From assembly GCA_024679065.1 (NCBI GenBank), contig JAGIQG010000004.1, positions 62,558,001 through 62,622,000 of the forward strand: a DNA stretch of 64,000 nt, read 5' to 3'. Position numbers and translations under genes: made by a program. How positions within the stretch are numbered: the stretch's first letter is position 1; each line of letters opens with the position of its first letter. The notes under the pieces were generated by a model. The model saw only the letters and a list, made by a program, of their open reading frames with translations, had not been told where the DNA came from and did no database searches. Shown in pieces: positions 1 through 64,000 of this stretch. This DNA comes from Sphyrna mokarran (Eukaryota).

Positions 1-212
1 CACGCAGAGGGTGGTGAATATTTGGAATTCTCTGCCTGATGTGGTGGTGGAGGCTTCCTCGCTGAATATGTTCAAGTCAAGGGTGGATAGGTTTTTAATT
101 GACAAGGGAATTAATGGTTATGGGGAGATCAGCCATGATCTTACTGAATGACGGAGCAGGCTCGAGGGGCTGTATGGCCTACTCCTGCTCCTATTTCTTA
201 TGTTCTTATATG
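1..212 (+). mobile_element. CR1 LINE 3' end
   Basis: TQRVVNIWNSLP...VVEA...FK C-terminus followed by 3'UTR and TTCTTATG tail. Confidence 0.85.
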
Positions 213-224
213 TTGTATTTCTGA

Positions 225-355
225 ACCCAACTCTCCACTTAACTGGTGATGGAGCAGCGTTCCAAAAGTTCACACTACCCAATAAATCTGTTGAACTTTA
301 ATCTGGTAATTCTTATTTTGCCCATCTCAGTCCAATGCCAGCACGTCCACATCAT
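225..355 (+). mobile_element. Degenerate Penelope-like element terminal repeat
   Basis: gatggagcagcgttccaaaag...aataaatctgttgaacttta...cagtccaatgccagc; related to the reverse complement of 9535-9625. Confidence 0.5.
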
Positions 356-687
356 TTTAACCATGTGGTATTGGTTTAGGGGGGGGTTAATGGACTTTTG
401 TTTATAAAACAAAAAAGTCTCCTGAGATTTTTGATTAAAGGAAGGAAGGTGATGTTATGTATACATGGCCATGTATTAATAAGATTAATGGGAAGAGCTA
501 AGTTTCTGGAAGAGACAAAAGAAGCTTTCAGTTTAGTTTCAGGCTGGAATATTTGAAGGCAGAAGTCTGCAAACTGCTCTGAAAATCAAAACCTCTCTGA
601 AGAAGTGAAGGCTATTACCCCAATTTATGGCAGGTATTCCTTGGGCTGCTAACTGTATTTGAAGTATTTTTTTGACTCCATAAGAAA

Positions 688-809
688 AACGTTGATTATT
701 TGGAACTGAAAGTGATAAGGTAGAATTTAGAGTTCTTTCTTTCATGCTTTATTATTAAAACTGGTAGTAATCAAACTACTAATTTTATCAAAGTTATACT
801 TAAACTGTG
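688..809 (+). repeat. 122-bp direct repeat, copy 1 (copy 2 at 6077-6198)
   Basis: aacgttgattatttggaactg...aagttatacttaaactgtg occurs at both positions, apparently identical. Confidence 0.9.
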
Positions 810-1002
810 TTATGAAGTAAAACATGATTTACAACACAAATGCTGAATTTGTCAGTGGAATTACTCCTGGCATGAAGCATCCCATCCTTAATTTGTGCCA
901 AAACAAAAAAAAAACACGTTGTTATATATTCTGGATTGCTAATGTAACTTGGCATTCTGCTCCAGAGTCCTAACGGCAAAACATAATGGAAAAATCACCA
1001 GA

Positions 1003-2790
1003 CTTGATTTGGTGTGATTTATTGTTGTCACATATATTAACATACAATGAAAAGTATTGTTTCTTGCATGCTATGCAGGCAAAACATACCATTCATAGAG
1101 AAGAAAACGAAAGAGTGCAGAATGTAATATGACAGTCGTATCTAGGGTGTACAGAAAGATCAACTTAATGCAAAGTAAGTCCATTCAGACGTCTGACAGC
1201 AGCAGGAAAGAAGCTGATCTTGAGTTCATTGGTACACGACCTTAGAATTTTGTGTCTTTATCCCAATGGAAGAAGATGGAAGAGAGAATGTCTAGGATGC
1301 ACGGAGTCCTTAATTATGCTGGCTGCTTTGCCGAGCCAGCAGGAAGTATAAACAGAGTCAATGGATGGGAGGCTGGTTTGCTTGATGGATCGTTCCTTGT
1401 GGTCTTGGGCAGAGCATGACTCATAAATGCGATGCAACCAGAAATAATGCTTTCTATGGTGCATCTACAAAAGTTGGTGAGAGTTGTAGTTGACATGCAA
1501 AATTTCCAAGTCTTCTGAGAAAATAGAGGCGTTGATGGGCTTTCTTAACTACAGTGTCGGCATGGGGCGGGGTGGCTGGGTGGGGGGGTGGGGGGAACCA
1601 GGACAGTTCGTTGGTGATCTGGACATCTGGAAACTTGAAGTTCTTGAACCTTGCTACTTCATCCCATTTATGTAGGCATATTCGCCTTTACACTTCCTGA
1701 AGTTGATAACAATCTCCTTCATTGTGTTGATATTGAGAGAAAGATAATTATTGCTGTGCCAATTCACCAGATTGTCTATCTCATTCCTGTCCTCCGTCTC
1801 ATCATTGTTGGACATCCGATCCATTACGGAGGTGTTGTCAGCAAACTTGAAAATCGCTTTGGTGGGGAATTTGCCACATAGTCGTAGGTATATAAGAGGT
1901 TCAATATGTGGCTGAGAACACAGCATTGTGGGACACCAGTATTGAGGATGTTTTAGAGGAGATGTTGTTCCCTATCCTGACTGATTGTGGTCTGTGAGTT
2001 AGAAAGTTCAGGATCCAGTCACAGAGGGAGGTGCTGAGAATCAGGCCATGGAGTTTGGATAATAATTTCGTGGAAATAATAGTGTTGAAGGCTGAATTAT
2101 AATCAATGAATAGGAGTCTGACATAGGTGTCCTTGTTTCTAGGTGTTCCAGGGTTCGGTGCAGGACTCAACTCCTTTGCAATGGTAGGCAAACTGTAGTG
2201 AATCCAGTATTCCGGGAGGATGGAATTGATTCATGTCATGACTAGCCTTTTGAAACATTTTATAATGATGGATGGCAGACCCACTGGTCAACAGTCATTC
2301 AGGCACGCATCTTGGTTTTTCTTAGGTACAGGGATGATGATCGTCTTCTTGAAGCGGATAGAGACCTCACACTGTTTGACAGAGAGATTGAAGATGTCTG
2401 TGAATACTGCTGCCAACTGATTCACGCAGGATCTGACTGCTCATCCAGGTATCATTCGATATCCGTGGGTTGGCGTTGCAGAAGGCTGCTTTGACGTTTG
2501 CAATGGTGACCCCAAATAGAGGTTCATCCCGGGCTTTCGGGGTAGAGGATATGCTCTCGCTGACCTCTTGCTCAAGAGAGATGTAGGATGCATTGTGCTC
2601 ATCAGGGAGCCGGGGATTTTACACGCCTTTATCTTGTAGCCTGTTACGTCTTGCTGACCTTACCGTAGTCGGGGGCGGGGGTGAAAGAGCCGGGGGATGG
2701 GGATCGGTATGACTAGCCTAGGCTCTAGCTTGTTCTGGCGCAGTCTTTTAGCATATTTGACGGACCTTCTTAGATCGTATCTGGATACGT
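1003..2790 (-). mobile_element. Rex1/Babar-type non-LTR retrotransposon, degenerate RT and 3' end
   Basis: [17 protein letters not shown]...[18 protein letters not shown]; IFKFADNT; 3' end tgatttattgttgtcaca. Confidence 0.8.
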
Positions 2791-3409
2791 AATTATACAG
2801 ACACCAGCTTCAGCAATATTAGTCGTGACCGTTGGCAGCATACTTCAAGTACAGACAGCACTCCAGTTTCGGAAACGAATTAATCATCCTTTGGAGAGAA
2901 ATAAAAATCCATTTTACTTGAATATATGTTCACTAACCTTTTTCCGTATTATCCATGAATATGCAAACATTCACGTGATATCAAAAGATTCCATACTTCA
3001 TTGAAAAATAGTGAGGTATGTGAGGTGTCAACTATCACGGAGAGCTCTCACCTCTGACACAAGGGTATAACCAATACATTGATGTTGCCAACCCTGATGT
3101 CCTCAGCTGCGTCATATTACAATACCATTAACGCCCAGTTATCTTCAAATCTCTCGATTGCCCGCGCCTGTCAGTGATTCTCGCTGATTTTCAGAACGGG
3201 GTCATCGCCTTTGCATGGAATGTCTATATTCAATCTGCTGGGCATTATTTAGACAGGCGTATACATTTTCGTGATTTGATTAAATAGGGAAAGCAATATA
3301 ATGTGAAGAACATTTCTCTCCAATGTTTATCGCAGTTTATATTTTTCATTTTATTTGCAATATGTTCATCACTACTTTTACCTACCTTTGATTGTGTTGA
3401 TTTCTGAGA

Positions 3410-3700
3410 GCTACTTTCGGAGCTGTTCTCTGAGTTGTTCGGATGCCCGAATATGATGAAAGGCACACATGTTATCATGAATTGCTCTTTCCAACATTCT
3501 AGTTTCAATGCTATCATTTGTGTTTCCTGGTGAGAAGGTGGCTAAAAGTTGATGTTGAATCCGGCTGCAGAGAAAAGCAAAATGCACCTGACTTATGATC
3601 AAAGGTTTTCTGCTCAATTTGAGTCTCCAGGTCTCTGGAGTCTATTATGGAAGCGTTAAAAATGAATTAATCTCCAATGGTATTGAACTGAGCTTCTGGT
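3410..3700 (+). pseudogene. Degenerate Ig V-set exon related to the V exon at 25248-25544
   Basis: MMKGTHVIMNCSFQHSSFNAIICVSW*EGG*... then frameshift to FLLNLSLQVSGVYYGSVKNELISNGIEL. B-strand Cys and C-strand Trp present; DSGVYYC decayed to VSGVYYG; xNGxEL G strand. Confidence 0.7.
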
Positions 3701-4671
3701 TATTGGAGAGTGATATTGGGGGAGAAGCGCACCAGCGTAAAATACTGCAGGTGAACATCAGAGAATATGTAACTGACCAAATTGGCAGAATTACCACTCA
3801 GACCTGATTTGCGTTGTTATTTTCTAATATTTGCAGTATACGCTGTGTGTTCACAGCAGCATTTACTTGTCTGTGAAAATTAGACATTCATTATGGAGCA
3901 TGAAGTTCCAACAATACCGAAGGAGTCCGTGCTCGTGATTTTCGAAATATGTCATTCCCATTAGTCAGTTTTAAGAATTAATTCCTCCCCCCCGCCCCCC
4001 ACCGACTATGGTACGGTCAGCAAGACGTAACAGGCAACAAGATAAAGGCATGTAAAATCTCCGGCTCCCTGATGAGCACAATGCATTCTATATCTCTCTT
4101 GAGCATTCATACAAACGGCATTTTTAAAATTCCTATTCTGCATTTCTCTTTGGTTGCCGGACTACCTTCTTTAATGGCTGTGATCGATATTTTGAAGATG
4201 CTTCCTCATCGTCTGAAATTCCACCTGTTTGATCCCCGCAGCAAGGAACAAACGGTGATATGTCATCACGTCAGAATGATGTCTCATTTGATGACAAGTT
4301 GGAGGTGATGCTCATGTTATGTGGCTGATGTCCTTAACATATTATGTAACGCAGCCCATGAATTTGTCAGGTGGTGCAGCAGCCTCCTTGGCGACTGATC
4401 TTATATGTTTTTCAGACAGCACGTACTGCAAACACGGTGCACAGATCGTGAGGGTGATCGTTGTTTCATTAAATAGATTGTTTTACGGCAGGTGCAGTTT
4501 TCGGAAATCTGGCGGTATTTCACAGCTATTCTCATCTGGACAAATAAACAATATCCCAGCAAAATTCAGTCTTGAAAGGTGCGGGGATACGTTGTCGAAG
4601 CAATAGTTCCATCATTCAATGGAGAATATCTAGCCTCGAAACTGCTGCAGTAACCTTGGCAATAAAACCTT

Positions 4672-5422
4672 GGATGAATGAGTACACTATCAAAGGTAGG
4701 AGTCTTAGCTGTGTGGAAGAGCAGAGGGATCTTGGGGTCCGGGTCCATAAGACTCTCAAATCGGCCTCCCAGGTGGAGGATGTGGTTAAGAAAGCTTACG
4801 GTGTACTGGCCTTCATTCATCGAGGGATTGAGTTCAGGAGTCAGGAGGTAATGCTGCAGCTTTATAGCACCCTTGTCAGACCACTCTTGGAGTACTGTGC
4901 GCAGTTCTGGTCGCCTCACTATAGGAAGGACGCGGAAGCTATTGAAAGGATGCAGAGGAGATTTACAAGGATGTTGCCTGGATTGGGAGGCATGCCTTAT
5001 GAAGACAGGTTGAGGGAGCTGGGACTGTTCTCCCTGGAGAGACGAAGGTTGAGAGGCGACCTGATAGAGGTTTACAAGATGTTGAGAGGAATAGATAGGG
5101 TGGACTCTCAGAGACTATTTCCCAGGGCTGAAATGGTCGCGACGAGAGGGCACAGATTTAAGGTGCAGGGAAGCAAGTACAGAGGGGATACTAGGGGAAA
5201 GTTTTTCACTCAGAGGGTGGTGAGTGAATGGAATCGGCTGCCGTCGGTGGTGGTCGAGGCGAACTCGCTGGGGTCTTTTAAAAGACTTCTGGATGAGGAT
5301 ATGGGATCCAATGGGATTGGGGGTTATAGATAGGTCTATGGCTGGGTAGGTTTTGATGTGTTCGGTACAACTTGTGGGCCGAAAGGCCTGTTTGTGCTGT
5401 AGTGTTCTATGTTCTATGTTCT
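4672..5422 (+). mobile_element. Young 5'-truncated CR1 LINE (ORF2 C-terminus and 3'UTR)
   Basis: ORF 4572-5333 with LYSTLVRPLLEYCAQFWSPH; tail gttctatgttctatgttcta. Confidence 0.92.
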
Positions 5423-6076
5423 AAAACGCTGGTTAGACCTCATTTGGAATACTGCGTCCAGTTCTGGTTGCCTTACTACCGGGAGGACGTGGAGACTCTG
5501 GAGAGAGTGCACTAGAGGTTTACCAGGATGCTGCCTGGTATCGAAGGTCTGAGTTACGAGGAGAGACTAGGCAAATTGGGACTGTTTTCCTTAGAAAGAC
5601 GTAGACTTAGAGGAGATTTGATAGAGGTGTACAAGACTTTGAAGGGGATAGATGATGGCACCCAGGTTGATAAAGTTGTTAAGAAGGCGTACAGTGTGTT
5701 AGCTTTTATTGGTAGAGGGATTGAACTTAGGAGCCGTGAGGTTATGTTACAACTGTACAAAACTCTGGTGCGGCTGCACTTGGAGTATTGCGTACAGTTC
5801 TGGTCGCCACATTATAAGAAAGATTTGGAAGCATTGGAAAGGGTGCAGAGGAGGTTTACCAGGATGTTGCCTGGTATGGTGGGAAGGCCTTATGAAGAAA
5901 GGCTGAGGGGCCTGAGGTTATTTTCATTAGAGAGAAGAAGGTTACGCGGTGACCTAATTGAGGCGCAAAAGATGATCAAAGCACTGGATAGGGTGGATAA
6001 TGAGAGCCTTTTTCCTTGGATGGTGATGACCAACACGAGGGGACATAACTTTAAATTAAGAGGTGGTAGTTATAGG
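5423..6076 (+). mobile_element. Two fused CR1 fragments of different subfamilies
   Basis: ORF 5528-6112 contains the LFSLERRRLRGDLIE region twice; junction near 5652. Confidence 0.85.
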
Positions 6077-6198
6077 AACGTTGATTATTTGGAACTGAAA
6101 GTGATAAGGTAGAATTTAGAGTTCTTTCTTTCATGCTTTATTATTAAAACTGGTAGTAATCAAACTACTAATTTTATCAAAGTTATACTTAAACTGTG
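6077..6198 (+). repeat. 122-bp direct repeat, copy 2
   Basis: Matches 688-809 and directly abuts a truncated CR1. Confidence 0.9.
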
Positions 6199-6763
6199 AT
6201 TTATTTATTTATCAATTTATTTTTTTATTTATCAATCGGGATCCCCAGGGATCTGTTCTAGGACCCTTGCTGTTTGTGGAAACAATATGAAATCTAAATT
6301 GCATTTTCTGCGTAGTTAATGTAATGAAAAATGAGCACATCTACTGACAATATATTTATTGATATATATAGAAGTTAGCTTATCATGAATCATCAATTTA
6401 TTTCAGTTGCCTATTGCATTTGTAGGAATGAATTTAATTTCAAGTACTAACACTTAGTTATTAGTTATTGTATTACAGCTAAGATGCAACATGCAATGAA
6501 TACTTTCCTAACACTAACAGGATGTTAGAATTGGTTTTAATATATAGATATTGGGTTTCGTTTACAGAGATCGAGATTAGTTTCATTTTTAGATCCATTT
6601 ATGAATACTGCAAATTTTAGATATTAACAACCAGATGGGGAATATTTCCAAAAAATAGATCTCAGACTGAGACTGTGGTACCCTGATGCAGAATGTCTCC
6701 TGTGTCAATTCCGTTTGAGACTCCAGCAGCATCGCATTGACGAAACCAAACATTTTCCTACAG

Positions 6764-7071
6764 ACAAGTTTCAAATAGGAGATGGCCGAACAGAGGAGAA
6801 TTCGTTGAATAAATTTCATGAATAAACATTACTGCCACAACAATTTGTCAGCATCTTCAGATCACCTGCTGATGACATTCTCACGGGAGAGTCAATGGTT
6901 GCGTTTATTGGATACAAAAATTGGCGTCTGAATGCAGGGGAAGCAGGGTTCATGCTAGATCAGATACGGCACCACCATCACGTATTTGGGAGAATTCTTG
7001 TTTCAATCTATGGTGTCGTCGATCGGATGGAGATTGGAATGGTGTCGAAAACATTTAATCAAATATTCAAA
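6764..7071 (+). pseudogene. Probable degenerate Ig V-set exon
   Basis: 308 nt between acceptor ttttcctacag and donor gtaagt. Reads LQITC**HSHGRVNGCVYWIQK and later SIYGVVDRMEIG / NGVE across frameshifts. Confidence 0.45.
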
Positions 7072-7944
7072 GTAAGTGAAGTTGAAAGAAGTAGATTGTG
7101 GAAACCTGTACCACAAAGCATCTGCAGCCTGCAGAAAGGATGAATTTTGGATGACCGAAGTTGGCAACAGTTAAGTCGTAGTAATTACTCCTCTGGACAA
7201 GTTTCATTGAAGCGTTTAAAATTCTGTCCTATGCCGTAGCCTGGGAGCGGAACTTTCTAATGTAGGAACTGGAAAGGAGACGGGATTACTTTAAAATGGG
7301 AATTGTTGTCTTGGCGAGAATAGCGGAACTAATATTCTTCATATCTAAGAAGCTTTCAATGTGGAGTACAGAGAGAGATTGACCTTTTTACCTTGCCAGA
7401 TAGTAGCTCAGCCTGGTGATATAAGAGTAGAAGTATTGCACTTGTGCCATTTAAAAATCATTAGACACACTACAGTTCGAAATGCGCCTACACTTCAGGG
7501 GCCGTAGTAATGAAAGTGAAGAGTTGCACCATCTACTTAGTGACATTTGGCCTGTAACTTGGACATCAAAGCTAATTAAAAAGTTAACTAATAGGAATGT
7601 TTGAATTTTTCTGGCAGGTGGGAACAGCGCAACAATGAAACATCACGTACACTCACAAAGGGGCTGTTTGCGGATGATATTTGATGGGAGCCATGCATAG
7701 ACTAGCGTAGGGATCTGGACTGAATCAGATTCACATTGTGGCGGAATATTAAAGAATGCGGGGAAGGCAAATAATGGTCGAGCTCCTGGACTGCGGCTGG
7801 AAATGTATTAATCTTCTCCATGGAAGAGAGAAAAAAAAAATGGACGAAGAGCAATGTGCCCGTCAGATTAAGTGACAGTATTCTCGAAAGTTACTCACAT
7901 GTAAGATACAAAACAAAAACGATACTAGGTTAGCAAGATTTTTA

Positions 7945-8620
7945 CCAACAAAGAACAAATAACAAAGAAAATTACAGTCCTCCAAACTTACACTGGCCAT
8001 GCTGCCCGACTTAACTAAACCAGCTACTCTTCCAGCGACTATATCCCTTTATTTCCATCCTATTCATGTATTTGTTCAGCCGCAATTTAAAACTCACTAT
8101 CATATTTCTTCCACTACCTTGCCTGGCAGCGAGTTCCAGGCACCTGTCACCCCCCATGAAAAAAAATTGCATCGTACATTTGCTTTAAACCTTGCGCCTT
8201 ACACCTTAAACCTATACCTCCCCACGCCCCAGTAGTTGCGTCTTGCATCCTAGGATATAGCTTCTGACTGTGCCCCTGCCCTCCCTAATTTTGTTGATCT
8301 GTATCATGTTGCCCTTCAACCTCCGTTGTCCCAGTGCGTACAAATTAAGCTTCTCCAACCTCTCTCCTCGTAGCTGATGCCCTCCATATCAGGCAACATT
8401 CTGATTCATCTTTTCTGTATCCTCTCCAAAGCTTCCACATCCTTCTGATAGTACGGGGAAAAGAATTGAACACAACATATCAAGTGCAACCGAACAAAGT
8501 TTTATGAAGCTACAATATAACTTACCAATTCTTAAGCTCAATGCCCCGGTCGATGGAGGCAAACATGTCGTATGCCTTTTTGACTACCCTTTCCTCCTGC
8601 GTTGCCAGTTTCAGTGACCA
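7945..8620 (-). mobile_element. Old CR1 LINE 3' fragment
   Basis: Reverse-strand CR1 C-terminal motifs; aacaaagaac-type tail. Confidence 0.7.
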
Positions 8621-8789
8621 GGAGATAAAGTCTCGGGAATTGAATGGATTCTTGAGGAATCACGGACAGGGATATGTATAGAAGTACAATGTTGGGATAA
8701 CAGATTCTTTGCCGCTTCCTTGGCTTGTCTGATCTTGTATTCTGTATATCTAACCTGTATCGATTATAGATAGATAACCGTGCTGAAAC

Positions 8790-9100
8790 GCTTCCATGGA
8801 GAACTAAGCTATCGCACTACTTGGTTAACTTAATTTTATTTCGGTGCACAGAGAGTGAGTCTCCCCTAACCACGTTGACTGAAGATAGAAAAACAAATTA
8901 TTATGGTGATAAGATATCCATGCTTCAGCTGCTATATGTTCTCGTTTCTAAGAAGTCATTGATTCCTCTGTCTTCATCCAGAATGTGATGCACGAATAAC
9001 GATTTTGATTAATGCCGTTTAATACATTCCCAGTGCCTCCAGCACCTGTGACGATAACGTTCCTCGCACTGCTCTGGACAACATCTTCTTTCTTTCCCAA
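8790..9100 (-). pseudogene. Possible highly degenerate V-set exon
   Basis: DVVQSSARNVIVTGAGGTGNVLN...ITFWMK and FLSSVNVVRGDS in another frame; canonical cysteines not retained. Confidence 0.3.
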
Positions 9101-9534
9101 ACAGCTTAACTTGACATCAAAATGGCACCGAAATTAGAATTGGAATAAACCCTACAGAAAGACGGAACGAGGAGAGACTTTAGCAGGTTTCCAGCTCCCT
9201 CAAGCCTATAGATATCTAGTTGGTTTATACATCCCATATTTCTTATATTTCTCTCGTGACCCCAGCCAACCACAGTTACACATTTCACGATCAAGGAAAA
9301 ATCGCTAAATTATTCATCTGAATTACACCTTGTCGGACTTAAAGACCTACTGGGGCTTTGCTAGTGGTCCAAGATCTTCAGCAGGACCTCATTGAATGTA
9401 TTAGATGAAGGACGTTAATGCGCTATACCAGAATGAGATTGCCAAGTGTAAATATGTAATGATCTCGTTCAGAGTGGTTGAAAATTCGAAGATAGAACAT
9501 GTCTGAAGCAGATAAATGGTTTTAATCTCGTAGT

Positions 9535-10010
9535 AAGAACTCTCACAACACCAGGTCAAAATCCAACAGGTTTATATGGTAGCAGACGCCATTAGCTTTT
9601 GGGGCTCTGTCCCTTCCTCACGTAAGTGGGGTACCCTGATCACAGAGTATATAAAACAGTCAGTTTACAGATTATTGATTAGAATGCGAGTCTTTACAGC
9701 TAATCTGCTTACAGCAGACAATGTGCGTGGAGATAGCATGAAGTCCAGGTTAAAGATATGTGTATTGTCTCCAGACAGGACAGTAAGTGAGATGTTGCAA
9801 GCTCAGGCAAGTCATGGGGGTTATAAATAGTGTGACATGAACCCAAGATCCCGGTTGAGGCCGTCTTCATGTGTGCGGAACTTGGTTATCGATTTCTGCT
9901 TAGCAACTCTGCGCTGTTGTATGTCATGAAGGCCGCCTTGGAGAACATTTACCCGAAGATCAGAGGCCGAATGCCCGTGACAGCTGGAAGTGTTCGCCAA
10001 CAGGAACAGT
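9535..10010 (-). mobile_element. Penelope-like element, GIY-YIG C-terminus and terminal region
   Basis: Reverse strand reads QQRRVAKQKSITKFRTHEDGLNRDLGFMSHY. Confidence 0.75.
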
Positions 10011-10019
10011 CTTAATCTC

Positions 10020-10630
10020 GTACACAGAAAATGGTTGCTGATTTTTTAGAAACAATCATCAGCAAGACGGATTGTCCATAATTGCCTCTCCCTTCCCCTT
10101 GACCATACCCGTCTAACATCACTCTCCTCGCCCTGACTGACTTGTACTGTCACTTAACAAGTTTTTCTTCAGTTAATCTCATTTGTTGAAAATAAAATAG
10201 TGTGGTAATAGGTACACGAATGGGACCCAGTAATGCCCATCTTTTTCCTTAATCATATTCTACTCAGACTGCACTAATAACATTTTTTTTCGCGGCTTTA
10301 TACGGTCATCCTCTCCAGGGTGGCGGGGCGGGGGGACATTTTGCTTCCCGTTGCTATCCCTCCCTCACCTTCAGATGGTTCACTACGACACATTCCTTAC
10401 TTTCCTCCATCTCTGTCTCTATTTCCCGTGATGAACAGACAACCAATATTCACTAAAACCCACCGACTTCCACAGATTCCTTGACTACTCATTCTTACAT
10501 CTTGATTCTTGTAAGGTCTCTCTCATTCTCCCAATTTCTCTGCTTATGCCAAATGTTCAAAAAAGACGATACTGTGATGCCTGCATTTTTCGTTAACCGA
10601 GTTTCACCATGCACATCGCACCCCTCGTTA
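10020..10630 (+). mobile_element. Penelope-like RT fragment
   Basis: VVIGTRMGPSNAHLF, matching the Penelope GxAMGTxMGPxYA motif; downstream FTKTHRLP (YxKPT-like region). Confidence 0.7.
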
Positions 10631-11930
10631 TTGACAGAACAAACAATAGCATAGCACAAAAACAAACGTTCAACCCGCCGACACAGTTTCCTCCCTAATC
10701 CCATATTGTCTTACCTTATTTCCTGCTATTCATGTATCTATCCAGATGCCTCTTGAACGTTGTATAGAATCTCCTTCCACCAACTCCTCTGACAGCATGT
10801 TCTGGACATTCGTCACCCTCTTTGTGAAAAAATCGTCCCTTACATATTTTTTAAACGATCTCCCTCTCACAGTCAACCTATGCCCCCGGGTAATTGACTC
10901 TTCTATCCTGGGAAGAAAACTTTGAATATCCATTCTATCCAAGTCTGTCACATTCTTGAAAGTCTCTATCAGACCGCCCCCCCACCCCCCCCCCATCCTC
11001 CGAAGTCCAATGAAAACAATTCATACGCCTTGTTAAGTACCTAATCCACTTGAGTTGACACTTTGAGGGAACTGGGGATCTGCACGGAATCACATTAAAT
11101 ACGATTTGTCTGGGTTATATTCCATGTGCCATAATTTGGCCCAGTTGTCTAGGTAATTTATATTTTGCTATATTCTCTGACAATCCTCCAAACTACTGGT
11201 TATTCCATTTTTGCATCATCTGCAAACAGACCACCTACATTTATCTCCAAATCATTTATGTGTATTATATCAAAAGAGGCCTCAGCACTGATTCTTGTGG
11301 AACACAGCTGGTCACAGACTTCCAGTTAGAAAAAAAAAATACTCTTCTACTCCTACTCTTTGCTTTCTATTCCCAAGCTAGTTTTATTTCTATCTTACCA
11401 ACTCACCTGAGATCCCATATGACTTCATCTCTGTATTAGCCTGCCATGAGGAACCATATTGAAGGCTTTACTGAAATCAATGTCTACAACATCAACTGCC
11501 CTGTCCTGTCATTCTTTGTCACTTCCTCAAATAATTCAATCAAGTTTGTGAGACATGACCTCCCCTTCACAAAACCATGATTCCAATCTCTAATAAGCCC
11601 ATTCTGTTCGAGATGTGAGTACATCCTGTCCTGAAGAGCCTTCTCCAAAAAATTCCTCATTGCTGACGTAAGGCTCACAGGCCTGTAGATTCCCTGACTG
11701 TCTCTTTTGCAATTTTTAAACAAAAGAACACTGTTAGCTACACTCAAATCCTTTGGTATCTCGCCTGTGGCTAAAGAAGGTACAAAAATTTTGGACCAAG
11801 CCCTCAGTAATTCTCCCCCTGCCTCCCTCAAAATTGTAGGAAAGCCACCATCTGGTCTTGGAAAGATATCCACCTTAATGTTTGTCAAAACCTCCAATAC
11901 CCCTTTCGTTTGTATCTCTATTGATAGGGC
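10630..11930 (-). mobile_element. Old CR1 LINE fragment
   Basis: ORF 11484-12023 YRPVSLTS...HGFVKGRSCLTNLIELFEEVT; 3' end ORF 10730-10996. Confidence 0.85.
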
Positions 11931-13189
11931 ATTCAACCATGTTCGATCCTTTGACCCACGTTTACCGTCACCTTTCCAATTCCCTTGACTCCGAGAGCCC
12001 TGATTGGGTCCCCTTGTCCTCACAGTATCAACCCAGCAGCATTTAATATTTCAATTATTCATGTTACAGCCCTCAACATTAATTTAGGGAACTTCAGAGT
12101 GTGATCTTTCTCCTGTATCATGAATTCCTCTTTCATATCCCTGTCATGTTTTGTCTCAATGCAAATGTTTCCTTCCACTCCGCCACCCACTCTTCAACAC
12201 TAAGCTATTAGTCTCTTCTTCTTAGCTTTTCGACATTTCTGTTGTAATCTATTCCAGATGTATTATAATAATGCATATTCACCAACTCAAGGAAAATGCA
12301 ACCACAAAACACATCTTTGCCTTATCCGCCAACTTCGATTCCTACCATGCCCCCTATCTCTGACAGCATTTTGCAGTATGCACTTTTTTTGTGAAACCTG
12401 TTCCATTCCTCCATCGCGTCCAAATCTTTATTCATTTCCTTTGGCATCTCACAGAGGGTTCAACACATCCCCTTTTTATTTTCTCCTTCCTCCCCATTCA
12501 AGCCCCAGTCATTTTTTTTTAAGTTAAGTGTTCAATTTTGTGTGTTTCCTTCGCTGCTCCCTTCACATTGGGTGACTAAATACCTTCCCCTTCACATTGG
12601 GTGACTAAATTCAGACAGCGTGACTGCTTTGTGAAACATCTTCACTCAGCGCATAAGCAGAAACCCAGCAGAACCTCATCTTTCCATTAGTCATTTGACC
12701 GTCCTCACATTAAACAACTTCCGATTGTAATCGTTTTCCTCTATCGTGAGTCTCCCTTTTATATCCCTGTCATGTTTTGTCTCAATGCAAACTTCCCCTT
12801 CCAAACCCTGCCCATTCTTCAACATTGAGCCATCAAAATCTCGTTCTTAGCTTTGCTACATTTCTGTTGCAATCTGTTCCAGATGCATAATATCACACAC
12901 ACATATTCCTTCTCTTTGGAATCAGAATCAAACGAACTCTAAACATTAATTCAGTTGGTTCTTCCTATAGAGGCTGGCAGACGAGCTTAACTTTTCTGTC
13001 ATTCGCTGTTTTGTTTTGGATTTCAGCATCCGCAACATTTGCTTTATCTTTGAACCTACCCGTAAGGGGGTCTGAACTGTAGAGAGAGTTGTCTTGCAGA
13101 GAGGCAACGCAAAAGGCTGACATTCATAGTCATGGAAAGGAAGTTTACTGATGAAATTCCAGAATTAACATCATCATCTTGCTTCTCCA

Positions 13190-13920
13190 AAAGGACAGCC
13201 TCTGCAGACGTGGCAGCACAGTGATATGAAGGTGGGCGAGAGGGGAAAGGGGCGTGGGGGGCATTATGTTGTCTAAGAAGCCCTCACCATCGACATTATA
13301 CGCTAAACGATCTCACGGATTCAGGTAGAAAATTGGCCACAAACCTCTGACCTATTACCATCTACTGAAACACCTTCATCAACCCAATCTGTCTTTCACT
13401 ATAACACTTCGTCTGATGAATTAGTACTCCACTACGTTGAATACCTTTTATCAGATAGACTGATGTTAGCTAGGGCACTAAACCTAATCTGGTGGAGGAC
13501 TTCAATGTTCGTCACGAACAGTGGTTCTCTAGCAGCCCAAGCTGGCTGAGATAGTCTGCAGCAACTGCTGAGGGAGCCAAGAAGACGACAACACACTTGA
13601 TTCCATCCTCACCAACCTGCCTGTTGCACGTGCATTTGTCAAAAATATTTGTAGGGATAATAATGGCATGGTACTTATATCTACGAAGTCCAGTCTTCAC
13701 GTTGAAGCCCGCCTCTATCATGTTGTTTGACACGTTTGCCATGGTTAATGGACGAGATTTTAAACTCAAGTCGTCGCATTCATGTGCGCCATTCACAACA
13801 ATAGAATTGTACTCACCCAGAATCTGCAATTTCATGACCAACATAACCCCCACTCTATCATTGTTACCAAACTGAGAGATCATCATGGTTCAATGAAGAG
13901 AACAAGAGGGCATGCCATGA
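13190..13920 (+). mobile_element. Degenerate L2/CR1-group LINE endonuclease region
   Basis: atctggtggaggacttcaatgttc (GDFNV motif relic); paralog at 63425-64000. Confidence 0.55.
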
Positions 13921-14996
13921 ACAACAAGCACATAGTATCTACTGAGTCTTCCATTCTGTCTATAAGCGGCAGCATTTGGTACCGATCATGTTCATTGCTT
14001 GCACGTTTCTGGTTTTTTTAATAGGCTGATAATATTGAAATGTTGCCTCTTTTACCCAAGTCCGCATCACTAATTTGTGACCAAAATGCAGTTTCCCTAA
14101 TCCAGACAATCAAGAACAAAGTTGGATGCCTCCTCATTACAAAAATCATTACAGTTCATCATGAATTTCTAATGATTGTTCCTTTAAGTTCAACAATGTT
14201 CGATATGCAGCACTAAGTGAAAAGTTATCTGCAAAGAGATATTGTGAAAATCAATCATCGACCCCCTCAAATATTATGCCAACTCTATTAAGTTTACCTT
14301 CAACCAACAAAATTTACTTTCATTAACTTTTCCCAAAATCCAACATTTTCCTGATTTTTTCCAAAGTTTTCCCCACGTTACAGATGCTGCTTCTAACTTT
14401 CTCACGCTTTAAAACAACTGTGTAATGTCTGCATTCATCAAAACCTCTAAAGCTACTTCCAATGCAGCATTGTATTGAACACCAGACCAGGAACCCCAAA
14501 AGTTATTTGGGTAAAATATCCTTGAGTACCAAAAGCAGATGAGACCTAACGTGATGCATTTACTAGTCAATTTCATCTACTGGAATTCGTTTCTTAAATT
14601 CTGCCAGTATTTCTTTCAGTCAAGTAATTTTCTTTAATTGGTTCAGGATTTAGTATAAGTTGCTTGAGAGATTCGGAGGAACAAAGGCAGGGATGCTCTG
14701 ATTCTCACGAAGACGTACACGCCATGAAAGAAGGTATATAGTGATTGAATAAACTATTACACACAATTTGAATAAAGGGCCGATGTTACTACAAATGGAT
14801 AGTATCTATAGTTTTAATCTGTGTCGCATTTTAATAGTTTAATGCAGTTACTCAGGACCCTCGCGGTTAATGAAAAGTGCGACCCCGACGAGAGAAATCA
14901 ATTTGGTAAATCAATGCGGTTTGTTAACGAGCGTTGATTTATTATTTAGCTTCATCTGCTCCTCAAAATAGTAACATTCAACTTTGTCTCCTGTAG

Positions 14997-15110
14997 ATAA
15001 ACAAGACGGAGCTTTTCCATTTGCCCCGGTCGCTGGTACTGCAAAGCTTGTGCTCGTAGTAATAGAGATGATGACAATACTGAAGATTCTGGTCAAACGA
15101 TGAGAAATAG
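14997..15110 (+). pseudogene. Probable transmembrane exon relic (phase 1-1, 114 nt)
   Basis: Acceptor ctttgtctcctgtag, donor g/gtgaat; (D)KQDGAFPFAPVAGTAKLVLVVIEMMTILKILVKR*. Confidence 0.45.
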
Positions 15111-15893
15111 GTGAATCTGATGGTAAGACGTTCGAGGTCCTGATTCATAACTGAGTTCTAATGTCTAGATATGCTGTGGCAGAATGAGTATTAATGGTGT
15201 AAGCTGGGATCTAGTTGTTCAGAGCAATTTTGATTGCACTGAGAGTGTTGTCGTTCTCGGACCCATTGTTGAAGCGAATACAGAATCTAAACTGGAAATA
15301 CATAACATAATAACATCACGAAGTATGAGTGTTAAACTCAACTTATTTTTGTTTCCGGCGATAGCAAAAGGCATGATATGAATTCTGTAAATTTCCTGCT
15401 GCGAACATTTGACTGCGCAGGAGGGGCGGCGACTATGGAGCAGAGGTCGTAAACGGGGAATATAAATTGAGCAGAACACAGAATCAGAACGTGCTGGCGA
15501 TGGTCAACGCTCAGATGGTATTTGTGGATATAAAGAAAAAGATAATTAATGTTTTAGATAAAAACAAATTACTGCGTTTTTTTGGAATCCTAAACAAAAA
15601 CAGAAAATGCTGGACGATCTCAGCAGGCCTAATAGCATCTATTTGATAGTCTGACAGATGGCGCCAGACCTGCTGAGATCTTCCAGCATTGTCTGTACGG
15701 GTAATGCTTGAGATGCATGACTTGTATCTCAGGAAAGATAACTCAGTATTGATATCCATATATAATGCTTGACCTGTCGAGTATTTTCTGAAATTTCTGC
15801 TTTTTTTTTCAATTCCAGCATCCTCAGTACTTAACATTCGCTAGTAATAGGCAATGTGTTGTCTTCTAATAATTACCCCTTTCCTTGCACAAG

Positions 15894-15973
15894 TAGAACC
15901 GGATGTTACATTGTTACTGGCCATCATCCTAGCTTTGTTGGGTATTTATTGGAGGAAGCATCGCACGTCATGA
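15894..15973 (+). pseudogene. Second TM-like exon relic
   Basis: After ccctttccttgcacaag: EPDVTLLLAIILALLGIYWRKHRTS*, a hydrophobic helix followed by a basic stop-transfer stretch. Confidence 0.4.
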
Positions 15974-16769
15974 AATTGATCATTCATGTATTTTCTTTCT
16001 CTAAAAGATAAAAGGGCTACTAAGGAAATGGCCGGCCAGGTTAAAGTTTCAGTGTTGGGGAGTAGACTGCCATTTCAATGAACTGAACGCGTACACTATA
16101 GGCATAATGGTGGTTTCATGATATAGAAAATGCTCCTGCTGAAATTTAACGTAGAATAACACATGCTGAGTTAATAACTATCAGATTTCCCTTCTAATTA
16201 TAAATGTGTAGTCAGATTCCCATCAAAACATCAATAATAGCGAAGTTCACACAATCCTCCAGCTCTTGAAGATAACGTTCTAATTTTTGCGTTTTTTGTG
16301 TCGGTTCGGTAGCTATTCAGCCACCAGAAGAGATACAGAACTCTATATTATATGATCACCCTTAGCCCCACCCTTAAAGCTTTGCCTGCTCTCGGTATGT
16401 TGACCGGGCCAGCTCACTGGCCGGTTTTCGGGCTCCTTCCCACTCCCAGACTCCCTACGGAAAAAAAAAATCAACTCGAGCCTGGAAAAGTATTTGATCG
16501 GTTCGAAGTCTCCTTCTGCAAGTGAATGGAGGATTGGCTGTGCTCCATTCACAGCATTAGCACCTGAAAGTCCCAGCAGCCGGTGTCGTTGGGGACTCCC
16601 TGCCGAGATGTCTGTCGCCTCTCGGTAACTCCTGCTGCACAGATTGATCAACGAGAGCTTTTAGTTACTAACTTATTCGAGACCACAATCGGCAGTGTGA
16701 CTCTTGATATCATTGTACCTCAATTGGTTTTAATGAGATGATGCTGATTCGTAATTGGTTTAGGGATTG

Positions 16770-16902
16770 TGTGATCGCTATGTGAGTACAAACCGGTATA
16801 GTCAATTTCTAATGGACTTCTCGAGTCTGATGATCATCCGCTGATATTATTTCCAAATTTCCCCTGACAGATCCATTATATTGTCAATTGCTTGCTGGAT
16901 CA
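16770..16902 (+). repeat. Inverted repeat left arm (right arm 17859-17960 plus 18288-18328)
   Basis: Near-perfect reverse complement; the right arm is interrupted by a CR1 insertion. Confidence 0.88.
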
Positions 16903-17970
16903 TCGCTCTCTGTATTGTATGCTTTTGTCACTTCCGTCATCTCTGTTAAGATGAAAGTTTCTTAGCTACTTCCTTGGCAATTTATTCAGGATAGAGCACA
17001 TTTTTGGCATGCCACTATGATAGACATGTTGAGCTGGAAGTTTCAAATCTCATTTGATCGGTATTGAATCAGGCCTTGCCATTATCTCTTCGAATCCTTT
17101 GAATATCTTCAAAGTGTTCACATCATCTGGAAAATGAAAATGTTTCCCGTAGGCAACACAGCGCTCGTTAGGCCCCCTTCAGTCTATGCTAATGGTGGAA
17201 AACCCCACTCTGTCCCCTCAGAAATGTCGCTTACATTCCGAACCCAGCGGCGCTTAATTCGCTGTTGGCGGAAATTAGCACTCAGACCAACTAAGACGGA
17301 TCACCATTTTAAGTCCGCCCATCAGCACCCAACATAATTTCAGCAAGCACCATTTTTTTTTTCAAAGAGCTGCCCTATGTTTCTTAGACAATGTTCGAAA
17401 CCGTGGAGGAGAAGAGGACTATCTTCTTTCCAAAGGTCATGTCATGACTAGTTCATATTCCAGCAGAAGCCTATGATGGCATGGCAGAGGAATTAAGCTC
17501 TAACATCATTAACAGGTGGACCTTACAAATGCCACAGGTAGATGAATACCCTCCTCCAACTGCGGTTAGTCCTCACGTGCCTGCTGCTGGCATCACTCCC
17601 GTCGGTAAGCTTTGACATTTCACCTTAAATCCCTAAAAAAATCAAACGCACGAACTCCACCCCTCTCCTTCAGATTCCTGCCAAGAAATCCCCATCAAAA
17701 TACCCTCAAATGTTCAGCGCAGAGCTCACACGTGTATACCATCAGCTGCCTACCTTGCTATCCTCGCCATACTGCAATCTAATAATGTCGCTAGTGTGTC
17801 TTCATCAGCTAAGATATCCCGCAGCTGCAAGGAACATCGGAGACAATAAAGAGAGGGGTGATCCAGCAAGCAATTGACAATATAATGGATCTGTCAGGGG
17901 AAATTTGGAAATAATATCAGCGGATGATCATCAGACTCGACAAGTCCATTAGAAATGGACACTGTCCATT

Positions 17971-18287
17971 TTGGACAGTGATAGCCTTTTTCCTAGGATG
18001 GAGAAAGCTAGCACGAGGGGACACACCTTTAAATTAAGGGATATGAGTTATAGGACGGATATCAGAGGTAGGTTCTTTACTCAAAGAGTGATTAGGGAGT
18101 GGAATGCCCTGCCTGCAGCTGTTGTAGATGCGCCAAGTTTGGTGGCGTTTAAGAGGTAATTGATAAGTATATGGAAGAGAAGGGAATGGTTTAGTTTGGA
18201 GGGGCATTGCTTTTTATTTTGGTCGGCACAACATCGAAGGCCGAAGGGCCTGTTCTGTGCTGTAATGTTCTATGTTCTATGTTCTAT
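17971..18287 (+). mobile_element. Young 5'-truncated CR1 with probable TSD gaaat(g/t)gac
   Basis: DSDSLFPRMEKASTRGH..., (gttctat)n tail; flanks gaaatggac and gaaattgac. Confidence 0.9.
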
Positions 18288-18689
18288 GAAATTGACCATA
18301 CCGGTTTGGACTCACATAGCGATCATGCTTGACATGGCTATCCTTCGGGTCCTCACTCCCTTTGAGGAAAGGCCCCTGGAAATAGTGGGGTAGCGCCCAA
18401 AGCGAGATGTGGTAAGACGTTAGTTCGGAATGCCCCGCCGAATTTTAGACTTCAATGCACTTTTATCCGCTATCTCAAGTGAATCTATCAATCCCAAGAA
18501 ACTTGATATTCGCCAACGGTTACACCATGTCCTTACTTTTCCAGGATCTCCATCAGTGACAGAGAATTTTCTGATGTATTTGTCCCGTTAAACCCGTGCT
18601 ATGGCTATCTGGCGATCGAATTCTAGGCTCCAGAATTTGAAAAATTTGAAGTTAATCGGCATTTAAACTAGGCGTGACAATGGTCATGC

Positions 18690-19420
18690 TTAACAACAGA
18701 AAGCTGTGATATCAGATTTTCATCCATTAAAATAGAGACAGAGTATCCAGGAGGGAGTTGGAGCTGACCTGTGGTTGTAGAAGAAGTGTGTGAACAATGG
18801 AAATATAAGATGCTGAGATAGGCAGATAAGTGATTCAGTGAGCCAAAGGCAATGAGACTTGACATTTAGTTTGGCTGGCAGTCAATTTGAAAGCTGGACA
18901 TTTCTAGATGATTACTTGTACGAGCATAAAATTGGAACAATATCTGGATGCAGGAAAGGTAAGAGGAAATCATTATTTCTGACGAACTAGCAGACTGCTG
19001 ATTCGCCATTTCGGAATATCCAAAATGAATGAACAGCTTTGAAGGAAATTGTTGGGCTCAGTCGCCAAATGATGTGGCAACCTACCCCAGAGATGCTCAA
19101 ACGTTTCGTAACGGTATCACAAGCTGAACATGAGAAGGATCAAGGATGGAAGACCAATAAAAAGCCTATGAGAGCGGAAGGCGACTATTTATTGAACATA
19201 TTGCAATTTGAAGAATGAAAGATACATGGATATTTTCAGATCACATATCAAAGGAGGAGGTGGGAGAGGCGGGCATTGGTGACAATTTTAGCAGAAATAG
19301 ATATTTAAACTATTCCTGGAATGATAATTGAATGAAATCACAATTCAGGTGAGGAAATACTTTGGAATATTAGCAAATTAATGTGCCAATCAAGAGATTC
19401 ATCTCTGGATATTGGATGCA
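18690..19420 (+). mobile_element. Very old CR1 fragment (endonuclease/linker region)
   Basis: Decayed gagtgaccataa-, ccatgg- and gatagtaaaagc-like tracts typical of CR1 ORF2 5' half. Confidence 0.45.
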
Positions 19421-19735
19421 GATTAGACAACCTATGAAAATTCAAACTAAATAAGAGTAGAAAATGACGCAGAGAATTACTTTCCTTTCATGTTATCCAT
19501 ATATGTGGAATGGCGAGAACTCGAAAATACGACGACTGACGAGCATGGTCAAAGGCGATGGAAAGCCATACGTGGACTGAGTTTGAAGGCAAACGGATAA
19601 TGCACAATTAATATTTGTAGAAAAAAATCCATCTGCGCTTTTCGAAAATGTCAAAAGTAGACTGAGGAAAAGATATACCCATGATGACTCCATCGATAAT
19701 GCATTCATCGCGCAACACTTCCTTGTTTGCTTAAC

Positions 19736-19864
19736 TTAGCTGCTCGTTTTCACCGCTGCATATGTTAACCTTGTTTTTTGGAATGTTGTTTTTGACGATG
19801 ACACAGAACCTGGCAGATTCAGAGCAATGTGAGTCAATTTGCTCTCAGCGGTGCTCTGTATGGT
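19736..19864 (-). CDS. Terminal cytoplasmic exon with ITIM
   Basis: Acceptor gttattgatttacag, phase 0: TIQSTAESKLTHIALNLPGSVSSSKTTFQKTRLTYAAVKTSS*; LTYAAV fits the ITIM consensus (I/V/L/S)xYxx(L/V). Confidence 0.8.
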   Translation of the reverse strand, partial: TIQSTAESKLTHIALNLPGSVSSSKTTFQKTRLTYAAVKTSS

Positions 19865-20006
19865 CTGTAAATCAATAACAGGGGAGTATTTTACTATTTA
19901 TTAAATTAAATTATATCGAAATTGCATCAAGTTGATTTTCAATATAATTTCAAAAGCAAATTATAGCCGACAAGATTAAAGTTTCTATGTGCGAATTGAG
20001 ATTTAC

Positions 20007-20054
20007 CTTTGATTATGCCGTCTGTTCTCTGTGTTGTTTCGGCATTTTGCCTCG
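20007..20054 (-). CDS. Candidate optional 48-nt cytoplasmic exon
   Basis: Acceptor tctttatcttaccgattccaag, donor aag/gtaaat; phase 1 reads ARQNAETTQRTDGIIK, phase 0 contains TAA. Confidence 0.4.
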
Positions 20055-20479
20055 CTTGGAATCGGTAAGATAAAGAACACCGTACATTAGTTTGCTTTCG
20101 GCTGAATTTAGTTCCTTCTAGGAATTCGATGCTAACTATGCAGTAAGTTTCATCTTTCGGGCACAAAATTTGCATACATACATACATACAAATTAGAAGC
20201 AGAAGCAGGCTGCTCAGTGCTAAAACCATTTTGCTATTCCTTAAGACATGTCTAATCCCCGCGTGGTCTCAATTTCACTGTCCTTTTTACGCCCTGAGTG
20301 TTCAAGTCTTGGAAATTGTCCCAATTCAGTAAGCTCCACAAGCATTTACAAATTTCCGTATCCCTCTAACCTCTTACAATTCCTTGGCATTTCCCAGCCA
20401 TTATTCACAGTAGGTATTTACTTTGAAAAATAGCAAATCAGCATTAGTGTTTTTCCCCACCCAGGTTTCTCTCTTGTCA

Positions 20480-21520
20480 ATCAAAAAAGTATCGAAGTTA
20501 ACCTTGAAGTAATTGAATGAATATGCCTTCACCACTCTCTGATTAAATCAGTTCTACAGATCCGTGGCGGGCTGAGAGAAACAAATCAAATCTCCTCGCC
20601 GTTGTCTTAAATGGTAAATGGTGTTATTTTGTTTTCCAAACGACATCGCGTAGTTTTAACCTTTGCTACAAAGTATCACATTCTTGCAACGTCCATGCTA
20701 TCAAGACGACTCAGAATTGTCTACTTTTCAAAAAGATCGCTTAGCTTTCTAAAGTGAAGACTGTACCAGTCCGATCTGTTAAAATGTCCTCAATAAAATA
20801 ACATGTTCATCCCAGCAATCAATCTGGTGAAACTTCTCTTAATTATTTGAATTGAAATTATTTTACTTCTTAATGAAGGACCAAAACTGCGTACAATACC
20901 CTTGGGATGGAATTTTACCGGCACGCCCCCGATTCCGGGGGCGGTCGCGAATGGGCGGACGGCTTCCTCCGATGGTTTCGAGCAGGATAGTACGGATCTT
21001 TGCAGGAGGTGCTTGTCAATTTCCTCCCTCGGCACCAATGTTCATCTGCAGCGCTGTATTTTATATTCAAATCCCGTTGTAATGAACGGTAACATTCCAT
21101 TGGGCATCCCAGCCACTTATGCGCCTTTTCAATCATATATTTCGTTTCATATTATTGTGTTCTATTTCATATATCAGGACATGTATGTCTCTGTATATCA
21201 GAATCTAAAATATTTCCGCATAAGAAAAGATATATGTTTTTGATTCTGACTGTTACAATGGACAAATTCACGATTTCTCAAGTTATATTCCGTGTGTCAT
21301 TTTTGCACACTCTTTACCAATTCATGATTCTGCAGACTCCATATTTTCTCCTTGCCACTGACTCACCCTTCTACTTTCTTTCATCAACATCTTTAGCAAC
21401 CATGCATATAGTGTCACCATCCGAGTCGTTGATATCATTTGTACATAATTAAGGAAACATGACACTACAATTGATACATTTTTTCAACCAGGTAACAGAT
21501 AAAAGGCTAAAATGTACCCA
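20480..21520 (-). mobile_element. Old CR1 fragment in intron
   Basis: Reverse strand: RSFTRLIAGM...; decayed RT motifs. Confidence 0.6.
20904..21101. mobile_element. About 200-bp MITE (Harbinger-type termini) inserted in the old CR1
   Basis: TIRs atggaattttaccg (20907-20920) and cggtaacattccat (21087-21100), 13/14 match; GC-rich interior. Confidence 0.65.
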
Positions 21521-22164
21521 TTTTATGTTTCCTGATTGCTAGATAGCCCTTGATAGATCAGAGACCATTACCGTACAGAAATAGGTCCTTCGGCCGTCCA
21601 AGCTGAAATGCTAATTTGTGAAAGAGAAAGACAGGTTGCCTAAACAGTGTAAGTAGTTGTTTTTTTTTCTGAATCGCCTTGGTGAATAAAAAAGTTTTAT
21701 TTTTAAGCAAAGAATAACGGGCGATCTCATTTTAAACCGCGTAAAAAGGACAGGTCTCTATTCTCGTTACCGATTCTATGCTGAGATTAGAAATTTGAAT
21801 TTTATTGTAATATAAATGCCGTGGCACATCTTCACCATATTGCAGCTGGGCTTGCACAACTATGAATGCAAATCTGGGAATCTTATTCTAACTATCTTTA
21901 TTAGCCGAAAAAGTATTGCCGTTTTAGCTAATATAGATGGAAAGTTAAAACTATATTAAACTACTCAAACAATTGGCAGAATTTGCAACCGCTTCGACCA
22001 TTTTTCTAATTTTACTTGTTTAGACATAAAGCTGTGCTTTTACAGAAAAGGGAAAAAGACAAGTCTAAATCCCCACATGCTTAAAAGAGATTTATTTAAT
22101 GTGATGTATCAATCATTCATCTGAACTTGAGAACACAAGCTCAGGATTGATAAAATGTTCTTAC

Positions 22165-22208
22165 CTCATCTGTACGCTGTGTGGTATTTATTGATTTTTT
22201 CTTTGCAT
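22165..22208 (-). CDS. First cytoplasmic exon (44 nt, phase 1 to 0)
   Basis: Acceptor aatttcaccag, donor gag/gtaaga; DAKKKSINTTQRTDE, a basic juxtamembrane stretch. Confidence 0.8.
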
Positions 22209-22654
22209 CTGGTGAAATTCAGAAAGGATAACGTAAGAATACAGGGCATATTTGCATTTGATCCTATGTCAGTTAAGTCAAATGCAATTCATGCCAGCAA
22301 GTTGTAGCGATACGTTGATTTCGGAATATACCTCAAAATATTTAAACGAAACGATTTTGTTTCGTTATCGTTTCTGTATTAAAGCTACGCAGACACCGTT
22401 GCACTATTTAATCTACGTTTTATGGTTAAATCTTTGTAATGCAGTTCGGAAAATGAAGCTGTGAGCATTATTATGTCAGGTGTTCATGTAATACTTGAGT
22501 TGAAGCAACATGTAAGTGTGAAGATATTTTCAGTCAGTTTAGGCGAATTATACCAATAAGCAGTTTTGCTCCCGCTTATAGTTGCTCGAATGAGATATTT
22601 TAAGATTTTGCCTGCGAGTAAATTATTTTTCGGTGTGAAACTTCTCACTCATAC

Positions 22655-22762
22655 CTTTGCATTCCATGACTCCTATCAGTATCATTAGGGACAAAAATAG
22701 AATTGCCAGCGCACCGCGGTACCATCCACCGACCATAAGAACGTTGATTTTAAAGGGATTAG
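22655..22762 (-). CDS. Transmembrane exon (108 nt, phase 1-1)
   Basis: Acceptor ttttttgattttgacag, donor aag/gtatga; ANPFKINVLMVGGWYRGALAILFLSLMILIGVMECK. Confidence 0.85.
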
Positions 22763-22874
22763 CTGTCAAAATCAAAAAATGTCTTGTAACTCACATGCAC
22801 ACATCTATCAATATCAAATGCAAAATGTTAAATAGCGCTATGAACAGAATATCATGATACAGTATAAAACTTTT

Positions 22875-23367
22875 ATAAGAAAGATGTGGAGGCTTTGGAG
22901 AGGGTACAGAGGAGGTTTACCAGGATGTTGCCTGGTATGGAGGGCAGGTCTTATGAAGAGAGGCTGAGGGATTTGAGGTTGCTTTCGTTAGAAAGGAGGC
23001 GCATAAGAGGGGACCTAATAGAAACATATAAGATGATTAGAGGTTTAGATAGGGTGGACAGTGATAGCCTTTTTCCTAGGATGGAGAAAGCTAGCACGAG
23101 GGACACAGCTTTAAATTAAGGGGTGATAGTTATAGGACGGATATCAGAGGTAGGTTCTTTACCCAAAGGGTGGTTCGGGAGTGAAATGCCCTGCCTGCAG
23201 CGGTTGTAGATGCGCCAAGTTTGGTGGCGTTTAAGAGGTTAGTTGATAAGTATATGGAAGAGAAGGGAATGGTTTAGTATGGAGGGACATTGCTTTTTAT
23301 ATTGGTCGGCGCAACATCGAAGGCCGAAGGGCCTGTTCTGTGCTGTAATGTTCTATGTTCTATGTTC
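22875..23367 (+). mobile_element. Young CR1 3' fragment in the C1-TM intron (antisense to the gene)
   Basis: EALERVQRRFTRMLPGMEGRSYEERL; gttctatgttctatgttc tail. Confidence 0.9.
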
Positions 23368-23439
23368 AGTAATCAATTTAATTATCGATATTAATGCAGC
23401 TGTTTTACGAATCGTTCGAAGAAAACGTAATTGAAACAT

Positions 23440-23750
23440 ATAGATCACAGAATCCGACAGTCGTAGAATCCCTGCAGTGCAGACGGAAGCCATGGAGCCT
23501 ACATCGACAAAAGTCCCACGCAGGTTCTAACCGCGGACCTCCAGGTATTCACGCTTCTAAGACCCCTGACAACAAGGCACAATGTGGCATGGTTCACCTA
23601 ACACACATCTTTGGAGCATGGGAGACAACAGGAGCACCATGAGGAAACCCGCTCTTTCGCAGGCAGAATGTACAAACTCAACATAGTCATCCGAAGCCCG
23701 AATTGAACCCGGGTCCCTCGTACTTAAAGACAGCAGCACTAACCCCTGAG
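23440..23750 (-). mobile_element. HE1-like tRNA-derived V-SINE, degenerate
   Basis: Reverse strand ggttagtgctgctg...gggacccgggttcaattc (B box), then gagtttgtacattct...gggtttcctc V-domain. Confidence 0.8.
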
Positions 23751-24424
23751 CAAGCCTAATGGAGAAATATCAGCAATGCTGAATAAGATGTTCATTGAAT
23801 GCACATTCACATTCATGACTATACAAAACGCAATCGTTTTCAACTTATTGTGCCAACCAAAAAGCAATTAAAATGCCCTTCCAAATTTCATTGCATCACA
23901 CACAGAATATGTCCAAAAAATCGCTTGAGCTCATCTTTCAAGTAAACATTTGTTACCGTCTGTTTACTCATCTTATCACAAATACCTGTGATCCTATATT
24001 TTATAGCATCACTGGTGACCAACAACTTTATAAATGAGGAATCAAGTTGTTCGAGTTTGTATGTGCAGCTATATAAAAAGACTCAATTGTTCGATTCCAT
24101 TGTTCAGGGATCCATTAGGTTTTAGTGCTTCGATTGAACATTAATGCTGCATTATTTTCTGAGTTACAATATTATGCGGTTAATCTGATTTATGGGAGCA
24201 AGACTGAAAACTCCAACTCATTAGTGATAAGATTGCATGATGCAGTCTACAACATATCCTATTTTAAAACCAAAAGATTGGAAATCTTCACCCAAAGAAT
24301 GCAATAAGATTCATCAACATATGAGCATCAAGTTCCTCTAGTAATAATTTCCTATGCATTATCGTTTTTCATGCATTTTTGTGAAGGGCGAAAGACTAAA
24401 CTATTATCGTTTATATAAGATTAC

Positions 24425-24726
24425 CTTTATCAAAAATGGTATAGCTGGCATTTGCAGGTATGGAGCTGGAAACGTGATATACTTGACAGATATAAACTGT
24501 GCCTTGTTCGATCGCTTGCGGTTTCAGGGTACTGACAACTTCAAAAAGTCCCTCGGAATTTGCTTGTTGTTCATTTTGAAATCCGCTGACAATTTGAACA
24601 CCGTTTTTATACCAGGTGAGGTTAAATCCTTTAGGGTAAAAGGCCGCAGTTTTGCACTGGAGTCTAATAGTAGCAGATGAGATGTCTTCGGATGATAAGG
24701 AATAATTTTCAGGGGAATCGGTGGAG
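24425..24726 (-). CDS. Ig C1-set exon with a 1-nt deletion near 24700
   Basis: (A)PPIPLKII[fs]SLSSEDISSATIRLQCKTAAFYPKGFNLTWYKNG...NSEGLFEVVSTL...GTVYICQVYHVS...IFDK; motifs CxxxxFYP, W and YxCxVxH. Confidence 0.92.
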
Positions 24727-25247
24727 CTAAATTCAAGATAACAATACAAATAATTTGAAAAAGTGAGCTTCTGCCTGAAAAAATCTTATTTTTATTAATT
24801 ACACACAGCTACTTCCAGGCAAGCAAGTTGATTTAATAATCAGTATTTTTATATTGCTGCGTGGTGTTTTTCATAGGTTTTCATAAGCCTCGAAAAGTTT
24901 GGATTGTAAGCCCCGCTCTCTTATAATGAGCGAAAGGGCATTGAGAATGTAAATAATCTAGCGACTTTTAGATTATTCATCCAGTTACAACGTTTCCATA
25001 TTGAAAACGAGATTTAATTATTTTCTTGTACTTTGCTTGGCAAACTTCAATTCAAGTAGCATTTTTTAAAAGATAGGGAGTTGATAAACTCTGCAATGTC
25101 GCTGCTACTGCAAGTTTTCCTCTTTGTTGAACATCTGACCTTCCAATCAAGTGAAAGTGCTTTCTGCGTTTTGTATTTATTTATTTTAATTATCTATTAA
25201 CCGTCTTTGATTGACCCATCTACTAAACATGACATATTTCAACTCAC

Positions 25248-25544
25248 CATATATGAAAACTTGCACAGCAATATCGTTCACAATCGCCCGACTCTGAATT
25301 TTGACTGCACAGTGATATGTTCCAGCATCCGGTATGTCGACATTCAGGAGATGAAGGTACGCTCCACCTTTCATCATCTGGAAGCGTTTTCCACTGTCCT
25401 CCTGCAAAAAGCTGTTATAACCATCTTTCCACCAGAACGCCGTTGCGTTTATAATGTCGTTATGGAAAGGGAAAGGACATCGCAACATTACGTTTGTGAA
25501 TCTGAGCACCTTTATTGGTTCAATATCCGATGTACCCATAGCAA
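25248..25544 (-). CDS. Ig V-set exon including G strand (pre-joined VJ type), 297 nt, phase 1-1
   Basis: VAMGTSDIEPIKVLRFTNVMLRCPFPF...AFWWKDG...YLHLLNVDIPDAGTYHCAVKIQSRAIVNDIAVQVFIY; acceptor ttttcttttgatag, donor g/gtgagt. Confidence 0.93.
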
Positions 25545-25732
25545 CTATCAAAAGAAAAATGAACACACATACTAAGCCATGCATTTGCAATAAAAGTTGA
25601 TATGTACTACGAAAATAACATTACCCATTCAGCTCATGCATATTGTAACGATTTAATGTACCTCACTGAGAGTTACTCTCGAGTTCCAGCATTTGTATTT
25701 TGATTTGAGATTTATAAATAAGTTTTACTCAC

Positions 25733-25807
25733 CCAGAACCTTCCGACACGTGGCATGGCAATAAATACAAATTTAAAATCAAATAAAAACGTACACTTTT
25801 CCGCCAT
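25733..25807 (-). CDS. Candidate leader exon (out of phase with V)
   Basis: ATG at 25807, strong donor tgg/gtgagt; 75 nt MAEKCTFLFDFKFVFIAMPRVGRFW; an alternative frame is hydrophobic (FYLILNLYLLPCHVSEGS). Confidence 0.55.
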
Positions 25808-26779
25808 CTATTAGATCAACTTAGTTTTGCGTCTTGCTTGCGAAAGTCATACAAAACAAAATGAAAGCAGAATATAGAAATCTACCTGGAAGGAAAATCA
25901 CCAAAAAACATTTGCCCCAAAGCGACCAACCCATGAGCACATGGATGCAGAGACAATACGCTGAGATTTTATATCGAACAAACGGATATGCGTCGAATGG
26001 GCGGCTCTCATTTGATTACAAACGCCGACTGACCCATGGTATCAAAAAACAAATGACAAGATAGTGCTGAATGAAACAAATGCATGTCTTTTCGAACAAG
26101 ATATTCCAGCATGTTAATGAGCTGAAATAGTAATTGGAAACAGAAATCAATTACATCAAAATAGACTTGTGAGTGTGGGGAGTGGTGAATGGGACTGATC
26201 TGGGCGGTATCGATGAAGCTACGGTATTTGACAAATCAAGTCCATGAATCGCCATTTTGTGAGGGAATAATATTTCATAGCTTCATAATATAGGTCCCCC
26301 AAATATTTGTGTTGGATTTACTGTGGGCCTATGTTTATCATTTAAAGTTCCATAGGTCCGAACCTTCTGGTTGATTCAGGCAGCAGATAGATGAGAAGTG
26401 CGTAGAGCCTGTCGGATAAATATTACTTTCATTGATTGATGCATAATCAGATTGAAGGGGGTGAGATAATTTCCCAGTAATGGAACATCTGTGGAAATTT
26501 CCGAAATTGACTTCTAGTGGTTTTTGCTATTTCTTTCTGCGCGGAGTGTAGGTTTACTGAATTATGTGAACTGTTGGAGCTCGGGCCCAGCCTGTTTTAC
26601 GCCTCACTAGTTACCTTTTAAGCTATCTTCATTTCCAACTGTAATCCTGTAGTGTTGGTTTAAGACACGTTTTTCCAAGTACCCTACGAATAAGAATAAA
26701 CCCGCGACAATATACAAACTGCTGAGTTAAAACCGAGATGTACACATCGCAGATCAATCAATTTAATACATTTTATCGA

Positions 26780-27750
26780 TACGTTGTATTTCCTTTGGAA
26801 AATTCGAACACCATCACTAACAAGAAATTGATCTTAACATGGACTATACATATGAAAATAGGTATCAGGTGTAAGTCACAACCAACGACACCAAATTAGC
26901 ATTTGACCCAGTGTCAAGGAGCTCTAACTTACCTGGCGTCAATGGGAGTAAGAGGGAAAAACGCTCCTCTGACTGGAAGCATACCGCATACCTGGGATAA
27001 CAAAGGATGTTTTTGGTGAATTTATGTCAAATATGCCAGTTCCAGGACAGCAATGCAGGAGTTATCCGGTGTCCTGGACCCAAACATTTTCAGCTGCTTC
27101 TTCGATGACCTTGCTTAATCATAAGGTCGGAAGTGTGGACTTGTTTTCAAGTAACTGCTGAATATTGACAAGAATTTGCAACTCATCAGATACTGAAGCA
27201 GTCTATAGGGGAAAAAGGCCTGTACAATATCCAGGCATTAGCTGAAAATAATAGAAAAAAAACATTCACGCCACACAAGTGCTGAACATCTCAAAGAGAT
27301 TGCCTAGCCTGTTAACGGTGCATGACCTTAATTAACATCGCTGAATCCTCCACTGTCAACATCTTGGGCTTACCATAGAATAGAATTTAAACTGGTCTAG
27401 CCACATACAAAAGTGGCTTACGCGACAATTCAAAGGCTAGGAACCCCATGGCGCGAAACTCTCTTGCTGGTTTTCCAATGCTTGTCCTTCACTTATAAGG
27501 CACAGTCCTGGAGTGTCATGGAAGACATAACGCTTGTCTGGATGAGTGCACCCTCAACAACATTCAGTAAGTTCTACACTATTCAGGAAAAAGTAGCTCG
27601 CTTGATTGCTCTCCCCTTCGCGTCATTGAATCCGATCACCACCAACGAATACTTGCAGCTTTGTGCAGTAAATATAAAATACACTGCACTACAAAATAAA
27701 AAAATGTTGCTAAGGTTGTAGAGTCATCTAGAAGACAAGAGTTGCAGACA
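26780..27750 (+). mobile_element. Old L2-group LINE RT fragment
   Basis: Decayed catttgac..gtgt, ttcagctgcttcttcgatgacctt and tgtctggatgagtgca motifs. Confidence 0.55.
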
Positions 27751-27754
27751 TATT

Positions 27755-27975
27755 TTCTTTACCCAGAGGGTAGTTAGGAAGTGGAATGCAATGCCTGCGG
27801 CAGTTGTAGATGCGCCAAGTTTGGTGGCGTTTAAGAGGTTAGTTGATAAGTTTATGGAAGAGAAGGGAATGGTTTAGTTTGGAGGGTCATTGTTTTTTTT
27901 TCATAATTGGTCGGCGCAACATCGAAGGCCGAAGGGCCTGTTCTGCGCTGTAATGTGCTATGTTCTATGTTCTAT
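27755..27975 (+). mobile_element. CR1 3' end
   Basis: FFTQRVVRKWNAMP and a 3'UTR matching the 18160-18287 family. Confidence 0.88.
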
Positions 27976-28089
27976 ATGCTGGAACAGAAAATTACCAAGT
28001 GACTTTGACAACACACAGGAACAAAACAATGATCATCTACAATGCAAAATCACCCAATCATTGATTCTTGACATCCAATGTCTTTCTCC

Positions 28090-29885
28090 TCACTGAAAAT
28101 CACAACACCTACATCCGAAGGGTTATCGTTTACCTGATACTTAAGTAAATCATCCATATAAATACGTTGCATGTACATGAAATCTGTAAAATAGAGGGTC
28201 CTTAATTTGAAGCCATACCCTGCACAAAGCAATATGGTTGTGGTTGCAGGAGGCAAAGAATCTAATCCCTTGGATATCACTGCAGAAATTCCGCAGAGCA
28301 ATGTCCTCCGATTAATGAAGCAGTGTGATGGAATATCCTTTATGACCTGGATGAATGAAGCTGAGCACATTGATAACCACATCCTGGAAGTTCCCCTCAT
28401 CAGTCACCATGCAGACTTGGAAATATATTGCCAGACTTGGAAATATATCCTTGATCTTTCATCCCCCGCCACTCCCCAGCCCCCAACAACACGATTGGTA
28501 TATTTGTAACTTAGAAAATCGCTAAGTGACTTTGAAAGGCAACTAGGGATGGTCAATAAATGTTGGCCTAACTATCAATGTCCATGAAACGTTAAGTTAC
28601 AAACTGACATATGGTCTTCAATGTTAGCATGGAATGTTGATGGATGTATTGTTCTCGACAACGCACACCTAACCTCGGTCGTTGTATACTTGAAACAACA
28701 TTGACCGGAAATGGCAAAAATTGCATTGCGTATTGTTTTATCAGTTCCATCAGCTCGCAGTGATTTTGACACCAGTTAGTTCAGACAATGTTTGCACAAG
28801 CTCAATTATGTGTTATAACATAGGCAGTTGCATGAAAACCTGGAAACTAGAAATGTCCATTATTTGCGGTAATACCGAACTCAAAGTAATATGGGTGGGT
28901 TGCAATAGGTCAGTCATCTAATTTCCAGAACATCACTGCGGGGATTTCGCCGGGCCGCGTTCACAGGAAAACTTCTTCATCAATGACCTGACTTCTATTA
29001 TAAGAAAAGAAATGAGGAAGCTTTTCGATGTTTGCAAAAGATTCAAAATTGGTTGTACATGAAATGAAGCACTAATACTTAAACAGGATAGGCCCTGGAT
29101 AATATCCAAGCTTGAACAGAGAAGTGTCGGCTGACGTTGGCAATACGCAAGTGTGAAACAATTACCGACTACATTAAGAAGGGATCTAACTATTGTACTT
29201 CACATCAGAATAATTTCAATTAGTGAATCTCACACTACCAATATCCTAAACGGTTACGATTTAGTGGAAACTTACGTAGACTACCCATGTAAATATGTTG
29301 GCTACAAGAACAATTCAGAGGCTAGGGATGCTGCAGCGAATTAATCGTCCGTTGAATCCAGAATGCCTGCCCGCCATCAAAAAAGTATACGTTATGTGAT
29401 GGAGTATCTTCTGGATGAATGCAGCTCGAATATTGCTAAATAAGCTCATCGGATTCAGAAATGAACTGCCGGTTAATTTGCATCACGTTCACAAATAGTT
29501 CATCCTTCTTACATGGACGGACAATGCAGCGATCTGTACCACGCAAAAAATGCACTGCTGTAAATTCCCAGAGTCTCTGAGATAACGCGTTCCAAGCTAA
29601 TCATTGCTCCGATCTGGAAAGACAAGCAGGAATGTGGAAACATCATTATCGAACAGTTTCCCTTCAAGTCACTCACCATCCTGACGTGAGATTACATCAC
29701 CATTTCTTCACTGCCGCTGGGTCAAAATGCGAGAACTCCCTCCATAACCGTACCGTGCCTATAAATGCACATCATGGACTACGACAGTTCAATAATGGCA
29801 TTAAGCCCCATATTCTGAAGGGCAATAAAGATGGACAATAAATCCTGGACTTGCTAAATATTCCCACATTGTGTAAACTTATTAA
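28090..29885 (+). mobile_element. Old L2-group LINE fragments with 3' tail
   Basis: gctgggtcaaaa...catggactacgacagttcaa...aagggcaataaagatggacaataaat tail. Confidence 0.55.
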
Positions 29886-30102
29886 AAAGATTTATGAAGT
29901 TCAAAGAACTTTTGAATAACTGGTAGATATAGCAAATTTAAACTAAGCAATACTTATCCTCAATTTTGGACCTATGTCTTGGAGGCTAATATAAATTAGC
30001 ATTAGTATTGATCGTAACTGTTGAAATAATGTCGGAGAATACCTGGTTATTGAGCGATTTTGGTAGTCAATTGCTCAGGTTGTTTGGAAGCGGTCCTTCC
30101 AT

Positions 30103-31015
30103 CAAAGAACAAAGAACAAAACAGCAAGGGAAACAGGCCCTTCGGCCCAACGAGCCCACGCCGCCACCTCGATGTTCCCACTTCTACGCATGATCCCTGT
30201 CATCCCTGTCTACGTTTATAGATATATGCATTAGAATCAAATTTGAGACAACTTAGGGAGAATTTGTTCTGCCAATCAGCCTAAGAGCACATCTTTGGGA
30301 TGTGGAAGGAAACCAAAGCACCCAGAGAAAACTCACACAAGCACGGAGAGAATGCGCAAACTCCCACAGACACAGCCCCAAATCCATGTATCTGCACAGC
30401 ACAGCAATAGTCACTGAACTGTCGTGTTGCCCATCAAATGGTCCGGGTCAAGCGTACACTAACGACGTGAAGCACTAGGCTACTCTCGAAATATCCAAGA
30501 ACAACCCTCTCACGACCCATCGCGTATATGCCCCTTCTTAGACAGGGAGGACCGAAGTACCTGTAGGATAATACATCAGTATCATCGACAAATTACACAC
30601 TTCCTAGGGAACTCCCAAGGCTCATGATGCATATTTTAAATCAATTTTCTGTATCCTTCCATTCCCATTTTGTTCATGTGCCCATCTAAGTGTCTCTTAA
30701 ATAACTCCAGAGTGCCTGCCTCCATCACTTTACTTGGCACTACGTTCCATACTCCCACCATTTTCTGTGTGAAACAACTCCCTCTAGCATCCAAATTATA
30801 CCTTACCCACCACCCCCTCTCACCCTAAGGCCGTGACCCTTCGTGCTATTTGAGTCCATCCTAGGAAAACGCTTAACCTTCTCTAAGTCTACGTCTTTCT
30901 AAGGAAAACAGTCCCAATTTGCCTAACCTCTCCTCGTAACTCAGACCTTCCATACCAGGCAGCATCCTGGTATACCTCCTCTGCACTCTCTCCAGAGTCT
31001 CCACATCCTTCCACC
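30103..31015 (-). mobile_element. CR1 3' fragment whose 3'UTR contains a V-SINE core
   Basis: CR1 C-terminus, then unique UTR, then gggagtttgcgcattctctcc...ggtttccttccaca, then gttctttg tail. Confidence 0.8.
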
Positions 31016-31139
31016 TTAATCCTGAATATTTCACGCATACATGAATTTATCAATATTGCAACATCAGGCAGTCATAGAAAACGTAAAAAATGCTATTTTC
31101 AATTAGCCATAATCTTCAGTCTGATCAAACAGTTTATTT

Positions 31140-31940
31140 GTTTTAGTTTGATTTGATTTATTATTGTCATTTGAACTGCGGATATAGTGAAGAGATTTGT
31201 TCCTTGTGTCCTGTTTTGGCAGAACATACAATTCATAAAATATATAGCTGAGAAAAGGAATAATAGCTGGCAGAGTATATTATTGCATCACAGGTAGGGT
31301 GAAGAAAAAAATCACCTTAATAAATGAAAGGCCATTTCACAGTTGATGATTCCGTTCGTACGTGCTTTCAGGCATTTGTATCCTTTTTTTTTCCGATAGA
31401 GAAAGCTGAAATAGAATTTATTTATTATGTGTGGCTTCTTTCCCGAGGCAGAGCGAAGTACACAGGAAATCGATGGGCAGGAAAAGTATTTGCGTCGTTG
31501 GCTAGGCTAGGGTCACAGTCCTATGTAGTTTCTTGTGGTTTTCGACAGAGCAGAAGGTATAACAAGCTAAGAAACAATAGGAAAGGATACTTTCTATAGT
31601 GTATCTGTAAAAAATGGTAAACATCGTAATGGAGTTATCAAATTTCCTTAAGCTTATGAGAACGTTGCTGAGCTTCCTTAAATATATCGTCGGCTGAGGG
31701 GCCACGACAGGTTGTTGATGATCAGACCACCTCGAGATCACTGCTTCGTCATCATTGATGTAGGCAGGGGTATACCTTTCACTACTTTCCAGAAGTCGAT
31801 GTCTAGCTCCTTCGTTTTTCTGACAGTGATGGGAAACGGAGAACAGCAAATAGATGAAGAATTTGGTGAAATGGTGCAACGACTATCACCTCATCCTTAA
31901 TGTCATTAAAACGGTGGTAATTGACTTCGGAAAAAGAAAA
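31140..31940 (-). mobile_element. Rex1/Babar LINE 3' fragment
   Basis: YLRKL...FYRYTIESILSYC; tttgatttgatttattattgtca end. Confidence 0.7.
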
Positions 31941-32219
31941 TACTAAGAAACCAACCTAAAGGAGTGACTTGAAGACAATATTTAATTAACACATCCAAGA
32001 TAAATGAATATCAGAAGTATATCGTGTTCGCTAAATAAGTTTAGTTGGTTTAAATGCCGCGTGTTATAATTATCTGGGCCATTTTGTTGTCTTCTTGAAA
32101 TTTCACGAATAGCGTGGTGATCTCTTTTTTGCTGTGATGTCAGTCAAATTCACTACTTTCTTGCATTTGCTTCATTATTTCATGTTATTTGGGTATCACT
32201 GGCTAGTCTGAGTTAGGTT

Positions 32220-33240
32220 ATCGATCTTTGATTGTCCTTTCAAACATGGTAGTGACCCATTTTCTTATAATATCACAGTACACGTCCTGCAGGTGCACCT
32301 ACAGGGCTGGCAGGGTGAAAGTTCCAGATTGGGAATGACAATGTTCCATGATATCATGGCATGTGGTTACAGGGAAACGTTCAAGTAGAAGTTGTTGGAA
32401 CTGAATTCATTCAGACATGTTAAGGGTATTCCATCGCACCACACTCCTGCATTGGTTAAGGCTAGTTTTGGACAACATTTGCAGAATAACAAGGTGAGTT
32501 ACTGGCGAAGTATCCCAGCGTCTGATCTGCAACAGTAGTCATAGTATTTATATGGCTTCTTATGTCAGTTTGCGGTAAATTGTATCTCTTTGGATGTTGG
32601 TAGTGGGACGCAGTCAGGCTATTGTAAGTGAAGGTGAGACTGTTGGATTTTTTTTTGTCGGAGATGGACAATGTCTGGCATTGCTATAGTGTCCAAATTC
32701 CTTGCCAGTAATCAGACTTAATCTAAAAGTTACCCCATAAATTTTGCACATGGACGTGAATAGCTTCAGTATCCGAATAGGTGATGAGCAGGAATAGTGC
32801 TGAGCTGCCGCAATCAGCGGAGAATACTTGAACAACTCACTTAAATTGGAGGAAACGTTATTAATGAAAAATCTGAAGGTGGTTGGGCCCAGAACAGAAC
32901 ACTGCCTCCTTCCGCAACTCAGCCAGCTAATGTTCTGTTGGATGTGAGTGTGGCAATGAATTCCACCCCCAACTCCCAACCTCTCAATTCTTCTTAACTC
33001 AGTTTCGATAGAGCTATTGATAATACACTCGCAGAAATGTTACTTTGATGTCAAAGGTATTTACCTTCACCGCGTGTCTCGAATGTATCTATTATATCCA
33101 CATATGTAGCAAGTCTGTAATGAGGTTAGGATACGAATTTTTATGATGGGAAACAAAATAGACTCCAGCGATCTGGTTATTGCCATCAAACTGCTGCATT
33201 GTTGACTATGTTTCCCATTTCTTTGTTGACAATCTGGACT
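32220..33240 (-). mobile_element. Old L2-group LINE fragment
   Basis: QCSVLGPTTFRFFIN in ORF 32614-32979. Confidence 0.6.
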
Positions 33241-33904
33241 AGGATAATATGCAAATAGTTATTTTCTGAGAAACGATGTGAATCACATGCCTTAGAATAA
33301 CAAGAATCCGACCTGTTTTGAAAAGACCTCTCATGATTCTGCAATCCAATTTATGCAGATAGATTACAACGAAATGCTTCCAACGCCGGCTTGGAAAATT
33401 TAAAAAAAACTGCATAGCAGAAAAAATATAAAGGTTATATCCAAACAAAAATGAATGTCATTGCCATATGTCAGTTCGAAAATCTATTTATTTGCCGAAA
33501 TGTGCGGCTGAAAGGACGTGTTTCGCAATAAACCGACATTCTGATGTTCCTGTGTTTACCTTATGTCAGTAGTACCAGAAGCTCATCGGGTGGATTGTTT
33601 TCTTTTGCGAGAAAAAAAGAAGAAGGGGCAGTTACATTTGAAGAAAATCACAAATGTATTTAATCATGTTATTGGTAAGAATTTAATTATTTGTTTTGTC
33701 TTCGTTTGTTTTCAGTTTATCTCTCAAAATCAACTTTAAATACAGAAATTCATTCGTGAATATGAGACGACACTTCTTGATCCGGAGCATATTTCGTAGA
33801 TTAGGATGAGTACACAACTTGAAACCCAAGAAATCAAGTATGTCATTAAATTAAACAGACAGGAATTGTGTGTTAATCATTGACAAACTAAATATGCAGA
33901 TTAC

Positions 33905-34070
33905 CAGATGAAAATCCTGGAATTTCCTCCCTTACTGCATTGTGGGTCAACTCACATCACATGGAATGCAACGATTCAATAAGGCAGCTTACCGCCTCCT
34001 TCTTAAGGACAATAAGGGACGGACAATCAATACTAGCCAGTCAGCGACACCCATGTCCCACGAATAAATA
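33905..34070 (+). mobile_element. L2/Deu-SINE shared 3' tail
   Basis: aaaatcctggaatttcctccc...aaggcagcttaccgcctccttcttaaggacaataaggga. Confidence 0.6.
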
Positions 34071-34702
34071 AAAAGAAGTGTTAATGAATTGAGTCATATT
34101 TGGTGCTATGCAGGCCAGTCCGGCTGAACAATTATACACCATATATTCATGTCGTTACGGAATGCATTAGAGTATTGTGAGGAATAAAAATGGTGATCCA
34201 TTCAGTTGGGCTGTTCTTCTTGTGGAACATAAAATATGTGAGGAACTAACGACGTCTTTAAGTTTTCAAAACCTCTTTGGTAATGACATTAAGTAAGAGG
34301 GTCTTTCATTTTATACATTGAGGAATGGTTTTGTAATTGTCATTAAAAACACGGCTGCCGGATTCGGAAACTGTTTTAAGACCTATTCGTACCAAGTGTC
34401 TAATAGTTTAAGGAAAAGGATTAATAATTTAGCCGACTACTAAAATGGAGACACCTGTGCGGAAATACATACTTTGAAAATAAAAGGTTCGCAATTGATA
34501 AATCAGAAACTTAATTTCAATTAATCCTCAGGGTGCACACGAGCGTGGTGGCGAAAGATTCTTTGCGCTGAACTGAGCACACTATCTAAATATGGGCATT
34601 ATAAGTGTCGAGTTTTAAAGCAGATGGCCCAAGTTTTATCAGTGTTAAAATTCTTTGTTGCCTCCTGTGTGTTTTTCATTAGTTAATATCTCATTTATGC
34701 AG

Positions 34703-34975
34703 TCGAACTGCATGAATATTGACATCTACCACGCAGAGTCACCACTATGGGCAGACGTCCATCTGTTATCATTTCCAGATGAACGCTGTTGCCAACTGTT
34801 AAACCTTGTCATTTACACTCAACTTTGCAGAATCCGTTGATAAAAAATGCTTCTTCTTCACTCTGTTAGTTGTGTAATCGTCCTCAACAAAGCAGGACTG
34901 AGAAAGAATGACACTTGCAGCGTGCAGTATGCAATTGCTTAATGTAAAATACACCGCCAAAATGTCTGTATTGTG
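34703..34975 (+). pseudogene. Possible degenerate C1-type Ig exon
   Basis: 273 nt between AG and GT; SVSCVIVLNKAGLRKNDTCSVQY resembles the C1 S.L.V...YTCxVxH region; 3' part is similar to 36268-36336. Confidence 0.35.
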
Positions 34976-35530
34976 GTAGTAATTCTCAGATATGCAAACT
35001 AATCTCTAGAATCTATGCACTTCATGCAGATATTACGGTTCAGGTTAGAAACTCCGAAGTGTTTTGTGAGGCCCTCCTGAGCCTTGTTTTGCATCTTTAA
35101 CATAGCTAGGATTATCCTGAGATGTTTCATTCTGGGTATTATTCAAGTGAGCCACTAGAGAGCTCTTATCAAATAAAATATATTTAATATTTAAATCAAA
35201 ATGTACAGCGAGAAAATTGGCAAGAACATAAATCAATTACAAACAAGAGCGAAACAGCCAGAATTTGACCCTTGTGCTTATATGTAATAATGTTTCAATC
35301 AAAATCTGATAAAATCCTTCGAAAAGAATCTCACATGATGCGAGAATCCAATTCCCTGGGCTGAATTCTGATGTCGAATAATCTTGAAAACTCAGAGCAA
35401 CCAGCTTTCGCATTAGCTCCGCAAAACACCAAACCTCAGATTAATTACTGCAACATAACTACAAACTTTCTTTCATTAACTGGTAAAATTTTCAAAGCAA
35501 AACGGGGAGAGAAAGAAACTTATTTTCTAG

Positions 35531-35796
35531 ATTGCTTCTAAGACCGCTTCTAACATGCAATCAGATCTATCCATAGCTCTTTTTCTCCACCGAACGAGAA
35601 CATCACCTGTGAGCATGTAATCATCAAAAAAATCTTTTAAAAACACACCAACCTCACACAGTAAAAATATAAATGCTCCTGCCATTGCAAAAACAGGGCA
35701 ATATTCGCTTAGCAATTCTGCAATAATAACTACTGGTCGAATATCCCGTCATCAACCTTTTGTTATGTCTGATCATCAGGGCCTTGGGCAGAAAAG
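35531..35796 (+). pseudogene. Degenerate C1-set exon
   Basis: Acceptor tattttctag; SFSPPNENITC (cf. FYPPNINITW) and GQYSLSNSAII...DHQGL (cf. GTYSLSS...V.HQGL). Confidence 0.5.
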
Positions 35797-36129
35797 GTAT
35801 AATGGAATTAAAAAAGCACAATTGTTTAAGCAGTACAGTTGCTGAACACGTTATCCACGTTGACGTACGTTTCGCATTTTTTTTCAAACTTTGCTGCATT
35901 GTTTTTTTCTAAATTGATTACATAATTTGCTTTCCTAGTTGGAGAGCTGATGGCGCAGTGGGAATTCAACTCGCATTGATGATTCAGAGACTCAGGGTAA
36001 TGGTTTGGGAACATTTGTTAAATGTCATCATGGGAACCACTGGGAATTTAATTAATTCAAATGATTTGCAGTTGAAAGCTAGTCTTATTAAAGTTGATCA
36101 TAATTTAAAAAAAAGGTTGTCTTGCACAG

Positions 36130-36384
36130 AGTTCCTGGATCACCAAAGGTTCCCGGGAAGTAATTCTGCCATGTTTGCGTGTCTAACTACTGGTCGAATA
36201 TCCCGGTGTGATTGCACACCGGCAAAAATATTATTAGTTACTGATTGCCTTCTGAAGTTACTGAACAAAGACACTTGTGACACGCGGAGTGCAGTTGTAT
36301 CATTTACAATACACTGCCAAAATACCTGTGTGGTAGCGTTAAGTCTCAGTAATGCGAATTCAGTTCAAGAAGAATTACGGAGAG
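36130..36384 (+). pseudogene. Open 255-nt phase 1-1 exon-like segment, degenerate C1-like
   Basis: Acceptor ttgtcttgcacag, donor gag/gtatgg; GSNSAMFACLTTG...KDTC...QNTCVVALSL; no conserved Trp. Confidence 0.4.
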
Positions 36385-37289
36385 GTATGGGATTCAGACA
36401 GTGTAAACCACACCACCATCTCATGAAGTAAGGTAAATAAGAAACTGTTGGCGTACTGATTTTACAAGGGTAAAACTCCCCGAAATTAAAAAAAAAATGT
36501 TTTTGGATCAGGTCCATCATTTATCGTTCTGTTACACTAAATTTTCCATTGGCGATTGAATACATTTACATTGAAGAGGAGTACGTAAAGTAGTCGGATT
36601 TTAACTTCTGGTGTCAAATGCGGAGGTGAATAAATCGCATTTCAAAATTACACACAAATGAAACAAAAAACAAACTCGTAATACATTTTATCAACAGATA
36701 TTCCTGAGTAGCAGCACAGTAAAGCAAAAATCTTTGCAAAACGTTTCTCGTGGAATATGGGAGAAGATGCCATAACACCACTGTTGCCCATTCATATGAA
36801 TAATTCAAATATGAATATTGCCACGAATGGATATCCAGTTCTTTGGCAGCTGGTGTGCTTCTGCACTTCCATTGACAGCAATCTAGTCAACACGGAATGT
36901 TACATCAGTCTCTAAATGTTAATCATCAGGATTCGACTTATGGGGTCCGATTTTACATTGCGTCGCGCCCATCTTCGAACGCAAAAACGTGTTAAATTCG
37001 GGCTTGAGGCATTAACGCGATCCGTGTCTGCGCAGATGCCCACTTTACCAAGGCCAGAAAATGGCCGATCCAAAGTGGTGCCTGAAGCGGGCGCAGTAGC
37101 GATTTAAAATAATTTGCATGCATTTAAAGCGAATGAGTGGAAGGCCCACCCATGTTTATCAGCATTTTCCCATTTACCGACGCGTTCTGAAGTCCAGATA
37201 AGGCGCGAAACAGACATACCCAGCAAAGGTCTTTCGAGAGCTCCAACTTCTGAAGAGGTAAATTCAGACCTTCCAACGGCTATATGACT

Positions 37290-37760
37290 CAGATCAATAT
37301 TGGGGTGGTGGGGGAGGGCGTGGGGGAGGGGTGATGGAGAGAAATGGGACCGATTATTCTCTGGTGAGAGGGAGAGGAGGCAGGACAGATCCTTCTTTGT
37401 TGGATGGGGAGAGGAAAAATACCCCATCATGTCTGGTTGGGTGGTGGGGGGAGGGAGGCAGAGGGAAGCAGATTGTTGTCTGTGGAATGGGGGGGGGTGG
37501 AAAGGCACAGGGAGGCCAGATGTTATCTGGTGGTTGGGGAGGGAGAGGGCGGGGAAGGCCAGATTGTTGTGTGGTGAGGAGGAGGCAGGAGACCCGATCA
37601 TTCTCTGGTGGGCGAAGCCGGCGGGGGGGGGGGGTGAGATGGAACACGGTGGGGTTGGGCGTTGGCGGGCGGGAGGTTCCTCTGCTACTCTGCGGGCGGT
37701 CAGTGGGGGGAAGTGAGACAGAGGGCCGCCATCGGCCTGGTTGGGAGGGGGATGGGTAGA
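37290..37760 (+). repeat. G-rich degenerate tandem repeat in the Harbinger subterminal region
   Basis: Recurring gatcattctctggtggg-like unit between G runs; inverted units at 38900-39060. Confidence 0.6.
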
Positions 37761-38436
37761 TAACGGAGACAGTTATTTTGTTGCGTTCGGGGTAATTTCT
37801 GTGGGTGCCCACTTTCCACTACTGGGCCGCTTTGTCCGCTTTTTGCCGCCTTGGAAAGAGTGACAGGGACGTGCTTTTAATTTTTTTTCGCACTGCTCAT
37901 ACGCATTTCAAAGCTGCGACCCTTGCGTTTCTCACGTACTAAGCCCCGCTCGTGAGGCTTAGCTTTTCCCCCCAGTCGAAGTGCTAAAAGGGGCCGGGAA
38001 CAGATTCCCTACGGAGTGTAATTTTACCATTTTGATTCCACGTGCTGAATGCCAGTGCAATTCAGATCGGTACTGCTAAAGTGTTCTCAGGTGCCCCTAT
38101 AGCCACTTACCCTGAAAGAAAGTCGTGAGTCATAATTGTGCTGTGGATGGCGCTTATTGCTCCTAATCGCTGCAGCAAGGATGGGAACTTCGAAATGCAC
38201 AATGAGAAAACAATTTGAAAAATGTGTCCCTGTCACATCACATCAAGGCTGCAAAAAGCGGATAAAGCAGCCGGGGATCGAAAAGCGCGAACGATGGCCC
38301 CCACAGAGATCACCCTACCTCCACAGCATGGCTATCTCACATATCCACCCCACCCCCTCTACTACCCAATCGACCGTGACCCCCTACTGCCCTTCCATCT
38401 CCACCGATTGCTCACTGTCAGCAGATCCCTCCCAAC

Positions 38437-38875
38437 AAACAAAGATTAATATAGCACGGGAAGCAGGCCCTTCGGCCCAACGAGCCTGCGCCACCATTTT
38501 AACATTATGAGTGCCCTCCTTTACCTATGACCTTTGTCTACACCAATTGGGGAAGACTATTTCGGGGACAATTTGTTACACCAATCAGCCTAAGAGCACC
38601 TTTTTGGGGATATTAATGGAAACCGGGGCACCCTGAGAAAACCCATGCAATCATGGGGCGAATGTGCAAACTCCCGCAGACACGGGCCCAAACCTGCACA
38701 GCAAACAGTGATAGTCACTGAGCTATCATGTTGCCCATCAGCTGGCCCAGTTTAAGCGGACATTAACGACGTGAAGCACGAGACAACTCTCGAAGCAACA
38801 TTCAAGAGCAGCCCTCCACGATCCATCGCGTGTACGACCCTTGTTGGTCAACAATGTGGACCAAATCACCTGTGA
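38437..38875 (-). mobile_element. 3'UTR of the CR1 subfamily carrying a V-SINE core
   Basis: Colinear with 30103-30570. Confidence 0.75.
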
Positions 38876-40119
38876 AGTAAAAAAAAAAAGACATCAGTAA
38901 ACATGCCTACCTGACAGCCGCCCCCACCCCTCCCCTTCACCCGCAGAGATCCATCTGGCCCCCCTCCCACAAGAGAATGATCGGGCATCGCCCTCACCAG
39001 AGAATGATTGGGCCTCCCCCCACCAGATGATTTGGCCTTCCCGCACCAAAACATTCTGATGTGGATATATGCCCCTTTCTTCCATCATCTTGTGTAAAAT
39101 TCTTGGAAAACCCTGTCACCAAGTGTTCCAGATGTTATGTGCAGCGCCGCAGTTCAAAGACATTTTCTGCACGGTATTAAGCTCAGTTGAGGGTGGACAT
39201 TAAAGTCTGCTCTTGCCAGCGATATTGTTTTGCCATTAAAGCCATGCACTGGTAACAATGGCTTTGGATATAAACACAGGCGCACACAAAGAAAACAACT
39301 TCACAAAGGAAGGGAGACGCAGGTAGACATATGAGGTCTGATCTTACCATTTTCATTCTAGGTGCTGAATGTGGGCATAACACAGATCCAACTTAGAAAT
39401 CTTCTTTCAGTTGCTCCTGCACACTCTCAGCCATTTCCAGTCGCATTCACACTGTGGGCGTAGAGTCGAGTGGCCGAAACAATCGGAGCTCTGAACTGCA
39501 CATGCATAGTTAGAAAAACAGTGAAAAAGCGTGCCTGTGCACATCACTCCCGGGATGGATAATGCCTTCCCCTAACCCCACAAACAGTACCCCACCCAAA
39601 CAGCATCACAGACCAACTTATGCTCCCACCTTCCACCACCCAGAACAATTGAGAATCTCTTCCACTTCCCTCCACCTATCTCAGCCAGAGTGGCGTCAGA
39701 CTCTCTCCCTTCCCTCACTAACCTGAGGCAGAGAGATTCTCCCCGCCTACCCTACAGATATCAGGCAGAATGATCCTCCCTACTCCCAGCTCGGACCCTC
39801 TTGCAGAAGGCCCCATCCCACCTACACTCCGATGGTTGCGTGACACCTCACTTCGCTTCCTTGTCACTAATCATTGAGGCGCTCATCCACCACCACCACC
39901 ATTCCCTCGCCCCCGCCTCCCCAGCCACACATCTGCAAGTGCTCACTTTCTTCCCCCTTATACTAACAAACAAACTGTATGGAATTTGCTGGAATGTTCT
40001 GTCAATTTGCCTACAGCTGATTTGTCCTAAGGAACAGCAGCTCCATGGAAAACTCTTGAATGGACAGGCAGACTGGGCAAGACAATGCGCGCACCTCCAG
40101 CGACCCCCCCTCCCACAGC

Positions 40120-40370
40120 CCCCAATTTAATGATGACGACTTGGGGAGATTTTTGGGTGCAGCTGAATTGAAGTGGGTCACCCTCTTACTCCATGGAGGA
40201 TGCAGTGTCGGGGCCGTGGGGGGCGGGGTGGGGGGAGGCTGCGTATGGTAGGGTGCTGATGGCCATGCAGCCTGAGAGGCAGTCGCCACCTTGGTCAGTG
40301 CAGGGCACTGGCTCGCGGAACCGTAAGGCAGTGCTGCAAAACAAATCAGCGACACCATCCATGCAGCAAG
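40120..40370 (+). pseudogene. Harbinger Myb/SANT-like DNA-binding gene relic
   Basis: QFNDDDLGRFLGAA..., A*EAVATLVSA and TVRQCCKT (cf. F...E...L, WEAVA..V, RT..QCRKK). Confidence 0.65.
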
Positions 40371-41486
40371 GGTGAATGCTAAACCCCATTCACATGCTCC
40401 CTCATATTCCCTCAGATCTTCCTGTTCTCAGCACGTTGCATGCTTCTGACCCCCCGGCACCTCCTTCCTTCCTCCCCCCACCCCCCCATAATCCCACTGG
40501 ATTTGCTGTCTGAGGGACACTACGTGATTCTCTGCATGAGTCATGTCACCATTTATTTCATCGTTCCTTCTATCTCCACAGAAGAAGACCGAACACAGCA
40601 CTCATGAGAGGGTGAAGGCAGGGAATGGTGAGTAAGAGTCCAGGCCCTCATCCTCGTCGAGCAGCGGGCGCTGGGGCTCACCAGAGAAGGGGAGACAAGG
40701 GCTGTCAGTGTACGCACGGCTGGTCTGCTGTCCAGATGTTGGCACCTGTCATTTGTATACTCACTTCAAGCCAATTTCTTAGTGTCATGAGTTTCGGTTG
40801 CAAAGGGCAATGTGTAAGGGCGATGTATGGGGCATTTTATTTGCATTGAGAGAATAGTGGGTGCCTGGAACTCATTGTCCTAGGGGGTCGTGGAAGCAGA
40901 ATCTATAGGGAGAATTAAAGGACATCTCTACAGATATCTGAGAGGGATGGCAACAGAGGCAGATGGGAACAAACAAATCAGATGGACAGCCTAATCAATA
41001 TAGGGTTGGAGGGCTAAAGGGCCTGTTTCTATGATGTAATTGTCTGGCTTCAGTGTTATATGTTCAAAGGAGCCATGTATACATGTATTTGGCATCCCAG
41101 ACTCCTCTCCCTCCTTTGCACATAACCTCATGTCCCATGTTTCAGGGCCACATCCTGATACTCGAGAGCCTTCTGGACTGCAGGCCCTCGTTACAGGTCT
41201 CATTATCCTAGGAACAATAGCACGGCTTGTCCTCGGTGGGGACCGCTGAGAATGGCACCATTCATCCGTCAACTTCTACCTCATGGCGTCTGCGTCTGGG
41301 GCAGGGTATCCACACCATGGGTGGCAGGCTCCAAGAAATGGCCGGTTCTCAGCAGGTCACAGCAGAGAGATTGGGGAGGCTTCTTGAGATTCTGCGGCCC
41401 ATGGCTGAGAGGCTTGAGACCTTGCAAGAGACCCAGGGGGACAGCAGTAAGAAATATCAGGCAATGCCAGCAACCCTTGAAAAGGT

Positions 41487-41590
41487 GACCCAGTCTCAGA
41501 GTGCTACGGCTGAGGGCTTGCAAAGCATGGCCCAGTCTCAGAGGGTTACGGCTGAGGGCCTGCAGTAAATGGCCCAGTCTCAGAGGGCCA
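41487..41590 (+). repeat. 42-bp (14-aa) tandem repeat, about 2.5 copies
   Basis: cccagtctcagag..tacggctgagggc.tgca; TQSQSATAEGLQSM / AQSQRVTAEGLQ. Confidence 0.75.
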
Positions 41591-42639
41591 TTGACAGAGG
41601 GCCCATGACTCCAGTGGCCACTGTGGAGGATTCGACCACCATGAAGAAGATATAAGTGGTCCTCCAGGACTGCTAGTGCCAAGTGATACCAGACATTCTG
41701 GAGCTCACTGCAGAAGCACCAATGTCCCATGGAATGACCCAGGGGCCAAAAGGGACCCCACGGGAGGAGGAAGGGTGCAAGGCCATGCTGGGGCCTTCCA
41801 GCCTGGAGACTGTGGCTGTGGCAACACCTTCTGATTCCCCCCTTCCTGACACTGGGTCATCTCAGGAGTAGTGAAATGAAAAGGATGCTATGGAAATATC
41901 CCAGACATCCTCAATGTCCAGAGTCTCCAGAGGACACCCGCCATGAGCATCACAGGCGACGGAGTAAGGTCGGCAACTGGCCCCTCTCCACCTTTGATGT
42001 ACATTCTGAAGAGTCACTGAGGCGTAGTGTTCGGCAGCCTAAGGTTAGGGAGTTGTAGTTGCACTGAGATGGCACGGCTGAAGAGCTGCACTAGTATGAA
42101 AGGACTGTCGGTACTTCAGTGTTTTCTTTTCACAGGTTTCTGTGTTTCACCTGCTGAATGTCTTTATTGTAAATAAATATTGATTATTTTTTCTCTTCAA
42201 CGACCTGCAAATAAATTGTTTTGAATAGGATTTCTGCCTCATTGACAATCACCCGATGGGCACCTAATGGGAGTGACGCCTCAAAATGGTGTCACTGAGA
42301 AAAGGAAACCACTGGTCTATCATACCCAATGAATGATCACCTCCCGCACCAAAGCCACTCGCCCTTTTTTGGGGAGTTTCGGAGTCCTTACCAACTAGAC
42401 AGGTGTGGGCCCAGATCCTGGTGTGCATGTGGATCTCAAGCTTCAGTCAGACTGGTTTGTACCAGGATATCATCAGATTTGTGGTTTGTGAGTCGTCATC
42501 ACCCTCCTGCCTGGGGAAAAAAAAAACTCGTGAACATAGAGTACCCAGGCCCAACAGCCTGGTGTGACAATGTGCAGGATAAATGGAAGGCATTTTTGGG
42601 GGTGTGGACATGGAGGGAATAGAACTCACAATCACTATC

Positions 42640-43810
42640 CCCAAGAAACTGAACTGCTTGGTTATCCGAGCCTCCCTAGTCACCCTTACATGCCTCAGCT
42701 GAGATGCCAGCCATCTGCTACTTGGCTGGTGTTCCAAGGTGTTCTCACCCTCCTTTTCCTCCTCCTTTTCCTCCTCATCCTGCTGGTCATCCTTTCCAGT
42801 GACGTCCAGCTGGTCATCCTCCACATCCTCTTCCTCTTCCAAGAGGTCACCTTGCTGCAGTCAGATTATACAAAGCACAGCAAATCACCACTATGTGGGA
42901 GATCAGAGGGCTGCACTGGCGGTTCACTCCAGATCAGTCCAGGCACCAAAATCGCATCTTGAGGAGCCCAATGTACCTCTCTACTGTCGCCTTAGTGGCT
43001 ACATGGACCTCATTGTAGTGGGTCTCCGCCTCAGTTACAGGTCTTTGCATTGGCATCATCAGCTACGCCTGACGTGGGTAACCATATAACCCAGGAGCGA
43101 CCTATGCAGACTGGAATCCTTCTCAAATGTTTACGGGATGTCGGAGCTCCTCACAATGAAGCTGTCATACATGCTTCCTGGATGTCTGGTGCCGATGTGC
43201 ATGATGGTCATGTTGTGGTCACACGCAATTCGTATATTCGGGGAGTGGAACGCCTTCCTATTACCAAATCATTGTGGATTCAGTAGGGGGGCCGTGAGGG
43301 TGACATGAGTGCAGTCGACCAGCCCCTGCATATTCAGCATCCCCACAATTGCAACAAAGTCCACAGTTTCTTAATGGACCTGGTTTAGCTTGAATTTGAC
43401 GTACTGCCCAGCCAGGCATACAGTGCTTCAGCGACCGGCTTGACGCAGGCGTGAACTGAAGACTGGGAGATGCCACAGATGTCTTGCTCGGGCTCTGGAA
43501 GGAGCGAGTTGCATTGAAGTTCAGAACAGAGTTAATCTGACCACCGCGGAGAGTGGGTGCCCCTCCCCACCCCTTGGTGCCAGGTCCTGTAACAGATTGC
43601 ACAGGTGTCGCCTTTTCAGAATCAGAGACATCGGCGGCATATGGTGTCTGAAAGCGCCTCAAAAGACACTCGTGCATGGAACTGCCGGGGTTTCTGCTTC
43701 CTCCTTCTCCTATGACCCCGCTCTCCTGCCTCTGACAATCGTCTCCCTCCGATCCTCCAGGTGGAGTAGCCTGGGACTCCTGGGCCTGCAATTCTTCCTC
43801 CATGTCCTCC
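42640..43810 (-). pseudogene. Harbinger (HARBI1-like) DDE transposase relic
   Basis: VLNFNATRSFQS (cf. ALNFYATGSFQ), frameshifted downstream; acidic C-terminal tail EEEEDVEDD. Confidence 0.7.
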
Positions 43811-44009
43811 TCCATGGCTCCAGCAGCAACCAAGAGTTCGATTGGTTGCATTGCAAATGTCATCTCGTCACTCTGAAAAGCGGTGTTGGAGGGGGTGTTG
43901 GTGGGGGAGGTAGGTTGGCAGAAGGTGGACGTGGACAAATGTGGAAGTTATGCAACGCTGTTTGCCTCTCACACGTCGGAAATCTCAGCCTTCCGTGCCC
44001 CCCAATCCT

Positions 44010-44215
44010 CTCAGCCACATGAACCATGGAATCACAGCCCGCATGCCCACCGACCTCCTTAGCCACATGCTCCACACAATCACAGTCTCCCAATGCTCCT
44101 CACTCACCCCAGCCACATGCTCCACACAATCACAACTCCCGCCCCTCTGCCCCGCCCCTCCCGCGAAAAGTTCCATGCCTGCAATACCCCCAGCCACATG
44201 ATTCTCACAATAACA
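44010..44215 (+). repeat. About 50-bp minisatellite, 3-4 degenerate copies
   Basis: agccacatgctccacacaatcaca repeated. Confidence 0.7.
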
Positions 44216-44828
44216 GCCGCTGGTAAATTTGGGGAGCTGCAGCCGTGCTGTCTGCAAGGGCTCTGTGCACATCCTTTAGCCTGAAATGTTCTGTGGTGCT
44301 GGGTCCAACAACAATGCAAGACCCCAGGTGTTTGCTGAGACCAGGGTCGGTGTTGCAGAAAGAACATTGGAGATTGTGCACAACAACAGCTCTCCCCCTC
44401 CCCCCAAATACTCGCAGAGCTTCCACGGACCTGGGACAGCGAAATGGTCACAAAATAGGAAACCAGTGAGCAGCTGGGAGCCTGTGGAAGTCATGCACTT
44501 TCCTCCTCGTCCACCCTAGCTGTTGAAGCGCCTGATTCAGACTTTTATTCAGCAGTCGATTACGGAACGGTTCCCGATTGGTAAAGACGGTGGTAAAGTG
44601 GGGAATGGTGGTAAAGTTGGGTGGAAGTTCATTGATTCAATTGAAATACATGCAAATGCATTTAAATCGCCATTGTACCCGTTTTAGGCGCGAAGTAGAT
44701 CGCCACTATTCCCGGTTTTCAGTAAAATGGCAATTTGCGCGGACTTGGGTACAGATAATGATAATGGCCTTTCACCCAAATTTACCATATTTTCGTGCCA
44801 GAAAACCGGCGCGCGGAAATGACAAAAT

Positions 44829-46030
44829 AGTTCATGATGAATAATTTCCATCCATCACTACCCTCCGTCTTCTATTAGCTAGCCAATTCCTGATCCAATT
44901 TGCTAAATCACCCTCAATCCCATACATCTGCATTTTCTGCAGAAGCCTTCCATGGGACACCTTATCGAACGCCTTACTAAAGTCCATATATACCACGTCA
45001 ACTGCCTTACCCCCATCCACCTCTTTGGTCACTTTTTCAAAAAACTCAATAAGGTTAATAAGGCACGACCTACCCTTCACAAAACCATGCTGACTATCCC
45101 CAATCAATTCATTTCTCTCTAAATAACTATAAATCCTATTCCTAATAATTCTTTCCAATACTTTGCCCACAACAGAAGTAAGACTCATCGGCCTATAATT
45201 CCCAGGAAAGTCTCTATTCCCCTTCTTGAACAATGGGACCTTCCATTGGGACGGTCCAATGGACCCTTTTCCTTCCTAAATGTTGATACGCCCAGATATT
45301 CAGTTCCCAGTCCCAGTCACTCTGCAACAACTTTTCCGTAATAGCCACTAGCTCATACCCATTTGTTTCGAATGCTTCGTGCATTCAGGTAAAGTGTCTT
45401 TATACCAGCCTTTATTTGGACCTTATTTGTAGAAAAACTACTAACCTCTCCCGTGTCTATACTCTTTTAATTAGTGGAACATCCTCAACATTAACTTGCA
45501 CTCGTACCCTCTTCTTCAGGTTTTATTATTTCCCCTAGGCCTACACCTCCCATTCCTCCACTAATTAGTTTAAAGCCCTATCTACAATCCTAGTTATACG
45601 ATTGGCCAGGACGCTGGTCCCAGCACGATTCAGACGAAGACTGTCCCATCTCAACAGGTCCCATCTGCCCCAATACTGGTGCCAAAGCCCCCAAAATTCG
45701 AACCCATTCTTTCCACACCAATCCTTGAGCCACGCATTCATCTCCTTAATCCTATTTACCCTGCGCCAATTTGCGCCTGGTTCAGATAGTAATCCAAAGA
45801 TAAGCACCTTGTCGGTTCTGCTTTTTAATTTCGTTCCCAGCTTTTCATACTCCCTCTGCAGCTCCTTAGTTCTTATTTTGCCTACGTCATCGGCACTACT
45901 TGAACAACGGCAACTCGAGTCTTACACTCCCACTCCTGGTTCCTTTGCAGCCCAGATGAGGTATCCTGGACCCGAGAACCAGGCAAGTAATACAACCTTC
46001 GGGATTTTTTATCCTTGTCACAAAGGACAG
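44829..46030 (-). mobile_element. Internally deleted CR1: ORF1 esterase end plus ORF2 pieces
   Basis: MNAWLKDWCGKNGF...WDSLRLNRAG (SGNH/GDSL ORF1); FKKGNRDFPGNYRPMSLTS...DFSKAFDKV. Confidence 0.88.
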
Positions 46031-46094
46031 TGTCCTATTGCTGTGTCTCTGGAGGAATTATTGTTGCCTGGATGAATGATTTTTTTTTATAATT

Positions 46095-46470
46095 TACTGC
46101 ATTCTTAAATTTAGAAATCCATTACGCAAAATTGGGTCGTTCTAAACAAATTCAAATTGAATCCAAATTCATGGTCCACGCAAGAGAGCTATGCATGTTT
46201 GAAGCTGAAAGGAAAGGAATTGCAGCTGATCTTGGGCTTGATCTGACGCTTGATCTTGACTGAAAGGTCGAAACATTATGGACGGTGTCGATCTGCTTGT
46301 GATTGAGGCGTTGATGCGGACAAATATTTCCGCGGTCGTCGAAGCCATGCTGCTAATGAAAAGCTGCCACTCTGTTGAATATTTGTTACTGTTGGTGACC
46401 GATCACCTTTGCTGGCGATTGTATGAATGATTGAGTAATGGAGTTCTTAATGTTACTGGTCACAAAATGA
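46095..46470 (-). pseudogene. Possible highly degenerate V-set exon
   Basis: Acceptor tctctttgtctcaag; TQSFIQSPAKV..., FLSASNM..., ILRNGFLNL across frames; no cysteines retained. Confidence 0.25.
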
Positions 46471-46629
46471 TTGCGCTTGAGACAAAGAGACAGATGGATA
46501 TAACTCAGGTATTGTGCCCATAACTGAACAATGCTGGAATTTAACTAAATATAATTACAATTTTGCTTGTACAATGATGCTTGCGATTAATTTTTGTTGT
46601 ATGTAATATGTTAGATAACTGGTTGATGC

Positions 46630-46915
46630 AGATGCAGTGGTATAATGGCACAATCCCTGGATTACCCTGGATAACGCTCCAGAATTCGAAATCCATCATG
46701 GTTTATTGAGAAATTTGAATTCAGTAATAATCAAAGTCTAACGATAACCATGAGAGCGTTGTCGACTGATGGAAAACTGTCACTCTTCCCTGGTTTGCAA
46801 GTAACTACAGACCCAAGCAATGTGGCTGATTTGTAAATGCTCACAGAAATGGCGTGGCAACCATTCACTTGAAGGGCAATTAGGGAGCCAGCAGCGTTCA
46901 CATTTCCGCAACGAA
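46630..46915 (+). mobile_element. Deu-domain (SacSINE1-like) SINE relic
   Basis: gcagtggtataatg head, gaaatttgaattca, cagacccaagcaatgtgg, aagggcaattaggga tail. Confidence 0.6.
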
Positions 46916-47177
46916 TGGGAACTGCTGGTTTCTAACTAAAGGCTGACGGTACTTGTGCGGGTGAATGTTTGAGAATGATGGTGAGGAGTTACTGAATCAT
47001 GACTGTATTAAGAATGGGACATGGCAAAAAATTCACAAGTTATAGCATAAACACAAAATCAGGGAATGAATACTTGGGGCAGCTGTACTAATTAATGATA
47101 AATGTTTAGTATTACTAAAACGATTAATCAGCACCTTCACAAGAACACTAAATGTAAAGGGAAATCAATTTTAAAAA

Positions 47178-48905
47178 ACATAGAAATTAGAATCAGGAGT
47201 AGGTCATTCGGCCCTTCAAGCCTGCTCCGCCATTCGTTTTGATCATAGCTAATAATCGATTTAAGTATCCCGTGATCCCTTTAGCCCCCGAGAGCTCTAT
47301 CTAATTTCTTGTTGAAATAAGACAACGTTTCGGTCTCAATTACTTTCTGTGGTAATGGATTTCACAGATATAGCAACCTCGAGCAGAAGAAATTTGTTTT
47401 CACCTCAGTAGTTCTAAAAGGTTTACTCCTTGTTCTCAAGCTATGACCCCTAGTTCTGCCCCCACCGCCACCCCGCCCCCCCGGCCACCATTGGGGACAT
47501 TCATTGTGTATCTACTCTGTTTAACCATGCTCGATTTTTTAACGTTCAATGCGTTCTCCTCTCGCTCTTCTAAACTCCTCCGAAAAAAAATCCTAACACC
47601 TTAGTCTCCCCTCAAATGACAGACCTGCCAACCCAGGAATCAGTCTGATAAAGCTTTGCTGTACTCCATCTATAGCCAACCTTTTTCAGGTAAGGACATC
47701 AAAACGCCACACGTTACTCCAGGTGTGGCTTCACTAACGTTCTATAAAATTGAACAAAACATATTTACTCCTATACTCAAACCCTTTCACCATGAATTAC
47801 TTGTCCAACAAAATTTGCCTTCTTTAATGCCTGCTATATCTCCTTCTTTTGAGCGACTGATGCACGAAGACACCAAGCCTTGTTGGATATTCAGCTCTCT
47901 TATTTTATACCCTTTCAAGTAATAACTTGTCTTCCTGTTATTGCTACCAAAGTGGATAACCTCACATGTATCTATATTACACATATGCTCACACACTCAG
48001 CCTACCCACATTACACTGAAACATCAGTGCATCCATCTCATAGCTCACTCTCCTATCCAACTTCGTTTTATTTTCAAATTTGGAGATAAGACAGTCATTT
48101 CCCTCCAAATCATTAATGTATGATGTTAGCTGTTGGGACCTGAGCACAGTTGCTCGCAGAAGCTCACTAGTTACTGACTGACAATCAGAAGAAAACCAAA
48201 TTATGACAACTCTTAGCTTCCTATGGATGAACCAGCTTTTTATCTACCTGAAGTCATTACCTGCAATCCTATGTGTGTTAACTTTACATTGTAGTCTGTT
48301 ATGTGAGTCCTTATTAAAAGCCTTCTGAAATTCTACATACACCAGATCTACTGACTCCCTTTGGCCAACTCTACTAGTTGCATTCTCATAGAATTTCAAC
48401 AGACAGGAATAAACGATTTCTGGACTTCAACTGTTTTTTCTTTAAATGCCTGCCATTGTCTATCCACTATCTTTCCTTCCAATAATGTTTCCCAGTCCAT
48501 CATGGCCAGTTCATGTTTTATACTGTCATAGTTACTTTTACTGAGCTTTAGGACCTTGGTCTCAAAAGCAAATACTTTACTATCCACAAAGAATTACTAT
48601 TGGCAAAGAATTCTAATATATGATGGTCACTTGCCCCCAACGGTTCTCTCACAACTAGATTGCCACCCATTCCTTTCTCATAACACAACTTCTAGTTACT
48701 TTTTTTGATTTCTCAATCCATTGCTAAAGCAAATCATTCCTAATGTATCCCAGAAATTCCTCCTCAGTTGGACTGTAATGAATTTAAGTCTCCCACAGAT
48801 TAATCACAGATGGTCCTTTAACACATGCATCTCTAATTTCCTGCCCAATGCTTTTCCCAACATTATCATTCCAGTTTGGTGGTCTGTACACCGCCCTCCA
48901 TCAAT
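47178..48905 (-). mobile_element. Older CR1 with internal deletions
   Basis: catagaaattagaatcaggagtagg..ttcggccc 3' end; CEVIHFG; endonuclease-region remnants. Confidence 0.75.
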
Positions 48906-49378
48906 TTATACTGCACGAAGTGAAAGTGCTGAGTTGTTGCCAATGGTCTCTGATTGTTAGCGGCGTTGCCTGGGATAAGAAAAAAAAGCTTCAGCAGTTT
49001 ACTGCAATTAAGAAAGTAACTGGTGCATTTTGCAATGTGTATCCATTCTTACCAACTCACCTAGGATCTCATATGACTTCATCTTCTGTATTAACCTGCC
49101 GTTAGGAACCTTATCGAAGGCTTTACTGAAATCCATATATGCAACATCAATTGCCCTGTCCTGTCATTCATTGCCACTTCCTCAAATAATTCAATCAAGT
49201 TTATGAGACATGATATACCCTTCATAAAACCAAGATTCCAAACTCTAATAAGCCCATTCAGTGCCAGATGTGAGCACATCTTATCCTGAAGAGCTTTCTC
49301 CAAAAATTTCCTCACTACTGACATATGGCTCACAGACCAGTAGATTCCCTGACTGTCTCTTTTGCAATTTTTAAACAT

Positions 49379-50790
49379 TGTTTGACAAGGTTCCTCATGG
49401 TAGACTGATAGAGAAGGTGAAGGCGCATGGGATACAGGGTCGGGTATGTAGATGGGTCGAGAACTGGCTCGGGAGGAGGAGACAGAGGGTAGTAGTGGAA
49501 GGCTCTTTTTCCGGCTGGAAGCCTGTCACTAGTGGAGTGCCATAAGGCTCAGTACTAGGTCCTCTTCCATTTGTGGTCTACATAAACGACTTGGAAGTAG
49601 GGGTAGGTGGTGAGATCAGCAAATTTGTGATGACACCAAGATGCTTGGATTGGCGGGTACAGAAGAGCAGTGTCAGGCAATACAACAGGACATAGACAGG
49701 TTGGTAGACTGGGCAGATAGATGGCAAATGGAATTTAATCCGGATAAATGCGAGGTGATGCATTTTGGCCGGAAAAATGTAGAAGAGAGTTATAGGATAA
49801 AAGGTAAAACTATACGGAGCATAGAGACGCAGAGAGACTTGGGGGTGCAGGTTCACAAGTCTCTGAAGGTGTCCTCACAGGTGGAGAAGGTGATAAAGAA
49901 GGCGTATAGTATGTTAGCTTTCATAGAAAAGGGTATAGAATACAAGAGTAGGAGTTTGATGTTGCAGTTGTATAGAACTTTGGTTAGGCCTCACTTGGAA
50001 TACTGCGTCCAGTTCTGGTCGCCGTACTATCGGAAGGATGTGGAGTCCTTGGAGAGAGTGCAGAGGAGGTTTACCAGGATGCTGCCTGGTATGGAAGGAC
50101 TGTCTTATGAGGAACGATTAGATAGACTGGGGTTGTTTTCCCTTGAAAGACGTCGGCTTAGAGGGGATCTCATAGAGGTGTATAAGATTATAAGGGGTAT
50201 AGATAGAGTAAATGGAGGTAAACTTTTTCCGCCTTTAGAAATGGATAGGACGAGAGGTCATGGCCATAGGGTGAGGGGGGCTATGTATAGGACGAATATT
50301 AGAGGGCAGTTTTTCACACAAAGGGTAGTGGGGGTGTGGAATGCATTGCCGAGTAAGGTGGTGGGAGCAGGCACGATGGGACTGTTTAAGGGTCTCTTGG
50401 ACAGCCACATGAGCGGTATGCAGATAGAGGGATATATTAGGACTGTTTAACTACGGCTTTTTCCACAGGTAATTCGGTCCATACTTGACCAACATTGAGC
50501 ATGCATTCGGCAGGTGGTGCGGGTACAGCTCTTGGATGTTGATTCATGGGTTGCCTGGTACCTCATGTCGTAAATGAGTGCTTTATGTGGACCATCTGAA
50601 GGGCACCATGACAGCTCAGAGACTATCGATGTGGCTGTGCAGACACTTGGAATTGGGCCGGTGTCTGCGGGAGTTTGCGCGTTCTCCCCGTGGTTGCGTG
50701 GGTTTTCTCCGGGCACTCCGGTTTCCTCCCACAACCCAAAAATTCGCTCTTAGGCTGATTGGGAAACAAATTGTCCCTATAGTGAGAATT
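49379..50790 (+). mobile_element. Young CR1, RT half plus 3'UTR with V-SINE core
   Basis: ORF 49641-50450; gggagtttgcgcgttctccccgtggttgcgtgggttttctccgggcactccggtttcctcccaca at about 50668-50733. Confidence 0.9.
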
Positions 50791-50867
50791 TTCCATATTA
50801 GGGATAATATATATATTATTATATAGGAATAATATAATAGGATAATGGATTTGCTACTATATAGTTA

Positions 50868-51916
50868 TAGAACATAGAACATAGAACAATACAGCACAGA
50901 ACAGGCCCTTCGGCCTTCGATGTTGTGCCGACCAAAATAAAAAGCAATGCCCCTCCAAACTAAACCATTCCCTTCTCTTCCATATACTTATCAACTAACC
51001 TCTTAAACGCCACCAAACTTGGCGCATCTACAACAGCTGCAGGCAGGGCATTCCACTCCTAATCACTCTTTGAGTAAAGAACCTACCTCTGATATCCGTC
51101 CTATAACTCATACCCCTTAATTTAAAGCTGTGTCCCCTCGTGCTAGCTTTCTCCATCCTAGGAAAAAGGCTATCACTGTCCACCCTATCTAAACCTCTAA
51201 TCATCTTATATGCTTCAATAAGATCCCCTCTTAGCCGCCTCCTTTCTAACGAAAACAACCTCAAATCCTTCAACCTCTCTTCATAGGACCTGCCCTCCAT
51301 ACCAGGCAACATCCTGGTAAACCTCCTCTGTTCCCTCTCCAATGCCTCCACATCTTTCTTATAATGTGGGGACCAGAACTGCACACAATACTCCAAGTGC
51401 GGCCGCACTAGAGTTTTGTACAGTTGCAACATGATGCTGCGGCTCCTAAATTCAATCCCCCTACCAATAAAAGCTAAGACTCCATATGCCTTCTTAACAA
51501 CTTTATCCACTTGACTGCCTACTTTCAGGGATCTATTGACACATACACCAAGATCCTTCTGTTCCTCAACACTATTAAGAGCCCTACCATTAGCCCTATA
51601 CTCTACACATTTATTGTTCCTGCCAAAGTGCATTACCTCACACTTTTCCACATTAAACTCCATTTGCCACCTCTCGGCCCAGCTCTGCAACTTGTCCAAG
51701 TCACTCTGTAAACTATAACACCCCTCTTCACTATCTACCACTCCACCGACTTTAGTGTCATCTGCAAATTTACTGATCCATCCCTCAATACCCTCATCCA
51801 GATCATTTATAAAAATTACAAACAGCAGGGGCCCCAAAACAGACCCCTGAGGCACACCACTCGTCACCGAACTCCACGATGAATATCTCCCATCAACCAC
51901 CACCCTCTGTCTTTTA
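50868..51916 (-). mobile_element. Young CR1 3' half
   Basis: ORF 51028-51960 [10 protein letters not shown]...KFADDTK; (atagaac)n tail. Confidence 0.93.
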
Positions 51917-52224
51917 TGACGGTGGCGCAGGCTCGTTGGGCCGAAGGGCCTGTTTCCCATGCTGTGTTGCTCTTTAAAAAAAATTGTTTGCTACACTCAA
52001 AACTTCTGGTATCTCACCCGTGGCTAAAGAAGGTACAAAAATTTTGGACCAAGCCCACAGTAATTCTCCCGCTGCCTTCCTCAGTATTCTGGAATTGGCA
52101 ACATCTGGCCCTTGGGAATTGTCCACCTTAATGTTTTTCAAAGCCTCCAATAATCCATTCTTTTGTTTCTCTATTGATAGGGCATTCAACCATGTTCAAC
52201 CCTTTGCCCCACTTTACCCTTACC

Positions 52225-53477
52225 TTTCGCAGATAATTGGACGATTAAACAGGAAGGAGGCGTTCTTGGGGAAAAGTACGGAAGGAAAGTGGCGGATATT
52301 CAAGGAACGTTTGTCTGGGGCTCTGCAGGCTCTGCATGACAACATTCCGAGGAGACAAGGAGGCTTTGGTAGGATGCGGGAAGCGTGGTGCACGAAGGTT
52401 GTGGTGAACCTAGTGAGGAAGAAAAGAAAGGTGTATAAAAGGTTCAGAAAGCTAGGAGATGTTAGGGATCTAGAGCAGTATAAGACGTGTAGAAGGGAGC
52501 TTAAAAAAGAAATTAGGACAGCCAGAAGGTGTCATGAGAAGGCCTTGGTGGGTAAGATTAAGGAGAATCCCAAGGCCTTCTACAAATATGTGGAAAGTAA
52601 AAGGATGAGAAGCGAAGGGATAGGACCTATAAAAGGTGAAGGGGGAAAAGTCTGTGTGAATCTGGAAGAAATGGCAGAGTTAAGTACTTAATGAGTACTT
52701 TGCCTCGGTATTCACGGTGGAAAGTGATCTGGGAGGTTGTACTACAGGTTTGCGGCAAATGGAAAAGATTGAGTATATAGATGTTAGGAAAGAGGATGTG
52801 TTAGAGCTTTTAAATTCTATCAAGATAGACAAGTCGCCAGGACCAGATGGGATGTACCCCAGGTTGTTGTGGGAAGAGAGGGAAGCGATTGCAGAGCTCC
52901 TGGTGATGATCTTTGCATCGTCCATGGAAACGGTAGAGGTTCCGGAGGATTGGAGGATTGAGGATGTGGTTCCTATTTTTAAGAAGGGGAACAATGATAG
53001 TCCGGCAAATTACCGACCGGTGAGTCTGACCTCAGTGGTTGGTAAGCTGATGGAGAGGCTTCTGAGGGAGAAGATTTATGAGCATTTGGAGAAGTTTAGA
53101 ATGATCAGAAATAGTCAGCATGGTTTTGTCAAGGGCAGTTCGTGCCTGACGAGCCTAGTTAAGTTCTTCAAAAATGTGACTGAGCACATTGACAAAGGAA
53201 GAGCAGTGGACGTGGTGTACTTGGACTTCAGCAAGGCATTTGATAAGGTCCCCCATGCAAGGTTTCTTGAGAAGGTGAGAGGGCATGGGGTCCAAGGGTC
53301 TTTGGCCTTGTGGATCCAAAACTGGCTTGCTGGCAGAAGGCAGAGAGTGGTTGTGGATGGGTCTTATTCCGCATGGAGGTCGGTCACCAGTGGAGTGCCC
53401 CAGGGGTCTGTTCTGGGACCCGTGCTGTTTGTCATTTGCATAAATGACCTGGATGAGGAAGTGGAGAGATGGGTTAG
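52225..53477 (+). mobile_element. CR1 ORF2 middle fragment
   Basis: ORFs 51984-52691 and 52717-53484. Confidence 0.9.
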
Positions 53478-54805
53478 AACATAGAACATAGAACATTACA
53501 GCACAGAACAGGCCCTTCGGCCTTCGATGTTGCACCGACCAATATAAAAAGCAATGCCGCTCCAAACTAAACCATTCCCTTCTCCTCCATATACTTATCA
53601 ACTAACTTCTTAAACGCCACCAAACTTGGCGCGTCTACAACTGCTGCAGGCAGGGCATTCCACTCCTGAACCACCCTTTGGGTAAAGAACCTACCTCTGA
53701 TATCCGTCCTATAACTATCACCCTTAATTTAAAGCTGTGTCCCAATGTGCTAGCTTTTTCCATCCTAGGAAAAAGGCTATCACTGTCCACCCTACCTATA
53801 CCTCTAATCATCTTATATGTTTCGATTAGGTCTCCTCTTAGCCGCCTCCTTTCTAACGAAAACAACCTCAAATCCCTCAGCCTCTCTTCATAAGACCTGC
53901 CCTCCATACCAGGCAACATCCTGGTAACCTTCCTCTGTACCCTCTCCAATGCCTCCACATCTTTCTTATAATGTGGGGACCAGAACTGCACACAATACTC
54001 CAAGTGCGGCCGCACTAGAGTTTTGTACAGTTGCAACATGACGTTGCGGATCCGAAATTCAATCCCCCTAACAATAAAAGCTAAGACTCCATATGCCTTC
54101 CTAACAACCTTCTCGACCTGACTGCCTACTTTCAGGGATCTATGCACATACACACCAAGATCCCTCTGTTCATCAAGACTACTAAGAATCCTACCATTAG
54201 CCCTATACGCTACACATTTATTATTCCTGCCATAGTGCATTACCTCACACTTTTCCACATTAAACTCCATTTGCCACCTCTCGGCCCAGCTCTGCAACTT
54301 GTCCAAGTCCCTCTGCAAACTATAACACCCCTCTGCACTATCTACCACTCCACCGACTTTAGTGTCATCTGCAAATTTACTAATCCATCCTTCAATACCC
54401 TCATCCAGATCATTTATAAAAATTACAAACAGCAGGGGCCCAAAAACAGACCCCTGAGGTACACCACTTGTCACCGAACTCCAAGATGAATATCTCCCAT
54501 CAACCACCACCTCTGTCTTCTATCTGCTAGCCAATTCCTAACCCAATTAGCTAAATCACCCTCTATCCCATACATCTGCATTTTCTGCAGAAGTCGTCCA
54601 TGGGCCACCTTATCAAACGCCTTACTAAAGTCCATATATACCACATCAACCGCCTTACCGCCATCCACCTCCTTAGTCACTTTTTCAAAAAACTCAATGA
54701 GGTTAGTAAGGCACGACCTACCCTTCACAAAACCATGCTGACTATCTCCAATCAATTCATTACTCTCTAAATAACTATAAATCCTATCCCTAATTATTCT
54801 CTCCA
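53475..54805 (-). mobile_element. Young CR1 3' half inserted into the + strand CR1
   Basis: ORFs 54471-54824 and 53635-54510; the host resumes with ggttagtaag..ccgacgatac (VSKxxDDT) at about 54810. Confidence 0.92.
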
Positions 54806-55492
54806 GTAAGGTTAGTAAGGTCACCGACGATACAATGGTTGGTGGTGTTGTGGATGGTCTGGAGGGGTGTCAAAAGTTGCAGTGGGACATAGACAGGATG
54901 CAAGACTGGGTGGAGAAGTAGCAGGTGGACTTCAACGCAGATAAATGTGTAATGGTCCATTTTGGCAGGAATAATGGGATGAAAGAGTACACTATCAAGA
55001 ATAGGAGACTTAGCTGTGTTGAAGAGCAGAAGGATCTTGGGGTCCGGGTCCATAGGACTCTTAAATCGGCCTCGCAAGTGGAGGATGTGGTCAAGAAGGC
55101 GTATGGTGTACTGGCCTTCATTAATCGAGGGATTGAGTTTAGGAGTCAGGAGGTAATGATGCAGCTTTATAAGACCCTTGTCAGACCCCACTTGGAGTAC
55201 TGTGCGCAGTTCTGGTCGCCTCACTATAGGAAGGATGTGGAAGCTATTGAGAGAGTGCAGAGGAGATTAACAAGGATGTTGCCTGGATTGGGATGCATGC
55301 CTTATGATGATAGGTTGAGGGAGCTGGGACTCTTCCCCCTGGATAGACACAGGTTGAGAGGCGAGCTGATAAAGATTTATAAAATGTTGAGAGGAATGGA
55401 TTAGGTGGATTCTCAGAGACTATTTCCCCGGGTTGAAATGGTCGCTACGAGAGGACACAGATTTAAGGCGCAGAGAAGCAAATATAAAGGGG
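54806..55492 (+). mobile_element. Continuation of the + strand CR1 (52225-53477)
   Basis: ORF 54925-55404. Confidence 0.9.
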
Positions 55493-55493
55493 A

Positions 55494-58400
55494 TAGAACA
55501 TATAGAACATAGAACATTACAGCACAAACAAGCCCTTCGGCCCACAAGTTGTGCCGAACACATCAAAACCTACCCAGCCATAGACCTATCTATAACCCCC
55601 AATCCCACTGAATCCCATATACTCATCCAGAAGTCTTTTAAGAGACACCAGCGAGTTCGCCTCGACCACCACCGACGGCAGCCAATTCAATTCACTCACC
55701 ACCCTCTGAGTGAAAAACTTTCCTCTAGCATCCCTCTGTACTTGCTTCCCTGCACCTTAAATCTGTGCCCTCTCGTCGCGACCATTTCAGCCCTGGAAAA
55801 TAGTCTCTGAGAGTCCACCCTATCTATTCCTCTCAACATCTTGTAAACCTCTATCAGGTCGCCTCTCAACCTTCGTCTCCCCAGGGAGAACAGTCCCAGC
55901 TCCCTCAACCTGTCTTCATAAGGCATGCCTCCCAATCCGGGCAACATCCTTGTAAATCTCCTCTGCACCCTTTCAATAGCTTCCACGTCCTTCCTATAGT
56001 GAGGCGACCAGAACTGCCCACAGTACTCCAAGTGTGGTCTGACAAGGGTCCTATAAAGCTGCAGCATTACCTCCTGACTCCTGAACTCAATCCCTCAATG
56101 AATGAAGGCCAGTACACTGTAAGCTTTCTTAACCACATCCTCCACCTGGGAGGCCGATTTGAGAGTCTTATGGACCAGGACCCCAAGATCCCTCTGCTCT
56201 TCCACACAGCTAAGACTCCTACCTTTGATAGTGTACTCATTCATCCCGTTGGATCTGCCAAAATGGACCACAACACAATTATCCACGTTGAAGTCCATCT
56301 GCCACTTCTCCGCCCAGTCTTGCATCCTGTCGATGTCATGCTGCAACTTCTGACATCCCTCCAGACCATCCACAACACCACCGACCTTCGTGTCATCGGC
56401 GAACTTACTCACCCATCCCTCCACTTCCTCATCCAGGTCATTTATGAAAATGACAAACAGCAAGGGTCCTAGAACAGATCCTTGGGGCACTCCACTGGTG
56501 ACTGACCTCCATGCAGAAAAAGAGCCATCCACAACCACCCTCTGCCTTCTGCAGGCAAGCCAGTTCTGGATCCAGAAGGCCAAAGCCCCTTGGATCCCAT
56601 GGCCTCTCACCTTCTCAAGAAGTCTTGCATGGGGGACCTTGTCAAATGCCTTGCTGAAGTCCATGTACACCACGTCCACTGCTCTTCCTTCGTCAATGTG
56701 TTCAGTCACATTTTCGAAGAACTCAATTAAGCTCGTAAGGCACGACCTGCCTTTCACAAAACCATGCTGACTATTTCTAACCAACCTAAACTTCTCCAAA
56801 TGCTTTTAAATCTTGTCCCTCAGGAGCCTCTCCATCAGCTTACCAACCACTGAGGTCAGACTCACCGGTCGGTAATTTCCAGGACTATCCCTGTTCCCTT
56901 TCTTGAAAATAGGGACCACAATCCTCCAATCCTCCGGAATTTCTCCCGTCTCCATCGACAACGCAATCCTCCAATCCTCCGGAACCTCTCCCGTCTCCAT
57001 CAACAATGCAAAGATCATCACCAGGGACTCTGCAATGACATCACTCACCTCCCACAATAACCTGGGGTACATCCCATCTGGTCCCGGAGACTTGTCTGTC
57101 TTGATAGCATTTAAAAGTTCTAACACATCCGCTTCCTTAATATCTACATACACAATCTTTTCAGTCTGTCGCAAACTTGTAGTGCATCCTCCCAGATCAC
57201 TTTCCACCGTGAATACTGAGGCAAAGTACTCATTAAGCACCTCTTGCATTTCTTCTGGTTCCATACAGACTTTTCCCCCTTCACCTTTTATAGGTCCTAT
57301 CCCTTCTCTTCTCATCCTTTTACTTTTCACATATTTGTAGAAGGCCTTGGGATTCTCCTTAATCCTACCAGCCAAGGCCTTCTCATGACCCCTTCTGGCT
57401 CTCCTAATTTCCTTTTTAAGCTCTCTTCTATAAGCCTTATACTTCTCTAGATACCCAACATCTCCTAGCTCTTTGAACCTTTTATACACCTTTCTATTCT
57501 TCCTGACTATGTTCGCCACAGCCTTCATGCACCACGGTTCCCGCGTCCTACCAAAACCTCCTTGTCTCACCGGAACGTTGTCGTGCAAAGCTCCAGACAA
57601 GCATTCCTTGAATATCTGCCACCTTCCTTCTGTGCTTTTCCCCAAGAACACTTCCTTCCAGTTTATTCGCCCCAACATCTGCCTGATGTCTTCATATTTC
57701 CTCTTATTCCAGACAAACACCTTCCTAGCCTGCCTGACCCTATCCTTTTCCAATGCAAGGGTGAAGGAGATAGAATTATGATCTCCATCCCCAAGATGCC
57801 CTCCTACCGAGAGATCCATCACCTGTCCTGGTTCATTAGCTGGTACCAAGTCCAGTACAGCCTATCCTCTCTTAGGCTTGTCCACGTGCTGTGTCAGGAA
57901 ACCCTTCTGAACACACCTAACAAACTCCTCCCCATCCAAACCTCTTACCCTTGTTATATTCCAGTCGATGTTTGGGAAATTGAAGTCTCCCATCACAACT
58001 CTGTTATTTCTACATCTCTCCAGTATCTGTTTCCCTATCTGCACCTCAACTTCCCTGTCACTATTGGGCGGTCTATAGAATACACCCAGCAACGTCACCG
58101 ACCCTTTGCTATTCCTAACTTCCACCCACAGAGACTCCGTAGACATTCCCTCCTCGGTATCCACCCTCTCTGCAGCCATGTCACTGTCCCTGATCAATAG
58201 TGCCACTCCACCACCTCTTTTGCCTCCCTCCCTGTCCTTCCTGAAGGATCTGAATCCCGGGACCTGTAGTACCCAGTCGTGTCCCTGAGACATCCAAGTC
58301 TCTGTAATGGCCATCACATCACAATCCCAAGCAGCAATCCATGCCCTAAGTTCATCCACCTTATTTACTACACTCCTGGCATTAAAATAGACACAGCTCA

Positions 58401-58830
58401 ATCCCTCAGACTGGACATTTCCCTTCTCCCCCACTCGTCTAACCTGCCTCTCATCCTGCCTAGAGTCCTTCCCTACCTGGGAGCTAACTTCCTTGCTCCC
58501 AGTCTCCACATCACTATTCCCTCCCCCTAACCTTCCTAGTTTAAAGTCCCCCCAGTAGCCCTAGCCAGTCTTCCCGCCAAGATATTAGTCCCCCTGGGAT
58601 TCAGGTGCCACCCGTCTTTGCTGTACAGGTCACACCTGCCCCTAAAGAGGTCCCAATGTTCCAGGAACCGGAATCCCTGCCCCTGCTCCAGTCCCTCAGC
58701 CACGTATTCAACCTCCACCTCATAATATTCCTGCTCTCACTCTCCAGAGGCGCAGGCAACAATCCTGAGATTACGACCTTCGCTTTCCTCTCTCTCAGCT
58801 GCCTACCCTGTTCCCTATAATCCCTTTTCA
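55494..58830 (-). mobile_element. CR1 with essentially complete but disrupted ORF2 (APE endonuclease and RT) and ORF1 C-terminus
   Basis: YFNARS, ITETW, MGDFNFP (57862-58509); RT in 56806-57849, 56095-56799, 55696-56067; ORF1 DGWHLNPRG; 45-bp internal tandem duplication near 56920-57010. Confidence 0.95.
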
Positions 58831-59068
58831 TGGGATGTTAGACGTAAGTTTTTCACTCAGAGGGTGGTGAGTGAATGGAATCGGCTGCCGTCGGTGGTGG
58901 TAGAGGCGAACTCGCTGGGGTCTTTTAAAAGGCTTCTGGATGAGTATGTGGGAACTAATGGTGTAGGGGGTTATAGATAGGTCTGTGGCTTGGTAGGTAT
59001 AGTTGTGATCGGCGCAACTCGTGGGCCGAACAGCCTGTTTGTGCTGTAGTGTTCTATGGTCTATGTTC
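58831..59068 (+). mobile_element. CR1 3' end, inverted relative to the 55494-58830 copy
   Basis: ttttcactcagagggtggtgagtgaatggaatcggctgcc...gttctatggtctatgttc. Confidence 0.88.
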
Positions 59069-59660
59069 ACCTTCCCTTGTCTCCGAGAGCCCTGATAGGG
59101 TCCCCTTGTCCTGACTGTATCAGCCCAACAGAACAGTAACATCATTACCCTTCAACGCTGAGCCATCAGTCTCTTGATCTTAGCTTTTCTGCATTTCTGT
59201 TGTAATCTATTCCAGATGTACTATCATAATCCATTATTCTTATTCCTTATTCACCAACTCAAGCAAAATGCAACCACAAAAGACATCCTCCCCGCATCCG
59301 CCAACCCCAACTCCTACCATGCCCCCCTAACTCTGATAGCATTTTGCAGTATGCAGTTTTGTTGTAAAACCTCTTCCACTCTTCCATCGCATCCAAATTT
59401 TTATTCACTTCCTTTGACATCTCGCAGGAGATTCAACACGCACCTTTTTTGCCCCCCCCCCTTCCCATTCAAGCCCCAAACATTTTTTTTTTATTTAAAC
59501 GTTCAATTTTATGTGTTTCCTCCGTTGCTCCCAATGCACTCCCTTTCATATTGGGAAACTAATTTCAGGCTGTATGACTGCGTTGTGATACATCTTCGCT
59601 CAGCGCACAAGCCCAGCAGAATCTATTCTTTCAATTAGTCATGTTACTGTCCTCAACATT

Positions 59661-61060
59661 AATGTGTCGTAGTGAACCATCTGAAGGTGAGGGAGGGATA
59701 GCAACGGTAAGCAAAATGTCCCCCCGCCCTGCCCACCCAGGAGACGATGACCATATAGAGCGGCACCAGTGCATGCACATCATATATATCGCAAAAAAAA
59801 TGCTATTAGTATGGTCTGAGTAGAATTGGATTGAGGAGTGTTCTGCATGGCCCACAAAAAGATGGGCATAATTGGGTCCCATTCGTGTACCTATCACCAC
59901 ACTATTTTATTTCAACAAATGACATCAACTGAAGTTGTTAAGTGAGAGTACAAGTCAGCCAGGTGGAAGAGGGTGTCCAAAATCTTCAGCAGAACCTCAT
60001 TGAATGAATTAGATGAAGGTAGTTAATGTGTTCATTACTACACGAGAATGAGGTTGCCAAGTGGAAATATGTAATGATCTCGTTTAGAGTGATTGAAAAT
60101 TCGAGGATAGAACATGTCTGAAGCAGATAAATTATTTTAATCCGGTATCAAGAAGTCTCACAATACTAGGTTAAAGTCCAACAGGCTTATTTGGTAGCAG
60201 ATGCCACTATCTTTCGGGGCTATGCCCCTTCGTCAGGTAAGTGGGGAATCCTGATCACAAACAGAACATATAAAACGCTCAGTTTACGATTATTGATTAG
60301 AATGCGACTCTGTATACTAATCAAATCTTAAAGGTGCAGACAATGTGCGTGGAGATTGCACGAAGCATCGATTAGAGAGATGTGTATTGTCTCCAGACAG
60401 GACGGTAAGTGAGATGTTGCAAGCCCAGGCAAGTCATGGGGATTAAAAAAATGTGACATGAACCCAAGATCCCGGTTGATGCCGTCTTCATGTGTCCGGA
60501 ACTTGGCTATAAGTTTCTGCTCAGCAACTCTGTGCTGTTGTATGCCATAAAGGCCGCCTTGGAGAACATTTACTGAAGATCAGAGGCCGAATGCCCGTGA
60601 CAACTGGAATTGTTCATCAACAGGAATAGTCTTAATCTCGTACACAGAGAATGGTTGCTGATTTTGTAGAAACAATCAACAGCAAAACGGATTGTCCATA
60701 ATTGCTTTTTCCTTCCCCTTGAACTGTCACCACACGTCTAACATTACTCTCTTCCGCCTGGCTGACTTGTACTCTCACTTAACAACTTCAGTTGATGTCA
60801 TTTGTTGAAAATAAAATAGTGTGGTGATAGGTACACGAATAGGACCCAGTTATGCCCATCTTATTGTGGGCCATGTAGAACACTCCTCAATCCAGTTCTA
60901 CTCAGACCGTACTAATAGCATTATTTTTGCGATATATGTGATGTGCATGCAATGGTGCCGCTTTATATGGTCATCGTCTCCTGGGTGGGCGGGGCGGGGG
61001 GACATTTTGCTTACCGTTGCTATCCCTCCCTCACCTTCAGATGGTTCACTACGACACATT
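59661..61060. repeat. Inverted duplication, arms 59661-59972 and 60749-61060
   Basis: The ORF track shows near-identical products on opposite strands (59631-59900 - and 60821-61099 +). Confidence 0.9.
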
Positions 61061-64000
61061 CCTTCCTTTCCTCCATCTCTCTGTCTCTATTTCCCGTGAT
61101 GAACAGACAACCAATATTCACTAAAACCCACCGACTCCCACAGATTGCTTGACTACAGATTCTCACATCTTGATTCTTGTAAGGTCTCTCTCATTCTCCC
61201 AACTTCTCTGCATCTATCACATCTGTTCCGATTATGTCAAATGTTCAAAAATGACGATACTGTGATGCCTGCAGTTTTCATTAACTGAGGTTCACCACGC
61301 ACATCACACCCTTCGTTGTTGACAGAACAAAGAACAGCATAGCACAAAAACAGACCTTCGGCCCAACAAATCTGTGCCAACACAGTTTCCTCCCTAATCC
61401 CATATTGTCTTACCTCTACGCAGTCCATATCCCTCTATTCCTCGCCTATTCAGGTATCTATCCAGATGCCTCTTCAACGTTGTACAGAATCTGCTTCCAT
61501 CAACTCCTCTAGCAGTATGTTCCAGGCATTCGTCACCGTCTTTGTGAAAGACTCTCCCCTTAATCTTTTTAAACAGTTTCTCTCTAACAGTTAATCGATG
61601 CCCGTGGATAATTGACCCTTCTATCCTGGGAAGAAAACTTTGACGACCCATTCTATCCAAGCCTGTCACAATTTTGAAAACTTTTGGAACACTGCTTCAT
61701 CATCATTTAAGTGGAGAGTTGGGTTCAGAAACACAACAAATATCGACAAACACTCGGGTAATCAAGCCATCATAGGTGCAGGCCATGTGAGTGGAGAGAG
61801 GGATACTCATAGGTTAAAGGGGTATGATTGTTTCAAGCCAGGACAGTTAGGAAGATTTTGAAAGTACAAGCCAAATTATCCATACTTTTCCCCAAGACAA
61901 ATTCAAAACATTTAATATCCACAAGACTCAGTGCTGAGGCCGCTTTTGATGTAGTACACATAAATGATTTGGAGGTAAATATAGGTGGTCTGTTTAGTAA
62001 ATTTACAGATGATACAAATTGGAGGATTGTCAGAAAATATAGCAGGATATAAATCAAGGAACAAAGAACAAGAGCAGCCCTCTCACGACCCATCGCGTGT
62101 ATGCCCCCCGTTAGACAACAAGGTGGACAAAAGCACTTGTAGGATAAAAACAAGTACATCAATATCATCATCTATTTACACACTTCCAAGGCTCATGATC
62201 CCTACTTTAAATCAGTTTTCTATAACCCTCCATTCCCATTCTGTTCATGTGCCCATCTAAGTATTTCTTAAATAACCCCAGAGTGCCTGCCTCCACCACT
62301 TTATTTGGCAGCGCATTTCAGTTTACTGTATCGTGAATCTCTGTTTTATATCCCTGTCATGTTTTGTCTCAATACACACGTCCCCTTCCAAATCCCGCCT
62401 ACCCTTCAACACTGAGCCATCAGTCTCTCGTTCTTAGCTTTGCTACATTTCTGTTGTAATCTGTTCCAGATGCATTATCATATCAAACACATATTCCTTC
62501 TCTTTAGTTCCGAATCGGAATCAAACGAACTCTAAACGTTAACTCTGCTTGTTCTTTCTCCAGAGGCTGGCAGACTAGCTTAACTTTTCTGTCATTCGCT
62601 GTTTTGTTTTGGAGCCCAGCATCCACAACATTTTCTTTATCTTTAGACGTACCCGTAAGGGTGTTCGAACTGCAGAGAGAGTCGTCTTGCAGAGAGACAA
62701 TGCAAAAGGCTGACATATTCATACTCATGGAAATGAAGTTTACTGACGAAATTCCAGACATTAACAAATGCGCTGCCAAGTAAAGTAGTGGAGGCATGTA
62801 CTCTGGAGTTATTTAAGAAATACTTAGATGGGCACATGAACAGAATGAGAATGGAGGGGTATAGAAAACTGATTTAAAATAGGGATCATGAGCCTTGGGA
62901 GTCCCTGGGAAGTCTGTAAATAGAGGATGATATTGATGTACTTGCTTTTATCCTACAGGTGCTTTGGTCCACCTTGTTGTCTAACGAGGGGCATACACGC
63001 GATGGGTCGTGAGAGGGCTGCTCTTGGATCATTTTCGAGAGTATCCTAGTACTTTACGTCGTTAGTGTACCCTTGACCTGGACCATTTGTTGGGCAACAC
63101 GACATCTCAGTGACTATTGCTGTGCTGTGTAGAGACATGGATTTGGCCCTGTGTCTATGGGAGTTTGCGCATTCTCCCCATGCTTGCGTGGGTTTTCTCT
63201 GGGTGCTCCGGTTTCCTCCCACATCCCAAAGATGTGCTCTTAGGCTAGTTGGCAAAACAAATTCTCCCTAAATTGTCTCAAATTTGGCTTTTAATCCATA
63301 GATCTATAAACATGGACAGGGATCGAGGGTAGAGGTGGGAGCGTTGGGTTGGCGGTGCTGGCTCGTTGGGCGGGGGAGACTGTTTCCCGTGCTGTTTTGT
63401 CCTTTGTTCATCCTGCTTCACCAAGACGACAGCCTCTGCAGACGTGGCAGCACATTGAAATGAAGGAGGGCGAGAAGGGAAAGGGGCGCGTGGAGCATTA
63501 TGCTGTCTAAGTCCTCAGCATCGACATTATACGCTAAACGATCTCACTTATTCAGGTAGAAAATTGACCACAAAACCTCTGACCTACTACCATGTACTGT
63601 AACACCTTCACCAACCCCATCTACTTTCGACTATATCACCTCGTCTGATGAATTAGTACTCCACTATGTTGAATACCATTTATCAGAAGAAATCATATTG
63701 GCTAGGGCACTGAACCTAATCTTGTGGAGGATTTCAATGTTCGTCACGAACAGTGGTTCTCTAGCAGCCCAACCTGGCTGAGTTGGTCTGTAGCAACTGC
63801 TGAGAGAGCCAAGAGGACGACAACACACATGATTCCATCCTCACCAACCTGCCTGTTGCACATGCATTTGTCAAAAATATTTGTAGGGATGATAATGGCA
63901 TGGTACTTTTATCTACGAAGTCCAGTCCTCACGTTGAAGCCACCCTCCATCGTGTTGTTTGACACGATTGCCATGGTTAATGGACGAGATTTTAAACTCA
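59975..64000 (+). repeat. Segmental duplication copy 2 (continues past the window end)
   Basis: 59975-61680 matches 9367-10970; 62320-62765 matches 12740-13170; 63425-64000 matches 13195-13770. Confidence 0.88.
62068..63410. mobile_element. CR1/V-SINE composite 3' end (+, 62766-63410) with an inverted partial copy (62068-62318)
   Basis: caagagcagccctctcacgacccatcgcgtgt vs its reverse complement at about 62995-63026. Confidence 0.85.

What the first reader, a model, noticed from the sequence alone, without database searches (positions are those of the whole stretch)
19736..25807. Non-rearranging antigen-receptor-like V(J)-C1 receptor with both a TM arginine and an ITIM
Seen: the spliced model V(99 aa)-C1-TM(VLMVGGWYRGALAILFLSLMILIGVM)-DAKKK...-LTYAAV has canonical splice sites and consistent phases from V onward. 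The V exon includes its own G strand, and no RSS follows it. Established: C1-set domains occur mainly in Ig, TCR, MHC/B2M, tapasin, SIRP and B7-family proteins; a V-C1-TM layout mirrors a TCR chain; TM Arg recruits FcRgamma/CD3zeta (NKp30, NKp46); ITIMs recruit SHP-1/2. Inference: a member of a poorly characterised elasmobranch innate receptor family resembling the proposed pre-RAG VJ-C1 ancestor, possibly dual-signalling. Whether the family is already described cannot be determined from the sequence alone.
Basis: partly seen in the sequence, partly recalled or inferred. Interest (0 to 1): 0.88.

Follow-up and report, generated by a model that had tools for sequence, protein, structure and literature searches.

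The report
Broken shark SIRP-like receptor gene copy
This is one copy of a large shark family of SIRP-like immune receptor genes; as assembled it has a frame-breaking one-base gap and an early stop, so it is more likely a dying copy than a new kind of dual-signal receptor.

Summary
Three parts of the spliced model fail. (1) The leader exon at 25807 is unsupported. The start is the ATG at 25584, in the same ORF as the V domain. (2) V to C1 is not in phase. The C1 exon is 302 nt, its first 9 codons match the family only in one frame and the rest only in another, so one base is missing near 24699-24703. (3) A tail exon was missed (20117-20007). It holds an ITIM-like LMYGVL and an in-frame TAA where relatives have a conserved Tyr, so LTYAAV lies behind a stop.

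The gene belongs to a family found across sharks, rays and chimaeras, which RefSeq auto-names SIRP-alpha-like, SIRP-beta-1-like or tapasin-related-like. Members with ITIM tails usually lack the TM Arg, and members with the Arg usually have short tails.

Most likely this is an Arg-type copy keeping relics of an ITIM tail, recently inactivated; an assembly error at the frameshift is not excluded. The scan has noted similar receptors elsewhere in this genome. The interest is low to moderate.

The parts
25248..25584 (-). Exon 1, coding part. It holds the start ATG (25584-25582), the signal peptide MHGLVCVFIFLLIVAMG and a short V-like/I-set-length Ig domain. It ends at the donor ATG|gtgagt in phase 1. 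The ORF is intact.
   Evidence: Searches give the ORF and splice context. In one search, Heterodontus P0016 residues 3-123 align to 25584-25246 at 48.8% identity, E 1.3e-32, signal peptide included. In one search a relative's RNA contig stops aligning exactly at 25248. In one search I-set scores 20.1 bits and V-set 17.8 bits, both below cut-off.
24425..24726 (-). Exon 2, the C1-set Ig domain. It is 302 nt, which is not a multiple of 3. The acceptor is ttag| and the donor AAG|gtaatc, phase 1.
   Evidence: C1-set E 1.1e-11, 45.3 bits; 65.6% identity to Stegostoma P0159 over 93 aa; it sits inside a 15-row clade with SH-aLRT 98.
24699..24703 (-). Frameshift site, with one base too few. Upstream of it only the phase-1 frame (APPIPLKII) matches the family. 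Downstream only the next frame (SLSSEDISSATIRLQC...) does. Read in phase from the V donor, the frame runs into a stop within this exon, near 24527.
   Evidence: over the 9 family columns the phase-1 frame matches 110 of 198 cells, against 25 and 40 of 198 for the other two frames; every homologue alignment in the domain's frame starts at or after 24701. One search shows the relatives' junction sequences.
22655..22762 (-). Exon 3, connecting peptide plus TM segment, phase 1 to 1. The Arg codon is at 22718-22716.
   Evidence: One search gives the splice context gacag| and AAG|gtatga; tails of P0013 (E 0.001), P0036 (4.5e-4) and P0016 (0.002) align here; the Arg shares a column with the Arg of Heterodontus P0013.
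22165..22208 (-). Exon 4, the juxtamembrane piece DAKKKSINTTQRTDE, phase 1 to 0.
   Evidence: One search gives weak alignments to P0016 (GGKRTSLNTSQHAD) and P0163 (AQKKTINPAQH).
20007..20117 (-). Phase 0 to 0. It holds the ITIM-like LMYGVL at 20090-20073 and an in-frame TAA at 20015-20013, where relatives have a Tyr.
   Evidence: P0016 residues 279-309 align at E 0.008; the P0158 tail aligns at 45.5%, E 4.3e-4. One search gives the splice context and translation; a relative's RNA contig joins this exon to exon 6 at the same borders and reads TAT at the place of the TAA.
19736..19864 (-). Exon 6, coding part, phase 0. LTHIAL (19837-19820) is the family's LTYxAL with His in place of Tyr. LTYAAV is at 19768-19751 and the stop at 19738-19736.
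   Evidence: P0016 residues 318-357 align at 52.5%, E 1.5e-6; a relative's 659-letter contig covers 19730-19866 and runs 512 letters further 3'.
25733..25807 (-).
   Evidence: for the phases; no homologue aligns here.
3459..9369 (+). A decayed paralogue on the other strand. A V-like piece lies at 3459-3620 and a C1-like piece, with what may be a TM remnant, at 9015-9369. Both are interrupted by stops and frame changes.
   Evidence: the window's own C1 exon finds 9081-9294 at E 2.4e-8. P0046 aligns to 9094-9297 at 52.9%, E 1.1e-13, with stops, and P0077 to 3459-3620 at E 2.9e-4.

Best explanation
The locus is one copy of a multigene family of non-rearranging Ig-superfamily receptors found across sharks, rays and chimaeras. 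The layout is signal peptide, short V-like domain, one C1-set domain, TM segment and cytoplasmic tail.

How the family most likely works is inferred from motifs and not shown. Members with uncharged TM segments carry tails with repeated LTYAxL and xxYAExK tyrosine motifs. These would recruit SHP-type phosphatases and inhibit the cell. Members with an Arg in the outer part of the TM segment mostly have short tails and would signal through an adaptor chain with an acidic TM residue, of the FcR-gamma, CD3-zeta or DAP12 kind.

The window's copy is of the Arg type but still has the tail exons of an inhibitory ancestor. The conserved Tyr codon in exon 5 is a TAA, and the next motif has His for Tyr. 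LTYAAV is therefore an untranslated relic, and only LMYGVL would be translated.

As assembled, the C1 exon also lacks one base. The reading frame from the V exon then hits a stop inside exon 2. That makes this copy most likely a recently inactivated pseudogene, lying next to an older, heavily decayed paralogue.
For: Family membership:
- One search found 594 proteins at E<=0.001. The single-C1 hits of 200-450 aa are all chondrichthyan models.
- The C1 exon falls in a 68-row clade (SH-aLRT 98), and within it in a 15-row clade (98) that holds sharks and rays.

Frameshift: 110 of 198 family cells match the phase-1 frame over the first 9 codons of exon 2, against 25 of 198 for the frame of the rest of the domain.

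Stop at the conserved Tyr:
- Family tails align to exon 5.
- A relative's spliced RNA contig joins exon 5 to exon 6 with 10 substituted letters that read TAT GCA GAG | GCG.

Paired pattern:
- All 5 Arg-free proteins with long tails have at least one ITIM-like motif.
- Of the 8 Arg-bearing proteins, 6 have none, 1 has a motif unlike the family's, and 1 (Stegostoma P0163) keeps one LTYAAL.
- Arg-type and ITIM-type proteins pair up within a species: P0013 and P0016 are 87% identical, and P0163 groups with P0159.

No transcript of this copy: in each covered exon there are places where every laid contig differs from the window. Examples are 25460 (3 of 3 contigs), 24516 (3 of 3) and 19828 (2 of 2).

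A decayed neighbour lies at 3459-9369.
Against: - Apart from the two lesions the copy looks healthy. The start codon and V ORF are intact, and all nine exon borders are canonical.
- Every invariant or nearly invariant family column that I checked by eye against one search is kept or conservatively changed. A long-dead gene would show more damage.
- A one-base deficit in a short base run could be an assembly error or one allele. No DNA reads of the source individual were available.
- No contig covers 24697-24726.
- The two runs are small (about 30 million letters each), come from one study, and their organism is coded. The absence of this copy's RNA is therefore weak evidence.
- The TAA lies 7-9 nt before the last exon joint. 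By itself it would only shorten the tail.
Confidence: 0.6

Rival explanations
1. The gene is functional, and the one-base deficit is an assembly error or a null allele. It would encode an Arg-TM receptor with a shortened tail that keeps one ITIM-like motif (LMYGVL). It would then be an adaptor-coupled receptor with a residual inhibitory motif, comparable to KIR2DL4 (recalled) or to the Stegostoma model P0163.
For: The V ORF, the start codon and all splice sites are intact. Conserved structural residues are kept (compared by eye). Stegostoma P0163 is an annotated model with a TM Arg and one LTYAAL. The TAA is too close to the last exon joint to expect transcript decay (rule recalled).
Against: The frameshift is in the sequence as given. 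No transcript of this copy was seen although 2-3 relatives were. No protein of this locus is in the protein collections searched. The C1 end branch of 0.26 is longer than that of most of its clade.
Confidence: 0.27
2. A functional dual-signalling receptor is made with the in-phase acceptor at 24685, skipping the first 14 codons of C1, and by joining exon 4 directly to exon 6, so that the TM Arg and LTYAAV are in one protein.
For: Both joints are phase-compatible with canonical AG and GT.
Against: The acceptor at 24685 would remove the A strand, which all 22 aligned relatives keep. Relatives' proteins contain exon 5, and a relative's RNA joins exon 5 to exon 6. There is no transcript evidence for either joint.
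Confidence: 0.08
3. It is a member of the UrIg/UrIg2 lineage or a rearranging antigen-receptor relic.
For: A profile of the family hits UrIg2 (9dmx) and Fab chains about as well as SIRP-alpha.
Against: There is a single C1 domain followed by a TM exon. UrIg has a VJ domain plus three C1 domains, and nurse shark UrIg2 has a VJ plus nine (PMC12227049, Introduction and passages read). There is no RSS. In the C1 tree the multi-domain proteins lie outside the 68-row family clade.
Confidence: 0.02

Closest known systems
Chondrichthyan RefSeq models auto-named 'tyrosine-protein phosphatase non-receptor type substrate 1-like', 'signal-regulatory protein beta-1-like', 'tapasin-related protein-like' or 'uncharacterized'. 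Examples are Heterodontus francisci XP_067905931.1 (P0016) and XP_067905013.1 (P0013), and Stegostoma tigrinum P0159 and P0163.
   Same: The domain order is the same. So are the V motif CPFPF...WW...FLQEDS...GGAYLHLLNV..DAGTY.C, the junction P.PLKI, the C1 motifs, the TM type and the tail exons. Identity is 49-56% in V and 58-66% in C1. The window's C1 sits in the same clade.
   Different: This copy has the frameshift, the TAA at the conserved Tyr and His for Tyr in the next motif. It has no GxG before the G strand. No protein at or above 70% identity was found, so its species or its nearest paralogues are not in the collections searched.
Mammalian SIRP family (SIRP-alpha, -beta, -gamma)
   Same: Both have an N-terminal Ig domain followed by C1-set domains. 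Both have inhibitory members with four tail tyrosines and activating members with a basic TM residue and a short tail. The family profile hits SIRP-alpha 2wng at E 1.6e-26 and SIRP-gamma 4i2x at 9.3e-23. The nearest Atlas clusters to P0016 are SIRP clusters at 0.96. A rodent SIRP-alpha is found at E 1.5e-11.
   Different: There is one C1 domain, not two. The V domain is shorter. Identity is only about 30% over 35% of the length. Fab chains and UrIg2 score as well as SIRP does. Orthology, synteny and CD47 binding were not tested.
KIR2DL4 and similar receptors that have both a TM Arg and an ITIM (recalled, from no call)
   Same: They combine a basic TM residue with an ITIM-bearing tail in one chain.
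   Different: They belong to an unrelated Ig family with no C1-set domain. Here the combination looks transitional and the gene is broken.
UrIg and UrIg2, non-rearranging shark VJ-C1 genes (PMC12227049; PMC10751288)
   Same: They are non-rearranging, have the V and its G strand in one exon followed by C1-type domains, and occur in cartilaginous fish.
   Different: UrIg has three C1 domains and is secreted. UrIg2 has nine C1 domains. Neither paper reports an ITIM tail: a term search of both texts found 0 occurrences of 'ITIM'.
PRARP genes of chicken (Fu et al. 2019, J Immunol). I saw only the reference entry in PMC10751288. The paper is not held, and its content is recalled.
   Same: [quoted passage not shown]

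Membership tests
Chondrichthyan SIRP-like V-C1 receptor family (RefSeq models) | The C1 domain groups with the family's C1 domains and away from multi-domain Ig-like proteins. | tested here: met
   a 68-row clade with SH-aLRT 98 and a 15-row subclade with 98. This is the quick tree with 94 columns; the careful search did not finish.
Chondrichthyan SIRP-like V-C1 receptor family (RefSeq models) | Same exon order and homologous V, junction, TM and tail segments. | tested here: met
   All six coding exons have family alignments, but those to exon 4 are weak (E 0.7-1.4).
C1-set Ig domain (Pfam PF07654) | Score above the curated cut-off. | tested here: met
   45.3 bits against 21, E 1.1e-11.
V-set Ig domain with J-like G strand (VJ type) | V-set profile match above the cut-off and a GxGTxLxV motif. 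| tested here: not met
   V-set 17.8 bits against 26, and I-set 20.1 against 23.7. This copy reads NDIAVQVFIY, while the family consensus has GxGTGxxLxVY.
Mammalian SIRP family | V domain followed by two C1-set domains. | tested here: not met
   One C1 exon lies between the V and TM exons.
Mammalian SIRP family | Specific sequence kinship to SIRP above other V-C1 proteins. | tested here: inconclusive
   Fab, UrIg2 and SIRP-alpha all fall between E 1e-29 and 1e-26. favour SIRP names. The rodent SIRP-alpha fell below my filter for the tree.
Mammalian SIRP family | Orthologous chromosomal position and CD47 binding. | not testable with these tools
Rearranging antigen receptors (Ig/TCR) | An RSS after the V segment and a separate J segment. 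| tested here: not met
   The G strand and a splice donor are in the V exon.
UrIg/UrIg2 | A VJ domain followed by three or more C1-type domains. | tested here: not met
   A single C1 exon. The definition is from PMC12227049.
Activating member of a paired receptor family | A basic residue inside the TM segment. | tested here: met
   Arg at 22718-22716, in the same alignment column as the Arg of P0013. Its depth in the membrane is inferred from homology only.
Activating member of a paired receptor family | A short tail without ITIM. | tested here: inconclusive
   The tail is cut by the TAA but would keep LMYGVL.
ITIM-bearing inhibitory receptor | A translated [S/I/V/L]xYxx[I/V/L] motif (consensus recalled). 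| tested here: inconclusive
   LMYGVL lies before the stop and LTYAAV behind it. Neither is translated if the frameshift is real.

The most novel reading that the evidence does not exclude
The one-base deficit is an assembly error or one allele, and the locus encodes a working receptor that couples a conserved TM arginine to a residual ITIM. It would be a snapshot of an inhibitory receptor turning into an activating one. It would sit inside an ancient SIRP-like V(J)-C1 paired-receptor family, shared by sharks, rays and chimaeras, for which I found no dedicated paper. That family could be the cartilaginous-fish counterpart of SIRP and a further non-rearranging V-C1 lineage beside UrIg.
Probability: 0.2. 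Interest if true: 0.55.

Novelty: new member of a known kind. Interest (0 to 1): 0.3.

Why it matters
For this locus alone it matters little. It is one, probably defective, copy among many.

The family is worth a comparative immunologist's attention for four reasons:
- It is old, being shared by sharks, rays and a chimaera.
- It has the V-like-plus-C1 layout that is discussed for antigen-receptor origins.
- It shows repeated, species-specific pairs of ITIM-type and Arg-type members.
- It is hidden under inconsistent automatic names (SIRP-alpha-like, SIRP-beta-1-like, tapasin-related-like, MHC class II beta-like, NCR3LG1-like).

A copy caught between the two types shows how such switches happen, through a TM Arg, a stop at a tail tyrosine and motif decay.

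For annotation, the lesson is practical. The signal peptide is in the V exon, and the tail is built of short phase-0 exons that are easy to miss.

Tried and rejected
- Leader exon at 25807: rejected, because of its phase and the lack of any homology.
- A cryptic phase-2 donor four bases past the V donor (GA|gttgaa) would restore the frame through an out-of-frame stretch. I rejected it as unlikely next to the strong ATG|gtgagt, and because the phase-1 frame is the one that matches the family.
- An alternative 'YRS...DH' type TM exon, as in P0020, P0162 and P0164: none was found between 15000 and 27000.
- Other Ig exons in the window by ORF pattern: one search had a coordinate bug and is void. 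In one search, 6 ORFs fitted a loose Cys-Trp-Cys pattern, and 2 of the 6 are this gene's.
- Other genes for synteny: 10 ORFs gave 0 Pfam families.
- NCBIfam: no meaningful match for 5 queries.
- Word-index protein searches with the V exon and the C1 exon found nothing. That tool sees only proteins of 0.55 to 1.75 times the query length, so these blanks say little.
- Literature: five searches found no paper describing this shark family. The 'PRARP' search returned unrelated uses of the acronym. The library lacks most subscription journals. Fu et al. 2019 and Flajnik et al. 2023 (UrIg) are not held. Supplements were closed, and the gene lists of shark genome papers may name the family.
- Papers seen: for PMC12227049 the outline, passages and Introduction; for PMC10751288 and PMC13262535 passages only; for all others listings only.
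- The tree used my own filter: BLASTP E<=1e-6, at least 66 query residues aligned, one stretch per protein. I dropped the isoform duplicates P0151-P0157. The rodent SIRP-alpha P0171 did not pass the filter. The careful search did not finish, so the tree is the quick one.
- The joined spliced model was never built or searched.

Full report
WHAT IS THERE.
The gene lies on the minus strand. Three-frame reading of 19000-26500 and the splice contexts give six coding exons:
- Exon 1, 25584-25248. It holds the ATG, the signal peptide MHGLVCVFIFLLIVAMG and a short Ig domain. The donor is ATG|gtgagt, phase 1.
- Exon 2, 24726-24425. This is the C1 domain, 302 nt long.
- Exon 3, 22762-22655. It holds the connecting peptide and the TM segment, with the Arg codon at 22718-22716. 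Phase 1 to 1.
- Exon 4, 22208-22165, DAKKKSINTTQRTDE. Phase 1 to 0.
- Exon 5, 20117-20007, KELNSAESKLMYGVLYLTDSKRGKMPKQHREQTA*SK. Phase 0 to 0.
- Exon 6, 19864-19736, TIQSTAESKLTHIALNLPGSVSSSKTTFQKTRLTYAAVKTSS*.

All nine exon borders are canonical AG or GT. Pfam places exon 2 in C1-set (E 1.1e-11, 45.3 bits, cut-off 21). It leaves exon 1 below the cut-offs of I-set (20.1 against 23.7) and V-set (17.8 against 26). Against solved structures, exon 1's best matches are I-set domains of titin, axonin and contactins, followed by PD-L1 and CD276. Exon 2's best matches are Ig constant domains.

No RSS follows exon 1. The full pattern has 0 matches. The heptamer has 4 matches against 8.09 expected, and none lies on the gene's strand within the gene.

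THE FAMILY.
A search of 1.84 billion representative proteins with exon 2 alone found 594 proteins at E<=0.001. The long multi-domain hits are about 30% identical. The single-domain hits of about 200-450 aa are 40-64% identical, and all ten that I looked up are RefSeq models from cartilaginous fish: Rhincodon, Heterodontus, Chiloscyllium, Heptranchias, Mustelus, Mobula and Callorhinchus. Their automatic names are 'tyrosine-protein phosphatase non-receptor type substrate 1-like', 'tapasin-related protein-like', 'class II histocompatibility antigen beta chain-like' or 'uncharacterized'.

A search with the full-length Heterodontus protein P0016 added Stegostoma, Hemiscyllium, Scyliorhinus, Pristis, Hemitrygon, Mobula and Cetorhinus. 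The names there include 'signal-regulatory protein beta-1-like' and 'natural cytotoxicity triggering receptor 3 ligand 1-like'. It also found one true rodent SIRP-alpha at E 1.5e-11, with 30% identity over 35% of the query.

These proteins align to every exon of the window gene. The best identities are 49-56% for V and 58-66% for C1.

In a C1 tree of 116 rows the family forms a 68-row clade (SH-aLRT 98). The window's C1 sits in a 15-row subclade (98) holding both sharks and rays. Its end branch is 0.26. This is the quick method on 94 columns, and the careful search did not finish.

A profile of 22 family members hits Fab chains and UrIg2 (9dmx) at about E 5e-29, SIRP-alpha (2wng) at 1.6e-26 and SIRP-gamma at 9.3e-23. 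The ESM Atlas puts P0016 nearest to two SIRP clusters at 0.96. So 'SIRP-like' is a fair working name, but orthology to SIRP is not shown.

(1) The leader. Relatives' N-termini align to the ORF directly upstream of the V domain: P0016 residues 3-123 align to 25584-25246. The proposed leader at 25807 has no homologue and the wrong phase.

(2) V to C1. The relatives read ...VY A.P.PLKI[VL]S..SE......L.C. In the window the first nine codons after the acceptor at 24726 give APPIPLKII in the phase set by the V donor. The rest of the domain, SLSSEDISSATIRLQC... onwards, is in the next frame. Counted on alignment A1, the phase-1 frame matches 110 of 198 cells over those nine columns. The other two frames match 25 and 40. 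Every homologue alignment in the domain's frame starts at 24701 or later. One base is therefore missing at 24699-24703. In phase from the V exon, the frame closes within exon 2.

(3) The tail. P0016 aligns to it at E 0.008 and P0158 at 45.5%, E 4.3e-4. It has an in-frame TAA at 20015-20013.

RNA EVIDENCE.
Only two small runs from one study shared words with the locus, each with a share of 0.05. Laid on 19730-25650, their contigs cover only exons and an intronic repeat, and they are 90-96% identical to the window. They are therefore transcripts of relatives and not of this copy. At 25460, 24516, 24529 and 19828, for example, every contig differs from the window.

The contigs are still informative:
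- One contig stops aligning exactly at the V donor (25248).
- One joins 19861 to 20014 with ten other letters between. That is exactly the length of the last 7 bases of exon 5 plus the first 3 of exon 6, so the relative uses the same exon 5-6 borders.
- On the gene's strand those ten letters read T GCA GAG GCG, which gives TAT (Tyr) where the window has TAA. The relative thus reads YAEA, as P0016 does.

No contig covers 24697-24726, so the frameshift could not be checked.

PAIRED PATTERN.
I examined 14 proteins of the subclade.
- Five (P0016, P0158, P0159, P0160, P0036) have no TM charge and have tails with 1-4 ITIM-like motifs.
- Three (P0020, P0162, P0164) have a distinct ...YR[ST]..G...DH/NH TM segment and short tails.
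- Five (P0013, P0163, P0165, P0166, P0167) have an Arg at or next to the window's position.
- One (P0006, a short model) has neither feature.

Of the eight Arg-bearing proteins, six have no ITIM-like motif. P0020 has a motif unlike the family's. Only Stegostoma P0163 keeps one LTYAAL.

Arg-type and ITIM-type members are each other's nearest relatives within a species. P0013 and P0016 are 87% identical, and P0163 groups with P0159. That is the usual picture of paired receptors. The window copy is Arg-type, and its tail exons are decaying: a TAA at a Tyr, LTHIAL for LTYxAL, and a locally scrambled exon 5 end.

VERDICT.
Membership of this chondrichthyan SIRP-like V-C1 family is firm, at about 0.95. 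I put 'recent pseudogene' at about 0.6 and 'functional, the frameshift being an error or an allele' at about 0.27. The points against decay are the intact V ORF, the splice sites and the conserved structural residues.

The mechanistic statements about SHP recruitment by ITIMs and adaptor pairing by the TM Arg rest on established knowledge of mammalian receptors. Nothing of that kind was tested here.

Earlier first-stage notes of this scan report many similar V-C1 receptors in this genome, so this kind of gene was found before on other DNA of the same genome. Those notes are unchecked.

Noticed in passing
window 3459-3620 (+) and 9015-9369 (+): Remains of a second family member on the other strand, running towards this gene. 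The V-like and C1-like pieces are riddled with stops and frame changes. The C1 piece is 52.9% identical to Heterodontus P0046 over 70 aa.
   Followed up: partly
window about 22880-23500 (intron 2 of the gene): An interspersed repeat with very high summed contig depth in the two runs (564 to 1610, against 7-17 on the exons). It has many loose ends, so it is an abundant, transcribed repeat family.
   Followed up: no
window 4500-6100, 11500-12050, 44800-46000 and 49000-58600: Many long ORFs with reverse-transcriptase-like and endonuclease-like translations on both strands, recognised by eye only. The gene sits in LINE-rich DNA. Ten other long ORFs between 13.5 and 44 kb gave no Pfam family.
   Followed up: partly
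window 20006-19948 (-), just after the exon 5 donor: The intron start reads GKSQFAHRNFNLVGYNLLLK in frame. It aligns weakly (45%, E 0.004) to a tail unit of Stegostoma P0160 (GKSQPNYAALNLKGPKVTLK), so it may be a further decayed tyrosine-motif unit.
   Followed up: no
window 25308-25314 (+): The only RSS-like heptamer in the gene lies on the opposite strand, over the Tyr-His-Cys codons of the F strand. It is no more than chance would give (4 matches in the window against 8 expected).
   Followed up: yes
family proteins P0020, P0162, P0164, P0042, P0070, P0093, P0109, P0116 (no window coordinates): A second, well-conserved TM type in the family has an Arg near the outer end, an Asp-His (or Asn-His, Glu-His) near the inner end and short tails. 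It is found in several shark species and would be worth its own look as an adaptor-binding module.
   Followed up: partly
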